NCBI GenBank assembly: GCA_024238995.1
Contig: JANBVL010000003.1
Location: 6,098 to 70,097 of the forward strand
Reading direction: 5' to 3'
Length of the DNA: 64,000 bases
Source of the DNA: Patescibacteria group bacterium
GTDB taxonomy: Bacteria; Patescibacteriota; Minisyncoccia; Minisyncoccales; JANBVM01
Shown here piece by piece: positions 1 through 64,000 of this stretch (the stretch's first letter is position 1; every line of letters begins with the position of its first letter). Under the pieces are notes generated by a model that saw nothing but the letters and a program-made list of their open reading frames with translations, ran no database searches and was not told the origin of the DNA. Made by a program: the position numbers and the translations under genes.

Positions 1-1736
1 AAGTCAGAAAGCCTGACAATTACGTCTTTAGGATAAAATGCAGCTGCAATTTGAGAAATGCCTTCAGCCAATTCATCAATAAAATATTGTTTTTTGTCTT
101 TGTAACCAATAGTTAATTCTTGAATTTGGGATTTTAATTTCTTATCTTTTAAGTTATTAAAGTGATAAAGGGCCAAAGGATGGATCCTTATCTTCTCAGC
201 AATTATGAATTCCTGCCTTGCCAAACCCACTCCGTCAACGGGCAAAAATGATTTTTTAAAAGCAATTTCAGGCACCCCTAGATTCAAACTAATACTAACT
301 GGCAACTTAGGAATCTTTTTTAAATTATATCTTTTAACTTTAAAAGGGACTATTCCTTCAAAAACTCTTGCTTTTGTACAGTCAACAGTAATATTTTGTC
401 CTGTTTTTAAAATCTTGGTTGCTTTTTTTGTTCCAACAATGCAGGGAATACCTAATTCTCTTGAAATAATAGCAGCGTGAGCCGTTTTCCCTCCTTCATC
501 AGTAATAATTGCTGACGCTAATCTCATTATTGGCACCCAATCAGGATCAGTCATTTTTGTTACCAATACTTCACCTTTTTTAAATTGATTTATTTTAGCC
601 ACATCAGAAATAACTCTTACTTTACCTTGACCAACCTTATCACCAATACCAATACCTGTTAAAACAGGCTTTTTATTAATCTTAATCTCATATTCTTCAT
701 AAATGTTTTTAGCTTGGGGACTATGAACTGTTTCTGGCCTGGACTGAACAATAAATAACTTGTTTGATTTGCCGTCCTTTGCCCATTCAATATCCTGGGG
801 AAAATCATAGTGCTTTTCAATTTTTAAAGCCCAATCAGTTAAAGTTAAGATTTCTTTTTCACTTAAAGAGAATTCCTGCTGCTGTTTTTTGTCAACAGTT
901 TTTTCTTTTAATCCCCCTTTTTCATTGTAAACATACTTTTTAGTTTTTCTTCCCAGGTCTTTGACAATTATTGACTTGTAGCCTTTTTCAAAAGTAGGCT
1001 TGAAAACATAAAACTCATCAGGAGTTATTTTTCCCTTAACAATTAGTTCTCCTATCCCAAAAATAGAATTAATTAAAACAACATCCTTAAACCCGCTTTC
1101 AGTATCAATAGTAAACATTACGCCAGACGAACCCAAGTCAGACCTTACCATTTTCTGAACTCCAATTGAGATTGCTATCTTCAAATGGTCAAATCCTTTC
1201 TCCTCCCTGTAAGAAATGCCCCTGTCAGTAAACAAAGAAGCCATGGATTTTTTAATGGCTCTTAAGAGCTGTTTCTCACCTTTAATATTTAAATAAGTTT
1301 CCATCTGGCCAGCAAAACTAGCTGTTTTTAAATCTTCAGCAGTAGCTGATGAACGAACTGCAACATCAGTTTGAGCATCATCGTATTTCTCTGATAATTT
1401 TTTGTAATTTCTAATAATTTCTTTTTGCAAGTCTTGAGGAAACTTACCTTTTAAAATCAATTCTCTAGCTGATTTTCCTGTTTTTTTCAAACTGGCTATG
1501 CTCTTGGGATTAAAACTTTGAAAAATCTTTTTTAATTCTTTATCAACAACATTGCTTTTCAAAAAATATCGATAAGCACTTGAGGTTGTAGCAAAACCAT
1601 TTGGAATATTAATTCCTTTTTTTGTTAATTTAGAAAACATCTCGCCCAAAGATGCATTTTTACCCCCAACCAGTTTGCCTTGATTCTTTGAAATATCTTT
1701 AAACCAAACAATATATTTTTTTGATTTTGGACTCAT
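1..1736 (-). CDS. ppsA: phosphoenolpyruvate synthase (pyruvate, water dikinase), first ~578 codons; 3' end lies beyond the window edge
   Basis: Absent from the ORF track because it runs off the window. Hand translation from ATG (1736-1734) gives MSPKSKKYIVWFKDISKNQGKLVGGKNASLGEMF... The phospho-His swivel motif GGKTAHAAIISRELGIPCIVGT is read at ~420-485. Confidence 0.85.
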   Translation of the reverse strand, partial: MSPKSKKYIVWFKDISKNQGKLVGGKNASLGEMFSKLTKKGINIPNGFATTSSAYRYFLKSNVVDKELKKIFQSFNPKSIASLKKTGKSARELILKGKFPQDLQKEIIRNYKKLSEKYDDAQTDVAVRSSATAEDLKTASFAGQMETYLNIKGEKQLLRAIKKSMASLFTDRGISYREEKGFDHLKIAISIGVQKMVRSDLGSSGVMFTIDTESGFKDVVLINSIFGIGELIVKGKITPDEFYVFKPTFEKGYKSIIVKDLGRKTKKYVYNEKGGLKEKTVDKKQQQEFSLSEKEILTLTDWALKIEKHYDFPQDIEWAKDGKSNKLFIVQSRPETVHSPQAKNIYEEYEIKINKKPVLTGIGIGDKVGQGKVRVISDVAKINQFKKGEVLVTKMTDPDWVPIMRLASAIITDEGGKTAHAAIISRELGIPCIVGTKKATKILKTGQNITVDCTKARVFEGIVPFKVKRYNLKKIPKLPVSISLNLGVPEIAFKKSFLPVDGVGLARQEFIIAEKIRIHPLALYHFNNLKDKKLKSQIQELTIGYKDKKQYFIDELAEGISQIAAAFYPKDVIVRLSD

Positions 1737-1738
1737 AA

Positions 1739-3658
1739 TTATTCTTTAATGGTTTGTTTAATCTGCTTTACGCTTTCTGGGTTAGCTAAGGTTGAAAGAT
1801 CGCCTAATGGTTCTTTTGTAAATAATCTTTTCAAAATCCTTCTCATTATTTTGCCTGATCTTGTCTTGGGCAAGTCATCAACTAAATAAATCTTTTTAGG
1901 CAGAGCAATCGGCCCAATCTTTTCCCTGATTTCTAAAATTAACTCTTTTTCTAATTTTAATGCAGGAACCTTGCTTTTAGGAACAATGAATGCGACTGGC
2001 ACTTCTCCTTTTATTTTATCAGGTATGCCAACAATAGCGCACTCTGCAACATAAGCATGTTTTGAAAGGACATTTTCAAGCTCTCCTGTCGTAACTCTGT
2101 GGCCAGCCACTTTAATTACGTCATCAACTCTTCCAACAATCCTGATTAACCCATTTTTATCCCTGTAGGCTGCATCTGAGGTAAAATATATCTTGTCCCC
2201 ATAATCATTCCAATAAGTCTTTTTGTATTTTTTGGGATTTTTATAAACCATTCTCAATAGGCTTGGAGCAAAAGGAGACAGAAGAACTAAATTTCCTTTC
2301 TGATTTACTTTAACGGGTTTTCCTTTATCGTCTAAAATATCAAATCTAAATCCTGGGAAAGGAAGTCCTGTGTAGGCTGGTTTAAAAGGACCGATTCCAG
2401 GCAAAGATGTAATTAAAATTCCTCCTGTTTCTGTCTGCCACCAGGTATCAACTAAAGGACACTTTTCCCTCCCAACATTTCTAAAAAACCAATTCCAGGA
2501 ATGTTCATCAATTGGCTCACCCACTGAACCTAATAATCTCAAGGTTTTAAATTTAGTTCTGGAAAGCTTATCACACTGTTTTTTAAACATCCTTATAGCA
2601 GTTGGGGCAGTATAAAATATTGTTACTCCATGCTCTTCAATAATGTCTGCCCATCTATCAGGTTCTGGCCAGTTAGGCGCACCTTCAAACATTAAAAAAG
2701 TAGCGCCGTTTAACAAGGGCGAATAAACAGTATAAGTATGGCCTGTTATCCAGCCAACATCAGCTGTTGACCAGAAAATATCTTTATCATGCAAATCAAA
2801 AATCCACTTACCTGTAAAATAGGCTTGCACTGTATAGCCACCGCAAACATGGATACAGCCTTTAGGACGGCCAGTTGAGCCTGAAGTATAAAGTATGAAC
2901 TGGGTATCTTCACTGTTCATTTTTTCCGGCTCGCATTCATCTTTTTCATTTTCAATCAATTCATGCCACCACAAATCCCTGTTTTTTTTCATTATCACTT
3001 TATTATTGGCACGCTTAACAACAATAACTTTTTTAACCTTGCTTCCTTTTAAAGCCTTGTCAGCATTTTTCTTTAAATCAATGGCTTTTCCTTTTCTAAA
3101 ATACCCATCTGATGTTATTAAAACCTTGGCTTCAGTGTCTAATAATCTAATATTTAAGGCAGTTGAAGAAAAAGCAGAGAATACCACAGCATGAACTGCT
3201 CCAATTCTCGCACATGCCAGCATCGCAATTACAACCTCAGGAATCATTGGAAGATATATTCCAACCCTATCTCCTTTTTCAACTCCTAACCTCTTCAAAG
3301 CATTAGCGCACTTATTAACTTCTTTATACAGCTCGTAATAAGTTAAAAACCTTGTTTTCTCTTTTATTGGTTCTGGTTCCCAAATCAAAGCAACCTTGTT
3401 CTTCCTTTCTTCAAGGTTTTCATCCAAAGCATTATAAGTGATATTAAGCTTTCCTTTTTCAAACCATTTGAAATATGGCGGGTAGTGAGAAAATGTTTTT
3501 TTAGGCTTTTTAAACCAGTGGATTTCTTTTGCTAAATCCTCCCAGAATTTAACTGGATCTTTATTAGCTTTTTCATAAATAGACTCATCATTAATCCAGG
3601 CCTTTTCTTTAAAAGTCTTGCCAGGATAATACAGCTTGCCTTTTTTAATCATATACAT
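1739..3658 (-). CDS. acs: acetyl-CoA synthetase (AMP-forming)
   Basis: 639 aa with AMP-binding signature [11 protein letters not shown] and C-terminal [11 protein letters not shown]. The functional start may be the third codon (ATG at 3652-3650). Confidence 0.9.
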
Positions 3659-3668
3659 TTATTCTACC

Positions 3669-3688
3669 AAAAAACCGCGCTTTGCACG
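3669..3688 (-). terminator. weak intrinsic terminator after the coiled-coil gene
   Basis: The minus-strand RNA reads CGUGC-AAA-GCGCG followed by GUUUUUUGG. The stem is short (5 bp) and the loop is 3 nt. Confidence 0.3.
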
Positions 3689-3711
3689 ATTTTAAAATTA
3701 CCAGATTAAAA

Positions 3712-4050
3712 TTAACTTATTTTCTTTTCTAAAAATATCACTCTTTTTTCTAGATTTTCAAACTCATCTTGATCCACTTTTCGCTTAAGTCCTTGTTTTA
3801 TAAATTGAACATCTGATTTAATAATTTCAATATTCTCAGCATTCTTAGCCACCATCACGTGTAAGTTTTTCATACTTTCGGAGTTTTTAGCAACTATATT
3901 GCGTAAAACAACTAATTGCTCTTGAACGCCTAAAACAGATTCTGCTATCAGTTTATTTTGAGATTCTAATCGTTCAGCAACAACTCCAAAATAATTTTCA
4001 TATTGTTTTCTCTGCTCCTCCAAAATTATTTTTAGTTTCTGTTCATCCAT
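3712..4050 (-). CDS. hypothetical coiled-coil protein (112 aa)
   Basis: The ORF-track version (to 4137) overlaps gap by 68 nt. The internal ATG at 4050 (MDEQKLKIILEEQRKQ...) removes the overlap. Heptad-rich sequence with no recognisable catalytic motif. Confidence 0.5.
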   Translation of the reverse strand: MDEQKLKIILEEQRKQYENYFGVVAERLESQNKLIAESVLGVQEQLVVLRNIVAKNSESMKNLHVMVAKNAENIEIIKSDVQFIKQGLKRKVDQDEFENLEKRVIFLEKKIS

Positions 4051-4069
4051 ACGCTTAATATTAATATTA

Positions 4070-5092
4070 TTATAATTTCTTTCCAATAAACTCAGCAAAT
4101 TCAGCCAACCTGCAGGCATAACCATATTCATTATCATACCAGGCAGTAATTTTAACTAAATTATCTTTTACTTTTGTCAAAGGCGAATCAATAATTGCTG
4201 AAAAAGAATTGCCAATATAGTCTGTTGAAACTAAAGGAGCGTCTTCAACTCCTAAAATCCCCTTAAATTTTATATTTTGAGATGCTTTTTTAAAAATATA
4301 ATTCACGTCTTGAGAAGTTGTTTTTTTCTCAACCTCACAAACTAAATCCAACAAAGAAACAATTGGCACTGGAATCCTGAAAGCCAAACCATCAAGTTTT
4401 CCATTAATCTCTGGGATAACATAGCCTATTGCCTCACTTGCTCCGGTTGTTGTTGGAACAATGTTTAAAGCTGCTGCCCTTGCCCTTCTTAAATCCTTAT
4501 GAGGAAAGTCTAAAATTCTCTGGCTTGTTGTATATGAATGGATTGTAGTCATAAATCCCTTAATAATCTTAAAATTATCATTTAAAACCTTAACAATTGG
4601 AGCCAAGCAATTGGTAGTACAAGATGCCATGTCAACAATATCATGTTTTTTAGAATCATATTTTTCTTCATTGACGCCCAAAACAAAACAAGGTATTTTT
4701 TCTTTGTCTTTTGATGAAGCTGAGATAACAACCTTTTTGGCGCCAGCTTTTAAGTGTTTTTTAGCGCCGTCATAATCCCTAAAAACACCAGTGCACTCTA
4801 AAACAACGTCAATGCCTAATTCTTTCCAAGGAAACTTAGAAGGATCTTTTTCATTAAGAACCTTTATCTTCATTCCTTTATTTGTTCCATCAACTAAAAT
4901 AGAATGATCAACTGCTTTAATTGTTTTTTTATAAATCCCGTAAATACTATCATATCTTAAAAGATGAGCTAAAGTCTTGGCGTCAGTTAAATCATTTACA
5001 GCCACCAACTCTAAATCAGAACGGTTTTCTAAAATCTTTTTAAAAACAGCTCTGCCAATTCTTCCTAAGCCATTGATAGCAACTTTAATCAT
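4070..5092 (-). CDS. gap: glyceraldehyde-3-phosphate dehydrogenase, type I
   Basis: 340 aa with N-terminal INGLGRIGR Rossmann motif and catalytic ASCTTNCLAP. Confidence 0.92.
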   Translation of the reverse strand: MIKVAINGLGRIGRAVFKKILENRSDLELVAVNDLTDAKTLAHLLRYDSIYGIYKKTIKAVDHSILVDGTNKGMKIKVLNEKDPSKFPWKELGIDVVLECTGVFRDYDGAKKHLKAGAKKVVISASSKDKEKIPCFVLGVNEEKYDSKKHDIVDMASCTTNCLAPIVKVLNDNFKIIKGFMTTIHSYTTSQRILDFPHKDLRRARAAALNIVPTTTGASEAIGYVIPEINGKLDGLAFRIPVPIVSLLDLVCEVEKKTTSQDVNYIFKKASQNIKFKGILGVEDAPLVSTDYIGNSFSAIIDSPLTKVKDNLVKITAWYDNEYGYACRLAEFAEFIGKKL

Positions 5093-5109
5093 AAATGTTT
5101 TAAAAAAAA

Positions 5110-5349
5110 TTACTCTTTAATTCCTAAAAGTTCTGAGATTTTTTTCTTATCAAATCCAATTACAAACTGGCCACCAATTTCTATTACAGGTACTCCCATT
5201 TGTTTTGTTTTCTCAACCATTTCTTTTCTTGCTTCTTCATTTTCAGAAACATCTAAATCTTCAAACTCAATTTTATTATCATTTAAAAACTGCTTTAAAA
5301 CAATACAATAAGGACAAACTTTAGTGGAAAAAACCCTTGTTTTAGACAT
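5110..5349 (-). CDS. glutaredoxin-like small redox protein (NrdH/YruB-like)
   Basis: 79 aa with a CPYC active-site motif near the N-terminus and a GVPVIEIGG motif. Confidence 0.75.
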   Translation of the reverse strand: MSKTRVFSTKVCPYCIVLKQFLNDNKIEFEDLDVSENEEARKEMVEKTKQMGVPVIEIGGQFVIGFDKKKISELLGIKE

Positions 5350-5373
5350 TTTATGCTTCTAATTTTTTAATTA

Positions 5374-6345
5374 TTATAAACTACAGCTTTGACCATTAGA
5401 AGTGCCGCCTACTTCTAAACCAAATCCAGAAGAATAAACTGTGCTGGAAAGAATCTGAGAGCACTCTTCTGGTATCTGGGAAAACGCATTACAAACAACC
5501 TGCTTAAATGCTTCTGGTGAACGTGAACTTAAACTGACAATTTGATCATTTACAATAATTGTGGGTGATCCTTGCACCCCATAAGACTGATTCAAGGCGC
5601 TGTGTAGATCAAACTTAGGAAACTGTCCATCAATCCAAGTATCTTCGTCCTGATACTGAGAATAAATACTAAATTCCTCATCTATAGTATCAATACAGCT
5701 CAAAAGACTATCCTCATTAATTCCTGCTTCTGAAAGACAAGTTTGAGAATCATCATCTTTTACAAAACATGATAAATACTCACTATACTTTTCTCTTTGG
5801 TCTTTCTGAATGCAGTACTGAGTCAAGTTCTCGTCTATTTCCTTTTTGCCATGCATTATATAATCTACAAAATAAACACCCATTTCTGCTTTATTTTTTA
5901 ATAAATCATAAACTGGTAAAAACGCTTTCTGGGTCTGAAGACCATAAGGACAATAACTCATTACAAAAAGTTTAACATCTGGCATTTCTCGTTTTGAGGT
6001 CTCCTGCTGGATTTGTCCTTCATCTCCAGCATTAAAGTCCAACTCATAACCATCAGGGAATAAGTATTTTCCATCTTTGCTGACATAAGACTGATATTCA
6101 GTTCCTTGGACATCCAAGCGAATCTTATAAACATCACCTTCTTCAGTAATGTCAATCAAAGACGCAGTAATACCTTCGGGCAATATATTTGTATTAACAA
6201 AGCTTAATGCTTTTTCGCTTATCTCTTCTGGAGACAAATGTTTTTGATTAAATACATCCTGATTTAGATATAAAAATACTCCTAAAACTGAAAGTATAAT
6301 AATTGGGATCAAGAAAATTGATAAGTCTTTGAGATTTTGGTTCAT
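5374..6345 (-). CDS. membrane-anchored, Cys-rich thioredoxin-fold-like protein
   Basis: 323 aa with an N-terminal TM helix (LSIFLIPIIILSVLGVFLYL). It has FVMSYCPYGLQ (CPYG, a monothiol variant of CxxC) and GSPTIIVND (a cis-Pro-loop-like motif), plus many additional Cys. Confidence 0.45.
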   Translation of the reverse strand: MNQNLKDLSIFLIPIIILSVLGVFLYLNQDVFNQKHLSPEEISEKALSFVNTNILPEGITASLIDITEEGDVYKIRLDVQGTEYQSYVSKDGKYLFPDGYELDFNAGDEGQIQQETSKREMPDVKLFVMSYCPYGLQTQKAFLPVYDLLKNKAEMGVYFVDYIMHGKKEIDENLTQYCIQKDQREKYSEYLSCFVKDDDSQTCLSEAGINEDSLLSCIDTIDEEFSIYSQYQDEDTWIDGQFPKFDLHSALNQSYGVQGSPTIIVNDQIVSLSSRSPEAFKQVVCNAFSQIPEECSQILSSTVYSSGFGLEVGGTSNGQSCSL

Positions 6346-6451
6346 GAATTCTTTTATTGTTTTAATATATAATTTAAATTATCACACCTTTAATTCTTTG
6401 TAAAATATATCTTACTATAACCATAACGGCTTTACAAACTATCCATATAAG

Positions 6452-6658
6452 TTATTTTTTCTTGGAATTTTTGTTTAAGGCAGCAAGCAGTTTATCAGCA
6501 TCAATCCCATACATTTTGCAAATATCCCCTATTTTTAATTCCTCCATTTCCATATCTGCTAAAGGGCAAGTTAAACAAGGCAAATTATATTTTACTAGAA
6601 TTTTTTCATTATCAGGATTTTTTAAAATCTTAAATAAAGTTGTATCTTTGTTAAACAT
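6452..6658 (-). CDS. DUF1858 / hybrid-cluster-protein-associated redox disulfide domain protein
   Basis: 68 aa. LPCLTCPLA (CxxC) followed by MYGIDADKLLAALN matches the remembered signature of this small domain. Confidence 0.6.
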   Translation of the reverse strand: MFNKDTTLFKILKNPDNEKILVKYNLPCLTCPLADMEMEELKIGDICKMYGIDADKLLAALNKNSKKK

Positions 6659-6665
6659 TAAACTA

Positions 6666-7424
6666 TTACATTGCTAAATACCCGCCATCAACAACTATTA
6701 TAGAGCCCGTCATATAAGAAGACTTGTCAGAAGCTAAAAACACAACTGCATTTGAAACTTCTTCTGGCTTTCCCATTCTGTGCATTGGGATCCTGGCTAA
6801 AGACTGTTCTAGAGTCTTTGGGTCTTGTTTTATCGCATCTACCATTGGAGTATCTATTGCTCCTGGTGCAATAGCATTAACTCTAATATTCAATGGTGTC
6901 AGTTCCAAAGACATTGCTTCTGTCATTGCAGTAATGCCTCCTTTTGAAGCGCAATAATGAACAATTTGAGCATAACCAACTCCAACCTGACCCATGGCAA
7001 TAGAGCTAATATTAATAATTGAGCCTGATTTTTGTTTTGCCATTTCTTTTGCACAAGCCTGAGCACATAAAAAATATCCTCTTAAATTAACTGCCATCGT
7101 TTTATCCCAATCCTGTTCAGTTAATTCTAAAAACGGCTTGAATTGTAAAATCCCAGCATTATTTACTAAAATATCTATTTTGCCAAACTCATCTAAAGTC
7201 TTTTTCACCATTCCATCAATTTCCTTTTTGCTTATAACATCACATTTCACTGCTACTGCCTGACCTCCTGAAGATTTAATTTCATCAGCCACTTTCTGAC
7301 AATCTTCTAATGATATGTCAGAAACAACTACTTTAGCGCCTTCTTTTGCCAAAGCCAAGGCATGAGTTCTTCCCATTCCTCTTCTTGCTCCTGTAACAAT
7401 TGCTATTTTATCTTTTAATTGCAT
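6666..7424 (-). CDS. short-chain dehydrogenase/reductase (FabG-like)
   Basis: 252 aa with TGARRGMG cofactor motif, NNAG, and catalytic YCASKGG (YxxxK). Confidence 0.85.
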   Translation of the reverse strand: MQLKDKIAIVTGARRGMGRTHALALAKEGAKVVVSDISLEDCQKVADEIKSSGGQAVAVKCDVISKKEIDGMVKKTLDEFGKIDILVNNAGILQFKPFLELTEQDWDKTMAVNLRGYFLCAQACAKEMAKQKSGSIINISSIAMGQVGVGYAQIVHYCASKGGITAMTEAMSLELTPLNIRVNAIAPGAIDTPMVDAIKQDPKTLEQSLARIPMHRMGKPEEVSNAVVFLASDKSSYMTGSIIVVDGGYLAM

Positions 7425-7492
7425 ATTTATTTATTAATTAAATTATTAAATCAACCTTTGAAAATTATTAATAGTATTTCATTAATTATATC

Positions 7493-8653
7493 TTATTTTA
7501 AAATTGTTAAAAGCTTCGTCGATTCAAGAGCTTTCTCAATCAATTCTTCAACATCAAGCTTTTTTTCTTCTGATTTTACCTGTTTTAAATCAGCTTTTGT
7601 CTCAACGCGGGCTGGTAAAAACCTGGCGCAGCAGTCTTGATGAGGAAGAATTGAAACATCAAAGGTGTCAATTTTCTTTGCTAAATCAATTATTTCTTCC
7701 TTATCAAATCCAATCAAAGGTCTTAGAATGGGCATATTCACTGCTTCTGAAATCACAAATATATTTTCTAAAGTCTGGGAAGCAACTTGACCGATACTAT
7801 CACCAGTAACAAGCGCCAAAGCTTTTTCTTTTTTCGCAACAACTTCAGCAATTTTCATCATTAATCTGCGGTAAAAAATGACACGAAGCCTAGCTGATAC
7901 TTTTAAAAGAATCTGTTTTTGAACATCAGCAAAAGGTATTAAATAAAGTTTTGAATTGAATTGAAACTTATTAAGAATTTTAACAATTCTTTTAACCTTG
8001 TCGATTGAAGCTTCATCTGTATAAGGACGGGCATGGAAATGAACAAAAATAGCTTTTACCCCTCTTTTCATTGTCAAAAAGCCAGCAACAGGCGAATCAA
8101 TCCCTCCTGATAACAAAACTACTGCCTTGTTCCCAACACCAACAGGTAAGCCACCATAAGCACTAATTTTCTCTGTGTATAAAAATGCATGATTCCTGGT
8201 TATTTCAATAAATAAAGTTATGTCTGGATTCTCCAGCTTAACTTTCTTTTTTAAATTCTTAACAATAAAAGCACCAACAGTTTCACTGACTTTCGGAGAT
8301 TTTAGAGGAAAATCCTTGTCAGATCTTTGAGTTCGAATCCTAAAAGTTTTAAATTTTTCTTGCTCTAAAATTTCAAGAGCTTTTTTATTAATGATTTTGA
8401 TTTCTGGTTTAACATTACAAGCGAAAATAAAAAACACCATTCCAAAAACATTTTTCAAAGATTTTTTAATCTTGTCTTTTTGCTTTAAGCCTGTATCAGT
8501 TAATTTCACAATTATTCTTCCTGAGATTCTTTTTACAAACTCAAAACTATCTTTTGGTAAAGATTTTTTAATGTTTTCAACTAATTTTTCTTCAAAAAAC
8601 TTTCTATTTTTCCCTTTTAATCCTATTTCGTGATAATGACAAACTATATACAT
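7493..8653 (-). CDS. thiI: tRNA 4-thiouridine synthase ThiI
   Basis: 386 aa with a THUMP-like N-terminal half and PP-loop SGGIDSPVA. Confidence 0.85.
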   Translation of the reverse strand: MYIVCHYHEIGLKGKNRKFFEEKLVENIKKSLPKDSFEFVKRISGRIIVKLTDTGLKQKDKIKKSLKNVFGMVFFIFACNVKPEIKIINKKALEILEQEKFKTFRIRTQRSDKDFPLKSPKVSETVGAFIVKNLKKKVKLENPDITLFIEITRNHAFLYTEKISAYGGLPVGVGNKAVVLLSGGIDSPVAGFLTMKRGVKAIFVHFHARPYTDEASIDKVKRIVKILNKFQFNSKLYLIPFADVQKQILLKVSARLRVIFYRRLMMKIAEVVAKKEKALALVTGDSIGQVASQTLENIFVISEAVNMPILRPLIGFDKEEIIDLAKKIDTFDVSILPHQDCCARFLPARVETKADLKQVKSEEKKLDVEELIEKALESTKLLTILK

Positions 8654-8658
8654 TGTAT

Positions 8659-9723
8659 TTAAACAATTACTCCCCCACCAACTAACTTGTTTTTATCGTA
8701 AAGCACTGCTGATTGGCCAGGAGTAATCGCAATTTGTGGCTTTTTAAACTTTAACACATATTTTGTTTTTATTTTAGAAATAACAGCCTCCACTGATTTA
8801 TGCCCGTATCTTATCTTAACTTTTACTTTTAAAGGCAGGTTGGGTTTTTTAGAAGAAATCCAGCTTACATTTTTCAAACTTAGTTCTTTTTCATACAAAT
8901 CTTTTTTGTTTTTACTAATAATTAACCTGTTTTTCTTTTTATCTTTATCAACAACATAATATGGCCCGCCAGAAAGCTTAATTCCTTTTCTCTGGCCAAT
9001 TGTATAAAACCATAGCCCCTGATGTTCTCCTAAAACTTTACTATTTTTATCAACAATTTTCCCTGGTTTAATTTTAAGATATTTTCTTAAAAACTCATTG
9101 GTTGTTTTATCAATAAAGCAAACTTCCTGGGAATCTGGCAGGTCAGAAACAGGAAGCTTAAAATCTTTAGCCATTTTCCTAACTTCATTTTTTAAGTAAC
9201 CACCAACTGGAAATAAAATGTGTTTTAACTGATTTTGGCTTAATTTCCATAAAAAGTAAGATTGGTCTTTTTTCTTATCTTTTGCCTTTATTAGGGCTAG
9301 TTCACCGCTTTCTTTTTTAATCCGAGCATAATGGCCAGTAGCAATAAAATCAGCACCCAAGCTTTTCGCTTTTTTCAAAAGCAGTCCAAACTTAATCTTT
9401 TTATTACAAACAACACAGGGATTAGGAGTTAGGTTTTTTCCGCAATCAACTAAAAAAGGATCAACTATTTTACTTTTAAATTCTTTTTTAAAATCAATGA
9501 CATAAAAAGGAATCTTTAAAATGCTTGCCACTTTTCTTGCTCTTTTTTCTGATTCTTTAGAGCAGCACCTATTGTACTGTTTGTTTAAATCATCTCCTGC
9601 CCAGAATTTCATAAAAACACCAATTACATCAAAACTAGCTTCTTTTAACAAAGCTGTGGCAACTGATGAATCAACTCCGCCTGACATGGCAGATACAACT
9701 CTTAACGCTGGTTTTTGTTTCAT
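8659..9723 (-). CDS. mnmA: tRNA-specific 2-thiouridylase MnmA
   Basis: 354 aa with PP-loop SGGVDSSV, conserved CC and CVVCN cysteines, and ATGHYAR. Confidence 0.9.
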   Translation of the reverse strand: MKQKPALRVVSAMSGGVDSSVATALLKEASFDVIGVFMKFWAGDDLNKQYNRCCSKESEKRARKVASILKIPFYVIDFKKEFKSKIVDPFLVDCGKNLTPNPCVVCNKKIKFGLLLKKAKSLGADFIATGHYARIKKESGELALIKAKDKKKDQSYFLWKLSQNQLKHILFPVGGYLKNEVRKMAKDFKLPVSDLPDSQEVCFIDKTTNEFLRKYLKIKPGKIVDKNSKVLGEHQGLWFYTIGQRKGIKLSGGPYYVVDKDKKKNRLIISKNKKDLYEKELSLKNVSWISSKKPNLPLKVKVKIRYGHKSVEAVISKIKTKYVLKFKKPQIAITPGQSAVLYDKNKLVGGGVIV

Positions 9724-10214
9724 TTCTTTTTCAATAAATCTTTATACCTTTCCTCAATAACTTCTAATTCCTTTTTAATGATTTCATGATTTTTTTCAAG
9801 CTTTTTAGGTATGCTTTTTTTATTCTTTGTAAGGTAATCATAAATCGCTTCAGACAAAGCATCAATTGCCAAAAAAGAACAATGTATTTTTATTTGAGGC
9901 AAACCTCCTAAAGACTTAACAATATCATCTTTTTTAAGTTCAAGAGCTTTGTTTAAAGTTTTTCCTTTTGCCAAATCAGTAACAACACTGCTTGTAGCTA
10001 AAGCTGCCACACAACCAAATGTCTCAAACTTAATGTCTTTAATAATCTTTTCTTTCTTTTTATTCTCTCCAACTTTAATATATATATGCATCACATCTCC
10101 GCAGACCAGATTTCCGACCTTGCCTATTCCATCTGGATTTTTAATATTTCCCAAGTTATGCGGGTTTTTAAAATGCTCCATTACTTTTTTTGTATATATT
10201 TTATTTTGACTCAT
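9720..10214 (-). CDS. nifU: Fe-S cluster scaffold protein NifU/IscU-like
   Basis: 164 aa carrying the three scaffold Cys contexts LVCGDVM, FGCVAALA and IHCSFLA. Confidence 0.85.
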   Translation of the reverse strand: MSQNKIYTKKVMEHFKNPHNLGNIKNPDGIGKVGNLVCGDVMHIYIKVGENKKKEKIIKDIKFETFGCVAALATSSVVTDLAKGKTLNKALELKKDDIVKSLGGLPQIKIHCSFLAIDALSEAIYDYLTKNKKSIPKKLEKNHEIIKKELEVIEERYKDLLKKK

Positions 10215-11383
10215 TTTCTTACCTTATAAGGAGAAATTTCTCTTAATTTATTAACAACGCCTGGCAAGACCTTTAAAACATAATCAATATCGCTCTTCTT
10301 TGTCCATCTGCCCAGAGTGAATCTCATAGATCCATGAATCTGATAAGGCTTTAATTTTATTGCAGTTAAAACATGGCTTGGCAAAAGTTTGTCAGAAGAG
10401 CAAGCTGAACCGGTTGACACAGCCACCCCCAGCATATCAAGCTGAATTAAAAGTGATTCGCCCTCAACAAATGAAAAAGAAAGATTAATATTATTAGGCA
10501 GTCTTTTTTTTGAATGACCATTAAGTTTTACATCTTTAATATTTTTTAATACTCCATTAATCAATTTTTCTCTTAAAATTATCTGTCTTTTTGATTCTTT
10601 TTTCATTTCCTTTTTGCAAAGCTCAACTGCTTTTGCGAAACCAACAATACCACTGACATTAACAGTTGCACTCCTTAAACCTGCTTCATGACCACCGCCA
10701 TGAAGTAAAGGATCTATCTTTGTCCCCTCTCTTACAAATAACAAACCAACCCCTTTAGGGCCATATAATTTATGAGCACTTGCGCTTAACAGGTCAATAT
10801 TCATTTTATCAACGTCAATAGGTATTTTCCCAAAAGCCTGAGTCGCATCAGTATGAAAATATACATCTTTGATTTTGCAAAGTTTTCCAATTTCTTCAAT
10901 CGGCTGAATTGTTCCTATTTCATTATTAGCATGCATTACTGAAACTAAAATTGTTTCTTTTTTAATCAAGTTTTCTATTTCTTTTAAATCAACCATGCCA
11001 TGCTTATCAGCCTTTAACCTGCTTATTTCAAACCCATTTTTCTCAAGCCAATTACTGGCTTCAATAATACAAGGATGTTCAACTGAAGAAATAATGATAT
11101 GATTTCTTTTAGCTTTATTTGCAAAAGCAATGCCCTTTAAAGCTAAATTATTACTTTCAGTAGCAGAGCTGGTGAAAATTATTTCATTGGACTTAGCGCC
11201 AATCAAACTGGCAATGCTTGCTCTTGACTCTTCTAAAGCTAACTTTGCCTCTTGGCCAAAGCTATGAAGAGACATTGTATTGCCAAACTTTTTATCAAAA
11301 TAAGGCATCATTGCTTTTATAACTTTTGAATCAGTTGGGGTAGTTGCCCCATAATCTAAATAAACTCGTTTATTTTTTACCAT
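10211..11383 (-). CDS. nifS: cysteine desulfurase (NifS/IscS class)
   Basis: 390 aa with PLP-lysine context SAHKLYGPKG and catalytic-loop GSACSS. Confidence 0.9.
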   Translation of the reverse strand: MVKNKRVYLDYGATTPTDSKVIKAMMPYFDKKFGNTMSLHSFGQEAKLALEESRASIASLIGAKSNEIIFTSSATESNNLALKGIAFANKAKRNHIIISSVEHPCIIEASNWLEKNGFEISRLKADKHGMVDLKEIENLIKKETILVSVMHANNEIGTIQPIEEIGKLCKIKDVYFHTDATQAFGKIPIDVDKMNIDLLSASAHKLYGPKGVGLLFVREGTKIDPLLHGGGHEAGLRSATVNVSGIVGFAKAVELCKKEMKKESKRQIILREKLINGVLKNIKDVKLNGHSKKRLPNNINLSFSFVEGESLLIQLDMLGVAVSTGSACSSDKLLPSHVLTAIKLKPYQIHGSMRFTLGRWTKKSDIDYVLKVLPGVVNKLREISPYKVRK

Positions 11384-11397
11384 AATTTTTAAAATTA

Positions 11398-11811
11398 TTA
11401 TTTAATTAAATCAGCTAATGTTATTGAATTTAAAGTAGAATTTAAAGAATCCTGAACTTTTTGCCAAACAGAAACAGTTCTACAAACCTTTTTCCTAGGA
11501 CACTTGTATTTATTTTCTTTTTCAACAACAAGACACTGAACAGGAGCTATTGTTCCTTCTAATATCTTAATAATCTCACCTACTTTAATTTTTCTAGGAT
11601 TACGAGCCAAACAATATCCTCCTTTAATACCTCTTTTTGATTTAACAAGCTTGTTCTTTTCCAGTTTTGAAATTATTTTCTCTAAATAATCAAAAGAAAT
11701 ACCTTCTTCTTTTGAAATCTCTCTTAATGAAAAAACCTTGTCTTTTTTAAAGACATCTGCCAAAAAAGCCATTGCTCTTAATCCATATTGTGTTTTTTTG
11801 GAAATTCTCAT
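11398..11811 (-). CDS. Rrf2-family transcriptional regulator (IscR-like)
   Basis: The ORF-track start at 11817 is TTG. ATG at 11811 gives the canonical MRISKKTQYGLRAMAFLA N-terminus. It heads the nifS-nifU-mnmA-thiI operon. Confidence 0.85.
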   Translation of the reverse strand: MRISKKTQYGLRAMAFLADVFKKDKVFSLREISKEEGISFDYLEKIISKLEKNKLVKSKRGIKGGYCLARNPRKIKVGEIIKILEGTIAPVQCLVVEKENKYKCPRKKVCRTVSVWQKVQDSLNSTLNSITLADLIK

Positions 11812-11826
11812 ATTCAATAAAACTAT

Positions 11827-11851
11827 AAAACCGACATTATTGGTCGGTTTT
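11827..11851 (-). terminator. intrinsic terminator after the ferredoxin gene
   Basis: The RNA reads AAAACCGAC-CAAUAAU-GUCGGUUUU followed by AUAGUUUUAUU. Confidence 0.55.
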
Positions 11852-11889
11852 AAGTATATCGTGAAATAAAACTATATGTCAATATTTAA

Positions 11890-12078
11890 CTATTCTTGTT
11901 TCTCAATTGCTTCGTAAGGGCAGATAGATTCCCCTCCGCATTTTTCTACTTCATCTGAGTCTTTAATCATGGACTTCCCATCTGTATCCCACTCTGCTCC
12001 TTTAGGGCAAACTGAGATACAAGCACCACAACTAATACATTTTTCTTTGTTTACTTTATAATCAGCCATATTATTCAC
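11890..12078 (-). CDS. 4Fe-4S ferredoxin
   Basis: 62 aa with CISCGACISVCP plus a second cysteine cluster, CGGESICP. Confidence 0.75.
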   Translation of the reverse strand: MNNMADYKVNKEKCISCGACISVCPKGAEWDTDGKSMIKDSDEVEKCGGESICPYEAIEKQE

Positions 12079-13264
12079 CTATAAACTTAACTTTAGATAT
12101 TTTAGATATTTCTAAGCTTAAAGCTCTTAGATGACCTTTATTTAAATTAAAAATATTATTTTCTCCACAAGCACCAGCAACCATTTTAATTTCTTCAGTA
12201 GAGTTTTTAATAAAATTAGCAACATTTGAAGCAGCTTGATCCACATCAAGTTTTCTTCTCAATTCTTTATCTTGAGTGGCTATTCCTTTAGGGCATTTAC
12301 CAAGATAACATAGCCCGCACTGAATACAACCCATAGCAATAAGCAAGGCACTTCCACAAAACACTTTGTCAGCCCCCAGCGCTAATGCTTTGGCAAAATC
12401 TGCTGGCTTGTTTAATCCCCCTCCAATCCAAAGCTCTTGTTTTGCATTTATTTTATCTAAAACTTCTCTTGCTTTGACTAATGCGGCTAAAGTTGGAATG
12501 CCCATATCATTTAAAACAGTGGTAGGCGCTGCCCCTGTTCCTCCTTCCATTCCATCAATCGCAATAATATCAGAATTAGTTTGAACTGCTAAAGGCAAAT
12601 CTTTCTCAATATCTCCTGCTGCAATTTTTATTATAATTGGAACTCCTCCTGTGATTTTTCTTAGTTTTTCAATTCTTTGCTTTAATTCTTTTATATCTTT
12701 TATATCCTGATGATATGCTGGCGAATGAATATCCTTTCCCATTTCTATTTTCCTAACTCTTGCAACTTCTTCTGTCACTTTATCAGCAGGAAGCAAGCCT
12801 CCCATTCCCCCTTTTGCTCCTTGTCCGATTTTAACTTCTATTACATCTGCTTTTTTTAATATTTCCTCACTAATCCCAAATCTTCCTGTTGAATATTGAA
12901 TTGTTAAATTACCTGCAAATTCTCTTTCTTCATTTAACATTCCTCCTTCTCCAGTATTTGCTATTGTCCCTGCTAATTTCGAGGCTTTTGCTAATACAAT
13001 CTTTGCTTCTTTACTTAAAGAACCAAAACTCATGGCACCAAAAACAATTGGCGTTTGAATTGTAACTGGTTTTTTGCTATTTTTTCCAACAACACTTTCA
13101 GTAGTTATTGTTTCTCTGTAATAATCAACGGGTCTTTTATTTAACTGAGCAGGAACAAAAACAAGGTCATCAAAACTAATTCTCCCTAGTTTGTTTGATC
13201 TCCCGCTTGAAACTGATACTTGTTTTGTTCTTTTTTGAATTTCTCTTACTAGATTTTGATCCAT
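12071..13264 (-). CDS. FMN-binding glutamate synthase family protein (GltB domain-2 only, archaeal-type)
   Basis: 397 aa with GEGGM, KIGQGAKGGMGGLLP and IDGMEGGTGAAP motifs, plus the Cys cluster CIQCGLCYLGKCP. Confidence 0.8.
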   Translation of the reverse strand: MDQNLVREIQKRTKQVSVSSGRSNKLGRISFDDLVFVPAQLNKRPVDYYRETITTESVVGKNSKKPVTIQTPIVFGAMSFGSLSKEAKIVLAKASKLAGTIANTGEGGMLNEEREFAGNLTIQYSTGRFGISEEILKKADVIEVKIGQGAKGGMGGLLPADKVTEEVARVRKIEMGKDIHSPAYHQDIKDIKELKQRIEKLRKITGGVPIIIKIAAGDIEKDLPLAVQTNSDIIAIDGMEGGTGAAPTTVLNDMGIPTLAALVKAREVLDKINAKQELWIGGGLNKPADFAKALALGADKVFCGSALLIAMGCIQCGLCYLGKCPKGIATQDKELRRKLDVDQAASNVANFIKNSTEEIKMVAGACGENNIFNLNKGHLRALSLEISKISKVKFIGE

Positions 13265-13267
13265 AGC

Positions 13268-14467
13268 TTATTTTTTTAAAATTTTACTCATTAATTTGAT
13301 TTGTTTGAATTTTTTAAGTTTTCCATTTTTGCAACTTTTTTCTGAAAATTTAATTTTTCTCTTTTTAGATTCCTGATGTTTGTAAATTAAAACAGGAATC
13401 AATTCAGTGCAGTGCTTTTTAGTTTCACAACAAGTTGAATGGTCTGCTGTTATGACAATTCTTATATCTTTAATATTTAACAAAGACTTAATGCTTTTGT
13501 CAATTCTTTCGATAAATTTCATTTTACCAAAACAATCTCCATTTTCTGACAAAATATCTGCTGTTTTTATATGACAAAAAATAAAATCGTATTTTTTAAT
13601 GTTTTTCTTGATGCTAGAAATTTTTCCAAAAAGATTTGTATCAACGTCACCTGTTGTTCTTTGTACATTAATCAAATCCATGCCTAAAATCTTTGCTATG
13701 CCCTTGTAAACATGACCTGCTGCGATACAGCCTGCTTTAAGCTTGTGTTTTTCATAAAAACTAGGTGTCTTCCTAAACTCTCCTGCTCCCCTTACTAAAA
13801 GATAATTAGCAGGTAGAAGTCCTTGTTTCTTTCTTTTTTTATTCAAAGGATGATTTTTTAAAATATCATGAGCTTGTTTTAAAAATTCATTTAAAACTTC
13901 TGCTGTAAATTTTGCTTTTTTAGATTTATTTAAAGCAATAATATTTTTAGCCTTTATCCCAATATTCTTATCAGTATCACCACCACCAATATTCGAAGAT
14001 AACCCCTTTCCTTTTAAAACTAAAACTGCTCTGTGGCCCAAAGATTCAGCTACTGAGAATTTAATTCCTTTAATCTTTATCCCAGAGATCGCTTTAATCA
14101 AAGCACCAGTATTGTTAATTCTACCTGCCCTTCTATCAAGAATCTTTAGGTTTTTATCTACCGTGGCAAAGTTTGCCCTTAAAGCTACATCTCCTTTCTT
14201 CATTTTTATATTCTCTCCAATTGCTTCATAAACACCCCTACCTAAGTAATAAGTTTTGGGGTCATAACCAAATAAAGCTAAGTGAGCAGTGTCTGAACGA
14301 GGATATTTTTGCCAGGGAAAATAAAACGGCTCAATAAGACCGCACACACCATTACTAGCTAAATAATCTAGATTTGGAGTTTTTGCTGATTCTAAAGGGG
14401 TTTTATTGTTAAATTTTTTAATAGGCTTATCTGATAAGCCATCAAGAATAATTAATACAGTTTTCAT
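13268..14467 (-). CDS. apgM: cofactor-independent phosphoglycerate mutase, archaeal-type (ApgM)
   Basis: 399 aa with N-terminal ILDGLSDKP, TPNLDYLA and C-terminal ITADHSTCC metalloenzyme motifs. It sits next to eno. Confidence 0.8.
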   Translation of the reverse strand: MKTVLIILDGLSDKPIKKFNNKTPLESAKTPNLDYLASNGVCGLIEPFYFPWQKYPRSDTAHLALFGYDPKTYYLGRGVYEAIGENIKMKKGDVALRANFATVDKNLKILDRRAGRINNTGALIKAISGIKIKGIKFSVAESLGHRAVLVLKGKGLSSNIGGGDTDKNIGIKAKNIIALNKSKKAKFTAEVLNEFLKQAHDILKNHPLNKKRKKQGLLPANYLLVRGAGEFRKTPSFYEKHKLKAGCIAAGHVYKGIAKILGMDLINVQRTTGDVDTNLFGKISSIKKNIKKYDFIFCHIKTADILSENGDCFGKMKFIERIDKSIKSLLNIKDIRIVITADHSTCCETKKHCTELIPVLIYKHQESKKRKIKFSEKSCKNGKLKKFKQIKLMSKILKK

Positions 14468-15714
14468 TTCTCTAGCTCCTGCTCAATTTTTAATAATCTA
14501 TTGTATTTTGCTATTCTTTCTCCTCTCGCCGGAGCACCAGCTTTAATAAAATCTGCACTAACACCAGTAGCGAAATCAGAAATAAAATCATCGTTGGTTT
14601 CTCCTGACCTATGAGAAACAACTGTTTTCCACTTGTATTGCTTTGCTAATTTTACTGCTTCTAAAGCTTCTGAAACTGTTCCGATCTGATTTATTTTTAT
14701 TACCGTAGAATTGACAGCATTTTTCTGCTTTGCTGTTTTCATTCTTTCAAGATTTGTCACTAATAAATCATCGCCAATTATTAAAATATTTTTTCCGAAC
14801 TTTTTATTAATATCTTGAAATCCCTGCCAATCATCTTCAGAAAAAGGATCTTCTAATCCTAAAATCTGATATTTTGAAATTAAATCTGAATAATATCTTA
14901 AAAACCCTTGTCTTGTGAAAACTCCTGCGCCCATTTTATATTTTCCATCTTCAAAGAATTGGGAAGCAGCGACATCTAAAACAATTTTTATTTTATAGTT
15001 CAGGTCTTTTGCTGCTTGAAAAATAAAATCTAATGCTTGTTCTGTAATTAAAAAAGGAGGAACAAAACCGCCTTCATCTCCTATATTAACCGCTAATTTG
15101 CCAAATCTTTTTAAAAGCGAGTTTCTAAGCTGATTATAAATTTCAAAAATAGTTTCTAGTTTTTGAGAAAATGAATCTTTATCTATAGCAACCATAAATT
15201 CCTGAACACTTAAGCTGCTCTTGGAATGCGCTCCGCCATTAATAATATTAAATAGAGGATCCGGTAATTTTGGTTCAACTTTTAATTCGTATGTTGTTTT
15301 TAAAATCTCATTTATATATTTAAAAAGCTTTAACTTCTTAGAACCTGCTCCTGCCCTACATACTGCTAAAGAAACTCCGCAAATCGCATTAACTCCCAAG
15401 CTGGATTTATCATTTGTTCCGTCAAGCTTAATCATTAAATCATCAATTTTCTTTTGTGAAGTAACATTCATTCCTTTAATTTTTGGACCAATAATCTTAT
15501 TCACATTTTCAACTGCCCCTGACACCCCTTTCCCAAAATATCTTTTTCCTCCATCTCTAAATTCAATTGCTTCGTGTTTTCCAACTGAAGCACCAGAAGG
15601 AACTGAAGCATAAAAAATCCCTAATTTTGTTTCCAGCATAACCTCAATAGTAGGATTGCCGCGGGAATCCAATATTTCTCTTGCCGTAATGTTTTTAATC
15701 TCAGAGTTTTTCAT
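14464..15714 (-). CDS. eno: enolase
   Basis: 416 aa with signature SHRSGETNDDFISDFA and N-terminal AREILDSRGNPTIEV. Confidence 0.93.
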   Translation of the reverse strand: MKNSEIKNITAREILDSRGNPTIEVMLETKLGIFYASVPSGASVGKHEAIEFRDGGKRYFGKGVSGAVENVNKIIGPKIKGMNVTSQKKIDDLMIKLDGTNDKSSLGVNAICGVSLAVCRAGAGSKKLKLFKYINEILKTTYELKVEPKLPDPLFNIINGGAHSKSSLSVQEFMVAIDKDSFSQKLETIFEIYNQLRNSLLKRFGKLAVNIGDEGGFVPPFLITEQALDFIFQAAKDLNYKIKIVLDVAASQFFEDGKYKMGAGVFTRQGFLRYYSDLISKYQILGLEDPFSEDDWQGFQDINKKFGKNILIIGDDLLVTNLERMKTAKQKNAVNSTVIKINQIGTVSEALEAVKLAKQYKWKTVVSHRSGETNDDFISDFATGVSADFIKAGAPARGERIAKYNRLLKIEQELEK

Positions 15715-15734
15715 ACCTTAATTCTAAACTAAAA

Positions 15735-15755
15735 CAACATTTTTTAAAAATGTTG
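15735..15755 (-). terminator. AT-rich hairpin terminator between trxB and eno
   Basis: The RNA reads CAACAUUU..AAAUGUUG (a near-perfect palindrome) followed by UUUUAGUUU. Confidence 0.4.
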
Positions 15756-15785
15756 ACGAAAAAGATGGAATGATCTCTATATTTT

Positions 15786-16709
15786 TTAATTATGTTTTTT
15801 TAAATAATCAAAAACAGCTAAAAATGTTTTTGCCCCTTCACCACAACTAGCAACAATTTGTTTGTACTTTCCTTCATTAACATCACCTGCAGCAAAAAGT
15901 CCTGGTGTTTTTGTTTCACAACTCTCTGGTTTAACTTTAATTTCATTTCTTTCATTAAAATCAACTAAGTCTTTAACAATTGAACCTGCTGGGACCAACC
16001 CTATTTCAACAAAAACTCCTTCAACCTTTAAGGTCTTTTCTTGCTTAGTAACTCTGTCTTCGTAAACTAAAGAGTGAACAAATTCACCGCCTTTAATCTC
16101 TTTTAATTGAGTATTGGTAATGATTTCAGTTTTTTTATTCTTCTTAACTATCTCTTGACTTTCTTGATCAGCTTTTGGCTCAGAGCCATACTCTAAGATA
16201 TATATTTTCCTGGCAATATTGCTCAAGAAAAGAGCTGTTTCAAACCCAGAATTCCCTCCTCCAACCACAGCTACATCTTTATTGGTAAATATTGCACCAT
16301 CGCAAACAGCGCAAAAACTAACTCCCTTTCCAATAAACTCTTCTTCTCCTGGAATATTTAAAGCTTTTGGACCAGCTCCTGTGGCAATAATAACAGTTTT
16401 TGCTTTAAATTTAATATTATCTTTTGTACAAATTAAAAAAACATCTCCTTGTTTTTCGACTTTCACTATCTCTTCCATTTTAATCTCAACCTGGTCTTTA
16501 AATTTTCTTAAATGATTTTCAAATTTTTTAATCAAATCTAAACCCGTGATTTCTTCAAATCCAGGATAATTCTCTATTGCTACAGCTTTTTTTGTAATCT
16601 GCCCTCCAAAGTTTTTAGTGACAAGAAGTGTTTTAACTTTTTGTCTTGCTGCGTAAATACCAGCCGTAATGCCAGCTGGCCCTCCGCCAATTATAATTAA
16701 ATCGTACAT
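15786..16709 (-). CDS. trxB: thioredoxin reductase
   Basis: The ORF-track start (16760) overlaps ftsZ. ATG at 16709 gives MYDLIIIGGGPAG. Redox-active CAVCDG and NADPH motif GGGNSG are present. Confidence 0.9.
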   Translation of the reverse strand: MYDLIIIGGGPAGITAGIYAARQKVKTLLVTKNFGGQITKKAVAIENYPGFEEITGLDLIKKFENHLRKFKDQVEIKMEEIVKVEKQGDVFLICTKDNIKFKAKTVIIATGAGPKALNIPGEEEFIGKGVSFCAVCDGAIFTNKDVAVVGGGNSGFETALFLSNIARKIYILEYGSEPKADQESQEIVKKNKKTEIITNTQLKEIKGGEFVHSLVYEDRVTKQEKTLKVEGVFVEIGLVPAGSIVKDLVDFNERNEIKVKPESCETKTPGLFAAGDVNEGKYKQIVASCGEGAKTFLAVFDYLKKHN

Positions 16710-16714
16710 AATTA

Positions 16715-18136
16715 TTAGTCTTGAGATGCTTTTCTTCTCAGGAAAGCAGGTGCTTCCCAAAGTTTTTCTTTAGAAACTATCTCAGCCTCTTCATTTTCTA
16801 TGTCTTTTTTAATTTGCAATGCATTTTTCCTTACCCTATTTGACGTTAACGAAGCTTGAGACGTTTTTTCTAAAATAGGAACTTCTGACTTCTCAACTTT
16901 AATTTTAATTTTTCTTTTCTTTCTAATTAGTTTAACCTTTTTAATATTTTGTTTTTGCACTATTTTGGGCTGAGCTTTTGGTTTAACTTCTGATTCAATT
17001 TTTGTAATTATATCTTTTCCGTTACAACCTGTTGCCAATAAACTTATTTTTATTTTTGAAGATTTACTTCCACGAGAAACTCCAAAGATAATTTTTGCTT
17101 CTTTGCTTACTAATTTAGCAATAGATTCAGAAATGTGATTTACCTGAAGCAGGGAAAGATCACTCTGTCCTGAAATATTAAATACAACTCCTTTAGCACC
17201 ATCAATACCATAAGGATAAATTGGATAATTAATTATCTTATCAAGCGCATCTTTATCGTCATCTTTTGAAAGTTCCATTGAGTTTAAATAAGTCAGTTTT
17301 CCTTTGCCATCAAAAATAGTTTTTAAATCAGCAAAATCAATATTAATTATCCCAGCTTTATATATTATTTCAATCAAACCTTGAATGCTGTTTGTTAAGT
17401 GCTTGTTTATTGCTGATAAGGCTTTTTTTAACGGCGCACTTTTATCAACAATATGGAAAATTCTTTCATTTGGAATAACAGAAAAAGCATTTAATTCTGT
17501 TTTCAATTTTTCCAAAGATTTTTTAGCAGTATCCATTTTTTTCTCGCCTTCAAATTTAAAGGGCAAAGTAAAAATACCGTAAGTCAAATTATTCAAGTTC
17601 TTTGAAACTCTTGCAAAAATTGGAGCAGCTCCAGAACCCAATCCTCCTCCTAAACAAGCAACTAAAATAACTAAATCCTGACCTTCTAACATTTCCTTAA
17701 TCTTATCTCTTTCTTGCTTGGCAATTTCCTCACCCATAATGGAATTTGTTCCTGTTCCTAAGCCATGAGTCAAGGCTTCACCAAGCTGCCATTTTTTAAC
17801 CTTTTTACCTAAAGAATTTAAAGCTTTAATATCTGAATTTGCTGCATAAAAAGTAGTTCCTTTAATTCTTTGAGCGATTTCGGAAACAATAGAACTACCA
17901 CCGCCGCCAATTCCAATCAATCTGATTTTTATCTTTTTTATTGACTCTTCACCTTTTTCAATCTTTGTCTTTTTAGGCCTTCCTCTTTTCCTAGGTCGCC
18001 CTCTTCCTTTAGACCCTCCTGTCTTTTTAGGCCTTCCTCTTTTCCTAGGTCGCCCTCTTCCTTTTCTTGAAATAGCTTTTTTACGATAAATTCTTGATTT
18101 TCTCCTTTTTCTTGTTGTTTTTTTTCTTTTAACCAT
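16715..18136 (-). CDS. ftsZ: cell division protein FtsZ with N-terminal AT-hook-like basic repeats
   Basis: 473 aa. The tubulin/FtsZ core is marked by GIGGGGSS and GGGLGSGAAP. The C-terminal peptide is WEAPAFLRRK. The first ~60 residues carry four GRP motifs (GRGRPRKRGRPKK, twice). Confidence 0.9.
   Translation of the reverse strand: MVKRKKTTRKRRKSRIYRKKAISRKGRGRPRKRGRPKKTGGSKGRGRPRKRGRPKKTKIEKGEESIKKIKIRLIGIGGGGSSIVSEIAQRIKGTTFYAANSDIKALNSLGKKVKKWQLGEALTHGLGTGTNSIMGEEIAKQERDKIKEMLEGQDLVILVACLGGGLGSGAAPIFARVSKNLNNLTYGIFTLPFKFEGEKKMDTAKKSLEKLKTELNAFSVIPNERIFHIVDKSAPLKKALSAINKHLTNSIQGLIEIIYKAGIINIDFADLKTIFDGKGKLTYLNSMELSKDDDKDALDKIINYPIYPYGIDGAKGVVFNISGQSDLSLLQVNHISESIAKLVSKEAKIIFGVSRGSKSSKIKISLLATGCNGKDIITKIESEVKPKAQPKIVQKQNIKKVKLIRKKRKIKIKVEKSEVPILEKTSQASLTSNRVRKNALQIKKDIENEEAEIVSKEKLWEAPAFLRRKASQD
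17967..18064 (-). repeat. in-frame 54-bp tandem duplication encoding the FtsZ AT-hook pair
   Basis: 44 nt are identical at 17967-18010 and 21-18064 offset by 54 bp (18021-18064), i.e. 18 aa per unit (KTGGSKGRGRPRKRGRPK). Confidence 0.9.
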
Positions 18137-18142
18137 TACTTA

Positions 18143-18171
18143 AGTATACGAATTTGACCAAAAACGGTCAA
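18143..18171 (-). promoter_or_regulatory. sigma70-type promoter of ftsZ-trxB, leaderless geometry
   Basis: On the minus strand: TTGACC (18171-18166), 17 bp, TATACT (18148-18143), 6 nt, then ATG (18136). The -35 lies in the palindrome TTGACC-N6-GGTCAA (18153-18171). Confidence 0.5.
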
Positions 18172-18198
18172 ACACCTTAAAGTTGCTGTAAAATAACT

Positions 18199-18226
18199 TT
18201 GTAATTTTTACATTTTTTTGTATAAT
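18199..18226 (+). promoter_or_regulatory. candidate promoter of the ABC exporter gene
   Basis: TTGTAA (18199-18204), 16 bp, TATAAT (18221-18226). The ATG lies 40 nt downstream. Confidence 0.4.
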
Positions 18227-18266
18227 ATATAAGTTTAACTTCTAAAAGAAACATTTTTTCTAATTT

Positions 18267-20012
18267 ATGCTCAAGATTTTTAAAACATTTTACAAATTCA
18301 TATTTAATTATAAAAAAAGATACATTATCTTTATTTTTATAATGACCTCTGCTGCAATTGTAAGCAATCTTATACCGCTTGTTTATAAGGCCTTGATTGA
18401 TGCAATTCCTTCTTATGATTATCAACTGCTGCTAAAAATTATAATGCTGTTTGTTGGTGTAAGGCTTGTTGGTAACTGGCTGCAAACTCTAAGCCGCTAT
18501 CTAGGAGATAAAATAATTCTTCCAGCAAGCAGAGATGTTAGAATACGCGTGTTCAAGCGCATTCAAGACTTAGATTTTGCTTTTCATGTTAATAAAAGCA
18601 CTGGTTCTTTAATTAGTGCTTTCAAAAGAGGAGATTCTGCATTTCATCATATTTTCAATAACCTGCATTTTAGCATTGCCCAGACAATAATAAGTTTGAT
18701 TATAGTAATATTTTTCTTTAATAGAATCACGCCTTTAATTTCCCTTTTAATGGTAGTGATATTTATAATCAATGGTTTAATTAGCTGGTTTTTAATTAAA
18801 TTCAATATTAAAAAAAGAAAGGCTTTTTTGAAGTCTGAAGATAATATCTCGGGCATTATTGCTGATAACATGATTAATTACGAAACAGTTAAATTCTTTG
18901 CCCAAGAAAAAAGAGAAGAAAACAGATTAAAAAAACAATTTAAAAATTGGCTTAAAAAACTCTGGGAATATGCAAACAGTTTTCGTTTAATGGAGATATC
19001 TATTGGAACTTTGTCCAATATCGGAATATTCGCTATTTTTTATATTGTTATTAACAAGCTGGTCAATGCTGAAATCACTATTGGTGATTTAGTTCTAGTT
19101 ATTAGCTTTACTACTGCTTTTTATTTTAGATTCTTTGACCTGCTTCATCGCTTAAGAGATATTGCTCAAAATTATGCTGATATTGAACGTTACTTTTCTG
19201 TTCTAGATGAAAATATATTAATCAAAGATCCAGTAAAACCTGTTAAAGTTAAAGAAATAAATGGAGAAATTCAATTTAATAATGTCAGTTTTAGTTATCC
19301 AGATAATGAAAAAGATCTGCTGTGTGATATTAATCTGCACATTAAACCTGGAGAATCAGTTGCTTTTGTAGGCCGTTCTGGTGTAGGGAAAACAACCATA
19401 ATTAGAATGCTTTTGAGATTTTACGATGTTAATAAGGGAAAAATATTAATTGATGGAATTAATATACGCGACCTAACCAAATCACAGCTCAGAAGCTTCA
19501 TTGGTGTTGTGCCCCAGGAACCAATTCTTTTTAATAATACAATTGGTTTTAATATCAGTTATGGCAATCCAACGGCAAAAAAAGATGACATCAAACAAGT
19601 TGTAAAAATGGCCAATCTTGACCGTTTTATCGGCAGTTTGTCCTTAGGTTATGAAACAATGGTTGGTGAAAGAGGAATTAAATTATCAGGTGGTCAAAAA
19701 CAACGATTGGCAATTGCCAGAATGCTTTTAATTAATCCGAAAATTATTATTTTCGATGAAGCAACCAGTAATCTTGATTCTGAATCAGAACGTTTGATTC
19801 AAGACGCTTTGTGGAAAATAGCTCGGAACAGAACAATTTTAATAATTGCTCATCGTTTTTCAACAATAAGGCGCGCTGATAAAATTATTGTTTTAGAACA
19901 AGGGAGAATCGTTGAATCAGGAACTCATCATGAATTAATTAAAAAAGCAGGCCTTTACTCCTACTTATGGAAACTCCAATCAAAAGAAAAAGAAACAGAA
20001 CTTTTACTATAA
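18267..20012 (+). CDS. ABC exporter, fused permease/ATPase (MsbA-like)
   Basis: 581 aa with a six-TM N-terminal half, Walker A GRSGVGKTT, signature LSGGQKQR and Walker B IIIFDEATS. Confidence 0.85.
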   Translation: MLKIFKTFYKFIFNYKKRYIIFIFIMTSAAIVSNLIPLVYKALIDAIPSYDYQLLLKIIMLFVGVRLVGNWLQTLSRYLGDKIILPASRDVRIRVFKRIQDLDFAFHVNKSTGSLISAFKRGDSAFHHIFNNLHFSIAQTIISLIIVIFFFNRITPLISLLMVVIFIINGLISWFLIKFNIKKRKAFLKSEDNISGIIADNMINYETVKFFAQEKREENRLKKQFKNWLKKLWEYANSFRLMEISIGTLSNIGIFAIFYIVINKLVNAEITIGDLVLVISFTTAFYFRFFDLLHRLRDIAQNYADIERYFSVLDENILIKDPVKPVKVKEINGEIQFNNVSFSYPDNEKDLLCDINLHIKPGESVAFVGRSGVGKTTIIRMLLRFYDVNKGKILIDGINIRDLTKSQLRSFIGVVPQEPILFNNTIGFNISYGNPTAKKDDIKQVVKMANLDRFIGSLSLGYETMVGERGIKLSGGQKQRLAIARMLLINPKIIIFDEATSNLDSESERLIQDALWKIARNRTILIIAHRFSTIRRADKIIVLEQGRIVESGTHHELIKKAGLYSYLWKLQSKEKETELLL

Positions 20013-20018
20013 ACCTTT

Positions 20019-21203
20019 TTAATGAAGACTTGACATAGCCCGACGGGCTGAAAAAATAGCCAAAATTATTCCTATAGCTCCTAAAGAGAAAATTATTACC
20101 CAAGAGACTCCAAGAGAAAAAAGAAAGAAAAGCAACGATAGGGCCAATATTCTTCCTGCACCCAAAGCAATTTCGCGACGAATTATAAACTCAAAAGGGT
20201 GAGCATTTTTTAAAGATTGTTCATACATAAAAATACTGAAAGGAATAGCAAAGAATATCCAAGCTCCTTGCTGTAAGGAATCAAAGATGAAAAGACTAAT
20301 CGGGGTTTGAGCAAAAGCTTTAAAAAACCAAATTATAGCAGCTATTGTTCCTCCCCAAAGAATGGCTTTTTTTTCTTTCCCTTTTTGAGCTAATCTGGAA
20401 GATTGAGTTAAGAGAATTAAAGAAAAGAAAACAGCTCCTGAGGTTAATACTCCCAAGGACTGGTAAGAATCTAAAATAGAAAAGGCAAAGAGAGGCCAGC
20501 AAACACTCCAGACAACTTGGTTTATTCCTTGGCCAAAAAAGGAAACGAGGAGATTTTGGTTATTTTTTTTCTTTAATCCTTTAATGATTCTTTTAGGAGA
20601 AGGAACTCCGTAGTCTTTATGGTGATGAGTAATAAATAGAGGAATAGAAGAAAGAAAAACAAGTAAGGCCGCCAAAGAATAAACAAGCGGAAAACCTGCT
20701 TGGCTAATAAGCACACCGCCAAGAAAAGGAGCGAGAGCCGAAGAAAAACGAAGAAGCATTCTTTCAATTTTTACATCTTCCTCAAACCCTCCTTCTGCCC
20801 CGTCTTCGGTAAAAATCAAATGATAAGGAAGCCAATAGAAAATAGTTTCCAAAGCTGAAAGAGCAGCCGCCGGAATCAAAAACAAAATATTGTTTTTAGC
20901 AAAGATTAAAAAAACAAATTTTAGAATAAGGATAAGGTTAGAAAACAAAATTGATCTGCGAAACCGAAGGCGGTATACAAGGGGGGCTACAAATATAGTT
21001 AACAAAAAGTTTCCTCCCCAAGAAATAGTGAAATATAAAAGAACCCAGAATAAGCTTTTGGTAAGATAAAAAATATAAAGAGGGACAAAAATTCCTGCCA
21101 ATGAAAGGGCTGTTTTTCGGAAAAAAATATTTAGATATAAAGAAGAAGGTTTCCCTCGGCGTAAATGATTGTCAAAAAAGTTTAAAAAATTATGAAAAGC
21201 CAT
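20019..21203 (-). CDS. polytopic membrane transporter, MFS-like
   Basis: 394 aa with about 12 hydrophobic segments and a central basic loop. No specific signature was recognised. Confidence 0.5.
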   Translation of the reverse strand: MAFHNFLNFFDNHLRRGKPSSLYLNIFFRKTALSLAGIFVPLYIFYLTKSLFWVLLYFTISWGGNFLLTIFVAPLVYRLRFRRSILFSNLILILKFVFLIFAKNNILFLIPAAALSALETIFYWLPYHLIFTEDGAEGGFEEDVKIERMLLRFSSALAPFLGGVLISQAGFPLVYSLAALLVFLSSIPLFITHHHKDYGVPSPKRIIKGLKKKNNQNLLVSFFGQGINQVVWSVCWPLFAFSILDSYQSLGVLTSGAVFFSLILLTQSSRLAQKGKEKKAILWGGTIAAIIWFFKAFAQTPISLFIFDSLQQGAWIFFAIPFSIFMYEQSLKNAHPFEFIIRREIALGAGRILALSLLFFLFSLGVSWVIIFSLGAIGIILAIFSARRAMSSLH

Positions 21204-21241
21204 ATTATACCTTTACTGAATCTCTTTGCCTCAATTTTATC

Positions 21242-21267
21242 AAAAAATCGCCCAAAGAGCGATTTTT
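21242..21267 (-). terminator. intrinsic terminator after tRNA-Gln
   Basis: The RNA reads AAAAAUCGC-UCUUUGG-GCGAUUUUUU followed by GAUAAAAUU. Confidence 0.55.
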
Positions 21268-21273
21268 AATTTG

Positions 21274-21344
21274 CTGGAGGGCTAGGATTCGAACCTAGAT
21301 CCCAGGTGCCAGAAACCTGTCGCCTACCATTAGCATACCCTCCA
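21274..21344 (-). tRNA. tRNA-Gln (anticodon CUG)
   Basis: Folded by hand into a 71-nt cloverleaf. Acceptor stem UGGAGGG/CCCUCCA with the U1-A72 pair typical of bacterial tRNA-Gln. Anticodon stem-loop CAGGU-UUCUGGC-ACCUG. T-arm CUAGG-UUCGAAU-CCUAG. CCA is not encoded. Confidence 0.9.
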
Positions 21345-21348
21345 ATAA

Positions 21349-22257
21349 TTAAACTTTAAGATATTTTTTAATTGCAATATTGCTAGACATTATTCCCAAC
21401 CCTATTCCAGTAAACAGCTGGATAAAAAGTAATAACCAGAAATTACTAACAAATAGTTGGAATATATCAAGCCCGTAGAACAAACTTTCAAATCTTGAGG
21501 CCAATGACCAACTTAACAAACCAAACAATAAAAGACAAATTAAACTACCAACCAGCCCTGCTAAGGCTCCTTGGATTAGAAATGGCCCTTTAATTGACAA
21601 GTTAGATGCACCAACAAGCCTTTGAATCTTAATCTCTTCGCTTGAGTTATAAATAGAGAGCCTGATAGTATTGAAAGTTGTTAAAGCTGCAGTTGCAATT
21701 AAAGCCAAGGCAGCAAGAATTCCAATCCTGTAAGCAGCAGAAGTTAATGATGCAATTTTTTCAATAATTGATTTTCTTTCAAAATAATCAATCTTTTCAA
21801 TCATGTCTCCGAAATCAGCTGTTTGTAAAAAATTAGATACTATTCCATACTGACTTGGTTCCCAAGCTTTAATCGTTAAAGACGCTAAAAAAGGATTTCT
21901 ACCAACTTCTTCGACTGATTCTATTAATGTTGGATCATTCTCATGACGCTCAATAAATTCTACTAAAGCCTGGTCAGGAGAAACATATTCTACTTTTTTA
22001 ACTTCAGGAAATTTAGATATTTCTTTCTGAATTCCTAAAATATCATTTTCATCTGTTTCTTCTTTGAAATACACTGAAATATCAATTTTTTCTTGAGTGC
22101 TTGCAATTATAAATTGGCTTGTCTTGGCAAAAAGAAAAAGAGAACTAACTAAACAAGCTGCTAAAAACAAAGTAAAAATGGTAGCTAAAGCAATTTCTTT
22201 ATCTCTTGAAAAAATATTCCAACCTGAACGAATTATTCTTTTAATTGGGGTGAACAT
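21349..22257 (-). CDS. ftsX: cell division permease FtsX
   Basis: 302 aa with FtsX topology (TM, extracytoplasmic domain, then 3 TM). It lies immediately downstream of ftsE. Confidence 0.85.
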   Translation of the reverse strand: MFTPIKRIIRSGWNIFSRDKEIALATIFTLFLAACLVSSLFLFAKTSQFIIASTQEKIDISVYFKEETDENDILGIQKEISKFPEVKKVEYVSPDQALVEFIERHENDPTLIESVEEVGRNPFLASLTIKAWEPSQYGIVSNFLQTADFGDMIEKIDYFERKSIIEKIASLTSAAYRIGILAALALIATAALTTFNTIRLSIYNSSEEIKIQRLVGASNLSIKGPFLIQGALAGLVGSLICLLLFGLLSWSLASRFESLFYGLDIFQLFVSNFWLLLFIQLFTGIGLGIMSSNIAIKKYLKV

Positions 22258-22277
22258 AGTTTTATTAGCTATTAGTT

Positions 22278-22976
22278 TTAAAGTATGAATCTTCCTCTTT
22301 TTTCATCTCTTGTAATTTTTCCATCTTCTAAAGTAATCACTCTTTTACCCAGCTTATTGATAACCTCCTTGTCATGAGTAGACAGTACAACTGTTGTTCC
22401 CATTTTATTTATTTTTACTAAAAGTTCAATAATATCCAAAGTATGATATGGATCTAAATTTCCTGTTGGCTCATCAGCTAAAATAATTTCAGGCCTATGA
22501 ATTAAAGCCCGGGCAATAGCTGCTCTTTGTTTTTCTCCTCCTGAAAGCTGAGTTGGGAAATTGTCTGCCTTGTCCTTCAATCCAACTATTTCTAAAATTA
22601 TTGGCACAGCTCTTTTAATTTCCTTGTCTGAAGCGCCAATTGTTTCAAGAATATAGCTGACATTTTCATAAGTTGTTTTTGAAGAAAGAAGCTTGTAATC
22701 CTGAAATACTGCACCTATTTTTCTTCTTAAATATGGCAAATCTTCTGATTTAATTTTATGAACATCTTGATCTTTAAAAAACACCCTTCCTTTTGTTGGT
22801 TCTTCTTCAGCTAAAAGAAGTTTAAGCAAGGTTGTTTTGCCAGCGCCTGATTTTCCAACAATTGAAATAAAATCTTTTGCCTTTATTTCAAAAGATACGT
22901 CTGCTAAAGCTATTGTTGGCTTGGAATTAACTGTACAGGCTGGATAAATTTTAGAAATATTTTCAAATTTAATCAT
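22278..22976 (-). CDS. ftsE: cell division ATP-binding protein FtsE
   Basis: 232 aa with Walker A GKSGAGKTT, LSGGEKQR and ILADEPTGNLD. Confidence 0.9.
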   Translation of the reverse strand: MIKFENISKIYPACTVNSKPTIALADVSFEIKAKDFISIVGKSGAGKTTLLKLLLAEEEPTKGRVFFKDQDVHKIKSEDLPYLRRKIGAVFQDYKLLSSKTTYENVSYILETIGASDKEIKRAVPIILEIVGLKDKADNFPTQLSGGEKQRAAIARALIHRPEIILADEPTGNLDPYHTLDIIELLVKINKMGTTVVLSTHDKEVINKLGKRVITLEDGKITRDEKRGRFIL

Positions 22977-24037
22977 TTTTTAATTTAATTTCAGCTTCAA
23001 TAAATTCATCTAATTTGCCGTTTAGCACCTCATCTACTTGGGCAGTTTCAATGTTAGTTCTTAAATCTTTAACCAGCTTATATGGATGAAGCACATAACT
23101 TCTTATTTGATTTCCCCAGCTGGCAGAAGTTTTTTCACCTTTTACTTTGGAAACTTCTTTCTTCTGTTTCTCCTTATAGAACTTATAAAGCCGTGAATAA
23201 AGAACCTCTGTTGCCTTTTTTTTATTATTAGCCTGTGATCTTTCCGACTGACAGGACGCAATAATCTTAGTTGGTAAATGAGTAATCCTTACTGCTGTTT
23301 CACGCTTGTTAACATACTGACCCCCTGGACCTGATGCCCTGAAATACTCAGTCCTTAAATCTTCTGGTTTTACTTCAATATCTTTTTCATCAAGCTTTTT
23401 TACCTCAGGCATTACTTCCACTGAAGCAAAAGAAGTGTGTCTTAATTTTTTAGGAGAAAAGGGCGAAAGTCTGACTAATCTATGAGTCCCATTTTCATTT
23501 TTCAAAATTCCATAAGCAAACCTTCCTTTAATTTCCAGCGTCACTGATTTTGTACCAATTCTTCCTTCAGGTCCTCCTCCTTCGCCAAAAGATTGATCCA
23601 GTATTTTTATTTTAAAATCCTTGTCTTCACAATATCTTTCATACATTCTTAAAAGCATTGTTGCCCAGTCTTGAGCATCTTGTCCTCCAGCACCAGAATA
23701 AATTGATAAAATTGCATTTCCTTTGTCATATTTTCCAGAAAAAAGAACTTGAATCTCTTTTTCTTTTAATTTGCCTTCAATTTCTTCAATCTTTTCTTCA
23801 GTTTTAATATTTTCAATTTCTTTTTTTAATGAATCAAACTCAATTAATTCATCAGTTAATTGGCTGAATTCCTGATTTAATTCTATCGCTTTTTCTTTAT
23901 TTTTCCAAAGATCTGGATCTTGAACTTGTTTTTCTAGCTCTTTTAACCTTGTGCGCCTATTTTCAATGTCAAAGATAGTCCTCTAAAAAGAGGTGTTTAT
24001 TTTTTAAACCTTGAATTTTCTCACTTAAGTTTTCCAT
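22969..24037 (-). CDS. prfB: peptide chain release factor 2, requires programmed +1 frameshift
   Basis: Frame 0 runs from ATG 24037 (MENLSEKIQGLKNKHLFLEDYL) to the in-frame TGA at 23971-23969. The +1 frame runs from GAC at 23970 and was translated by hand with no stop down to 22969. It contains the SPF (RLSPFSPKK) and GGQ (SGPGGQYVN) motifs. The ORF track shows only the C-terminal 229 aa. Confidence 0.93.
23968..23983 (-). promoter_or_regulatory. RF2 autoregulatory +1 frameshift site
   Basis: The mRNA reads GAG GAC UAU CUU UGA C. This is the canonical CUU UGA C slippery/stop context with a purine-rich GAGGA element 3 nt upstream. Confidence 0.85.
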
Positions 24038-24085
24038 ATTAAAAACATTATCATAAATTTATGTAAAATAAAAGAGAAATTTTTG

Positions 24086-24158
24086 AGCCAGTGGTCAGGA
24101 TTGAACTGACGGCCTAATACTTACGAAGTATTTGCTCTACCAACTGAGCTACACTGGC
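24086..24158 (-). tRNA. tRNA-Thr (anticodon CGU)
   Basis: 73-nt cloverleaf: GCCAGUG-UA-GCUC-AGUUGGUA-GAGC-A-AAUAC-UUCGUAA-GUAUU-AGGCC-GUCAG-UUCAAUC-CUGAC-CACUGGC-U. Confidence 0.9.
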
Positions 24159-24165
24159 AGCTATA

Positions 24166-24236
24166 AGCAGGTGACGGGAATCGAACCCGCGTAACTTGCT
24201 TGGGAAGCAAGCACACTGCCATTATGTTACACCTGC
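24166..24236 (-). tRNA. tRNA-Gly (anticodon CCC)
   Basis: 71-nt cloverleaf with acceptor GCAGGUG/CACCUGC, anticodon arm CUUGC-UUCCCAA-GCAAG and T-loop UUCGAUU. Confidence 0.9.
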
Positions 24237-24240
24237 AACA

Positions 24241-24645
24241 TTAGTTATTAAAAAAACTTTTAATGCCTTCAAATATTTTTTGAAAAAAGTTTTGTTCTGT
24301 AGATGATTCCTGAACCTCGCTTTGCTCTGATCCTAAAATCACAACCTGCTCTTCGCCCTCCTTAACATAACCTTGCTCCCTTATCTTTTCTTCCCAATAA
24401 ATGTCTTTCTGGGTCTGGGAAATCCCAGCCTCAAGATTCTGCCTTTCAGCTTCCAAGGCTTGTATTTCTTCTGTTAACTCTTCAATTTTTTCATTTAACA
24501 CTCCTCTTTTTTTAATAATTCTGTAATTTGAAACAATCAAAAAACCTGCCAAAAAAACAATTAAGAAAATAAAAATACCCTGAAAAATAGTATCTTCATT
24601 GATTCTAAATTTACTCTTTTTTTGTTTTTTAGATTTTGCTATCAT
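24241..24645 (-). CDS. septum formation initiator family protein (FtsB/DivIC-like)
   Basis: 134 aa with a basic N-terminus, a single TM, a coiled coil (EELTEEIQALEAERQNLEA), then EEKIREQGYVKEGEEQVVIL, which is typical of DivIC/FtsB. Confidence 0.7.
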   Translation of the reverse strand: MIAKSKKQKKSKFRINEDTIFQGIFIFLIVFLAGFLIVSNYRIIKKRGVLNEKIEELTEEIQALEAERQNLEAGISQTQKDIYWEEKIREQGYVKEGEEQVVILGSEQSEVQESSTEQNFFQKIFEGIKSFFNN

Positions 24646-24655
24646 AAGTTAATGT

Positions 24656-24763
24656 ATGAATAAAAATCAATCTCAGAAATTATTTAAAACAGTTTGGATT
24701 TTCATAGTGGTTTTGGTTGTTTTAAGCATGCTTTCATTCCTACTTGCTCCTTTGCTTCAATAA
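24656..24763 (+). CDS. possible small membrane protein (35 aa)
   Basis: An unlisted ORF encoding MNKNQSQKLFKTVWIFIVVLVVLSMLSFLLAPLLQ, i.e. a basic N-terminus plus one TM. It fills an otherwise empty 139-bp gap. Coding status is unproven. Confidence 0.25.
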   Translation: MNKNQSQKLFKTVWIFIVVLVVLSMLSFLLAPLLQ

Positions 24764-24784
24764 TAATAAAGCTTTAAGCTAATA

Positions 24785-26578
24785 TCAACCCTGTTTAAAC
24801 ATTTCCAAAAAAACTTTTGAAGGGATACTTACTTGCCCTCTTGCTTTAAGTTTCTTTTTTCCTTTTTTCTGTCTTTCTAAAAGCTTTCTTTTTCTTGTCA
24901 CATCACCTCCATATAAAGGCGCGGTAACATCTCTTCTCCTTGCTTTTATTGTTTCTCTGGCAATAATTTTTCCTGAAATTACTGCCTGAACTGGAACAGA
25001 AAATAATTGAGCTGGTAAAATCTCTTTTAATTTTGAAACTATTTTCTTTCCTTCGCTATGCGCATCAGACTGTTCAACAACTCTTGAAAAAACACTTTCT
25101 TTCTTTCCTGCAATTAAAACATCAAGTTTTATTAAATTAGCAGGCCTGTAGCCTAAAACCTCATAATTCATTGAAGCAAAACCCTGGCTTATTCCTTTTA
25201 GCTTATCAAAAAACCCAACAATTATTTTTCTAAGTGGTATTTCATAAATTAAAATCAATCTTTCATTGCTTAAATATTTGTTTTCAATTTGAATTGCTTT
25301 TGATTCTTTTAAAAGATCTGAAACTACTCCCAGATAATTGACTGGCGTAATTACTTCCAACATTACCCAGGGTTCTTGTGTCTCATTGATGGTGCTTCTA
25401 TCTGGCCAATCACTAGCAGAATAAATGAACTTTTCATTATTTTTTTTATCAATTATTTTATAAACAACAGATGGAGTTGAAATTATTAAATCCAGGCTGA
25501 ATTCTCTTTTTAATCTTTCGCAAATTATCTCAGCATGAAGTGAGCCTAAAAATCCACAACGAAAACCTCTGCCTAAAAATTCTTTTCTTTCTTTTTCAAA
25601 AACAAACGATGCGTCATTTAGTTTTAATTTTTTAAAAGCATCTGAAAGCACTTCAAAATCATTTGGGTTCTCAGGATAAATTGAAGCAAAAACCATTGAC
25701 TTTGGCTCTTTATACCCAGGAAAAGCTGAAATTTCTTTAGTTGTTGTAGTTGTGATTGTTTCTCCCACTCTTACGCTTGCAGTCTCTTTAACTCCAGTAG
25801 CAATGTATCCAATCTCCCCTGCTCTAAGTTCATCACAAACCTTAAGCTCTGGTGAAAAATATCCTACTTCTTTTACCTGAGTTTGGATTTTAGTTTGAAC
25901 TAAATAAATTTTGTCACCGGCTTTAACTTTTCCATCAAACAACCTTACATAAGCAATTACTCCTTTGTAAGAATCGTATTTTGAATCAAATACCAATGCC
26001 CTTAAAGGCTTATCTTCATCTCCTTCTGGCGCAGGGATTTTTAAAACAGTCGCCTTTAAAAGACTTTCGACATTGGTTCCAGTTTTACCTGAAATAGCAA
26101 AAATCTCATTTTGAGAAATATTGAGCAAATTAGATATGTCTTGCTTTGTTTCTTCAACTTGGGCATGAGCAAGGTCAATTTTATTGGCAGCTGAAATAAT
26201 AACCACATTTTGTTTTTGAGCCAAATCTAAATTAGCCAGCGTTTGAGCTTGGATTCCTTTTGTTGCATCAACAAGTAAGATCCCGCCTTCCACTGCTGCC
26301 AAACTGCGGGAAACTTCATAATTAAAATCAACATGACCAGGAGTATCTATTAAATTAAGCATGTATTGCTTTCCATCAATAGTCCAGTTCATCCTCACTG
26401 GCTGCATTTTAATTGTAATTCCTTTTTCTCTTTCTAAGTCCATCATGTCTAGAAAACGAGAACGCATCTTATCAGAAGGTATGGTCTTTGTAATTTCTAA
26501 AAACCTATCAGCTAAAGTTGATTTTCCATGGTCAATGTGGGAAAAAATAACAAAGTTTCTAATATTGTTCATAATCAT
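24785..26578 (-). CDS. lepA: elongation factor 4 (LepA)
   Basis: 597 aa with GTPase motifs HIDHGKSTL, DTPGHVDF and NKID, plus a LepA-type C-terminal domain. Confidence 0.93.
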   Translation of the reverse strand: MIMNNIRNFVIFSHIDHGKSTLADRFLEITKTIPSDKMRSRFLDMMDLEREKGITIKMQPVRMNWTIDGKQYMLNLIDTPGHVDFNYEVSRSLAAVEGGILLVDATKGIQAQTLANLDLAQKQNVVIISAANKIDLAHAQVEETKQDISNLLNISQNEIFAISGKTGTNVESLLKATVLKIPAPEGDEDKPLRALVFDSKYDSYKGVIAYVRLFDGKVKAGDKIYLVQTKIQTQVKEVGYFSPELKVCDELRAGEIGYIATGVKETASVRVGETITTTTTKEISAFPGYKEPKSMVFASIYPENPNDFEVLSDAFKKLKLNDASFVFEKERKEFLGRGFRCGFLGSLHAEIICERLKREFSLDLIISTPSVVYKIIDKKNNEKFIYSASDWPDRSTINETQEPWVMLEVITPVNYLGVVSDLLKESKAIQIENKYLSNERLILIYEIPLRKIIVGFFDKLKGISQGFASMNYEVLGYRPANLIKLDVLIAGKKESVFSRVVEQSDAHSEGKKIVSKLKEILPAQLFSVPVQAVISGKIIARETIKARRRDVTAPLYGGDVTRKRKLLERQKKGKKKLKARGQVSIPSKVFLEMFKQG

Positions 26579-28226
26579 GAATCCTAGACAAAAACTTATC
26601 AGAAATCAAAGACTTAATACTTTTTATTTCCGGAGAACCTAAAATATTAGTGATTAAAATATATGCTAAAGATCCAACCAAGCCAATAACTACAATCTGA
26701 TAAATCATAAACTTCGTGGTTTGATTTGCAAAAAATGACTCAAAATTAGAAAACATAAGGCTAATTGAAACTATCATTAAAAAACCAGCAACCACTGTTT
26801 TATAAAAAGAATTAAGTATCTCTTGTATTTTAAAATCACCAATCCTTTTTTTAAGAAAAACAATAAACAAGCTAAATTCAAGGCTTAAGCTAACCAAATA
26901 AGCCAAGGGGAAAGCTAAAACAGAAATGTCACTTATCCCATAAAGAGAAAACTTATCAACCAAAAACCCATGCAAGTTTTGATAGTTAGGCATTTGCAGT
27001 GCTTTTATTAAAAACAAACTTATCCAAATATTTAAAACTACAAAAATCAAAGCTAAAATAGTTGGTGTTTTTGTATCTTTAATTGAAAAGAATGCTCTGA
27101 AAAATAAAGGTCTAAGTGTCGCAAATAAAGTGCCAAAACAAAACAATCCAATACTAGCAGCAACAAGATTTGCAGCTTCAGCACTAAATTGACCATGTTT
27201 TAGAATAAGGCCAACAATCTGATTTCTTAAAAAAAATATTAAAATACTTGTTGGCACTATCAAATAAATAATTTGGCGAAAGGTAGAAGAAAAATTATCA
27301 ATAAACACTCTTTTATCATTGTTAACTTGGGATTTTGACAGTTTGGGGAAAATTGCTGTTGCCAAAGAAACACCAACAATAACAATTGGGAAAAGCCTAA
27401 TATTATTTGCAAAATTAAAAATAGAAATAGAACCAATCGCCAAGGTTGAAGCAATAGCATTAATAATAATGGCATTAATCTGCAAACTTGAAACGCCAAA
27501 AACCCTGGGACCCATTAAAAGAAATATTTTTTTAATCTTTTTATCTTTTAAATTAAAAATTGGTCTGTATTTAAATCCAGAGTTTATTGCCGCAGGAACC
27601 TGTATTAAAAAATGCAAAAAAGCACCAGCAACAACGCCGATGGCAACTCCTAAAATGCCAAAAGATTTTGAAAAAAATAAAATTCCAAATATTATTGATA
27701 TGTTATAAATAATTGGAGCAAGACTATAAACTAAAAATCTATTGAAATATTGTAAAACACCAGAAAAAATTGAGCTTATTCCAAAAAATATTGGGCTTAA
27801 CAACATTAACCTTGTAAGAAATATTGTTTTATTAAGTTGTTCTGGATTAAAACCAGGAAGAATAAGTTTGGTCAATACAGGAGCAAAAACAAAAATAATT
27901 AAAGAAAAACAAATTAAAAAAAATAAAAAAACATTTAAAAAATTTGAAACAAAATCCCATGTTTTTTCTTTTTCTTTTGAAAAATACTCTGAAAACAAAG
28001 GCAAAAAAGCTGCTACCACTCCTCCTAAAATAAACATGTAGTAAACAAGGTCAGGAATTTTAAAAGCAGCAAAATAAATATCAAGCTCTTGTCCAGCCCC
28101 AAAGTTCTTAGCAAGCAGCCAATCTCTTGCCACACCTAAAACCCTGCTTATTAAATACGATGCTGCCAAAATCACTGCAGCTGAACCAGTTCTCTTTGTC
28201 TGATGGTTAAGAAAATTAAGACTCAT
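26559..28226 (-). CDS. murJ: lipid II flippase MurJ
   Basis: 555 aa, about 14 TM, with a MurJ/MviN-type N-terminus (SRVLGVARDWLLAKNFGAGQELDIYFAAFKIPD). Confidence 0.85.
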   Translation of the reverse strand: MSLNFLNHQTKRTGSAAVILAASYLISRVLGVARDWLLAKNFGAGQELDIYFAAFKIPDLVYYMFILGGVVAAFLPLFSEYFSKEKEKTWDFVSNFLNVFLFFLICFSLIIFVFAPVLTKLILPGFNPEQLNKTIFLTRLMLLSPIFFGISSIFSGVLQYFNRFLVYSLAPIIYNISIIFGILFFSKSFGILGVAIGVVAGAFLHFLIQVPAAINSGFKYRPIFNLKDKKIKKIFLLMGPRVFGVSSLQINAIIINAIASTLAIGSISIFNFANNIRLFPIVIVGVSLATAIFPKLSKSQVNNDKRVFIDNFSSTFRQIIYLIVPTSILIFFLRNQIVGLILKHGQFSAEAANLVAASIGLFCFGTLFATLRPLFFRAFFSIKDTKTPTILALIFVVLNIWISLFLIKALQMPNYQNLHGFLVDKFSLYGISDISVLAFPLAYLVSLSLEFSLFIVFLKKRIGDFKIQEILNSFYKTVVAGFLMIVSISLMFSNFESFFANQTTKFMIYQIVVIGLVGSLAYILITNILGSPEIKSIKSLISDKFLSRIHDYEQY

Positions 28227-28259
28227 GAATATATGGCTATTTTACATTAATTATCCAAT

Positions 28260-28288
28260 TTGACAAACTAAGACAAATTTAGTACAAT
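28260..28288 (+). promoter_or_regulatory. near-consensus sigma70 promoter of rnpB
   Basis: TTGACA (28260-28265), 17 bp, TACAAT (28283-28288). The predicted start falls about 7 nt downstream, at the 5' strand of the P1 helix. Confidence 0.7.
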
Positions 28289-28295
28289 ATATTTA

Positions 28296-28649
28296 TCCTA
28301 ACAAGCCGGGTAATTACTCTTTATTGAAAAATAAAGGGAGGAAAGTCCGAACACTTACTCTCCATTTGTTGGGGGTTAAAAAGATAGCGGCTAACAGCCG
28401 TCGCTCTGGATAATATAACTAGAGTAGAGGTGCGAACAGAGACGTGTTAAGTTGAAAAACTTAGCAACCCGCAATAGCGGGATAGCCCTACAGCAATGTA
28501 GGGGTGAAACGGCTAAATCCTTATCAGGTGCAAGAACAAATCTTTTGGTAAACCCAAAAGAGCAAAGTAGTTCGCATGAGCTCTGAGGCAACTCAAAGCC
28601 AAGATAAATGATTACCTAAAACAGAATTCGGCTTATGGGCTTGTTAGGA
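28296..28649 (+). ncRNA. rnpB: RNase P RNA, bacterial type A
   Basis: Universal motifs GGAGGAAAGUCCGAAC (CR-I/P4) and ACAGAAUUCGGCUUAU (CR-V) are present. P1 pairs UCCUAACAAGCC (28296-28307) with GGCUUGUUAGGA (28638-28649). Confidence 0.9.
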
Positions 28650-28650
28650 T

Positions 28651-28686
28651 AACCAAAAACCGCGTCGTTACACGTGGTTTTTGGTT
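28651..28686. terminator. bidirectional hairpin terminator between rnpB (+) and rnhA (-)
   Basis: A 14-bp stem AACCAAAAACCGCG / CGUGGUUUUUGGUU (one G-U pair) with an 8-nt loop. The U-rich 3' arm is present in either orientation. Confidence 0.6.
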
Positions 28687-28697
28687 AGAATGGAAAA

Positions 28698-29141
28698 TTA
28701 AAACAGTTTCTGGGCTTTGGCTTTTTGATCCAGCGCTTGATTAGCCAAAGCATCAGCTTTTTTGTTTTTGTTCCTTGAAATATGAACGAATTTCATTTTT
28801 TTAAAATCAAGTCTTAAGTTCCAAATTTCAATAAAAAACTCCTGGATTCTCTTATTTGAAAGTTTGTATTTTCCAGTTAATTGTTTAACTAACAGTTCTG
28901 AATCAGACTTTAATTCAACTTCACTTGTTTTTGCCATTTTTTTTCCAAAAAGATGCTTAAACTTTTTCAAAGCAAAAATAACTGCTAAATATTCTGCTTC
29001 ATTGTTTGTAAGCTTTTTCCCTAGGAAATGAGCATATTCTTTAAAAGGCTGGCCTTTTTCATTTTCAAAAACAATTCCTGCTCCTGCTGGACCAGGATTG
29101 CCCCTTGAAGCACCATCAGTATATATTGTTATCTTTTTCAT
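28698..29141 (-). CDS. rnhA: ribonuclease HI
   Basis: 147 aa with N-terminal IYTDGASRGNPGPAGAG, NNEAEY and KADALAN, matching the RNase H catalytic pattern. Confidence 0.85.
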   Translation of the reverse strand: MKKITIYTDGASRGNPGPAGAGIVFENEKGQPFKEYAHFLGKKLTNNEAEYLAVIFALKKFKHLFGKKMAKTSEVELKSDSELLVKQLTGKYKLSNKRIQEFFIEIWNLRLDFKKMKFVHISRNKNKKADALANQALDQKAKAQKLF

Positions 29142-30315
29142 ATTTTAAAGCGTTTTCTATTAAACAATTTTTAAATTTTTCCAGGTTTTCATTTTTTAAT
29201 CTAAAACCTGATGCCCGGGCATGTCCACCATAGGTTATAACATAGTCTTTACATTTTCCCATTAAAACAACGCTGTCAATATCAGAAGTAGACCTTACTG
29301 TTCCCTGGCTTTCTGTTTCAAACTTCTTATAAATAAAGACTGGCTTTTTAAAATAATTACAAAGCAAAGATGCAATTGGTGAGATTATTGCAAAGTCTAA
29401 TGATTCATTTCCTTTAAAAATAATTGGTGAATCACTTTTTAAAGCTTCTTTTTTAATATTATCAACAATGTTTCTAATGTCTAGTTTTTTTCGCTTTGTT
29501 TTTTCTAAAAGCTCTGGAATCATTGCCCTTACTTCTTCAAAATCAGGATTAGTTAAAATTCTGAAAGGAACAGGCAGTCCATCCTTAACATCACGAACAT
29601 TCAAAATTGAAATAACTTTTGAAACTTTCTCACGTAAACTATAATCTTTTAAAAGTTCAGTTGCAAAAAGAGCTCTTATTCCTGGCCGTAGAGATTGCTC
29701 AATTGTACTTAACCCCTCTTCAATAAATAATTTATTCTCGTCAATTTGCGGCATCATATCAGCAATAGTTGCCAGAGCAACCAGCTCCAAAAAGCTTGTT
29801 TTCAGACCTTTGCCCATTTTATTTTCAAACAATAGCTTTGAAAGTCTGAAAACAATACCAACAGTAGCGAAATCTTGGAAAGAATAAATTTCGCTTGGTT
29901 GTTTTGGATCAACAACAATATCAGCGCCAGGCAGTTTATCTAAAATCTTATGATGATCAATCACTATTACATAAAATCCGAGCTCTTTTGCCAGCTCTAT
30001 TTCTTTAAAATTACCAATTCCGCAGTCAACAGTTATTAAAAGTGCTGGTGAAAACTCTTTTAATTTCCCTAAAGCCTTTTCAGTTATCCCGTAACCTTCA
30101 ATTTCTCTGTCTGGAAAATAAAGCGCTGACACCTTGCCACCTAATGTTGTAATTGTTTCTTTTAAAATAATAACTGAACCTGCACCATCTAAATCATTAT
30201 CACCATAAAGAATGATTTTCTCTTTATCTTTTATTGCTTTTAGAATTCTTTTAGAAACCTTTTTTAGATTCTTAATCTCCATATATTTGTTTTTATCCGT
30301 GGTTAAGAGCTTCAA
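29116..30315 (-). CDS. DHH-family phosphoesterase, short RecJ-like exonuclease
   Basis: 399 aa with DHH motifs DNDLDGAGS, TVDCG and VIVIDHH, and DHHA1 GGHARASG. An alternative start at 30282 (MEIKNLKK) would remove the 23-nt overlap with pgk. Confidence 0.75.
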   Translation of the reverse strand: MKLLTTDKNKYMEIKNLKKVSKRILKAIKDKEKIILYGDNDLDGAGSVIILKETITTLGGKVSALYFPDREIEGYGITEKALGKLKEFSPALLITVDCGIGNFKEIELAKELGFYVIVIDHHKILDKLPGADIVVDPKQPSEIYSFQDFATVGIVFRLSKLLFENKMGKGLKTSFLELVALATIADMMPQIDENKLFIEEGLSTIEQSLRPGIRALFATELLKDYSLREKVSKVISILNVRDVKDGLPVPFRILTNPDFEEVRAMIPELLEKTKRKKLDIRNIVDNIKKEALKSDSPIIFKGNESLDFAIISPIASLLCNYFKKPVFIYKKFETESQGTVRSTSDIDSVVLMGKCKDYVITYGGHARASGFRLKNENLEKFKNCLIENALKYEKDNNIY

Positions 30316-31438
30316 TGCCAGGAAGTTTTTCTTCAGCTAAAAATTTTAACATTGCGCCCCCACCAGTAGAAATAAAATTAAACTTTTCTTTTAAATTAAA
30401 CTTATCAATGGCCATAATAGTTTCTCCCCCGCCAGCAACCTTAAAAGCAGATTTATTTTCAGTAATTGCTTGAGCAATTTCTTTTGTTCCTTTCTCAAAC
30501 CTCTTGTCTTCATACATTCCCAGTGGTCCGTTCCATAGAATTGTTTTAGCGCGACTGATCACTTCTTTAAAGAGCCCTATTGTTTCTGGGCCGATGTCAT
30601 AAATATCTTCTTGTTTTTTAACAGTCCCTATTCCCCCTTCCCTGAGATTATCAATTGAATCTTTTAAAGCAATAATGCCGTCCAAAGGCAAATGAAGTCT
30701 TTTATCTGTTAAGTCAATTTGAGCTATTAAGCCATCTTCTTGAGCCTGCCTCTCTTTTAATATTCCTTTATAAGCTAAAATTGCTTCACCGATTTTGCCT
30801 CCTATTAGTAGGTAATCGCTTTTTTTCAAAAGATTTAAAATTGTTTTAATTTTTGTTTTTATTTTAACTCCTCCAATAATAATTACAAAAGGTTGTTCTG
30901 GTCTTTCTTTCAACTTAGACAGGGTTAATATTTCTTTTTTAAATAAAAGCCCAGCTGCTTTTGGCAAGTATTGAGCAATAGAAACAATTGAAGCATGATT
31001 TCTATGGGAAACAGAAAAAGCTTCATTTATAAAAACATCTCCAAAGCTAGCTAGTTTTTTTGCAAATTCTTGGTCATTATCTTTTTCCTGATCATAGAAC
31101 CTTAAATTTTCAAAAAGAACTACTTTATTGGAATTCAACATCTCAGCAATTTCTTTCTGGTCTTTTTCAAAATAATCAGAAACTAATTCTATTTTGTCAT
31201 TTAACAGCTCTTTTAATCTAGAAACAATCAAACTCAAGCTTTTATTCTCACCTTTAGTTTCTAAATGACTCATTAAAATGACCTTTGCATTTTTATCAAT
31301 CAAATACTTTATTGTTGGAATCACTGACTGAATCCTGAAATCATTTAAAATATCCCCATTTTTTGAAATGGGGACATTGAAATCACACCTCAGCAGCACT
31401 GTTTTGTTTTTTAAATCAAGTTCAGTAATTTTTTTCAT
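30293..31438 (-). CDS. pgk: phosphoglycerate kinase
   Basis: 381 aa with RCDFNVP, SHLETKG and C-terminal STGGGAMLKFL motifs. Confidence 0.92.
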   Translation of the reverse strand: MKKITELDLKNKTVLLRCDFNVPISKNGDILNDFRIQSVIPTIKYLIDKNAKVILMSHLETKGENKSLSLIVSRLKELLNDKIELVSDYFEKDQKEIAEMLNSNKVVLFENLRFYDQEKDNDQEFAKKLASFGDVFINEAFSVSHRNHASIVSIAQYLPKAAGLLFKKEILTLSKLKERPEQPFVIIIGGVKIKTKIKTILNLLKKSDYLLIGGKIGEAILAYKGILKERQAQEDGLIAQIDLTDKRLHLPLDGIIALKDSIDNLREGGIGTVKKQEDIYDIGPETIGLFKEVISRAKTILWNGPLGMYEDKRFEKGTKEIAQAITENKSAFKVAGGGETIMAIDKFNLKEKFNFISTGGGAMLKFLAEEKLPGIEALNHG

Positions 31439-33054
31439 TTTTCTTTTTTAAGTGCTTTTTCTAAATTCTTTTTCAACTTATCCAAATCAATCTGGCTTTT
31501 CTCTCTTTTTGGCTTTTCTTTATCAACAATTTTTCTTGTAGAAGAGAATGAAAGAGGTTCTATTCTTTTAACTTGATCTAAAGAAAGCTTCTCATCCTTT
31601 TTTCTCCTTTTCTTTAAACAATCTTTGCAGTAAACAGGCCTTCCTGGTTCTGGTTTAAAATTAACTTTAATCTGCTTTGAACATGAAGAACAAACCGCAT
31701 CATGCATTGGACTTGATTTTTTTTCTGAATAAAAGGTTTCAGAAACTTTTTCTTCTTCCATCCAGCGCTTTATCTTTTCTTCAACAACACTTCTTTCAAT
31801 ACTGTACCTTTCTCTTGCAACCATAATAATTTTGTCTTTATGCGACTGATCAGGAAATTTATAAGGCTCAAGAGTGTGAGCTGAAAAAGGTCTTCCTGCC
31901 ACACCATCAATCATTAATTTTATATACACATTATACTTGGCTAAATTAACAAAATCTTCAGCGGTTATTTCTGGTACAAATTCTTTTTCTAGATACTCGG
32001 CATCTTCAGCTCCTACTCTAAAAACTATAAAAGTGCCAACATTACCGAACACAGCATCTCTTACCTTGGTACTTCTTCCTAATGCTGTCATTTCTTCAAG
32101 CTGAGCCATATACTGATTTGCTAAAACCAAAGATAACCTGTACTTTCTTGCCTCAGATAAAATATTGGCAAATGCTTCAGTTGCAAAGTTTTGAAACTCA
32201 TCAACATATAAAAAGAAATCTTTTCTTTGTTTTTCGGGTATATCAACCCGCGACATTGCTGCTAACTGAAGCTTTGTAATAAGCAAGGCTCCTAAAAGCC
32301 TTGAATTCTCCTCACCTATTTTTCCTTTTGATAAGTTAGCTATTAAAATCTTGCCGTCGTCCATTAGTTCTCTCATATTAAGCCGAGATTTAACTTGGCC
32401 AATAATATTTCTAATTAAGGGATTGGAGATTAACTGCCCAATTTTGTTTTGAATAGCAGCAGTTGCTTCAACTTCATATCTTTGGGTATAGCGGGCAAAT
32501 TCATTATTCCAGAAAGACTTAACCATTGGATCTTTAACTTTTGCAACAATTTGTTTTCTGTATTCTGGATCAGCCAGCATCCTGTTAACGCCCAGCAGTG
32601 TTGAATTGGGATCTTCTAAAAGTGCTAAAATAGAATTGCTTAAAATATATTCCATTCTAGCTGACCAAACATCAGGCCAGATTTTCTTAAACACTTCCAT
32701 TAGTCCTGATGCAACTAAGTGTCTGTACTCAGGATCAACTTTCTCCATTACATTAAAAGGCATAGGATAATTCAAGTCAGCAGGATTAAAATAAATAACA
32801 TCATTAATTCTTTCTGCAGGAATAAAATCCAATATTTTTTCTGCAGCTTCTCCATGAGGATCAACAACACCAACCCCTTTTCCATCTCTGATGTCTTGGA
32901 TTACCATGTTTTCTAAAAGTGCGGTTTTCCCCATGCCTGTTTTCCCAACAACATAGACATGGCGACGCCTGTCATCAGTTTTAATTCCAAATCTCTTTCT
33001 TTGATTTCTAAAAGTTGTTTCTCCTAAAAGAGTTATTTTGTTTTCTTTACTCAT
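31435..33054 (-). CDS. FtsK/HerA/TraD-superfamily P-loop ATPase (type IV coupling-protein-like) with C-terminal CxxC-x17-CxxC zinc ribbon
   Basis: 539 aa with Walker A GKTGMGKT and Walker B FFLYVDEFQNF. No TM segment. The C-terminus reads CSSC-x17-CKDC (..PGRPVYCKDC) followed by a Lys-rich tail. Confidence 0.7.
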   Translation of the reverse strand: MSKENKITLLGETTFRNQRKRFGIKTDDRRRHVYVVGKTGMGKTALLENMVIQDIRDGKGVGVVDPHGEAAEKILDFIPAERINDVIYFNPADLNYPMPFNVMEKVDPEYRHLVASGLMEVFKKIWPDVWSARMEYILSNSILALLEDPNSTLLGVNRMLADPEYRKQIVAKVKDPMVKSFWNNEFARYTQRYEVEATAAIQNKIGQLISNPLIRNIIGQVKSRLNMRELMDDGKILIANLSKGKIGEENSRLLGALLITKLQLAAMSRVDIPEKQRKDFFLYVDEFQNFATEAFANILSEARKYRLSLVLANQYMAQLEEMTALGRSTKVRDAVFGNVGTFIVFRVGAEDAEYLEKEFVPEITAEDFVNLAKYNVYIKLMIDGVAGRPFSAHTLEPYKFPDQSHKDKIIMVARERYSIERSVVEEKIKRWMEEEKVSETFYSEKKSSPMHDAVCSSCSKQIKVNFKPEPGRPVYCKDCLKKRRKKDEKLSLDQVKRIEPLSFSSTRKIVDKEKPKREKSQIDLDKLKKNLEKALKKEK

Positions 33055-33056
33055 AA

Positions 33057-34391
33057 TTATTCTATTGGTAATTCAGGAGGTGCAGCTCTTTTCACTTCAG
33101 CCCTTGAAATAGTAGGTGTTGGTGCTACCCGCCAAGATGGAAAATGAAATAAAGATGCTAATTCTTCGGTATTTAAAATAAACTTGGCTTCTTTTGGAGG
33201 CGTTCTTGGAAAAACAGGACCAAGTCTGCTCAAATAATTTCTAAACATTCTTCTGTTTTTCAGATAAAGCCTTCTTGGTATTAAAGCATTAATAGGCAAA
33301 AATCTGCCTTTTTTAACTTTGCTAATAGTTGGACTAAAAGGAACTAAGGCATTTAAATCAAGAGTTGAATAACTTGAAAAAAAAGTAAACCCAAGCCTAA
33401 AATTGCCTTTATTAAAAACATCTCTTTTACCTAAAAAGATAAATCTAATATTGGTTTCGAAAAGTGGTTTAGAGTTTTTCTGTTCCAAAGCATAAACAAT
33501 ATCCCTTTCACCAGGAGTAAGTTTCATTTCAGGAGGAAAAAATGGTTTTTTTTCTTCAGGTTCTTCGCTTTCAGGCACTTTACCTGTTATAAGAATATCT
33601 GCTGCTTCTAAAAGCATTGGTTTGGTTGCTGTTGATGGTTTTACTTCTCTTTTTGCTAATTTATCTCTTTCTTCTTCAGAAGCCTTAACCCACTTTTCTG
33701 CATTCTTTTCTGAAATAGGCTTGCATGCTATTTGAACCCAAAATTGCTCTCCTGGTTTTACTTTTGACAAAGCTTCTAAAAGCGTTGCTACTGGATCAAC
33801 TCTTCTTTCTTCAACACCCTCTTGTTCTGTCTCAAACTTCTTATAAGTTAAAATTGGATAAAAATCAGGTTTGACTAATTTGTAATCAGTTGCCCACATA
33901 TTCCAATTGTCATTAGGAATATCCTGAGGCACTGCTTTTGTATAATCATCAGCTACACTAATTTCAGCATCAGGGTATTGAGCATAAATACTTGCTTCAA
34001 TTGCATCTCTGTAACCATCATGGCACCTAATAAAAAAATGGATTTCTCCTCCAAAAGACGCAACTTCAAAAACAATTGATGTCTGAACCTGACCATCAAT
34101 CCATATCTCCCACCAGTTAGGAGGATGATAAGTAGCGCCATGGAAACTTGCAATTACATCTTCCATTGCTCTAATTGGCTTGATACTTTCCTTTGGAAGT
34201 TTTATTTCTAAAAGTACTGGCTTGTAAACTGTTCTTATCCACCAGTAAGCTCTCCATTGATGCCATAAAAAAACAAATGGTTTCCATAAAATAAAAGGAG
34301 CAGGCAGCCACCACCAATTTCTAAAGATCTGCCACAAAAAGCCAAATATTGGAGATAGAAAAGAAAATGTTGAAGGGGGCGCTGCTATCAT
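33057..34391 (-). CDS. membrane protein partner of the coupling-protein-like ATPase (function unknown)
   Basis: 444 aa with a Trp-rich N-terminal membrane segment (FLWQIFRNWWWLPAPFILWKPFVFLW) and then a large soluble domain. Its stop lies 2 nt before the ATPase start. Confidence 0.55.
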   Translation of the reverse strand: MIAAPPSTFSFLSPIFGFLWQIFRNWWWLPAPFILWKPFVFLWHQWRAYWWIRTVYKPVLLEIKLPKESIKPIRAMEDVIASFHGATYHPPNWWEIWIDGQVQTSIVFEVASFGGEIHFFIRCHDGYRDAIEASIYAQYPDAEISVADDYTKAVPQDIPNDNWNMWATDYKLVKPDFYPILTYKKFETEQEGVEERRVDPVATLLEALSKVKPGEQFWVQIACKPISEKNAEKWVKASEEERDKLAKREVKPSTATKPMLLEAADILITGKVPESEEPEEKKPFFPPEMKLTPGERDIVYALEQKNSKPLFETNIRFIFLGKRDVFNKGNFRLGFTFFSSYSTLDLNALVPFSPTISKVKKGRFLPINALIPRRLYLKNRRMFRNYLSRLGPVFPRTPPKEAKFILNTEELASLFHFPSWRVAPTPTISRAEVKRAAPPELPIE

Positions 34392-34448
34392 AAATTATAT
34401 AGTTTTGATTATTATTATTTTATTATACATATCTAAGATAAAAGAAAA

Positions 34449-34471
34449 AGAGCTCTTTTAGATAGAGCTCT
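34449..34471 (-). terminator. intrinsic terminator after the sigma-r4/HARE-HTH gene
   Basis: The RNA reads AGAGCUCU-AUCUAAA-AGAGCUCU followed by UUUUCUUUU. Confidence 0.6.
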
Positions 34472-34486
34472 CTTTCTTCTTTCAAT

Positions 34487-35476
34487 TTAAACTTCTTTTA
34501 TCGTATATCTTCCCTTTGGATCCTTAACAAAATGGGTTTTATTATTTAAGTTTAGCAAAACTGTGTTTTGTTTAACCATTCTTTGCTTTAGAACTTGTTT
34601 TAAAATTTCTTCTTTTGTTAAGGATTTTTGAGCTTGTTTTAAGATGCTTAAAATCACATCTTTTACCTGACCCGAGGAATATCCCCATTCTGACAAGGCA
34701 TAAATTCCCCTTCCAACTAAAACAAATCTTGAATCTTTAATTAATTCATTGTGAACAGTTTGAATGTGAGCATTTTCAATTAATTTTGTCACTTCCTTAA
34801 AGTGAAGTGGTTTATTGATTTTCTTAAAAACTAAATATGCCCTGTCTTTAACGCCGCGAGGATTAATTTCTGGCCAGCTTGAAAGTCCATATAACCCTTG
34901 GTCATTTTTCTCAATCTTTTTAGAAACATCTAAAGCGGAAATCAAAGCTTTTCCTTTTAAACTTGCTTTTAGGTTTTTAATAATTAAAGGCTCTTTAGCT
35001 TTTTTAAGCTGAGAATGTAAAGAATTAATTGTTTTTTTAGCAGAATCAAAACTATCTTTGTTTATTGTCCAGAAAGAATGAAAATCATTGCTTTCATTAA
35101 TTCTTTTAAATGGTTGTTTTAGAGCCAAAAGAAAAGAAACTTCATTTTCATTACCACTTTCTCCTAACTCTTCCAATAGAAAATCTTCTTTTCTTAAACC
35201 TCCAAAAGTTTTTAAATACCTAGTAAAAGCTTGAAAAACTTCATTGTATTTTTCAGCTTTTGAATTGATTTTTTCTAAACTAGCAGATTGAACCTGACGA
35301 ACCCTTTCTCTGCAAATGCCAAAATCCTTGCCAATTGCTTCCAAGGTCTCTTTCTTTGCTTTCCTTAAACCAAATCTGCGAATTATAATTTCTTTTTGTT
35401 TGCTAGTTAAACTATTAAGTAAATCTGAGCAAATGTATCTGTAATCAAAGTTCTTCATATGTTTATATTTAACCAT
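34487..35476 (-). CDS. DNA-binding protein with sigma-70 region-4-like HTH plus HARE-HTH/winged-helix domains
   Basis: 329 aa. The N-terminus LTSKQKEIIIRRFGL..ETLEAIGKDFGICRERVRQVQSASLEKI resembles sigma region 4.2. The C-terminal half PLHFKEVTKLI..HNELIKDSRFVLVGRGIYALSEWGY resembles the HARE-HTH of RNAP delta. No sigma region 2 was seen. Confidence 0.6.
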   Translation of the reverse strand: MVKYKHMKNFDYRYICSDLLNSLTSKQKEIIIRRFGLRKAKKETLEAIGKDFGICRERVRQVQSASLEKINSKAEKYNEVFQAFTRYLKTFGGLRKEDFLLEELGESGNENEVSFLLALKQPFKRINESNDFHSFWTINKDSFDSAKKTINSLHSQLKKAKEPLIIKNLKASLKGKALISALDVSKKIEKNDQGLYGLSSWPEINPRGVKDRAYLVFKKINKPLHFKEVTKLIENAHIQTVHNELIKDSRFVLVGRGIYALSEWGYSSGQVKDVILSILKQAQKSLTKEEILKQVLKQRMVKQNTVLLNLNNKTHFVKDPKGRYTIKEV

Positions 35477-35510
35477 TTTATCTTAGAATAGTCAACCTTC
35501 AGTTTTCCCC

Positions 35511-36173
35511 CTAGAATCCAGACAGCAGGGCTGAGACAACGCCAACTAATAATATTCCATCAAAAACCCCTGCTCCGCCAATTGAAAGATACCCTCTGTA
35601 ATTTCTGATTCTTGGTATGTTCAAAAGATCAGCGCCAATCAAAACCCCTAAAACTCCTGAAATAAAAGCACAGGCTGCAGCATAATTTGGCGCTAAAATC
35701 AAAGCAAATAAGCTTGAGAAAATTGGAGGGATAAAACCTGAGATAACAACTCCTTTGCCTGGAACGATTTTAGATAAAGACTTAGAAACAATTGTCATTA
35801 AACCAATAGCTATGAAAACAGGTTTAAGTGCAAATCCATAAGAATAAATTCTAAACAGAAAATACAAACAAAGCAGAATTGGGATTATTCCTCCGCCCAA
35901 ATTAATTGCCAAATACCTGCTTTCTATTTTGGGAGCTGAGAATAAACCAAAAAACCTTGATTCCTGAACTAAAATTAATTTCTTTTTTGTTAAAGGAATG
36001 TTAATCACAGAACCAATTAAAATAGAGTAAAGAATAAACATTGTTGCTCCAGGAGAAATGCCTAAAGATTCAAATCCAACAACAATGATATGGAAATAAC
36101 CAAGAATAAATAAAGCAGGTAAAAACAGTATAAAGAAAATAAATATTAGAAAAGCAAAAGGTAAGAAGAACAT
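35511..36173 (-). CDS. polytopic membrane protein (DUF1614-like)
   Basis: 220 aa with about 6 TM, and the motifs INLGGGIIP and IGGAGVFDGI. The family assignment is from memory only. Confidence 0.4.
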   Translation of the reverse strand: MFFLPFAFLIFIFFILFLPALFILGYFHIIVVGFESLGISPGATMFILYSILIGSVINIPLTKKKLILVQESRFFGLFSAPKIESRYLAINLGGGIIPILLCLYFLFRIYSYGFALKPVFIAIGLMTIVSKSLSKIVPGKGVVISGFIPPIFSSLFALILAPNYAAACAFISGVLGVLIGADLLNIPRIRNYRGYLSIGGAGVFDGILLVGVVSALLSGF

Positions 36174-36192
36174 TTTTCTATATTCAATGTAT

Positions 36193-36432
36193 TTAAAATT
36201 TATAAGTGTCTTCTCGACGACGATCTATAACAAGAATAAAAATATCATCATTCTCAAGACGATAAATCACTCTTAAATCACCTTTTCTTATCCTGAAAAT
36301 GTCATCTCTTCCTTTAAGTTTCTTTATATCCAAGCCTTGAACATTTTTAGAATGTAATTTCTTTAAAACAAACTCAATCTGCTTTTTCTCTTTAGCATTA
36401 AATTTTTGTAATGCCTTTCTGATTTCATCCAT
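36193..36432 (-). CDS. type II toxin, RelE/ParE family
   Basis: 79 aa. FRIRKGDLRVIYRLENDDIFILVIDRRREDTYK is the typical RelE-fold C-terminal pattern. The gene lies 5 nt downstream of the antitoxin. Confidence 0.8.
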   Translation of the reverse strand: MDEIRKALQKFNAKEKKQIEFVLKKLHSKNVQGLDIKKLKGRDDIFRIRKGDLRVIYRLENDDIFILVIDRRREDTYKF

Positions 36433-36437
36433 AGAAA

Positions 36438-36659
36438 CTACAAACGAGAAAGTAATTTATCAATAGGAACTCCCTTTTTTTCTATTTTTGTAAAATCAAC
36501 AACACGTTCCCATAATTCAGGCTCATCTTCAGGAGAAGATATTTTAAGTACTGGTTTGGAACGACGAACTACAATAAAAGATTTTCCTTTTTTAACCTCG
36601 GAAAGATAAGTTTCTATATTCTCTCTTAATTCTTTTAATCCTACGATTGAATTTTTCAT
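36438..36659 (-). CDS. type II antitoxin, Phd/YefM family
   Basis: 73 aa with a Phd/YefM-like N-terminus, LKELRENIETYLSEVKKGKSFIVVRRSKPVLKI. Confidence 0.75.
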   Translation of the reverse strand: MKNSIVGLKELRENIETYLSEVKKGKSFIVVRRSKPVLKISSPEDEPELWERVVDFTKIEKKGVPIDKLLSRL

Positions 36660-36686
36660 AAAAACATTGAATTAATACTAATATTT

Positions 36687-36715
36687 AAGTTTATCTTAAG
36701 ATAAACTTATGTCAA
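36687..36715 (-). promoter_or_regulatory. TA promoter with overlapping 22-bp perfect palindrome (candidate operator)
   Basis: The palindrome AAGTTTATCTT|AAGATAAACTT spans 36687-36708. On the minus strand: TTGACA (36715-36710), 16 bp, TAAACT (36693-36688). The palindrome covers the spacer and the -10. Confidence 0.45.
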
Positions 36716-36722
36716 GGTAAAC

Positions 36723-39173
36723 TTATTTATTCATACAGCACTTTTTATATTTCTTTTTTGAACCACATGGACATGGTTCATTTCTTCCAATCTTTTTTTT
36801 AGCCTGAGGAACATAACGTTGGGCTGGCGCATCAGGAGCTGGACCAAGCTTTGCATTTAAAATACTGAAGGTAACAGTTTTCTCTAAAGTATCAAGTAAT
36901 TTCTTAAACATTTTATGACCTTCTTTTTTATACTCTACTAAAGGATTTTTCTGACCATAAGCTCTTAAACTTACTGAATCTTTTAAATATTCCATATTAT
37001 CCAAATGCCCCACCCAAAGCATATCTAAAACTCTAAAGTAAAGGGATTTAAAAACATTGTCAGCATTTTCCCCAAATTCCTTTTCTTTTTTTTCATAATC
37101 TTCCTGCTTTAACTTTGAATTCTTAAACATTTCTAGAATAAATGGTTTTAATTCTTTATTCTGAGCTTTTTCTAAAAATTCCCTTCTTTTTTTATAAACA
37201 ACATCACGATGTTTGTTAATAACATCATCATATTCTAAAACATGTTTTCTAGCATCAAAGTTCATTCCTTCAATTCTTGACTGGGCATCTTCAATTGCTT
37301 TTGATATTAAATTAGCTTCAATGGGCTGGTCGTCAGGAAGATTTAATTTTGTAATTAATTTTTTCAATCTTTCTCCCCCAAAAATTCTCATTAAATCATC
37401 TTCTAAAGATAAAAAGAACTGACTTGATCCAGAATCGCCCTGTCTTCCTGATCTTCCCCTTAACTGATTATCAATACGCCTTGCTTCATGCCTTTCAGTT
37501 CCAATAACATGAAGGCCGCCTAATTGTTTTACCTTTTCAGCTTGTTCTTTAGTTACTGGATTTCCTCCTAGGACTATATCAACTCCTCTTCCAGCCATGT
37601 TAGTGGCAATTGTAACAGCATCTAGCTTTCCAGCTTGAGCAATAATCTCACCTTCTTTTTGATGATTTTTAGCGTTTAAAACTTGGTGTTTAATCCCTTG
37701 TCTTTGCAGTAGCTTTGACAAGTATTCATTTTTTTCGATTGAACGAGTTCCAACCAGCACTGGCTGACCTAGCTCATTTCTTTTTTTAATTTCATTTACA
37801 ATCTCCTGATACTTTACTTGCTCAGTCTTGTAAATCTTATCAGCTAAAGCAATTCTTATTAACTTTTTATTTGTAGGAACAACAATGACATCCAAACCAT
37901 AAACTTTTTCGAATTCCTCAGCTGATGTTAAGGCTGTTCCAGTCATTCCAGCAAGTTTTTTATACATTCTAAATAAATTCTGAAAAGTAATAGAAGCCAG
38001 TGTTACTGATTCTGGCCTAATATACAATCCCTCTTTTGCTTCTATCGCCTGATGGAGCCCTTTTGACCAGCGCCTGCCAGGCATCAGTCTTCCAGTAAAT
38101 TCATCAACAATTATTATCTCTCCATTTTTAACTACATAATGAACATCTTTAATAAATAGTGGTTTTTTGTCTGATACTTTACGAGCTTGAGCTCTTAAAG
38201 CTTGCTCTAAATATCTTAGATATCTTATTCCTTTGGACTCATAAATATTTTCAATTTTTAAAATCTTTTCAACTTTATTAATTCCTTTTTCTGTTAAAGA
38301 AACTGTTTTTGATTTTTCATCAACCTCATAATCAATTTCTGAATCTAACTTTGGAATTATTCCTGCAAAATCCTTGTACCACCTTGAGCTTTCCATATCA
38401 GGAGCTGAAATAATTAAAGGAGTTCTTGCTTCATCAATTAAAATTGAATCAATTTCATCAATAATTGCAAAATTAAAATCTCTTTGAACACGCTGACTTA
38501 AATCATAAATCATGTTATCCCTTAAATAATCAAAGCCGAACTCATTATTAGTTCCATAAGTTATATCAGCACTATAGGCTTGCCTTCTTTCACATGGTCT
38601 TAAAAAATCTTCAACAACATAAAAACCACCTAGCTCATCTCTTTTTTGATCTTTTTCTTCTTCTGATTTTTTAAACTCAGGATCATAAATAAAAGACTGT
38701 TGGTGGTTAATGCATCCTATACTCAAACCTAAAGCATGATAAATCTGACCCATCCAAACAGCATCACGCCTGGCTAGATAATCATTAACAGTAATTAAAT
38801 GTGCTCCTTTCCCCGTTAAGGCGTTTAAGTATAAAGGAAGAGTTGCTGCCAAGGTTTTTCCCTCACCTGTTTTCATTTCAGCAATCTTTCTTTGATGAAG
38901 CACAATTCCTCCTATAATTTGAGAATCATAAGGACGCTGGTTTAAAGTCCTTTTTGATGTTTCTCTTATAGCTGCAAAAGCTTCTGGTAAAATATTATCT
39001 AAAGTTTCTTCTTTTTCTAATCTTTTTTTAAATTCAGTAGTTTTTTCTTTTAACTGTTCATTAGAAAAACCTTCAAATTCTTTTTCAAGGGAATTGATTT
39101 TTTCAACTATGGATTTAATTTTTTCTAAATATTTTTCATTAGGTTTTCTGAAAACCCTATCTAAAATTGACAT
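36723..39173 (-). CDS. secA: preprotein translocase ATPase SecA
   Basis: 816 aa with Walker A MKTGEGKTL, a DEAD-like motor and C-terminal zinc finger CPCGSKKKYKKCC. Confidence 0.95.
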   Translation of the reverse strand: MSILDRVFRKPNEKYLEKIKSIVEKINSLEKEFEGFSNEQLKEKTTEFKKRLEKEETLDNILPEAFAAIRETSKRTLNQRPYDSQIIGGIVLHQRKIAEMKTGEGKTLAATLPLYLNALTGKGAHLITVNDYLARRDAVWMGQIYHALGLSIGCINHQQSFIYDPEFKKSEEEKDQKRDELGGFYVVEDFLRPCERRQAYSADITYGTNNEFGFDYLRDNMIYDLSQRVQRDFNFAIIDEIDSILIDEARTPLIISAPDMESSRWYKDFAGIIPKLDSEIDYEVDEKSKTVSLTEKGINKVEKILKIENIYESKGIRYLRYLEQALRAQARKVSDKKPLFIKDVHYVVKNGEIIIVDEFTGRLMPGRRWSKGLHQAIEAKEGLYIRPESVTLASITFQNLFRMYKKLAGMTGTALTSAEEFEKVYGLDVIVVPTNKKLIRIALADKIYKTEQVKYQEIVNEIKKRNELGQPVLVGTRSIEKNEYLSKLLQRQGIKHQVLNAKNHQKEGEIIAQAGKLDAVTIATNMAGRGVDIVLGGNPVTKEQAEKVKQLGGLHVIGTERHEARRIDNQLRGRSGRQGDSGSSQFFLSLEDDLMRIFGGERLKKLITKLNLPDDQPIEANLISKAIEDAQSRIEGMNFDARKHVLEYDDVINKHRDVVYKKRREFLEKAQNKELKPFILEMFKNSKLKQEDYEKKEKEFGENADNVFKSLYFRVLDMLWVGHLDNMEYLKDSVSLRAYGQKNPLVEYKKEGHKMFKKLLDTLEKTVTFSILNAKLGPAPDAPAQRYVPQAKKKIGRNEPCPCGSKKKYKKCCMNK

Positions 39174-39191
39174 AATTTATTCATCTTAAAT

Positions 39192-39221
39192 AAAAAAAAA
39201 CAGAAGAGCAAGACTTCTTCT
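39192..39221 (-). terminator. intrinsic terminator ending the polyamine operon
   Basis: The RNA reads AGAAGA-AGUCUUGC-UCUUCU followed by G and nine U. Confidence 0.5.
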
Positions 39222-39234
39222 AGCAAGAAGTAAA

Positions 39235-40212
39235 TCAGGATCTCTTTAAAGAAACTTGGATTTTAATCTGAGAAATGATCTTTTCAAACAGTCCTTTATT
39301 ATCTTGACCTAATTGTTCTGGAAAAAACAATCCTTTTTGAGAAATATTTTTACTCAAAACTTCTTTTGCTAAAACTGTTGGGAAAATTGCTGTAATTTTT
39401 TGCATTGAATTTAATGATTCATTTTTCTTTGAAATTGATTTCATCTTCCAAGTAATTTGTTTTTTATCAGTTTTAATTTTAATTATTCCAACAGTTAAAT
39501 TATCTTGTTTCTTAGACTCTAATTTTTTTGCTGTAGATCCAATATTCTCATCTTTTAATAGATTTTTATTATTTAAAGATTTAAAAAATTCATGAAAACC
39601 TAAATTCCTAATTATCCTATAACTCATATTTTTAACCTTTAAATTATCGATTAAAGAGCCTAATCCTTCAGCCAAATATGTTTCAGAATTAATTCCTTGA
39701 ATTTTTTGTTTCTTATAATCAGAAAAAGGTTTTACTTTAACTTTTTTTCCATTTTTAATTAATATTGGCTCTAGCTGATGTCCTTCTATTAAATCTTCAA
39801 AGCACCATAGGAATGGAAATGAGTTTTTTTGTCCTGACAAACTTCCTGCTGAAATTTCGATTTGTTTAACTTTATTCTGTCTTGCTTCCCTGCCACATAT
39901 AAAATTAATAAGTCCTGGAGAAAAACCAGCAAAAGGAATTACTAAAATTCCTGCTTTTTTAATTTTGTTTTCGTTTTCTAAATAAAATTCATAATCTAAA
40001 TCAGAAATATCAATAAAATCTTTCTTATGCTTCAAAGCTAGTTTCAAACCAAGCTCTCCGATATCACCAGGCAAAGCTGAAATTATTAAATCAGCATTTT
40101 TAACATTTTCTTCTGAATTAAAAAAACAAGCTTTTGTCTTGCTTTTTTCACGCCTTAAATAATGAATAAGTGCTTTCCCTATTCTTCCTTTCCCCAGAAT
40201 TAAAACTTTCAT
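39235..40212 (-). CDS. saccharopine-dehydrogenase-family NAD(P) oxidoreductase, polyamine-operon associated
   Basis: 325 aa with an N-terminal Rossmann motif (KVLILGKGRIGKA) and GFSPGLINF, typical of saccharopine or carboxy(nor)spermidine dehydrogenase folds. Its start overlaps the speE stop (ATGA). Confidence 0.5.
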   Translation of the reverse strand: MKVLILGKGRIGKALIHYLRREKSKTKACFFNSEENVKNADLIISALPGDIGELGLKLALKHKKDFIDISDLDYEFYLENENKIKKAGILVIPFAGFSPGLINFICGREARQNKVKQIEISAGSLSGQKNSFPFLWCFEDLIEGHQLEPILIKNGKKVKVKPFSDYKKQKIQGINSETYLAEGLGSLIDNLKVKNMSYRIIRNLGFHEFFKSLNNKNLLKDENIGSTAKKLESKKQDNLTVGIIKIKTDKKQITWKMKSISKKNESLNSMQKITAIFPTVLAKEVLSKNISQKGLFFPEQLGQDNKGLFEKIISQIKIQVSLKRS

Positions 40213-41102
40213 TTTATTTTATAAGCTTCAGGTAAAACCATACTAGCTTTATGGATTTCTGGAGAATAATATTTAAACTTGTGTTTTTTAGCTAATTTAT
40301 CAAACTTACCTTGTATTTTTTTAAAATTAATTTTTCCCAAATCTATGCTTTCAGAACCAGCAATAAAACTATATTCTCCGCAATGATAAGACGGCACAGT
40401 AAATCTGTAAATAACAGTGTTAGAAAAGATTGCTTTTATTCCTTTAAAAATCTTTTTAATTAGAGTATTAAAATCTAAAAAAGAAGCTCCCAAAGTAATA
40501 ATAATTCCATGTTTAGTCAAAGATTTTAAAACCTGATTATAAAACACTTTAGTGTATAAAGGAGAAGACAAGCCCTGATATTCTAAATTCGTACAATCAA
40601 TAATTACTGCATCATAATGATTAATATGTTTTTTAATAAAATCTTGCCCTGGTTCAATGTAAACATTAACCCTTTTATCAGAAAAAGATTTTTTATTAAT
40701 AGAAATAAGATGTTTTTTACAAATCTTTATAAACTCCTCATCCAGCTCAACTAAATCTACTTTTTTAACATTATGCTTTAAAACTTCTCTTAAAATACAA
40801 CCATCACCTCCCCCAATAATTAAAATATTTTTAGGGTTGGGGTGGGAAAACATTACTGGATGAACCATTATCTCGTGGTAAATAAACTCATCTTTTTGAG
40901 ATAATTGATTGATGCCATCTAAAAAAAGAATTCTACCATATAAGTCATTATCAAAAATCAAAACATTCTGGAACTTGGTTTTTCCTTTAAATATTAATTT
41001 ATCAATAGAAAAACAATGTTCTATTGTTTTTTTTCGTTTTCCAGGAAGTGATTTTTCACAAAACCACTTTTTTTTAGAGATAGGCATAAAACGGCTTATC
41101 AA
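40209..41102 (-). CDS. speE: spermidine synthase (polyamine aminopropyltransferase)
   Basis: 297 aa with IIGGGDGCILREVLKH, DLVELDEEF and DAVIIDCTN motifs. Confidence 0.85.
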   Translation of the reverse strand: MISRFMPISKKKWFCEKSLPGKRKKTIEHCFSIDKLIFKGKTKFQNVLIFDNDLYGRILFLDGINQLSQKDEFIYHEIMVHPVMFSHPNPKNILIIGGGDGCILREVLKHNVKKVDLVELDEEFIKICKKHLISINKKSFSDKRVNVYIEPGQDFIKKHINHYDAVIIDCTNLEYQGLSSPLYTKVFYNQVLKSLTKHGIIITLGASFLDFNTLIKKIFKGIKAIFSNTVIYRFTVPSYHCGEYSFIAGSESIDLGKINFKKIQGKFDKLAKKHKFKYYSPEIHKASMVLPEAYKIK

Positions 41103-42201
41103 ACTTAACTCTTCTTGGTCTTTTACCCAGATAATTGAAAATGTATAAAGCAGCGCCTAATTTAGGTGATTTTTCAATAGTTTTTTTATTAATAAATTTA
41201 GTCATTCTTTTTAAAACAACTTCATCTTCCTTGTACAACTTAATATGAGGGTAATAAACTTTATTTAGAATCAATTCATTAATAATTAGATTATTTTTTG
41301 AAAAGAATTCTTGCAGAAACAAAAACCTATTTCCTATTGCCTCATCTCCTATCTCTAAAAACACAAAGCCACCATCTTTTCCTAACTGATCTGTGCCAAA
41401 CTTAATAAATGTTTTGATTCCATCTTCTGTATAAATTGGGTTGGCTAAAAATCCAACAAAGTTTTCTTTTAAATCTTTTTTCTTACTTAAATCAACTTTT
41501 TTAGTTTTAATTTTTAAGTCAAACTTCTTGGCCAAGATATCAATACATTCTAAAAGTTGAGTATCAATGTCAATTGCCAGGCATTCAATATTTGGATCAG
41601 CTAAAGTCAGAATAACTGAAATAAAGTCATCATCACCGACAAGTAGAAACTTTTTGTTAAAAGGAATCTTTGCAAGTATTTTCTCTGCAACAAAAAATGC
41701 AGATTCAGCTGATATTGGCATTTGGTCCCATTTAGCTTTAACTTTAAATCTTTCAAACTTTTTAAATAAATTAATAACTGCTTGTTTGTCTTGAGCTTTA
41801 ATTTTTAATTTCTTTTCAACAACACTTTTAATCTGTTTGGCGGTTTGAGGTTTGGGAATAAACTTTTCAATTCTTTTTTTAAGTAAAGTAGTTTTTCCAT
41901 TTCTTGAAACTTTAATTATTTTTTCATCTGTTAAAAGTTTCAGATAAGGATATAGATCCCAGTCTTCTAAGGCTTCTTTTGTAATAAATTCAAAAACATT
42001 GTCAGAATAAATTATTGTTTTGATGTCATGCAAAAACCCTAAGAATGTAGGTTTGTAATAATTATCATAAAACTCACCAAGAATCTTATCTGACACCTTC
42101 AAATCCTCAAGGCTTGTTGAGTGCTTTTTTCTGTCTTCAATAAACCTTGTTTTCTGAGATTTTAAAAATCTGATATATAGTTTTTTAAAATATTTTTCCA
42201 T
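41074..42201 (-). CDS. DUF43/BpsA-like aminopropyltransferase (branched-chain polyamine synthase homologue)
   Basis: 375 aa. LLVGDDDFISVILTL, LAIDIDTQLLECI and FVGFLANPIYTEDGIKTFIKFG align by eye with the recalled BpsA blocks VLGDDDLTSVAL, VLDIDERL and FDTFITDPPETVEAIRAFVGRG. The DPP triad is replaced by NPI. Confidence 0.6.
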   Translation of the reverse strand: MEKYFKKLYIRFLKSQKTRFIEDRKKHSTSLEDLKVSDKILGEFYDNYYKPTFLGFLHDIKTIIYSDNVFEFITKEALEDWDLYPYLKLLTDEKIIKVSRNGKTTLLKKRIEKFIPKPQTAKQIKSVVEKKLKIKAQDKQAVINLFKKFERFKVKAKWDQMPISAESAFFVAEKILAKIPFNKKFLLVGDDDFISVILTLADPNIECLAIDIDTQLLECIDILAKKFDLKIKTKKVDLSKKKDLKENFVGFLANPIYTEDGIKTFIKFGTDQLGKDGGFVFLEIGDEAIGNRFLFLQEFFSKNNLIINELILNKVYYPHIKLYKEDEVVLKRMTKFINKKTIEKSPKLGAALYIFNYLGKRPRRVKFDKPFYAYL

Positions 42202-42205
42202 TGTT

Positions 42206-42601
42206 TTAAGCTTTGCCTCTTTTTACTTTCTGAATTTCAATTTTCTTAGGGACAAATACACTTTTTAAATAATCTAAAGCCTTATCGGGAGCAGATTTAT
42301 CACCACAAGTAAAAATATCAATAGCAACATAATTGTATTCAGGCCAAGAATGAAGTGTAAGATGACTTTCAGCTAATAAAACAACCCCAGTGATTCCCTG
42401 CGGTTCAAATTTATGGATTACAATTTTTAAAGGAGTACAATTAGCTTTTTTTACTGCTCTGATGAGAATTTCTTTGATTTCTTTCTTATCTTCAATAATT
42501 CTGCCATTCCAAAATTCAGCGATCAGATGAACGCCTGCGTGTTGAAATTTATTTTTTGTATCTATGGTCCATTTAATAGACCTCTTTGTTTTTGTGTTCA
42601 T
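42206..42601 (-). CDS. speH: S-adenosylmethionine decarboxylase proenzyme (class 1, SpeH/SpeD)
   Basis: The ORF-track start (42613) is TTG. ATG at 42601 gives MNTKTKRS... The self-processing site LLAESHLTLHSWPE (E|S cleavage yields the pyruvoyl group) is present. Confidence 0.85.
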   Translation of the reverse strand: MNTKTKRSIKWTIDTKNKFQHAGVHLIAEFWNGRIIEDKKEIKEILIRAVKKANCTPLKIVIHKFEPQGITGVVLLAESHLTLHSWPEYNYVAIDIFTCGDKSAPDKALDYLKSVFVPKKIEIQKVKRGKA

Positions 42602-42610
42602 AGTTTTAGT

Positions 42611-42705
42611 CAATCGCTTTATCTTTCAGCACTAATTAATGCTGAAAAACTCGCTCAACAACTTGTAGGTTGTTGAGAAAAACAAAGAGTTAAAAAAAGC
42701 GATTG
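42611..42705 (-). promoter_or_regulatory. structured three-way-junction RNA leader upstream of speH
   Basis: There are three perfect helices. P1 is 10 bp (42611-42620 with 42696-42705). One hairpin is 9 bp (42654-42662 with 42669-42677). The other is 8 bp (42624-42631 with 42640-42647). The P1 3' strand ends 9 nt before the AUG. Confidence 0.4.
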
Positions 42706-42737
42706 AGGTTACCTTAAAATGAAGTTCATCTTAAGGA

Positions 42738-43175
42738 TCAGATTCCTTCTTCTAAATTTCTTTCTCGTTTATGAAATCTAGCAGAAGGAGAAATTTTGGA
42801 TTCTTTTTTTGATACTCGACTTTTTCTTTTAAATTTTGCAGTCATTTTTGCTTTCTGACTCCTTAATTGCCTTTGGAGATCAGCTCTAACATCGTCTAAA
42901 GCAGTTCTAATGTCAGCTGAAATAGCTTCTGAACGAATAGTTCCCCCTGGAAACCTCAATTGACATCCTGCTTTAAAAAAAAGGCCTTTTTTGTGATGAG
43001 TGCCTTTTTCGATCTCAACAAAAGCTTCCAATGATGGTTTAATCTTGCCAGAAAGACTGCGATAATTATTATTAGCAAATCTAGTGAATTTTTCAAGAGG
43101 GCTTATTTTTTTCTCAATAAACTTATAAATACTAGGAACCAACTTTATTTTGGTAGTTTTAATATTTATCTTCAT
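42738..43175 (-). CDS. hpf: ribosome hibernation promoting factor (HPF/RaiA family) with basic C-terminal tail
   Basis: 145 aa. The N-terminal ~105 aa fit the S30AE/HPF pattern (MKINIKTTKIKLVPSIYKFIEKKISPLEKF ... DIRTALDDVRADLQRQL). Confidence 0.7.
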   Translation of the reverse strand: MKINIKTTKIKLVPSIYKFIEKKISPLEKFTRFANNNYRSLSGKIKPSLEAFVEIEKGTHHKKGLFFKAGCQLRFPGGTIRSEAISADIRTALDDVRADLQRQLRSQKAKMTAKFKRKSRVSKKESKISPSARFHKRERNLEEGI

Positions 43176-43263
43176 AAAAAAGGAAAACCCCCACGCTTTT
43201 TCTAGTGTATCATTTTAAAAAACTTTTACAAGTTTGAAATGATTAAGGTGGGGGAAAGGCTTT

Positions 43264-43446
43264 TTATCTCTTTTTTCTTCTTCTCTTTGCTGGTTTTCTT
43301 TTAGTTGCTTTCTTTCTTTTCTTTGCTGGCTTTCTTTTTCTTGCGACTTTTCTTCTCTTTGCTGGCTTTCTTTTTCTTGCGACTTTTCTTCTTTTAGTTG
43401 TTTTCCTTTTTTTTGGTGCAGCTTTCTTTCTTTTTCTTTTTACCAT
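43264..43446 (-). CDS. histone-H1-like Lys/Arg/Pro/Ala repeat protein (60 aa)
   Basis: About 70 percent K+R, with the repeated unit KRKPAKRRKVAR. It is encoded by a tandem DNA repeat. Confidence 0.6.
   Translation of the reverse strand: MVKRKRKKAAPKKRKTTKRRKVARKRKPAKRRKVARKRKPAKKRKKATKRKPAKRRRKKR
43321..43392 (-). repeat. two perfect 36-bp tandem copies inside the H1-like gene
   Basis: ctttgctggctttctttttcttgcgacttttcttct occurs at 43321-43356 and again at 43357-43392. Degenerate copies flank both sides. Confidence 0.9.
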
Positions 43447-43705
43447 AATTTTGAAAAAAAATTATTTATTTTCATTGGCAGATAGTCGACTTCCCTATCG
43501 CCTTTTTTAGAAATTAATTTTAAAAAATTTTTAAAACAAAAAACTTTTTTAATTTTTAATTTATTATTATATTTTTTCATTTACAAAATTAATGTCAAGT
43601 GTTAAAAACTATTTTTTGTAACTTTTTTAAAAAAAATTTGATTTTGAAACAAAAAAAACAAACTTTTTAGTTTTGTTCTTTAGTTTTTTAAAAGTTTCAA
43701 CAAGT

Positions 43706-44689
43706 TTAAAAATTAAAATATTGAATTTCTTCTTCTAAAATAATTCCAAATTTGTTTTTAACTTTAGTTTTTATTAATTCAATTAATTTTTTTACATCTT
43801 TTGCTTTTGCATTTCCTAAATTAACAATAAAGTTTGCGTGTTTTTCTGAAACTTTTGCTTCTCCAATAATTTTTCCTTTTAAATCGCATTTATCAATTAA
43901 ATAACCTGCGGATATTGTTCTCTTCTCAATAAATTTTTCTAATTCTGGAAATTCTTTTAAAAGCTTCTTATCAAAATTAGAAATTTTTGATTTTGTTAAC
44001 GCATAATTTTTAAAGATACTTCCTATAGAAGGAAAGCTTAAAGGTTGTGTTTTTTTACGATAAGCTAGATATGCTTTCATTTTCTTTTCAATTTCTATTT
44101 TATCTTCTTCTTTTAACTGAATTACACAAGATAAAACAATCAAATTAGGATTTTCTTTAAAAATACTGGTCCTATAATTAAATTTACAATCTTTGTTTTT
44201 AAAGATTTTGACTTCCTCTTTTTCTCTGTCAAAAACTTCTACCTGTTTTATAACATCTCCTATTGAGCCCCTTATTGAACCACCAGAAGCACCAGCATTT
44301 CCTCTTGTAGCTCCTCCTACTGTTCCTGGAATCCCTGTTAATGGTTCTAAGCCGGTTAAATTATTCTCTAAAGCAATGTTTACTAACGTTGCTGTTGATA
44401 AGCCTGCCTCTGTTAAAATTTCATTGTTTTGAATTTTAAATTCTGACATCTGAATTTTTATAACCAATCCTTGATACTCTTTATCTGATATTAATAATTT
44501 GCTTCCGCCTCCTAAAATAAAAAACAACAAGTTATATTTCCTTGCTAATTTTACAGCTTTTATTAAATCCTGTTTTTTTCTGACTACAAAAAAATATTTT
44601 GTTTTCCCTCCAACTCTAAATGTAGAATGATTCTTTAACGAAACATTTAATTGTACACCAGAAAGATCGCTTTCAAATTCTTGGCCCAT
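43706..44689 (-). CDS. murB: UDP-N-acetylenolpyruvoylglucosamine reductase
   Basis: 327 aa with an FAD-binding N-terminal domain (FRVGGKTKYFF, ILGGGSKLL) and a MurB C-terminal domain (AGYLIDKCDLKG, SEKHANFIVN). Confidence 0.88.
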   Translation of the reverse strand: MGQEFESDLSGVQLNVSLKNHSTFRVGGKTKYFFVVRKKQDLIKAVKLARKYNLLFFILGGGSKLLISDKEYQGLVIKIQMSEFKIQNNEILTEAGLSTATLVNIALENNLTGLEPLTGIPGTVGGATRGNAGASGGSIRGSIGDVIKQVEVFDREKEEVKIFKNKDCKFNYRTSIFKENPNLIVLSCVIQLKEEDKIEIEKKMKAYLAYRKKTQPLSFPSIGSIFKNYALTKSKISNFDKKLLKEFPELEKFIEKRTISAGYLIDKCDLKGKIIGEAKVSEKHANFIVNLGNAKAKDVKKLIELIKTKVKNKFGIILEEEIQYFNF

Positions 44690-44781
44690 ACGTTCTAATT
44701 AGGCGATTGCTTAATGAAAACGTATGGGCCAGAAGAGTTACTCCTATTCTAAGTCTTTAGTGAGTGCTATCCTCCTGACCC
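44683..44781 (-). promoter_or_regulatory. murB leader with start-codon-sequestering hairpin and a competing upstream helix
   Basis: A 12-bp perfect stem pairs GGCCCAUACGUU (44730-44719) with AACGUAUGGGCC (44694-44683), which contains the AUG. The alternative helix GGGUCAG (44781-44775) / CUGGCCC (44732-44726) uses the same GGCCC. Confidence 0.4.
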
Positions 44782-44830
44782 ACTTATATTCTAAAACATT
44801 ATTTTAAAAAAGAAAAGATTTATCATAAAA

Positions 44831-44859
44831 GCAAAAACCCCGTAAAACGGGGCTTTTGC
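44831..44859 (-). terminator. intrinsic terminator after the secreted peptidase-like gene
   Basis: The RNA reads GCAAAAGCCCCG-UUUUA-CGGGGUUUUUGC followed by UUUUAUGAU. Confidence 0.75.
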
Positions 44860-44941
44860 CGACTAGGAATGGAGTTCTAAAAACAGAACCGCACTCACTA
44901 ATTCAATATTAACAATATTTTTGTTTTTTGTCAATACTAGG

Positions 44942-46657
44942 CTAATCAGACAACTGATTGATTTTAGTTCTTGTCATTGGTCCAACAAAACCAGTTCCTG
45001 ATTCTAAACCTATTGGAGTTAAAATCTCACTGGAATATTTGTCTTGAAAACGGATAACGGCTTGTTTTGTTAAAGAAAGAAAGTTTCCTGTGATTAAACC
45101 TTCAGGATAAATGTCTGTTCCTTGAGATTTTAAAAATTCCTGCAAACATTTTATTTCATTATCATTTGTCATGCCATAATAAAGGTTTTTATCAAAACTA
45201 GTACAATCTCCATTTGACACTGAACCTGTGCCTAAAAGCGCATCTAATTGCGCTTGAAGTCTTGTTATCTCTTTTCTAAGTTCATCAATTTGAGCTAAAA
45301 GCTTAGCTGTTAATTCATCTTCTTGCGGCTCTTCTGATTCTTCGACAGTAGAAGCTGACCAGAAAAAAGAAATAGAAGGTTCTGAATCTAAAAAATTAGA
45401 AGTTTTATTTTGAGCAGAAGGAATAATTGTTAAAGAAATATTTGAAGAACCGAATCCAGAAACATAGATATTTGCCTTGCCATCACTATCTGGTTCTAAA
45501 AAAGTAATTGATAGTTCGCCTTGATCATTTTGAACTAAATAAGGGATCTTGAACTTAGTCAAAGAAGAAGTTATAAATTCCACTTTCAAATCTCCGTGAT
45601 TGCCACCAATGAATTTATGCCAGTTTCCTGCCCAGTCTTTAGTTGTATTTGTAACTGATAAGGTGCTTTTTCCAATTGAAGGAAGATAATTGATTAAAGG
45701 ATTAAGTTTCAGATTTTTTAAGTTGTTATTTAAATAACAATATTTATTAAATAAAGAACAATCATTAATTAAAATAGCAATGGTCCAATCAGTAAAAATC
45801 TGACTAAAATCTTCCTCAAATCCAGCTTTCATTAATGCAGAATTTAAACTCTGGATGCCTGTCTGCGAACTTTTTAAGGAATCTATTAAAATCCTTACAC
45901 CATAATGGTCAACTAAATAATGTATAAATAAACTTGCCACCCCATAATCATAAGAAAGATTTCTCCATTCAGTTAAAGAATCATAAGGTTTGTCTAAAAA
46001 ATTCTGTATCCTTCTTTGTAAATCACTTCCTTCAAAAACTTCATTATATCCTAACATGCTTGATACATATTCTGAACGCGCTTCATTTAACCAAATATCT
46101 TCAGAAACCCCATAAATTTTTTCTTTCTGATTAAAAGAAATCAAATGCTGAAACTCATGAGCTAAAAAGCTTTTTGCTAAATCACTACCTAAATTCAAAG
46201 CATTAAAATAAATCATCTCTTTCTCGTTTGAAGTAAGGATTTGAGATTTTGGAAATTCATCAGCGCTGTTAAAATAACTGCCGACCTGCTCATTCATTGG
46301 ATGCATTAAGATTGTAATCCTTAAGTCTTTATCTATCCCTGGCTTCCATTCAGAGCCAAAATTCTGAGTTAAAACAGGATAAATATTGGTTGTGAATTCT
46401 TGAGACAAGGCAGTTATTGCGTTATTCATTTCAAACTGTTCGTTTTCTTCTAATCCATCCCACCAGCCATTATCTACATACCAATATGCTGTTTGGGAAA
46501 TTTCTCTTAAAGTAGCCTGAATTTGTTCTCTTTTTAAAGAATCATAAGAAGATTCAATATAAAAACTAGCTGAATCCCCTAGGACTTGTTCAGCTTTAAC
46601 AAAAATAGGTAAAAAAACAATGATTAAAATGATTGAAATAAAAGTTAAATTTTTCAT
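44942..46657 (-). CDS. secreted zinc-metallopeptidase-like protein with C-terminal peptidoglycan-binding domain
   Basis: 571 aa with signal peptide MKNLTFISIILIIVFLPIFVKA. The gluzincin-like motif is HEFQH-x20-E within WLNEARSEY. A coiled coil follows, then a PG_binding_1-like C-terminus (CLQEFLKSQG..GNFLSLTKQAVIRFQDKY). Confidence 0.6.
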   Translation of the reverse strand: MKNLTFISIILIIVFLPIFVKAEQVLGDSASFYIESSYDSLKREQIQATLREISQTAYWYVDNGWWDGLEENEQFEMNNAITALSQEFTTNIYPVLTQNFGSEWKPGIDKDLRITILMHPMNEQVGSYFNSADEFPKSQILTSNEKEMIYFNALNLGSDLAKSFLAHEFQHLISFNQKEKIYGVSEDIWLNEARSEYVSSMLGYNEVFEGSDLQRRIQNFLDKPYDSLTEWRNLSYDYGVASLFIHYLVDHYGVRILIDSLKSSQTGIQSLNSALMKAGFEEDFSQIFTDWTIAILINDCSLFNKYCYLNNNLKNLKLNPLINYLPSIGKSTLSVTNTTKDWAGNWHKFIGGNHGDLKVEFITSSLTKFKIPYLVQNDQGELSITFLEPDSDGKANIYVSGFGSSNISLTIIPSAQNKTSNFLDSEPSISFFWSASTVEESEEPQEDELTAKLLAQIDELRKEITRLQAQLDALLGTGSVSNGDCTSFDKNLYYGMTNDNEIKCLQEFLKSQGTDIYPEGLITGNFLSLTKQAVIRFQDKYSSEILTPIGLESGTGFVGPMTRTKINQLSD

Positions 46658-46682
46658 GTATTCATTTACTTTTCCACAAAAA

Positions 46683-48683
46683 CTAATCTAATTCAATGCC
46701 TAAAGCTTTGTAAATTTCAGTTACTTTTTTAACATCTTCTGCGTTATTTCTCCAATTATAGCCAGCTGCTTCTGCATCTTTAACTTTCTCAAGGGCTTGC
46801 TCGTATTGACCTGTTATGTAATAAACCGTGGCTAAATACCAATGGGATCGGGCCATTCTTGGCTCCAATTCAATTGCCTTTTTAAACAAATCAAAAGTTG
46901 CTTGACTTTCACCTTGCGCCAGCTTCACTTCAGCTAAATGCCAGTAACCCTGCTGATTGGTAGGGCTTAATTCTATTGCTTTTTCAAAAACCCGTTCTGC
47001 TGAATCCAATTTTTCCTTGTCAAGACTAAAACGATAATCAGTGAAATAAAGTCTGCCTAAAAAAAGATAGGGGCGGAAATCTAAAGAATTCTTTCTAATG
47101 CTTTCCTCCATTTGCTCTTCACCGATATCAAAAGCTAGTTTCACAGCCTCTTTATCATTTTGAGAATTAAAAGTAGACTGATAAATTTTCAAAGCAAACT
47201 GTTCTCTAATTTCATATTTTTCCATTAAAGTGTTTAATGATTTTTTATAAGCCACCGTCATCTCTTCTGGATTATCAGAAGCAATAACTATTTCAACAAC
47301 ACTTACAGCGCTTGAAAATGGCTGGATATTGCCAAAATAAAGAAGCAAAGTAGTTAATGATATGATAAGGCCAAAAACAATATTTCGTCCCAATCCTTCT
47401 TTAATAAAATTAGATGGCTCTTCAGCTGAATCTGAAAAGGAATATTTTTCTTCATTTATTAAAAAACTAACAAATCCTAAACTTAAAAAGAATACTGTAT
47501 AGCTTGAAATCATATCAAAAACAAGCAGATTTTGGGCAAAGTAAATAATTAATAAAGCTGCCATTATTAAACAAGGCATCATGTTTTCTTCTTTTTTTAA
47601 ACAGATTTTAAAAAGTGCGAAAATGGAAACTGCGAAAATCAATAAATGACTTAAAAGCCCGATTACCCCACTATTTACCAAAGTATCTAAGACAATATTA
47701 TGAACCCTGTCAAACCAAATCTCTCCCCCGCACTCTGATAGGAATACACAGGGATTAAAGAATTTAGTAAAAACTACATTAAAATTCTCTGGCCCCCAAC
47801 CAAAGATTGGTTTTTCTAAAAATCCTTTCCAGCCTTTTTCCCAAACAACAAATCTTGGCTTCATGTCTTTTAAGACGTTTCCAACTCTGTCTTTAAGAAA
47901 AGAGGGTTGAATAACCAGTGCAGCAATGGCTAAAATCACTAAACAAAGAATCAAACCAGTTCCTATTTTTTGAAGCTTTTTTTTCTTAGAAAACAGTAAA
48001 TAACCCAATAATATTAGAAACAGACCAAACCAAAAAGAAATAATTGCTCCTCTAGCAGTAGATATTAATAAGGTTGGAATCAAGAAAAGCAGAGATATTC
48101 CAGAAAAAATTCGTAAAAATGAGCTTTTTTTTGTTAAGAACAAGACTAAAGCAAAGAAAATGTCGAAAAGCAGATAAGCTGCCAGAAAAGAGGTATTGCC
48201 AATTGCTCCTCCTCCTCTGCTAGAAAGTTGACTGTTAGTTAAGACACCAATACAAAGAATAATTCCCACCAACACTGACACAGCAAGAATCTTTTCCCAA
48301 TCTTCTCTTTTTTTGAAAGTGCTTGTTAGAATAACAAAAAAAGCTAAGAGGTGAAGAAAAGTAAAAATCCCTGTCATTCTTTCGTAAGTACTCCAAAAAC
48401 TCCTTTCAAAATTAATACCCAAAACAGATGTTACTATCAATACAAAAATGAAGGTCAAAATAGCAGTAAGTATAATATTAGGTTTTGGCCGATAACGAGG
48501 AAACAATAATATCAGGATTAGATAAGCAGCCAGCATAATCTCCACTAAAATCCTGAAATAAATAGTCTTTGGAGTAACAAAAGGAAAAAAAGAATAACGG
48601 TAAACAATTACTGGAGCAAACAAGGCTAAATATGCTCCTGTTTTGATTATGAAAAGACAAATTTTTTTCAATGCTTGAATCAT
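46683..48683 (-). CDS. O-antigen ligase family (Wzy_C) membrane protein fused to C-terminal TPR repeats
   Basis: 666 aa with about 12 TM and the GWGPENF motif after the ligase loop. The C-terminal ~200 aa are TPR-like (AIELSPTNQQGYWHLAEVKLAQG.., AIELEPRMARSHWYLATVYYITGQYEQA). Confidence 0.75.
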   Translation of the reverse strand: MIQALKKICLFIIKTGAYLALFAPVIVYRYSFFPFVTPKTIYFRILVEIMLAAYLILILLFPRYRPKPNIILTAILTFIFVLIVTSVLGINFERSFWSTYERMTGIFTFLHLLAFFVILTSTFKKREDWEKILAVSVLVGIILCIGVLTNSQLSSRGGGAIGNTSFLAAYLLFDIFFALVLFLTKKSSFLRIFSGISLLFLIPTLLISTARGAIISFWFGLFLILLGYLLFSKKKKLQKIGTGLILCLVILAIAALVIQPSFLKDRVGNVLKDMKPRFVVWEKGWKGFLEKPIFGWGPENFNVVFTKFFNPCVFLSECGGEIWFDRVHNIVLDTLVNSGVIGLLSHLLIFAVSIFALFKICLKKEENMMPCLIMAALLIIYFAQNLLVFDMISSYTVFFLSLGFVSFLINEEKYSFSDSAEEPSNFIKEGLGRNIVFGLIISLTTLLLYFGNIQPFSSAVSVVEIVIASDNPEEMTVAYKKSLNTLMEKYEIREQFALKIYQSTFNSQNDKEAVKLAFDIGEEQMEESIRKNSLDFRPYLFLGRLYFTDYRFSLDKEKLDSAERVFEKAIELSPTNQQGYWHLAEVKLAQGESQATFDLFKKAIELEPRMARSHWYLATVYYITGQYEQALEKVKDAEAAGYNWRNNAEDVKKVTEIYKALGIELD

Positions 48684-48689
48684 TCAATT

Positions 48690-48717
48690 ATTTTAGCCAA
48701 TATGTAAGATATTGCAA
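48690..48717 (-). promoter_or_regulatory. promoter of the ligase gene, leaderless geometry, shared -35
   Basis: On the minus strand: TTGCAA (48717-48712), 16 bp, TAAAAT (48695-48690), 6 nt, then ATG (48683). Confidence 0.55.
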
Positions 48718-48740
48718 ATTTTAACGCTTTTTACTAAAAT
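48712..48740 (+). promoter_or_regulatory. promoter of the plus-strand glycan operon, leaderless geometry, shared -35
   Basis: TTGCAA (48712-48717), 17 bp, TAAAAT (48735-48740), 6 nt, then ATG (48747). Confidence 0.6.
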
Positions 48741-48746
48741 ATATCT

Positions 48747-50051
48747 ATGTCAAGTATGAGGAAAATCCTTGTTTTTTTGGGGGATATTTTCTTAATCTAT
48801 CTCTCACTTTTTCTAACCTTATTGTTAGGGTTTTTTGGTGAATTTAGTTTTGAAATATTCTCTTTGCATGTGTTGCCTTTTTCCATTATTTATGTTTTTT
48901 GGTTCATTATTTTCTATATTTTCGGCCTTTACGACCTTCATTTGATTAAAACTAAAACCTCTTTTTATGCCAATACTCTTGGGGCCCTTGCTGTAAGTTT
49001 AGTTCTGGGAATGCTTTTCTTTTATACAGTTCCTTTTTTTGAAATTGCTCCAAAAACCAATTTAGTAATAAATATTTTAATTTTTGGAATCTTGTTTTTA
49101 GGCTGGCGCAGATTATTTTATTCTCTGTTTTCAGTGCACTTTTTAAACAGAACCATAATAATGGGGAAAGGTTCTGAAGTTGAAATATTAAAAGAAGAAA
49201 TTAATGAAAAACCTTATCTCGGCTATAAGATAATTTCAATAGATATAAATAAAGATCTTTTTTCTCAGATTCAAAAACATAACATTGACACAGTGATTTT
49301 CACAGAAGAATTTGAATCAAACCCTGAAATGCTTAAAGCCCTTTATTTTTGTTTACCAGCTAGAGTAAACTTTTTAGAATTTGCTAAAGCTTATGAATTG
49401 ATTTATGAAAAAATTCCGGTCTCAACAGTTTCTCAATCCTGGTTTTTAGAGAATATAAAGGAAAGAGAGAAAAGTTTTTATGATGAAACAAAAAGGATTT
49501 TTGATATAATTTCAGCCAGCTTTTTATTCATTCTAACTCTCCCCCTTTGGCCTTTTATTGCCATGGCTATTAAATTAGAAGATAAAGGTTATGTATTTTA
49601 TTCTCAGAAAAGAATTGGAAAAGACAGAAATTCTTTTGTTTTATATAAATTCAGGTCAATGAAAGTTGGAGCAGAAAAAGAGAATGCTGTTTGGGCAGAA
49701 AAAGAAGACAAAAGAATAACTAAAGTTGGAAAGTTTTTAAGACAAAGTCATTTAGATGAAATCCCTCAAATGATAAATGTAATAAAAGGAGATATTTCTT
49801 TGGTTGGACCAAGACCAGAAAGGCCAGAGTTTGTTGAAAAACTAGAGAGAGAAATTCCCCATTATCATTTAAGACATCTAGTAAAACCTGGGTTTACAGG
49901 CTGGGCCCAGATAAAATTCAGGTATGGAAGGTCTTTTATAGACAGCCGTAAAAAATTTCAGTATGATTTATATTATTTGAAAAATAGAAACTTTTTGCTT
50001 GATATAGGAATTTTACTTAGAACTTTTCAATTATTTTTTAAAAAAGAATAA
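48747..50051 (+). CDS. polyprenyl-phosphate glycosyl-1-phosphate transferase (WbaP/bacterial sugar transferase family)
   Basis: 434 aa with 4-5 N-terminal TM. The C-terminal Bac_transf domain carries KRIFDI, LYKFRSM, DEIPQMINVIKGDISLVGPRPE. Confidence 0.88.
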   Translation: MSSMRKILVFLGDIFLIYLSLFLTLLLGFFGEFSFEIFSLHVLPFSIIYVFWFIIFYIFGLYDLHLIKTKTSFYANTLGALAVSLVLGMLFFYTVPFFEIAPKTNLVINILIFGILFLGWRRLFYSLFSVHFLNRTIIMGKGSEVEILKEEINEKPYLGYKIISIDINKDLFSQIQKHNIDTVIFTEEFESNPEMLKALYFCLPARVNFLEFAKAYELIYEKIPVSTVSQSWFLENIKEREKSFYDETKRIFDIISASFLFILTLPLWPFIAMAIKLEDKGYVFYSQKRIGKDRNSFVLYKFRSMKVGAEKENAVWAEKEDKRITKVGKFLRQSHLDEIPQMINVIKGDISLVGPRPERPEFVEKLEREIPHYHLRHLVKPGFTGWAQIKFRYGRSFIDSRKKFQYDLYYLKNRNFLLDIGILLRTFQLFFKKE

Positions 50052-50052
50052 A

Positions 50053-50910
50053 ATGAATCAAATAAAAACATCGATCATTATACCAGCCTATAATGAAGAA
50101 AAGGGAATTGAAAAAGTAATTGCGAATGTCAAAAAACATCTTAACCAAGAATGCGAAATAATAGTAGTTAATGACGGTTCCACTGATAGAACTAAAAACA
50201 TACTGGAACAAATGCCTAGTATTAAAGTTATCAATCATCTCGAAAACCGCGGTTATGGAGCGGCTCTTAAGTCTGGTATCCAAAAGGCCCGAGGAGGATA
50301 TGTTCTAATTATTGATGCTGATGGTACCTATCCAACAGAAAGTATCTCTGATTTACTTAACCAAAAAGAGCGTTACGATATGGTAGTTGGAGCTAGAATA
50401 AATCCTCAGAGTCAAATACCTCTTGCCAGAAAGCCAGTTAAATGGCTGCTTACCCAACTAGCCAACTATTTAACAGGAACCAAAATCCCGGATTTAAATT
50501 CCGGACTCAGAATAATTAAAGGAGATGTTTTAAACCAGTTTATTCATCTCTTGCCTGATGGATTTTCTTTTACTACCACCATTACTTTGGCTTTATTGAC
50601 CAATAACTATCAAGTTAAATACTTTCCCATCAATTATTATAAAAGAAAAGGTGAATCAAAGATAAAACCAATTAGAGATACTTTAAATTTTCTTCAACTA
50701 ATAATTAGAACTATCCTTTATTTTAATCCCCTCAAAGTCTTTATCCCAATTAGTTTAATTTTATTCTTGTTAAGTCTGGGAGTTCTAGTCTATAGCTATT
50801 TTTTCACGCCTCAAATAATGGATATTACTATTGTTATTTTTTTCATTTCAGCCATTCAAATATTGGCAATCGGCATGATAGCTGATTTAATTGTTAAAAG
50901 TAGAAAATAA
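50053..50910 (+). CDS. family-2 glycosyltransferase, polyprenol-phosphate sugar synthase-like (GtrB/ArnC/DPM1-like)
   Basis: 285 aa with SIIIPAYNEE, VVNDGSTD and IIDADG (DxD), plus two C-terminal TM helices. Confidence 0.8.
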   Translation: MNQIKTSIIIPAYNEEKGIEKVIANVKKHLNQECEIIVVNDGSTDRTKNILEQMPSIKVINHLENRGYGAALKSGIQKARGGYVLIIDADGTYPTESISDLLNQKERYDMVVGARINPQSQIPLARKPVKWLLTQLANYLTGTKIPDLNSGLRIIKGDVLNQFIHLLPDGFSFTTTITLALLTNNYQVKYFPINYYKRKGESKIKPIRDTLNFLQLIIRTILYFNPLKVFIPISLILFLLSLGVLVYSYFFTPQIMDITIVIFFISAIQILAIGMIADLIVKSRK

Positions 50911-50915
50911 TTATT

Positions 50916-52319
50916 ATGGACATTCTTTTCATTAATCCCCCATCACCGGACAACTCAATTATTATTAGAGATTTCAATCGTTCGGGCAGAACAAGCAAAG
51001 AAAGAATCATTTGGCCTCAAACTAGTTTGGCCTATTTAGCCGCTATGACCCCTGAAAATCTTAAAATAGAAATACTTGACTGTATAGCTGAAAAAATAAA
51101 CTGGGATAAATTTTTGAAGATATTGAATATTAAAAAACCTCGCTATGTGGTATCTCATGTCATAACCTCTACCGCCCGAAATGATTTAAGGGTGTTTGAA
51201 GAAGCAAAAAAGATAGGTGCCATTACTATAACCATGGGTCCTCATGTAACAGAGCTTCCTGAAAAAACATTACGAGAAAACCTTGACCTAGATTTTGTTA
51301 TTGTTGGTGAACCTGAAATTACTTTTAGAGAATTAATTAAAAATCTTGAAACTAAAATCCACGATTTTGGGAAAATAAAAGGTCTGGCCTATCGTATTCA
51401 GGAAAAAATAAAAATAAATGAAAGAAGAGAATTCTTAGCAAATTTAGATGAATTACCTATCCCCCGCCACGACCTGTTGCCTTTGAATAAATATGTTTTT
51501 CCTTTTATGGCTTCCAAATTTACTTTTGTCCTTTCTGAAAGAGGATGTCCTTTCCCTTGTACTTTCTGCCGTCAACCAATTATGTGGGAAAGAAAAATTA
51601 GACACAGATCTCCTGAAAGTATAATCAAAGAATTAAAAATCCTTAAAGAAATAGGATTAAAAGAGTTTATTTTCCATTCAGATACTTTTACCATAGATAA
51701 AGATATAGTTATGAAGCTTTGTCAAATGATGATTAATGAAAACTTTAATTTTAGATGGGCTTGTAATAGTCGAGTAGATACAGTAGACGAAGAAATGCTA
51801 AAATTAATGAAAAAAGCGGGTTGTTGGATGATTGCCTATGGCATTGAGTCAGGATCTCCAGAAATTTTAAAAAAATGTGAAAAGGAAGCCACAGTGGAAC
51901 AAGCAGAAAAAACTGTTAAATTAACTCACGAAAATGGCATTAAAGTCTATGGATATTTCATAATAGGGCTTCTCGGTGAAACCCAAAAAACCATTCAGGA
52001 AACAATTGAATTCTCCAAAAAACTACCTATTACTTTCGCTATTTTCCATATTGCCTCTCCTTATCCTGGAACTAAATTCTATCAACAAGTTAAAGAAAAA
52101 GGATGGTTGGTTTCAGAAAAATGGGAAAACATTGATCAGGGCAGAAATGCTCCTATTCATTATCCTCAACTCTCTGGAAAAGAAATAATGGCTGGAACTA
52201 AAAAAGCTTACAGGTCATTCTATCTAAGGCCAAAAGTAATTTTAAATATCCTATGCTCAATTCGTAATTTTGGAGACCTTGAAGCGCTTTTCCGAGCCGG
52301 AATAGCACAACTTTTCTAA
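50916..52319 (+). CDS. B12-binding-domain radical SAM enzyme (class B)
   Basis: 467 aa. A Rossmann-like domain of about 190 aa precedes the radical SAM cluster motif ERGCPFPCTFC (CxxxCxxC). Confidence 0.75.
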   Translation: MDILFINPPSPDNSIIIRDFNRSGRTSKERIIWPQTSLAYLAAMTPENLKIEILDCIAEKINWDKFLKILNIKKPRYVVSHVITSTARNDLRVFEEAKKIGAITITMGPHVTELPEKTLRENLDLDFVIVGEPEITFRELIKNLETKIHDFGKIKGLAYRIQEKIKINERREFLANLDELPIPRHDLLPLNKYVFPFMASKFTFVLSERGCPFPCTFCRQPIMWERKIRHRSPESIIKELKILKEIGLKEFIFHSDTFTIDKDIVMKLCQMMINENFNFRWACNSRVDTVDEEMLKLMKKAGCWMIAYGIESGSPEILKKCEKEATVEQAEKTVKLTHENGIKVYGYFIIGLLGETQKTIQETIEFSKKLPITFAIFHIASPYPGTKFYQQVKEKGWLVSEKWENIDQGRNAPIHYPQLSGKEIMAGTKKAYRSFYLRPKVILNILCSIRNFGDLEALFRAGIAQLF

Positions 52320-52322
52320 AAT

Positions 52323-53012
52323 ATGAACCAAAAAAATATAAATCAAGAATTAGCTCAATGGAATGATCAAATGGTTAAAAAACACCACTCAAAAGGTGTA
52401 CCCCTTGAAAGTAAAAATATATTTTTAAGAACTATTGAAAAGATGAGATTGAAAAAAATTATTCAACTAGCTCAACTTAAAAAAAATGACCTTGTTTTAG
52501 ACTTAGGATGCGGGGAGGGCTCTTTAATCTCTCTAATGCCTGACCTTCTCCAAAAAATAGTTGGACTTGATATTTCTAAAATTGCTCTAAGCAGAGCTAG
52601 AAAAAATTTAAAAGAAAAAGAGGGAGTTGAATTGAGATTAGGAAATGCCGAGAACTTAGATCTTCCAAATGAATCTTTTGATAAAATTATCTGTTCAGAA
52701 ATGCTCGAACACGTCCCTCGACCCAGAAAGGTTATGAAAGAAATACACAAAATCTTAAAAAACGATGGTCTTCTGGTTATTAGTGTGCCAGATGAAAAAA
52801 GAATACAATTTATTATGAAAATCGCTAAAATTCTCTATTTAAATAAAATATTGGGCGCTTGCCGAGAAGAAGAAGAATATGACTGGCATCTTCATCGAGC
52901 AGATAAAAAATTCATTACTGATATATCTAAAGGACTTTTTGAAATACAAAAAATCTATAGAATCCCGTCTATGATTGGATATCATTTTATAGCCACTCTT
53001 GCAAAAAAATGA
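52323..53012 (+). CDS. class I SAM-dependent methyltransferase
   Basis: 229 aa with motif I VLDLGCGEG and the post-I/II motifs DKIICSEMLEHV. Confidence 0.85.
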   Translation: MNQKNINQELAQWNDQMVKKHHSKGVPLESKNIFLRTIEKMRLKKIIQLAQLKKNDLVLDLGCGEGSLISLMPDLLQKIVGLDISKIALSRARKNLKEKEGVELRLGNAENLDLPNESFDKIICSEMLEHVPRPRKVMKEIHKILKNDGLLVISVPDEKRIQFIMKIAKILYLNKILGACREEEEYDWHLHRADKKFITDISKGLFEIQKIYRIPSMIGYHFIATLAKK

Positions 53013-53998
53013 AAATATCAGTTATTATTGCCACATACAATGATCCTCAACTTAAAAAATGTTTGGATTCTCTGTATGCATCTCAAGACGCAGATTTTGA
53101 AGTGATTGTAATTGATGATGGTTCAACTACGGTGGATGTAGAACAAGTTGTTAATAATTATTCTGCCTATTATTGTTTAAAACTTGAAAAAAACACAGGT
53201 CCGTCCATAAGTCGTAACTTTGGCGCCAAACAGGCTAAGGGTAAGATACTCTTTTTTCTTGATTCAGACGCCCAAGTTTATCCTGATACTTTAATTAAAA
53301 TTCAAAGGCGTTTTGAAAAAGAGCCAAAACTTCAAGGTTTATCTATTATCTGGAGTGATGAACCAATTAAAGACACTTTTTTTAATAAATTTAAAGCAAT
53401 AGAAATGAATTATAATTTTAAACACCTTTTTAATTGTAGCTGGGGCAGTAATGGCTCAGCAATTTATAAGGATATTTTTTTAGCAGAAGGAGGGTTTGAT
53501 GAGAAATTTAGAAAAGTTTATGGTGAAGATTTTTTTCTTGGGTTGAAATTGTTTGGTAAGGGTTATAATATTAGTCTTGATAAAAATATTTTAATGAAAC
53601 ATTGTTTTTATGAAAAATACTTTTTAGGTTTGAAAAAATATTCAATGCGGGCTTTTTTAAGAGCTAGAGAATTAGCTTCAGTAAAAAATAAGCTTGAAAC
53701 AAGCTATAATAGTAAAAGATTCCAGGCTCTTTATTTATTATCAATTTTTACAATATTTTTTGGAATCCTAGGTTTGTTCTTGTCTATACCCTTATTATGT
53801 TTAGTGGCTATTGGCTTGTATCTAATTTTCTTTAATTTAGTTCTTAAACTTTATGTTGCCTTTTATAAAAAGTATGGTCTAACTTTTTTTATTAAAGCTG
53901 TAATAACACATTACTTTTACATTTTATCAATTTCAATTTCAGGTATTTTAGGATTCCTGATTGGTAAGATGTTTAAGAAAAAATCTTATGAATTTTAA
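53009..53998 (+). CDS. family-2 glycosyltransferase with C-terminal membrane helices
   Basis: 329 aa with SVIIATYND, VIVIDDGS and FLDSDA (DxD). The C-terminal ~90 aa are hydrophobic. Confidence 0.8.
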   Translation: MKISVIIATYNDPQLKKCLDSLYASQDADFEVIVIDDGSTTVDVEQVVNNYSAYYCLKLEKNTGPSISRNFGAKQAKGKILFFLDSDAQVYPDTLIKIQRRFEKEPKLQGLSIIWSDEPIKDTFFNKFKAIEMNYNFKHLFNCSWGSNGSAIYKDIFLAEGGFDEKFRKVYGEDFFLGLKLFGKGYNISLDKNILMKHCFYEKYFLGLKKYSMRAFLRARELASVKNKLETSYNSKRFQALYLLSIFTIFFGILGLFLSIPLLCLVAIGLYLIFFNLVLKLYVAFYKKYGLTFFIKAVITHYFYILSISISGILGFLIGKMFKKKSYEF

Positions 53999-55061
53999 AA
54001 AGTATCTCCGTTGGGCAAAAGGTTATTTTGCCCAAATTCCATTTTATACTATTTTTTACATTACCTCGCGCTGTAATGCTCGCTGCGCGCACTGTTTTAA
54101 TTGGAGACTAATTGAAGATTCGCCTAATCGTAAAGAGTTAAGTTTAGAAGAAATAGAAAAAATTGCAAAGAATTGGGGTAATATGCTTATGATTAATCTA
54201 GGTGGTGGTGAGCCATATTTAAGAAATGATATTCCAGAAATTGTGGAGATTTTTAGAAAGTATACCGGAGTTGAAATTGTAGGCGTGCCGTCCAATGGTT
54301 TTTTAACAGAAAAAATCGTGGCTACAGCTGAAGAACTACTTAATCGTTTTACAGATATTCATTTCCGATTTACTTTTTCTATTGATGGTTTGAGTAAAAC
54401 TCATGATAAAATTCGCGGCGTGCCTGGTGGGTTTAAAAAAGTAATTCAAACAGCCAAAGGAGTTAAAAAACTAAAATCAAAATATAAAAATTTTACCTTA
54501 AATACTAATTCATGCTTTATGCAAAATAATCAAGATGAATTAATGGATTTGTTAAAGTACCTTAAAACAGAAATTGATCCTGATACTATGGGTGTAACTT
54601 ATATTCGCGGTGAAGCTAGATTAAGTGAGACTCAACAAAATCTTTATAATCAAAAATATAAAGAAGCGATTGACTATTTAACAGACTTGAAGTATGACAA
54701 ATTTAAAAATCACCCCCTAGCCAATTTTATCTGGGGGGCGACAACTCTTGCGCGACATAAAGTGTTTGAGAATTTAAAAACTGGTAAACGCAATTTTGAG
54801 TGTTATGTTATTAAAAAAATGATAGTTATTGATGACATGGGTGAAGTTAAAATCTGTGAGATGTTGCCAACTTCTCTAGGAAATTTACGTGAGCATGACT
54901 ATGATATTAAAAGAATTGTTACTTCAGATTTGGCTAAAAAAGAATATGAAAAAATAAAAAAACACCAATGCAACTGCACTTGGGAATGTGCCATCCGTAC
55001 AGGCGTAATGTATAATCCTAAAGAATATTTTTCAATTCTAAAATATTTCTTTAAGAAATAA
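53988..55061 (+). CDS. radical SAM protein with C-terminal Cys-rich (SPASM/twitch-like) region
   Basis: The ORF-track start at 53961 is TTG, and ATG at 53988 is preferred. Cluster motif CNARCAHC. SIDGLSKTHDKIRGVPGGF is present. The C-terminal cysteines are CEM...CNCTWECA. Confidence 0.75.
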   Translation: MNFKKYLRWAKGYFAQIPFYTIFYITSRCNARCAHCFNWRLIEDSPNRKELSLEEIEKIAKNWGNMLMINLGGGEPYLRNDIPEIVEIFRKYTGVEIVGVPSNGFLTEKIVATAEELLNRFTDIHFRFTFSIDGLSKTHDKIRGVPGGFKKVIQTAKGVKKLKSKYKNFTLNTNSCFMQNNQDELMDLLKYLKTEIDPDTMGVTYIRGEARLSETQQNLYNQKYKEAIDYLTDLKYDKFKNHPLANFIWGATTLARHKVFENLKTGKRNFECYVIKKMIVIDDMGEVKICEMLPTSLGNLREHDYDIKRIVTSDLAKKEYEKIKKHQCNCTWECAIRTGVMYNPKEYFSILKYFFKK

Positions 55062-55090
55062 TTTTTCCTTGTTAATGAGTCAATAATAAA

Positions 55091-56803
55091 ATGAAAAATA
55101 TTATAAAAATAACAATTTTGGGAGCAGTTATTTTCCTCTTAACCATTTCTGTCTGGTATTCGCTTGTTTTATTTAAAGGTTACACTCCTTATGGGGTGGA
55201 AGTAGGAACCGTTATTTTGGGTCGAAACCTGGCTCAAACCGGAGTATATGGAGCAGAAAACGATCTTAACGTCCTCCTCTCTTCTAATTTGGTTAAAAAT
55301 CAGGCTCATACTTCAGCTCAAGCCAATAAATTCGCCGCTCTGCTTTATGGAGAGTTTTTTAAAATAATGGGACCACTTAGTGAAGAGAATTTAGTTTTAT
55401 TTTCGATATCCCTTCATGCTCTCTCTTTAGTAATTTTCACCTTAATAATCTTTTATTTATTCGGCTTTAAATTATCGCTAATTTTTTCTCTAATCTATAT
55501 GTTATTGCCCTTTATTTGGCAACTTCCTTATCGTTTGGGTACTTACGAATTTGCTTTGTTATTTTTTTCTTTTTTCTTTTTATTTTATCTTTGTGGTACC
55601 AAACAAAAACGCAACTATATTTATTTGGGAATCTCGGGAATTTTCCTTGCTTTAGCTTGTTTATCCCGAGAAACTCTCTTGCTGTTTGTGCCATTTCTTT
55701 TTATCTATTTGTGGGTGGTTAAACAAAAGCGCTATTTACTTTATATTTTTATCCCTTTTATAGCTTTATTTAGTTATCTTTGGCTACCTAACGCCTTAAT
55801 GATTGGAGACGGAGGCAATGTTAATTTACTTCATTTTACTACCCAGTCACCAGACAAATTAAAATCAGCTGATTTTAGCCGTTACGGCCACCTCTTTCCT
55901 GATCCTTATACCTATCATTTCAATAAAGAGGAATTTCTAAAAGATTATCAAAATCAGTTGGACAACGAAAAAATAGATTTTTCTACTAAAGCATATTTAA
56001 TTAAATCCGCTTCCAATATTGGAATTAGATCTCCGGGTTTTTTAGAAAGAATGGGGGTGGGATTAGTTTTGTTTTCCGACCACCTTTTAAGATTCTTCTC
56101 TCTAGAAAAAATTGGAGGACCTTTTATCTTTTTGTTAATGATTTTGGGAATTTACAGCTTGAGGCAAAAAAATAAGCATCTATATGTTTTCACTTTAGGC
56201 TGGATTTTTTCTACTATTTTCCTCCTTTCTTTTTTCATCTTAGCTGCGAGATCACATCTAATGGATTTTGGCTGGGTAATCGCCCTCTTTATCTCCCTGG
56301 GACTAGTAACATTAATTAAAATACTAAATGAATATTTTGGTTTTAAACAAAAAAAATCAACAATTCTCTCCATTATAATTATTGTAATTTTGCTCCATCA
56401 TCTTCTACTGGTTAATCATGCGGCCTGGAACAGATTATTTGATCGGCATCGAATAGATTCGTTAGTCAGGGTATATAGCCAGAAAATTAAAGAATTCAAT
56501 GTTCCTGATGAAGGCGTTATTGCCTCTCCTCTTGAAGTTTCTCATCTCTATCGTCTGAATTATTTAAATAACAAATCTTTGGTCATTTTTCGAGTAGAAA
56601 CTATTGAAGATTTATTGAATAATGGAAAATTGAATTCTGTTTTTGAAAAATTTGAAGTGAAATACATTTTGGGTTATTCCGACGAATTTAGTAAAAAAAT
56701 TATTAATCAAACCCAAGTAGCTAATATTGCCACCGACTCAGCGAAGTTTTTCCAAATCAATGCATCTCTGAATAAAATTTGGTTATTAGATTTAATAAGA
56801 TAA
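55091..56803 (+). CDS. large polytopic membrane protein, possible GT-C-fold glycosyltransferase
   Basis: 570 aa with at least 10 TM and then a soluble C-terminal domain of about 130 aa. The call rests on topology and on context next to a GtrB-like GT2. No diagnostic motif was recognised. Confidence 0.4.
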   Translation: MKNIIKITILGAVIFLLTISVWYSLVLFKGYTPYGVEVGTVILGRNLAQTGVYGAENDLNVLLSSNLVKNQAHTSAQANKFAALLYGEFFKIMGPLSEENLVLFSISLHALSLVIFTLIIFYLFGFKLSLIFSLIYMLLPFIWQLPYRLGTYEFALLFFSFFFLFYLCGTKQKRNYIYLGISGIFLALACLSRETLLLFVPFLFIYLWVVKQKRYLLYIFIPFIALFSYLWLPNALMIGDGGNVNLLHFTTQSPDKLKSADFSRYGHLFPDPYTYHFNKEEFLKDYQNQLDNEKIDFSTKAYLIKSASNIGIRSPGFLERMGVGLVLFSDHLLRFFSLEKIGGPFIFLLMILGIYSLRQKNKHLYVFTLGWIFSTIFLLSFFILAARSHLMDFGWVIALFISLGLVTLIKILNEYFGFKQKKSTILSIIIIVILLHHLLLVNHAAWNRLFDRHRIDSLVRVYSQKIKEFNVPDEGVIASPLEVSHLYRLNYLNNKSLVIFRVETIEDLLNNGKLNSVFEKFEVKYILGYSDEFSKKIINQTQVANIATDSAKFFQINASLNKIWLLDLIR

Positions 56804-56877
56804 ACCTTGTTAGAGAATTGTTCTTTTTGTTTTTACTGTCATAATCTTTAACAGGGTAAAAATAAAGTTCCTAAGAT

Positions 56878-58167
56878 ATGTTTAATGCGTTAAAAATTAA
56901 AATCCGGCGTTTACTTATCTGGTCTCAAAAATATACTCAAACTGATATGATTTATCTAGCTAAAGGAGGGTCATGGCTAACTTTAGGGCAGATAATTTCA
57001 ACAGCTGCCTTTTTTTTGTTGGCAGTAGCTTTCGCTAATTTACTTGACCCTGTCACTTATGGAAATTATAGATATATCCTTTCTTTAGTTGGAGTTTTAG
57101 GTATCTTTACTCTCACTGGAATGAGAACGGCTATAATTCAAGCCGTAGCTCGAGGTTTAGAGGGTTCTTTTTATACTGGTTTTAAAACCAAATTAAAATG
57201 GGGGTTACTGGGAAGCTTAGTTGCCATAGGAGGAGCCATTTACTATTGGATCAAAGGAAATTCTCTTTTGCCTATTCCACTATTTATCTCAGCTATCTTT
57301 TTACCCTTAATGTTGGCTTCCCAAGTATACGGTGGTTTTCTAGTTGGGAAAAAATTATTTGATATTCAGGTAAAATACAATACCCTCAGTCAAATCGTTT
57401 CTGCTGGAACATTAATTGGTGCTCTATTTTTAACCAAAAACCTGTTTTGGTTAATTACAATTTATTTTGTTTCCCGCACCTTTTTAAATTACTTCTTTTA
57501 TTTCTTAACCAAATCAAAATTTAAACCAAACAAAAAAGAGGATCCTCAAACCCTCTCCTACGGAAAACATATGAGTTTGCTTGGAGTTTTAATTACCGGA
57601 GCTTTGTATCTGGACAGAATTTTAGTCTTCCATTACTTAGGAGCAGTTCCACTTGCAATTTATCATTTTGCTATCACCCCTGTTGAACAGCTTTGGTCCT
57701 TTTTAAAAAACTTTCAACCTCTAGCTTTATTCAAACTAACCATTAGAAGTAAAGAAGAAATTAACAAAAATCTATACAAAAGGACATTTCAGTTGCTATT
57801 CATCGGAGGAATAATTGTTTTAGCCTATGTTCTGATTGCTCCCTTTCTTTACAGAATATTATTTCCCAAATATTTAGAGTCAATTTTCTTTTCCCAATTA
57901 TTTTCCTTAACAATCCTATTTAAATTGGCTGGTCTTTTCGTTGGAACAATATTTCCCTCTCATAAATTAATAAAGTCCCAATATATCGGGGTAATTTCTT
58001 CTCATTTATTTCTAATTATATCTCTTTTAGTTTTGGGAGCTCTATGGGGAATTATCGGTATCATGACAGCTAAAATTTTATTTAGTTTTTTTGCTCTTAT
58101 TATTGATATTATTCTCTGGCAGAGAGAAATAAAAAAAGCACGAATCAAGAAAATCAAGCCTATTTAA
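56878..58167 (+). CDS. oligosaccharide flippase (Wzx/MOP superfamily)
   Basis: 429 aa with about 12 TM and a Wzx-like N-terminus (YLAKGGSWLTLGQIISTAAFFLLAVAFANLL). Confidence 0.65.
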   Translation: MFNALKIKIRRLLIWSQKYTQTDMIYLAKGGSWLTLGQIISTAAFFLLAVAFANLLDPVTYGNYRYILSLVGVLGIFTLTGMRTAIIQAVARGLEGSFYTGFKTKLKWGLLGSLVAIGGAIYYWIKGNSLLPIPLFISAIFLPLMLASQVYGGFLVGKKLFDIQVKYNTLSQIVSAGTLIGALFLTKNLFWLITIYFVSRTFLNYFFYFLTKSKFKPNKKEDPQTLSYGKHMSLLGVLITGALYLDRILVFHYLGAVPLAIYHFAITPVEQLWSFLKNFQPLALFKLTIRSKEEINKNLYKRTFQLLFIGGIIVLAYVLIAPFLYRILFPKYLESIFFSQLFSLTILFKLAGLFVGTIFPSHKLIKSQYIGVISSHLFLIISLLVLGALWGIIGIMTAKILFSFFALIIDIILWQREIKKARIKKIKPI

Positions 58168-59248
58168 CATAATTTTGGAAAACTTTTTCCAATTTATCAG
58201 TTGAACAATCCCAACCGAAATCCTGAATAAAATCATAGCCATTCTCTGCAATTTTCTTTCGTTCTTTTGGATTTTCTATTAATCTAATGATATTTTCTGA
58301 CATTGCTTTTACATCCTTAGGTTTAGAAACTAAAGCTGTTTTTCCCGGAATTGTATAATCAGGCACTCCCCCTACTTCGGTCGCCACCACAGCACATTTA
58401 CAAGCCATTGCTTCCATCGGAGGAAGACCAAATCCTTCGTTGTGGCTGGGAAAAACAAAAATGTCAGAGGAATTATAGATTTTTCTTAATTTCTCTCCAT
58501 AAGGCATTTTGTGGAATTCTATGTCTGAAGAGATTTTTTCTTTTGGCTCAGGTCCAAACATCACGATTTGAATGGTAGGATATCTTTGTTTTGCAATTTT
58601 GCAAGCCGCAAGCCCATCTTCTATACCTTTCCATTTTACTCTACGGTAAGGCAGTAAAATTCTGATTCTATCGCTCTTTCTCTTCATGTTCTCTGGGTAA
58701 AACTGCTCTAGATTAACACCGTTTGGTATTACCACTTCAATTTTTGCTTTTAACTTCTCTTTGAGAATCTCTTTTATCCAATTTGAAACAACAATATTGC
58801 GAAGCCCAAGTTGAGTGTAAGTAGCATTTACCTTATTTTCCGGACCGCACCAAATTTCGTAATGTTGAATGAAATAAAATTTTTCGCCTTTGTCTTGATG
58901 GTATTTACTCACTTCGTAAGCCGTTTCCCATCTAGTCGCTATCACTACATCAGCTTGAGGAATATACCTTTCATTAAAAGTCGGGACTTTAAGCAATTTT
59001 GCTTTTAAAGGAAACCATTTAACTGAATTCGGCCGAATAGAATTTAAAACTGAATTTTTGATTTTTCCGTATAATCTTTTAAAACTATAAAAATCAAAAC
59101 CCCATTTTCTTGAAGAAATAGATAAGGGCACTATAGGATATATTATGCAGACTTCGTGTCCTCGATTATGGAGACGATTAGCATGCTCAAACACAACCCT
59201 TACCCCTCCGCTTACTGCCGTGTTCTTTAAAAGAAAAATTATTCTCAT
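58160..59248 (-). CDS. family-4 (GT-B) glycosyltransferase
   Basis: 362 aa with the EX7E region FPSHNEGFGLPPMEAMACKCAVVATEVGG. Confidence 0.85.
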   Translation of the reverse strand: MRIIFLLKNTAVSGGVRVVFEHANRLHNRGHEVCIIYPIVPLSISSRKWGFDFYSFKRLYGKIKNSVLNSIRPNSVKWFPLKAKLLKVPTFNERYIPQADVVIATRWETAYEVSKYHQDKGEKFYFIQHYEIWCGPENKVNATYTQLGLRNIVVSNWIKEILKEKLKAKIEVVIPNGVNLEQFYPENMKRKSDRIRILLPYRRVKWKGIEDGLAACKIAKQRYPTIQIVMFGPEPKEKISSDIEFHKMPYGEKLRKIYNSSDIFVFPSHNEGFGLPPMEAMACKCAVVATEVGGVPDYTIPGKTALVSKPKDVKAMSENIIRLIENPKERKKIAENGYDFIQDFGWDCSTDKLEKVFQNYVK

Positions 59249-60354
59249 TATTTTTTATAAAATTTTCCTGTGAGTTTTTTTAGAAGAAGGTCTAGATGTT
59301 TAAAATTAAACATTAAATTAGGGAAAAAGCTAGAAGAAAAACTCCATCCTACGCCCCAAGAATTTAAACATCCTTTACAATTCTTTACACATTTCCTGGC
59401 ATTTTTAGCTTCTAAACTGTTCCATATTTCGGTAGGAGTTTTTTCTCTTACATTCCCAGCACTAGTCTCCCATAAACTCAAGCAAGGAACAATGTCTCCA
59501 TTGCATTTCAGAACGCAAAATGTATACATACCGAAACAATTAAATTTAATCGAACCTCCTTTTAGCCAATTAATCCACATGTCATTAAGAGGTTCGGTAG
59601 GAAGAGATTCTACAATTTTTATCATTTTCTCGCCAAGATGTTTCTTGTCAACTAAATCTCTTCCAACATTATCATAAAATGAAGATTCACTAAACCATTG
59701 AACCACCAATCCTACTTGCATTTTTTCAGCATAGTCTTTGACATCTTCAAAAGAATCAATTGTTAAATTTGAAAGAGTATATCCAATTACTGGAAAAACT
59801 TTATTTGTATTTTTCCTTAAAGCCACTAATTCTTTTAATAATCTGTCTGCATTTCTAAAGTTGCCTTTAACGCCTCTTACTGAATCATGCTTCTCTCCGA
59901 TTCCATCTATTGAAACTCCGACTTTTAAAGGAATGTCGTGAGAAATAACCTCATTAACTACTTTAATTACCCTGTCTACAGCTATACCATTGGTGCTTAA
60001 GTGCAACTGAGCATGTGGCAAGGCTTTATTTATTGCAAGATAAAATTCTACAATATCTGGACGTAGAACCACTTCTCCTCCAGAAATTATAATATATTTC
60101 AAATCAGAAAAAACAGGGTCTTTAAATGTGCGTTCTATCTCTTGTGGAGTTAATGAATTTTCTGTTGGCTTTTTTTTCCATATACTACAATGGGTACAAC
60201 GAGAATTGCACTTATCAGTAGCTTCAAACCACATCCATCTTGGCTTAAGAGAAGTTTTTTCCCCACTTCTTAAAATTAAGTGTTTAGCTCCTGAAAACGT
60301 ACCTTTAAAAAGTTTTTTAAAAAGTTTAGGGTAGATACCAAATTGTTTTTCCAT
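59248..60354 (-). CDS. radical SAM protein with C-terminal Cys-rich (SPASM/twitch-like) region, paralogue of 53988-55061
   Basis: 368 aa with cluster motif CNSRCTHC, SIDGIGEKHDSVRGVKGNF, and C-terminal cysteines CFGMYTFCVLKCNGDIVPC...CVKNCKGC. Confidence 0.75.
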   Translation of the reverse strand: MEKQFGIYPKLFKKLFKGTFSGAKHLILRSGEKTSLKPRWMWFEATDKCNSRCTHCSIWKKKPTENSLTPQEIERTFKDPVFSDLKYIIISGGEVVLRPDIVEFYLAINKALPHAQLHLSTNGIAVDRVIKVVNEVISHDIPLKVGVSIDGIGEKHDSVRGVKGNFRNADRLLKELVALRKNTNKVFPVIGYTLSNLTIDSFEDVKDYAEKMQVGLVVQWFSESSFYDNVGRDLVDKKHLGEKMIKIVESLPTEPLNDMWINWLKGGSIKFNCFGMYTFCVLKCNGDIVPCLSLWETSAGNVREKTPTEIWNSLEAKNARKCVKNCKGCLNSWGVGWSFSSSFFPNLMFNFKHLDLLLKKLTGKFYKK

Positions 60355-60377
60355 GTTATATCTTTATAAATATTATT

Positions 60378-61382
60378 TTAATAATCATTTTTTGACTTTC
60401 TGCTGGATACAAGCTCAATAACCATAACACCATTTTTAACTCTAGCAATTCTACCGAAGCCCCAGACAAGAAATGCAGGTATACCAGCAATAATAAAGTT
60501 CTTTAGTTTAGCTGCTTTTTGAACTAACCTAGTGAATAATTTAGGTCTAGACGGAAAATCCTGAGCAGGTTGAGTTTGAATACTAGAAATCTGTTTATTT
60601 TGAACAGGCTTATTATTTTTTTTAACTAAACCAAATCGAGCTTTTTCTGAAAATAACTCAAACAAATGAAAAAATTGATCAACATAATGAATGAACGATA
60701 TCTTAAAATCAATTTTTTTAAAAAGATTAGACATTGCCTCTTTGTTCCATCGACTTATATGCCATGGAGGAAAATCCCATTCATACATATCTGTCAAGAA
60801 CCTTTCCCTTGAAGGTGTACTTAAAACAATCTTGCCTTTGGGCGCCATGTGCCTTTTAATTCCTTGTATAAAACTTAAAGGATCATCTAAATGCTCAATT
60901 ACTTCAAAAGAAGTAATGATGTCAAATTTGGGCAAGTCTTTCTCTTGAAAAAATTCTTCAAGCTCCATGGCAAAAAGATTTTGGAGGTTGAATTTATCTT
61001 TTGCTGTCTTGATAGCTGATTTAGTAAGGTCAACTCCCCAGCATTCACAACCGCGCTTCTGAAGCTCATAAAGAAATTCGCCTCGTCCGCAACCTATATC
61101 TAAAACTTTTGTATTCTTAGGAAAGACAGGATATAGTGCTAAAAACTTTTTGTGATAACCTCGATAAAGACGGGGTTCTTTTGTAGTGGCAGTAGTGTAT
61201 TTTTCTTGAGCTTCATACCATTTAGCTCCTGGATTCTTGAATGGCTCCCAAAACTGAACGCTACATTTTACGCACTCATAAAGCGAAAAATCATTCTCTC
61301 TCAGTGAATAATCTCTTAAAAATTCAAAGTTGTTTCCTTCCTTACAGATTGGGCAAATTTTAGGTGATGGCTTTAAGGGCAT
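60378..61382 (-). CDS. class I SAM-dependent methyltransferase with N-terminal zinc ribbon
   Basis: 334 aa with CPICK..x..CVKC (a four-Cys ribbon), motif I VLDIGCGRGEF and ITSFEVIEHL. Confidence 0.8.
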   Translation of the reverse strand: MPLKPSPKICPICKEGNNFEFLRDYSLRENDFSLYECVKCSVQFWEPFKNPGAKWYEAQEKYTTATTKEPRLYRGYHKKFLALYPVFPKNTKVLDIGCGRGEFLYELQKRGCECWGVDLTKSAIKTAKDKFNLQNLFAMELEEFFQEKDLPKFDIITSFEVIEHLDDPLSFIQGIKRHMAPKGKIVLSTPSRERFLTDMYEWDFPPWHISRWNKEAMSNLFKKIDFKISFIHYVDQFFHLFELFSEKARFGLVKKNNKPVQNKQISSIQTQPAQDFPSRPKLFTRLVQKAAKLKNFIIAGIPAFLVWGFGRIARVKNGVMVIELVSSRKSKNDY

Positions 61383-61446
61383 AAATGCTTAATATTTTTA
61401 AAATATGATAAACATACTAACAAAAAAATAGAAGAAAGACAAACTT

Positions 61447-62478
61447 TTAAATTATCTTGATCAATTGTTTTGCAATTTGTTGAATTGAAAACTTTTTTTT
61501 AATATCGTTTTGAGCTTTTCTGCCTAATTTTTCCCGTAGTTTCTGGTCGGATAGCACTAATTTTATTTTTTCACACCATTCGTTAGTTGTATCTGCTAAA
61601 AAACCATTTTCTCTGTCTTTAATAATAAAACTATTTTCTCCGAAGTTAGATGCAATCGGAGGAACAGCACAAGCCATATATTCAATTGTTTTAGCATATT
61701 TAGCTCTATTTAAGTCATTTTCTATAAGCGGCATTATGCCGATATCAAATTTCTGAATTTCTCGAAAAACGTCTTTAGCACTAACCCAGTCGACAAATTC
61801 AACTTGTAGTCCTGTGATACTATTAAATAAATTGTAGATTCTTTTTTCACCTCTGGCTCCAATTAGTCGAAACTTAAACTTAACATTATCTTGTATTAAA
61901 TTATCAAAAACAGGCTTTAATAATTTAAGACTTTCGACATGAACAAGACCGTCGCCAACCCAACCAATTATAAGAGGAGTATTCTTTATTCCATAGTCTT
62001 TAGTGAAAGATGAATACATAGAAGAAGGGATAGCATCAGGAAGATAAAAAGATTGAGAATTATATTTCTTTACCCAATCTAAAACAAAATGACCCCCACA
62101 TGTTACTTTTTTGGCTAATTTTACGAAAATAAATGTTTTTATGGGAGAGTGGGTAAATATCGCATCGTCAAGATCAAAAATAAATTCTTTTCTGAAAAAG
62201 ATTCTTGCAAATATTACTGCCAGGAAGAAATATTTATTATAAATTGTCCGCTGTAAAAAACATGTATCGCCTTTTTTGAGAGAAATCAAGAGTTTTAAAT
62301 ATTTAAAAAAAGATTTTATGTTATCAAAGAATGAATTATTTTTTTTCCAGTCAAAATCTAACGGATAAACCTTTGCCTTATAACCCAGTCTGTTGAGCTC
62401 TTCAGCTAGAAAATAAGCTCTGTAACGAGAGCTGGCTATTTTTTTGTTGCCTTTTGAAAAAAAATATATTGTGCTCAT
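61447..62478 (-). CDS. GT-B-fold glycosyltransferase
   Basis: 343 aa. The C-terminal nucleotide-sugar-binding region KTIEYMACAVPPIASNFGENSFIIKDRENGFL resembles GT4/GT1. Confidence 0.6.
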   Translation of the reverse strand: MSTIYFFSKGNKKIASSRYRAYFLAEELNRLGYKAKVYPLDFDWKKNNSFFDNIKSFFKYLKLLISLKKGDTCFLQRTIYNKYFFLAVIFARIFFRKEFIFDLDDAIFTHSPIKTFIFVKLAKKVTCGGHFVLDWVKKYNSQSFYLPDAIPSSMYSSFTKDYGIKNTPLIIGWVGDGLVHVESLKLLKPVFDNLIQDNVKFKFRLIGARGEKRIYNLFNSITGLQVEFVDWVSAKDVFREIQKFDIGIMPLIENDLNRAKYAKTIEYMACAVPPIASNFGENSFIIKDRENGFLADTTNEWCEKIKLVLSDQKLREKLGRKAQNDIKKKFSIQQIAKQLIKII

Positions 62479-63716
62479 AAAATTTTAACTTCGGGCACTG
62501 GAATTATAAATTTGAGCCCCTGTTCCCTTAGATCTTTTTCCTTTTCCAAGATAGAGTCTTTATAATTCCAAGCTAAAAGAAGCGCATAGTCAAAAACTGT
62601 TTCTTTTATTTTTTGAGTAGAAAGCACTGGGACGTGAACACCGGGCGCATAAAGACCTTGTTTTAAGGAAGAATCATCAACAATAAACTCTAAAATGTTA
62701 TTATCTATTCCGCAATAATTTAATAAAATATTTCCTTTAGCAGGAGCCCCATAACCAATAATTTTCTTGTTTTCTTTTTTTAATTTTCTAAGTAAGGATA
62801 TTAACTCTTTTTTGTTTTTTTCTACTTTTTTAGCAAAACTGGAATAAGTTTGTACTTTATCCAGTCCTAACTCTTTTTCTTTTTTAAAAAACTCGTTAAC
62901 AGAAACTGAATCTTTTGAATTCTTCTTAATGTAAACCTGTAAAGACTGACCGTGGATAGGAATTAATTTAACATCAAAAATTTTTAAATTAAATTTATCA
63001 AACAATTTTTGGAGAGTCAATAAAGAAAAATAAGAAAGATGTTCATGATAAATTTGATCAAATCCTCCTACGCCTGCTAATCCTAACAAATTAGCAACCC
63101 AATGCACCTCAATCACGAAGACTCCTTTTTCTCCTATTAAAATTTTCACACCCTGGAGCACTTCTTCTAAATCGTCAATGTGTGCAAACACATTACTTGC
63201 AATAACAACTTTTGCCGAGCCGTATTTCTGAAAAATTTCCTTTGCTAATTCTTTGCTAAAAAAATCATTGATGGTATCTACTTCTTTTTCTTTAGAAATT
63301 TTCGCAATATTTTTTGCTGGTTCAATATTCAAAACTCGGCATTTGCTTTTAATGCTATTCAGTAGAACGGCGTCATTTCCACCAATATCTATTATTAAGT
63401 TATTTTTTGATTCAATAAATCTATCTAATAATTTCTTTCCCAACCCTATAAAATGGTTCACCAGAGGTAAACTGGTAGAAGTTTGGTAATAATACTGCCC
63501 GAAAAGCAGCTTGGGACTTACTATGTCTAAAACCTGAAGAAGACTGCAGTCTCTGCAGAAATAAACAACAAGAGGGAATTTTTTTTCCTCTTTATCTAGC
63601 TCTTGCTTTTTTAAAAAAGCGTTACTTAAAGGCATATTCCCTAAATCCAAGATTTTTACGAAATTTAATCCCCCACAAACCCTGCAACTTGTTTTGTGAA
63701 AAAAATCTTTATTCAT
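62475..63716 (-). CDS. NDP-hexose C-methyltransferase family protein (TylCIII-like)
   Basis: 413 aa with an N-terminal zinc motif CRVCGG...CRDC, a class I methyltransferase core (IIDIGGNDA) and a long C-terminal domain, as in sugar C-methyltransferases. Confidence 0.65.
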   Translation of the reverse strand: MNKDFFHKTSCRVCGGLNFVKILDLGNMPLSNAFLKKQELDKEEKKFPLVVYFCRDCSLLQVLDIVSPKLLFGQYYYQTSTSLPLVNHFIGLGKKLLDRFIESKNNLIIDIGGNDAVLLNSIKSKCRVLNIEPAKNIAKISKEKEVDTINDFFSKELAKEIFQKYGSAKVVIASNVFAHIDDLEEVLQGVKILIGEKGVFVIEVHWVANLLGLAGVGGFDQIYHEHLSYFSLLTLQKLFDKFNLKIFDVKLIPIHGQSLQVYIKKNSKDSVSVNEFFKKEKELGLDKVQTYSSFAKKVEKNKKELISLLRKLKKENKKIIGYGAPAKGNILLNYCGIDNNILEFIVDDSSLKQGLYAPGVHVPVLSTQKIKETVFDYALLLAWNYKDSILEKEKDLREQGLKFIIPVPEVKIL

Positions 63717-63717
63717 T

Positions 63718-64000
63718 TTATTTAAGAATTTCGAAACGAAAAGCGTCTGGCTGTTTAGGATTATAAATATCGCTTTGAGCGCTTACAAAATATGCTGTTT
63801 TCTTCCCTATATTTTTCACTGCATGAGAGATATGGGGAAGGAAAGTTATCACTTTTGGTTCTTTTTCAGAAAGCTGAAACGAAGTCTTTTCTTTTGTTTT
63901 TATATCCTGAAAAGCAAGCTTAACTTTTCCCGTAATAAGAAAAAACCATTCGATTCGTTTTGAGTGGTAGTGATTTCCTCTTACATGTCCTGGTTTAATT
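63718..64000 (-). CDS. cupin-fold sugar-nucleotide epimerase/isomerase-like protein, C-terminal 93 codons; 5' end beyond the window
   Basis: Not in the ORF track. Hand translation gives IKPGHVRGNHYHSKRIEWFFLITGKVKLAFQD...HAVKNIGKKTAYFVSAQSDIYNPKQPDAFRFEILK*, the cupin GxxRGxHxH...E...G pattern. The stop TAA is at 63720-63718. Confidence 0.6.
   Translation of the reverse strand, partial: IKPGHVRGNHYHSKRIEWFFLITGKVKLAFQDIKTKEKTSFQLSEKEPKVITFLPHISHAVKNIGKKTAYFVSAQSDIYNPKQPDAFRFEILK

Follow-up and report, generated by a model that had tools for sequence, protein, structure and literature searches.

A clade of HpnJ-related radical SAM proteins conserved beside a polyprenyl-phosphate-type glycosyltransferase gene: a candidate sugar-tailoring cassette in a Patescibacteria surface-glycan operon

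Three-component extracytoplasmic glycosylation relies on a GtrB/ArnC-type family 2 glycosyltransferase (GT2), a flippase and a GT-C transferase; such systems are the subject of PMC11127046. The ArnC/ArnD/ArnT and DprE1/E2 systems are precedents for the editing of a sugar while it sits on its lipid carrier. Most radical SAM enzymes with a B12-binding domain are uncharacterised, and those that are not methylases, such as HpnJ, BchE and OxsB, are few and mechanistically obscure. No radical SAM tailoring enzyme has been described for any three-component system in the literature that we searched. HpnJ and Cds are precedents for ring contraction (PMC13459092, PMC9204698), and HpnP and HpnR are B12-radical SAM lipid methylases (PMC13459092). 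In a published network, HpnJ falls into one cluster with the C-methylases Fom3 and MoeK5 when a stringent threshold is applied (PMC9204698). AprD4, the radical SAM 1,2-diol dehydratase of apramycin biosynthesis, does not bind cobalamin; together with ArsL, it works without this cofactor and yet lies within the B12-radical SAM network (PMC12931638).

The window analysed here, a stretch of 64,000 nucleotides from a Patescibacteria group bacterium (GenBank assembly GCA_024238995.1, contig JANBVL010000003.1), contains a tightly packed cell-surface glycan operon (Table 1), in agreement with the setting proposed in the initial annotation. The first gene, encoding a phosphoglycosyl transferase (PGT), is separated by 1 nt from the GT2a gene, which in turn lies 5 nt upstream of the radical SAM gene (rSAM). 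The rSAM stop codon (TAA, 52317-52319) is followed by AAT and then by the ATG of a methyltransferase gene (MT), whose own stop overlaps the start of GT2b by 4 nt (ATGA). The initial annotation had described both this 3-nt gap and the position of the pair between two GT2 genes, and both descriptions hold; rSAM and MT are probably translationally coupled across the gap. The Wzy_C/TPR gene is divergent from the operon. The second radical SAM protein of the locus reached no NCBIfam equivalog, and its SPASM match is under the Pfam gathering score. Nucleotide-sugar enzymes of the extended locus include FdtA, a dehydratase and a TylC3-like NDP-sugar C-methyltransferase.

Table 1. Genes of the glycan operon and the divergent neighbouring gene, with positions in the window
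Feature	Position	Strand	Evidence
Wzy_C membrane protein (O-antigen ligase/polymerase-like), C-terminal TPR repeats	46683..48683	-	Pfam Wzy_C 6e-16 + TPR
Initiating phosphoglycosyl transferase (PGT, Bac_transf), operon gene 1	48747..50051	+	Pfam PF02397 5.7e-65
GT2a, GtrB/ArnC/DPMS-like polyprenyl-phosphate glycosyltransferase, C-terminal TM hairpin	50053..50910	+	Glycos_transf_2 2.8e-33
rSAM, radical SAM protein with B12-binding-type domain, HpnJ-related family, 467 aa	50916..52319	+	Pfam Radical_SAM, PF02310
Class I SAM-dependent methyltransferase (MT), 229 aa	52323..53012	+	Methyltransf_11/25/31, E ~1e-25
GT2b, second family 2 glycosyltransferase, multi-TM C-terminal region	53009..53998	+	Glycos_transf_2 4.9e-25, Glyco_trans_2_3
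Second radical SAM protein of the locus, Radical SAM/SPASM-type	53961..55061	+	Radical_SAM 5e-19; SPASM 1e-3
GT-C fold membrane glycosyltransferase	55091..56803	+	weak PMT_2 match (22 bits), AF2/Foldseek
Wzx-type polysaccharide flippase (Polysacc_synt)	56878..58167	+	Pfam PF01943 2.3e-14

The rSAM protein has the class-B-type architecture that had been read from its sequence, and Pfam, the family alignment and an AlphaFold2 (AF2) model all agree on this point. The Radical_SAM domain (PF04055) is matched at 1.5e-31 over residues 209-366, and the B12-binding domain (PF02310) at 42.2 bits, above the gathering score of 32.1, over residues 33-140. The CxxxCxxC motif is formed by C211, C215 and C218 and is invariant in the alignment of 27 homologs. 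A hairpin near the N-terminus (I17-R18-D19...R22-S23-G24-R25...E29) is invariant as well and might occupy the corrin pocket or touch a phosphate; C56, C269 and C303 might, if near one another, hold an auxiliary cluster. In the AF2 model (pLDDT 91.5), a Rossmann-like N-terminal domain of five strands and five helices precedes the radical SAM barrel. These E-values, together with the 2,666 homologs found in the database, exclude chance as the origin of the features. Fusions of rSAM with a GT2 or a methyltransferase were sought among the homologs and none was found, the apparent long fused reading frames being over-called starts in high-GC genomes.

Members of the rSAM family are present in at least 585 species-representative genomes, including those of Chloroflexota and MAGs labelled Micrarchaeota, Saccharibacteria, Parcubacteria and DPANN archaea. 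The family was monophyletic, with HpnJ outside it, in 197 of 200 bootstraps. The closest named family by profile is nevertheless HpnJ: the NCBIfam model (TIGR03471) aligns with the window protein from residue 4 to residue 448 and scores 282.5 bits, about half of its cutoff of 577.6, and its best E-value over 27 family members is 5e-92. The BchE model (TIGR02026) reached 174.6 bits against a cutoff of 481 (~26% identity), and bch genes are absent from the context; the methylase models for PhpK (150 bits) and the MCR glutamine methylase (137 bits) scored lower. HpnJ and BchE were the top models for all 27 family members, ahead of every methylase model present, in a direct comparison that, like the tree, took in no Fom3, MoeK5, GenK, GenD1 or Cds sequences. 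A match on a Streptomyces clavuligerus megaplasmid, considered as a MoeK5-type reference, is unannotated and only 19% identical over 286 columns, and was dropped. A homolog on a Clostridium estertheticum plasmid (~30-33% identity) lies in a PqqD/RiPP cluster and is uninformative on the glycan context. The initial annotation had linked the architecture to the methylation of unactivated carbons; by profile ranking the protein largely falls with non-methylases of the BchE kind instead. The rSAM family is uncharacterised and, in these sequence comparisons, distinct from its named relatives.

The similarity to HpnJ raises the possibility of a ring contraction of the HpnJ/Cds type, in which GT2a would glycosylate a membrane lipid, rSAM would convert the sugar to a five-membered carbocycle, that is, a cyclitol head group, MT would cap the cyclitol and an LPG_synthase_TM-like protein would flip the finished glycolipid, so that the product would be a membrane lipid and not a glycosyl donor. 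The two proteins share the two-domain architecture, align over their full length with ~31-32% identity and have part of an N-terminal insert in common; in hopanoid clusters the radical SAM gene stands beside a GT2 that loads a sugar onto a lipid, and the set is completed by one more tailoring enzyme together with an LPG_synthase_TM protein. Some relatives of the present locus likewise combine rSAM, a GT2 and LPG_synthase_TM. The precedents of HpnJ and Cds themselves also speak for this chemistry. However, the HpnJ score stays far under its cutoff, the family forms its own well-supported clade, its family-specific invariant residues are not kept in HpnJ, and it was grouped with HpnJ and the Lawsonia radical SAM protein in just 81 of 200 bootstraps, so that a sister relationship with HpnJ is weak; this weakness also counts against the cassette reading developed below, for which the parallel with the hpnI-hpnJ-hpnK-LPG_synthase_TM layout counts in favour. 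GT2a resembles GtrB and ArnC, and BLAST showed no similarity between it and HpnI, the GT2 partner of HpnJ. Where the hopanoid pathway uses the deacetylase HpnK, of which no counterpart was seen in this context, the present cassette has a methyltransferase, and the distant clade an acyltransferase. The annotated genes of the window include no hopanoid genes (hpnI, hpnK, shc), and the GT-C enzymes found near the cassette would need an intact anomeric phosphate, which contraction would be expected to destroy. We therefore regard ring contraction as decidedly improbable.

The best structural match is of a different kind. Foldseek placed AprD4 (PDB 6FD2) first, with TM scores of 0.81/0.83 over the whole length, above the structures of cobalamin-dependent radical SAM methylases (0.64-0.73, normalised to the query), and sequence comparison with the PDB ranked AprD4 first as well (1e-37 to 1e-41, 22-23% identity). 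Both proteins combine a Rossmann-like N-terminal domain with a radical SAM barrel, the barrels being equal in size, and the sugar substrate of AprD4, on a carbon of which it acts, counts for a sugar-tailoring role of rSAM. The enzyme could thus be independent of cobalamin, its N-terminal domain merely shaping the substrate pocket while the barrel dehydrates or redox-edits a sugar diol. AprD4 and ArsL set an example for this within the B12-radical SAM network (PMC12931638), and an enzyme with no need for B12 would suit the reduced genomes of Patescibacteria and DPANN archaea, including the MAGs labelled Micrarchaeota, Saccharibacteria and Parcubacteria, in which the family occurs. As the initial annotation had stated, cobalamin biosynthesis is missing from the annotated genes of the window; the same applies to uptake genes and transporters, and no cobalamin riboswitch was found in the window.

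The N-terminal domain itself points the other way. Only the radical SAM core (residues 171-422) resembles AprD4 in sequence, and the AprD4 family model (NF033070), which has a cutoff of 500 bits, scores 135 over residues 171-402 only. A profile of the N-terminal domain failed to match AprD4 at E<=10, but it did match the cobalamin domains of TokK (1e-4), OxsB (1e-3) and, weakly, CysS; these alignments begin after the position equivalent to the lower-axial residue, W76 in TokK and R69 in TsrM. The DxHxxG motif, put forward as a check in the initial annotation, is absent from the rSAM protein, which is uninformative, since all solved B12-radical SAM enzymes bind cobalamin base-off without a His ligand. 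In addition, no AprD3-like reductase, the partner of AprD4, consistently adjoins rSAM. By sequence, the N-terminal domain is of the B12 type and may bind cobalamin; we consider a cobalamin-free, AprD4-like enzyme quite unlikely.

The genomic neighbourhood of rSAM was compared across a non-redundant set of 81 loci representing many phyla. In 67 of them, a GT2a ortholog is located no more than 1.5 kb from rSAM; for the cluster of GT2a neighbours the median gap is 60 nt, and most share the strand of rSAM. Of the remaining 14 loci, about five break off at the contig boundary on the usual GT2a side, and two have GT2a slightly further away, at 1.56-1.75 kb. The GT2a-rSAM pair persists while every other neighbour varies. 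GT2a gives its best NCBIfam matches with AglJ, a Dol-P-hexose transferase, PpgS and ArnC, and in the PDB it matches GtrB (5EKP, 1e-18, residues 4-280), ArnC (9HWJ, 9e-17, residues 5-278) and, over most of its length, DPMS (5MLZ, 5e-15, residues 3-237). The main conserved partner of rSAM is thus the upstream polyprenyl-phosphate-type GT2a and not primarily MT.

MT, which the initial annotation had described as coupled to rSAM, does keep to it in the closer clade, where an ortholog is found within 1.5 kb of rSAM in 16 of 17 loci, so that the coupling proposed from the window is conserved; its accompaniment is restricted to this clade. The gene order there is shuffled (GT2-MT-rSAM, rSAM-GT2-MT and GT2-rSAM-MT), and the pairing extends over several phyla of bacteria and into MAGs labelled archaeal. 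MT carries motif I (VLDLGCGEG, residues 58-66). It reached no NCBIfam equivalog; the best model, that of the DVU_1556 family, has a cutoff of 155 bits and gave 71. In two loci from Portnoybacteria (L100 and L101), the PGT-GT2-rSAM-MT order is the same and a Wzy_C gene occupies the same divergent position, and comparison with them places an LPG_synthase_TM flippase-like gene of the close relative at the position of GT2b. Such LPG_synthase_TM genes end the cassette in the Portnoybacteria and Planctomycetota relatives. The distant clade has other recurrent genes, namely those for a small EamA-like protein, a hexapeptide acyltransferase and the Wzy_C/TPR protein; a gene of the latter type is directly downstream of rSAM in 27 of the 81 loci.

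Adjacency alone fits action on a lipid-linked sugar or on its nucleotide-sugar precursor. A class B radical SAM enzyme could also act on something other than the GT2a product, be it a soluble nucleotide sugar, a polyprenyl or other lipid tail, or a peptide, and the adjacency of GT2a would then reflect no more than their common membership of glycan loci. Related B12-type radical SAM proteins do occur elsewhere, as in the C. estertheticum cluster, several nucleotide-sugar enzymes (FdtA, the dehydratase and the TylC3-like protein) belong to the extended locus, and HpnP and HpnR demonstrate that B12-radical SAM lipid methylases exist (PMC13459092). The persistence of the GT2a-rSAM pair amid changing neighbours argues against this, as does the observation that nucleotide-sugar genes do not consistently adjoin rSAM; no precursor peptide or PqqD-like gene is present in the annotated operon. 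On this evidence, a substrate other than the GT2a product appears unlikely.

A possible user of a lipid-linked sugar is encoded further downstream. The AF2 model of the GT-C protein (pLDDT 90.2) matched AglB, ArnT, STT3, ALG9/12, PglB and Pmt4 with a Foldseek probability of 1.00, although with modest TM scores (0.33-0.53); a sequence search of the PDB found nothing, and some homologs are named GT39. From this modelled fold, the protein is likely an extracytoplasmic user of a polyprenyl-phosphate-linked sugar. Homologs of the protein lie near the cassette in loci L011, L014 and L008, and PMT-family genes in L099, L002 and L004. In all, just 5 of the 81 loci contain such homologs of the window protein, which counts against the cassette reading.

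The interpretation that we tentatively prefer, at slightly less than even confidence, is that rSAM is the central gene in a conserved sugar-tailoring cassette of three (GT2a, rSAM and MT) that edits a lipid-carrier-linked sugar before export; the domain architectures, the distinctness of the family and the conserved synteny on which it builds are directly observed, and substrate, step order, cobalamin use and chemistry are what we infer from them. GT2a, as a GtrB/ArnC-type enzyme, would use a nucleotide sugar to load polyprenyl phosphate with a monosaccharide at the cytoplasmic face of the membrane. rSAM would cleave SAM at its [4Fe-4S] cluster, and the resulting 5'-deoxyadenosyl radical would remove a hydrogen at an unactivated carbon of the lipid-linked sugar, while MT would methylate a heteroatom (O or N) of the same sugar. 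The tailored sugar would then be flipped, and the GT-C protein would transfer it, outside the membrane, to a glycan built by PGT, GT2b, GT4 enzymes, Wzx and the Wzy_C-like protein. The GtrB/ArnC-like GT2, the GT-C fold transferase and the flippase-like genes of the relatives recall the three-component systems, and the tailoring step between sugar loading and transfer recalls ArnD and DprE1/E2. Unlike those three-component systems, the window has no small GtrA-type flippase; its operon also lacks EamA-type and LPG_synthase_TM genes, with only the Wzx-type flippase present, and the absence of a GtrA-type or LPG_synthase_TM flippase counts against the cassette reading.

As to the chemistry, cobalamin-mediated C-methylation is the single likeliest option because use by the GT-C protein requires that the anomeric phosphate survives, but we would still call it plausible rather than probable; radical editing that does not methylate (deoxygenation, epimerisation or oxidation, for example) comes close to it in likelihood. 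Cobalamin use and methylation are favoured by the PF02310 score above gathering and by the TokK and OxsB matches, and rSAM shares with the class B C-methylases (MoeK5, GenK and Fom3; TokK, CysS and MgmA/QCMT) a B12-binding-type domain followed by CxxxCxxC, MoeK5 working in the biosynthesis of moenomycin, itself a lipid-linked saccharide. They are disfavoured by the non-methylase profiles at the top of the ranking and by a top structure, AprD4, that lacks cobalamin; compared with these, the methylases score lower as models and resemble the protein less in fold. The conventional TylC3-like C-methyltransferase already present in the locus is a further point against the preferred reading. The carbon methylation proposed in the initial annotation accordingly stands only in part: HpnJ and BchE outscore the methylases and AprD4 is the top structure, but HpnJ clusters with Fom3 and MoeK5 and the N-terminal domain resembles cobalamin domains.

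No description of a GT2a-rSAM-MT module was found in the literature. It is conceivable, although we are doubtful, that the cassette gives three-component glycosylation its first example of a radical SAM step on the lipid carrier, with an HpnJ-related enzyme rewriting an unactivated carbon of a polyprenyl-phosphate-linked sugar before export. If so, it would be a pan-phylum cassette, spread over at least 585 species from Patescibacteria and Chloroflexota to MAGs labelled DPANN archaea, and if the lipid-linked sugar is the substrate of rSAM, three-component glycosylation would gain radical chemistry in its repertoire. The product of the GtrB-like neighbour provides a built-in substrate hypothesis and hence a tractable entry to a new sugar modification. 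The family is abundant and sharply defined, and it bears on the surface decoration of uncultivated Patescibacteria, DPANN archaea and Chloroflexota, as well as on a possible dependence of genome-reduced symbionts on cobalamin that they scavenge. Should the cassette reading be true, either ultra-reduced symbionts would routinely scavenge cobalamin for their envelope glycans, or a B12-type domain would have been repurposed to work without cobalamin.

The open reading frames of the initial annotation were recovered exactly, and its reading of the 467-aa product (rSAM) as a protein of class B-type architecture was borne out: the protein matches the Pfam Radical_SAM (1.5e-31) and B12-binding (42.2 bits; gathering score 32.1) domains, and its CxxxCxxC motif (C211, C215 and C218) is invariant across the family (27 aligned homologues). 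In the AlphaFold2 model (mean pLDDT 91.5), a Rossmann-like N-terminal domain of five strands and five helices precedes the radical SAM barrel. The junction sequence confirms that the ATG of the following gene, which encodes a 229-aa class I SAM methyltransferase (MT), lies 3 nt past the rSAM stop codon, and the pair sits, as first described, between two GT2 genes, GT2a and GT2b. These genes form part of a tightly packed operon (48747-58167; gaps of 1, 5 and 3 nt and one 4-nt overlap) in the order phosphoglycosyl transferase (PGT), GT2a, rSAM, MT, GT2b, radical SAM/SPASM enzyme, large membrane protein and Wzx. The window holds no cobalamin-related gene among its annotated genes, in line with the first description of no cobalamin biosynthesis, and no cobalamin riboswitch. 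A record identical to the rSAM protein exists from a Patescibacteria MAG.

Coordinates of the glycan genes and RNA genes in the window
Feature	Position	Strand	Match
tRNA gene	21274-21344	-	
tRNA gene	24086-24158	-	
tRNA gene	24166-24236	-	
Bacterial class A RNase P RNA	28298-28651	+	Rfam
Phosphoglycosyl transferase (PGT)	48747-50051	+	
GT2a	50053-50910	+	
rSAM	50916-52319	+	Radical_SAM, B12-binding
MT	52323-53012	+	
GT2b	53009-53998	+	
Radical SAM/SPASM-type enzyme	53961-55061	+	
GT-C membrane protein	55091-56803	+	
Wzx	56878-58167	+	
Radical SAM/SPASM-type enzyme	59248-60354	-	
Class I methyltransferase	60378-61382	-	
TylC3/NovU-like NDP-sugar C-methyltransferase	62475-63716	-	Methyltransf_13 + Methyltransf_14

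Elsewhere the window carries genes usual for a Patescibacteria chromosome (FtsZ, glycolysis, SecA, MurJ and Fe-S assembly), and an Rfam scan returned no family above threshold besides RNase P RNA and tRNAs. Consecutive genes at 39235-42201 (-) for a saccharopine-dehydrogenase-like protein, spermidine synthase and branched-chain polyamine synthase (BpsA_C domain) suggest that this member of the Patescibacteria can make long or branched polyamines. At 31435-34391 (-), a VirD4/TraG-type coupling protein (T4SS-DNA_transf, TrwB) adjoins a DUF8128 protein, flanked by housekeeping genes (PGK, sigma-70-type factor).

The initial annotation also linked this architecture to the methylation of unactivated carbons; membership of the B12-domain radical SAM class stands, but HpnJ and BchE outscore the methylase models. 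The best NCBIfam match is HpnJ, over the full length (282.5 bits, residues 4-448; equivalog cutoff 577.6), followed by BchE (175 bits), PhpK (150), the MCR glutamine C-methylase (137) and AprD4 (135), a ranking shared by all 27 aligned homologues. Identity to genuine HpnJ (Paraburkholderia, Mycetohabitans plasmids) is ~30-32% end to end and to BchE ~26%. Assignment to the HpnJ, BchE or AprD4 families was rejected, as the curated cutoffs were missed and the expected gene contexts were absent. In a neighbour-joining tree the rSAM homologues form a single clade in 197 of 200 bootstraps, and their nearest sampled sister, the group of HpnJ and a Lawsonia plasmid rSAM, is recovered in only 81 of 200. 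The family has an invariant N-terminal signature, NPPSP...IRDxNRSGRxSxE..WPQ..LAYLAA, which HpnJ shares only partly and which the alignment and model place in a beta-hairpin inserted after strand 1; its Arg-rich part (IRDxNRSGRxSxE, residues 16-29) occupies the site of DxHxxG in canonical B12 domains. Three further cysteines outside CxxxCxxC (C56, C269 and C303) are also invariant; these and the hairpin might serve to bind an auxiliary cluster, a phosphate or the corrin pocket. When one genome was scanned for each species, at least 585 relatives were confirmed; the 80 loci kept are mostly from Chloroflexota, with Acidobacteriota, Myxococcota, Planctomycetota, Cyanobacteria, Patescibacteria and several MAGs labelled archaeal. 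Altogether, rSAM belongs to a new, well-defined family inside the B12-domain radical SAM class, of which we found no description in the literature.

Solved B12-radical SAM enzymes all bind cobalamin base-off, without a histidine ligand (PMC12931638), and the DxHxxG search proposed initially therefore cannot decide whether rSAM binds the cofactor. By Foldseek, the closest solved fold is AprD4 (TM 0.81/0.83 across the entire chain), ahead of MgmA/QCMT, TsrM, OxsB, CysS and TokK. AprD4, a sugar 1,2-diol dehydratase, is stated in the same review to bind no cobalamin despite its place within the B12-rSAM sequence network (PMC12931638); its sequence likeness to rSAM is restricted to the radical SAM core. 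With a profile built from the N-terminal domain alone, the hits are the cobalamin domains of both TokK (1e-4) and OxsB (1e-3), with weaker ones to 4Q37 and CysS and none to AprD4. One published discriminator is the residue beneath the corrin, hydrophobic or polar, and the rSAM profile alignments start just past that position. Weighing the fold match to a non-binder against the TokK and OxsB matches, we consider it likelier that rSAM binds cobalamin than that it does not.

The most constant partner of rSAM is GT2a, whose orthologue lies within 1.5 kb in 67 of 81 non-redundant loci (for the GT2a neighbour cluster, median gap 60 nt and mostly the same strand); among the other 14, ~5 stop at a contig edge on the usual GT2a side and 2 have GT2a at 1.56-1.75 kb. 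Since it aligns over nearly its full length with GtrB and ArnC, and over most of it with dolichyl-phosphate mannose synthase, GT2a is by sequence a polyprenyl-phosphate glycosyltransferase. MT is the third, clade-specific member of the cassette, adjoining rSAM in 16 of 17 closer-clade loci versus 2 of 64 in the distant, mainly Chloroflexota clade. Closer-clade loci (Margulisiibacteriota, Planctomycetota, Myxococcota, Patescibacteria and MAGs labelled Micrarchaeota) show permuted orders: GT2-MT-rSAM, rSAM-GT2-MT and GT2-rSAM-MT. In the distant clade, the GT2a-rSAM pair is accompanied in 46 loci by a hexapeptide acyltransferase and in 27 by a Wzy_C/TPR membrane protein; heptose-pathway-like genes (SIS, GHMP-kinase, HAD) are recurrent too, as are small EamA-like or LPG_synthase_TM flippase-like genes. 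A widespread Portnoybacteria relative, with Wzy_C/TPR on the opposite strand beside PGT-GT2-rSAM-MT-LPG_synthase_TM, keeps the window's order except that the flippase-like gene replaces GT2b. No rSAM-GT2 or rSAM-MT fusions were found.

MAGs labelled uncultured archaeon, Micrarchaeota or Methanobacteriota (L008, L009, L099, L006/L023, L010) encode proteins that are 50-63% identical to rSAM and again have GT2 and MT genes as neighbours, which points to cassette transfer between domains among episymbiont lineages, or to mis-binning. One Margulisiibacteriota locus (L001/L002) is a glycan cluster unusually rich in radical SAM genes, with four B12-domain paralogues (669, 472, 493 and 495 aa) among GT2, DUF2304, Trm112-like, epimerase and MT genes.

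Genuine hopanoid clusters, hpnI(GT2)-hpnJ-hpnK-LPG_synthase_TM, follow the same logic: a sugar loaded onto a lipid by a GT2 is remodelled by the radical SAM enzyme and tailored by a third enzyme, with a flippase-like protein next in line. HpnI, however, belongs to another GT2 subfamily, and GT2a has no BLAST similarity to it. A related cluster on pathogen plasmid 1 of Lawsonia intracellularis (27 kb; GT2-DUF2304-DUF2304-SIS-hyp-rSAM-MT-rSAM-MT-MT-MT-MT-GT2-HAD) has a radical SAM protein that clusters with HpnJ (173 of 200 bootstraps), but its context is glycan, not hopanoid.

The glycan locus, counted with its part beyond the window, has at least eight methyltransferase genes in ~25 kb, including the conventional TylC3-like enzyme, a tally that shows a heavily methylated glycan and is mute on which enzyme does what. 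Its minus-strand stretch (60378-63716) also holds a GT4, and the locus continues past the right edge with FdtA, an epimerase/dehydratase, another four methyltransferases, one more GT4 and an Asn-synthase-like amidotransferase. Three radical SAM genes are present in total; the two SPASM-type products reach no NCBIfam equivalog cutoff (best ~70 bits, NirJ-like and TIGR04053 models). Because the called TTG start of the first overlaps GT2b by 38 nt, its true start may be an internal Met at ~53988.

The 570-aa membrane protein of the operon is modelled with a GT-C fold (pLDDT 90.2), which Foldseek matches at probability 1.00 to AglB, ArnT, STT3, PglB, ALG9/12 and Pmt4, and several relatives have its homologues or other PMT-family proteins near the cassette. 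An HpnJ/Cds-type ring contraction by rSAM would fit poorly, because it would destroy the anomeric centre while a GT-C enzyme depends on the glycosyl phosphate staying intact. Two chemistries are left. We tentatively favour C-methylation, which among class B reactions is the commonest and for which MoeK5 and GenK, from the biosynthesis of sugar-containing products, are precedents; non-methylating editing (deoxygenation, epimerisation or oxidation) is nearly as likely. We found no radical SAM enzyme described within a GtrB/GT-C three-component system. What we show directly is the architectures and the synteny; substrate, step order and chemistry we infer, and the best-supported reading is that the cassette tailors a sugar while it is on its lipid carrier. 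GT2a would load polyprenyl phosphate, rSAM would functionalise an unactivated sugar carbon and MT would methylate a heteroatom, after which the product would be flipped across the membrane for use by the GT-C enzyme on the outer side.
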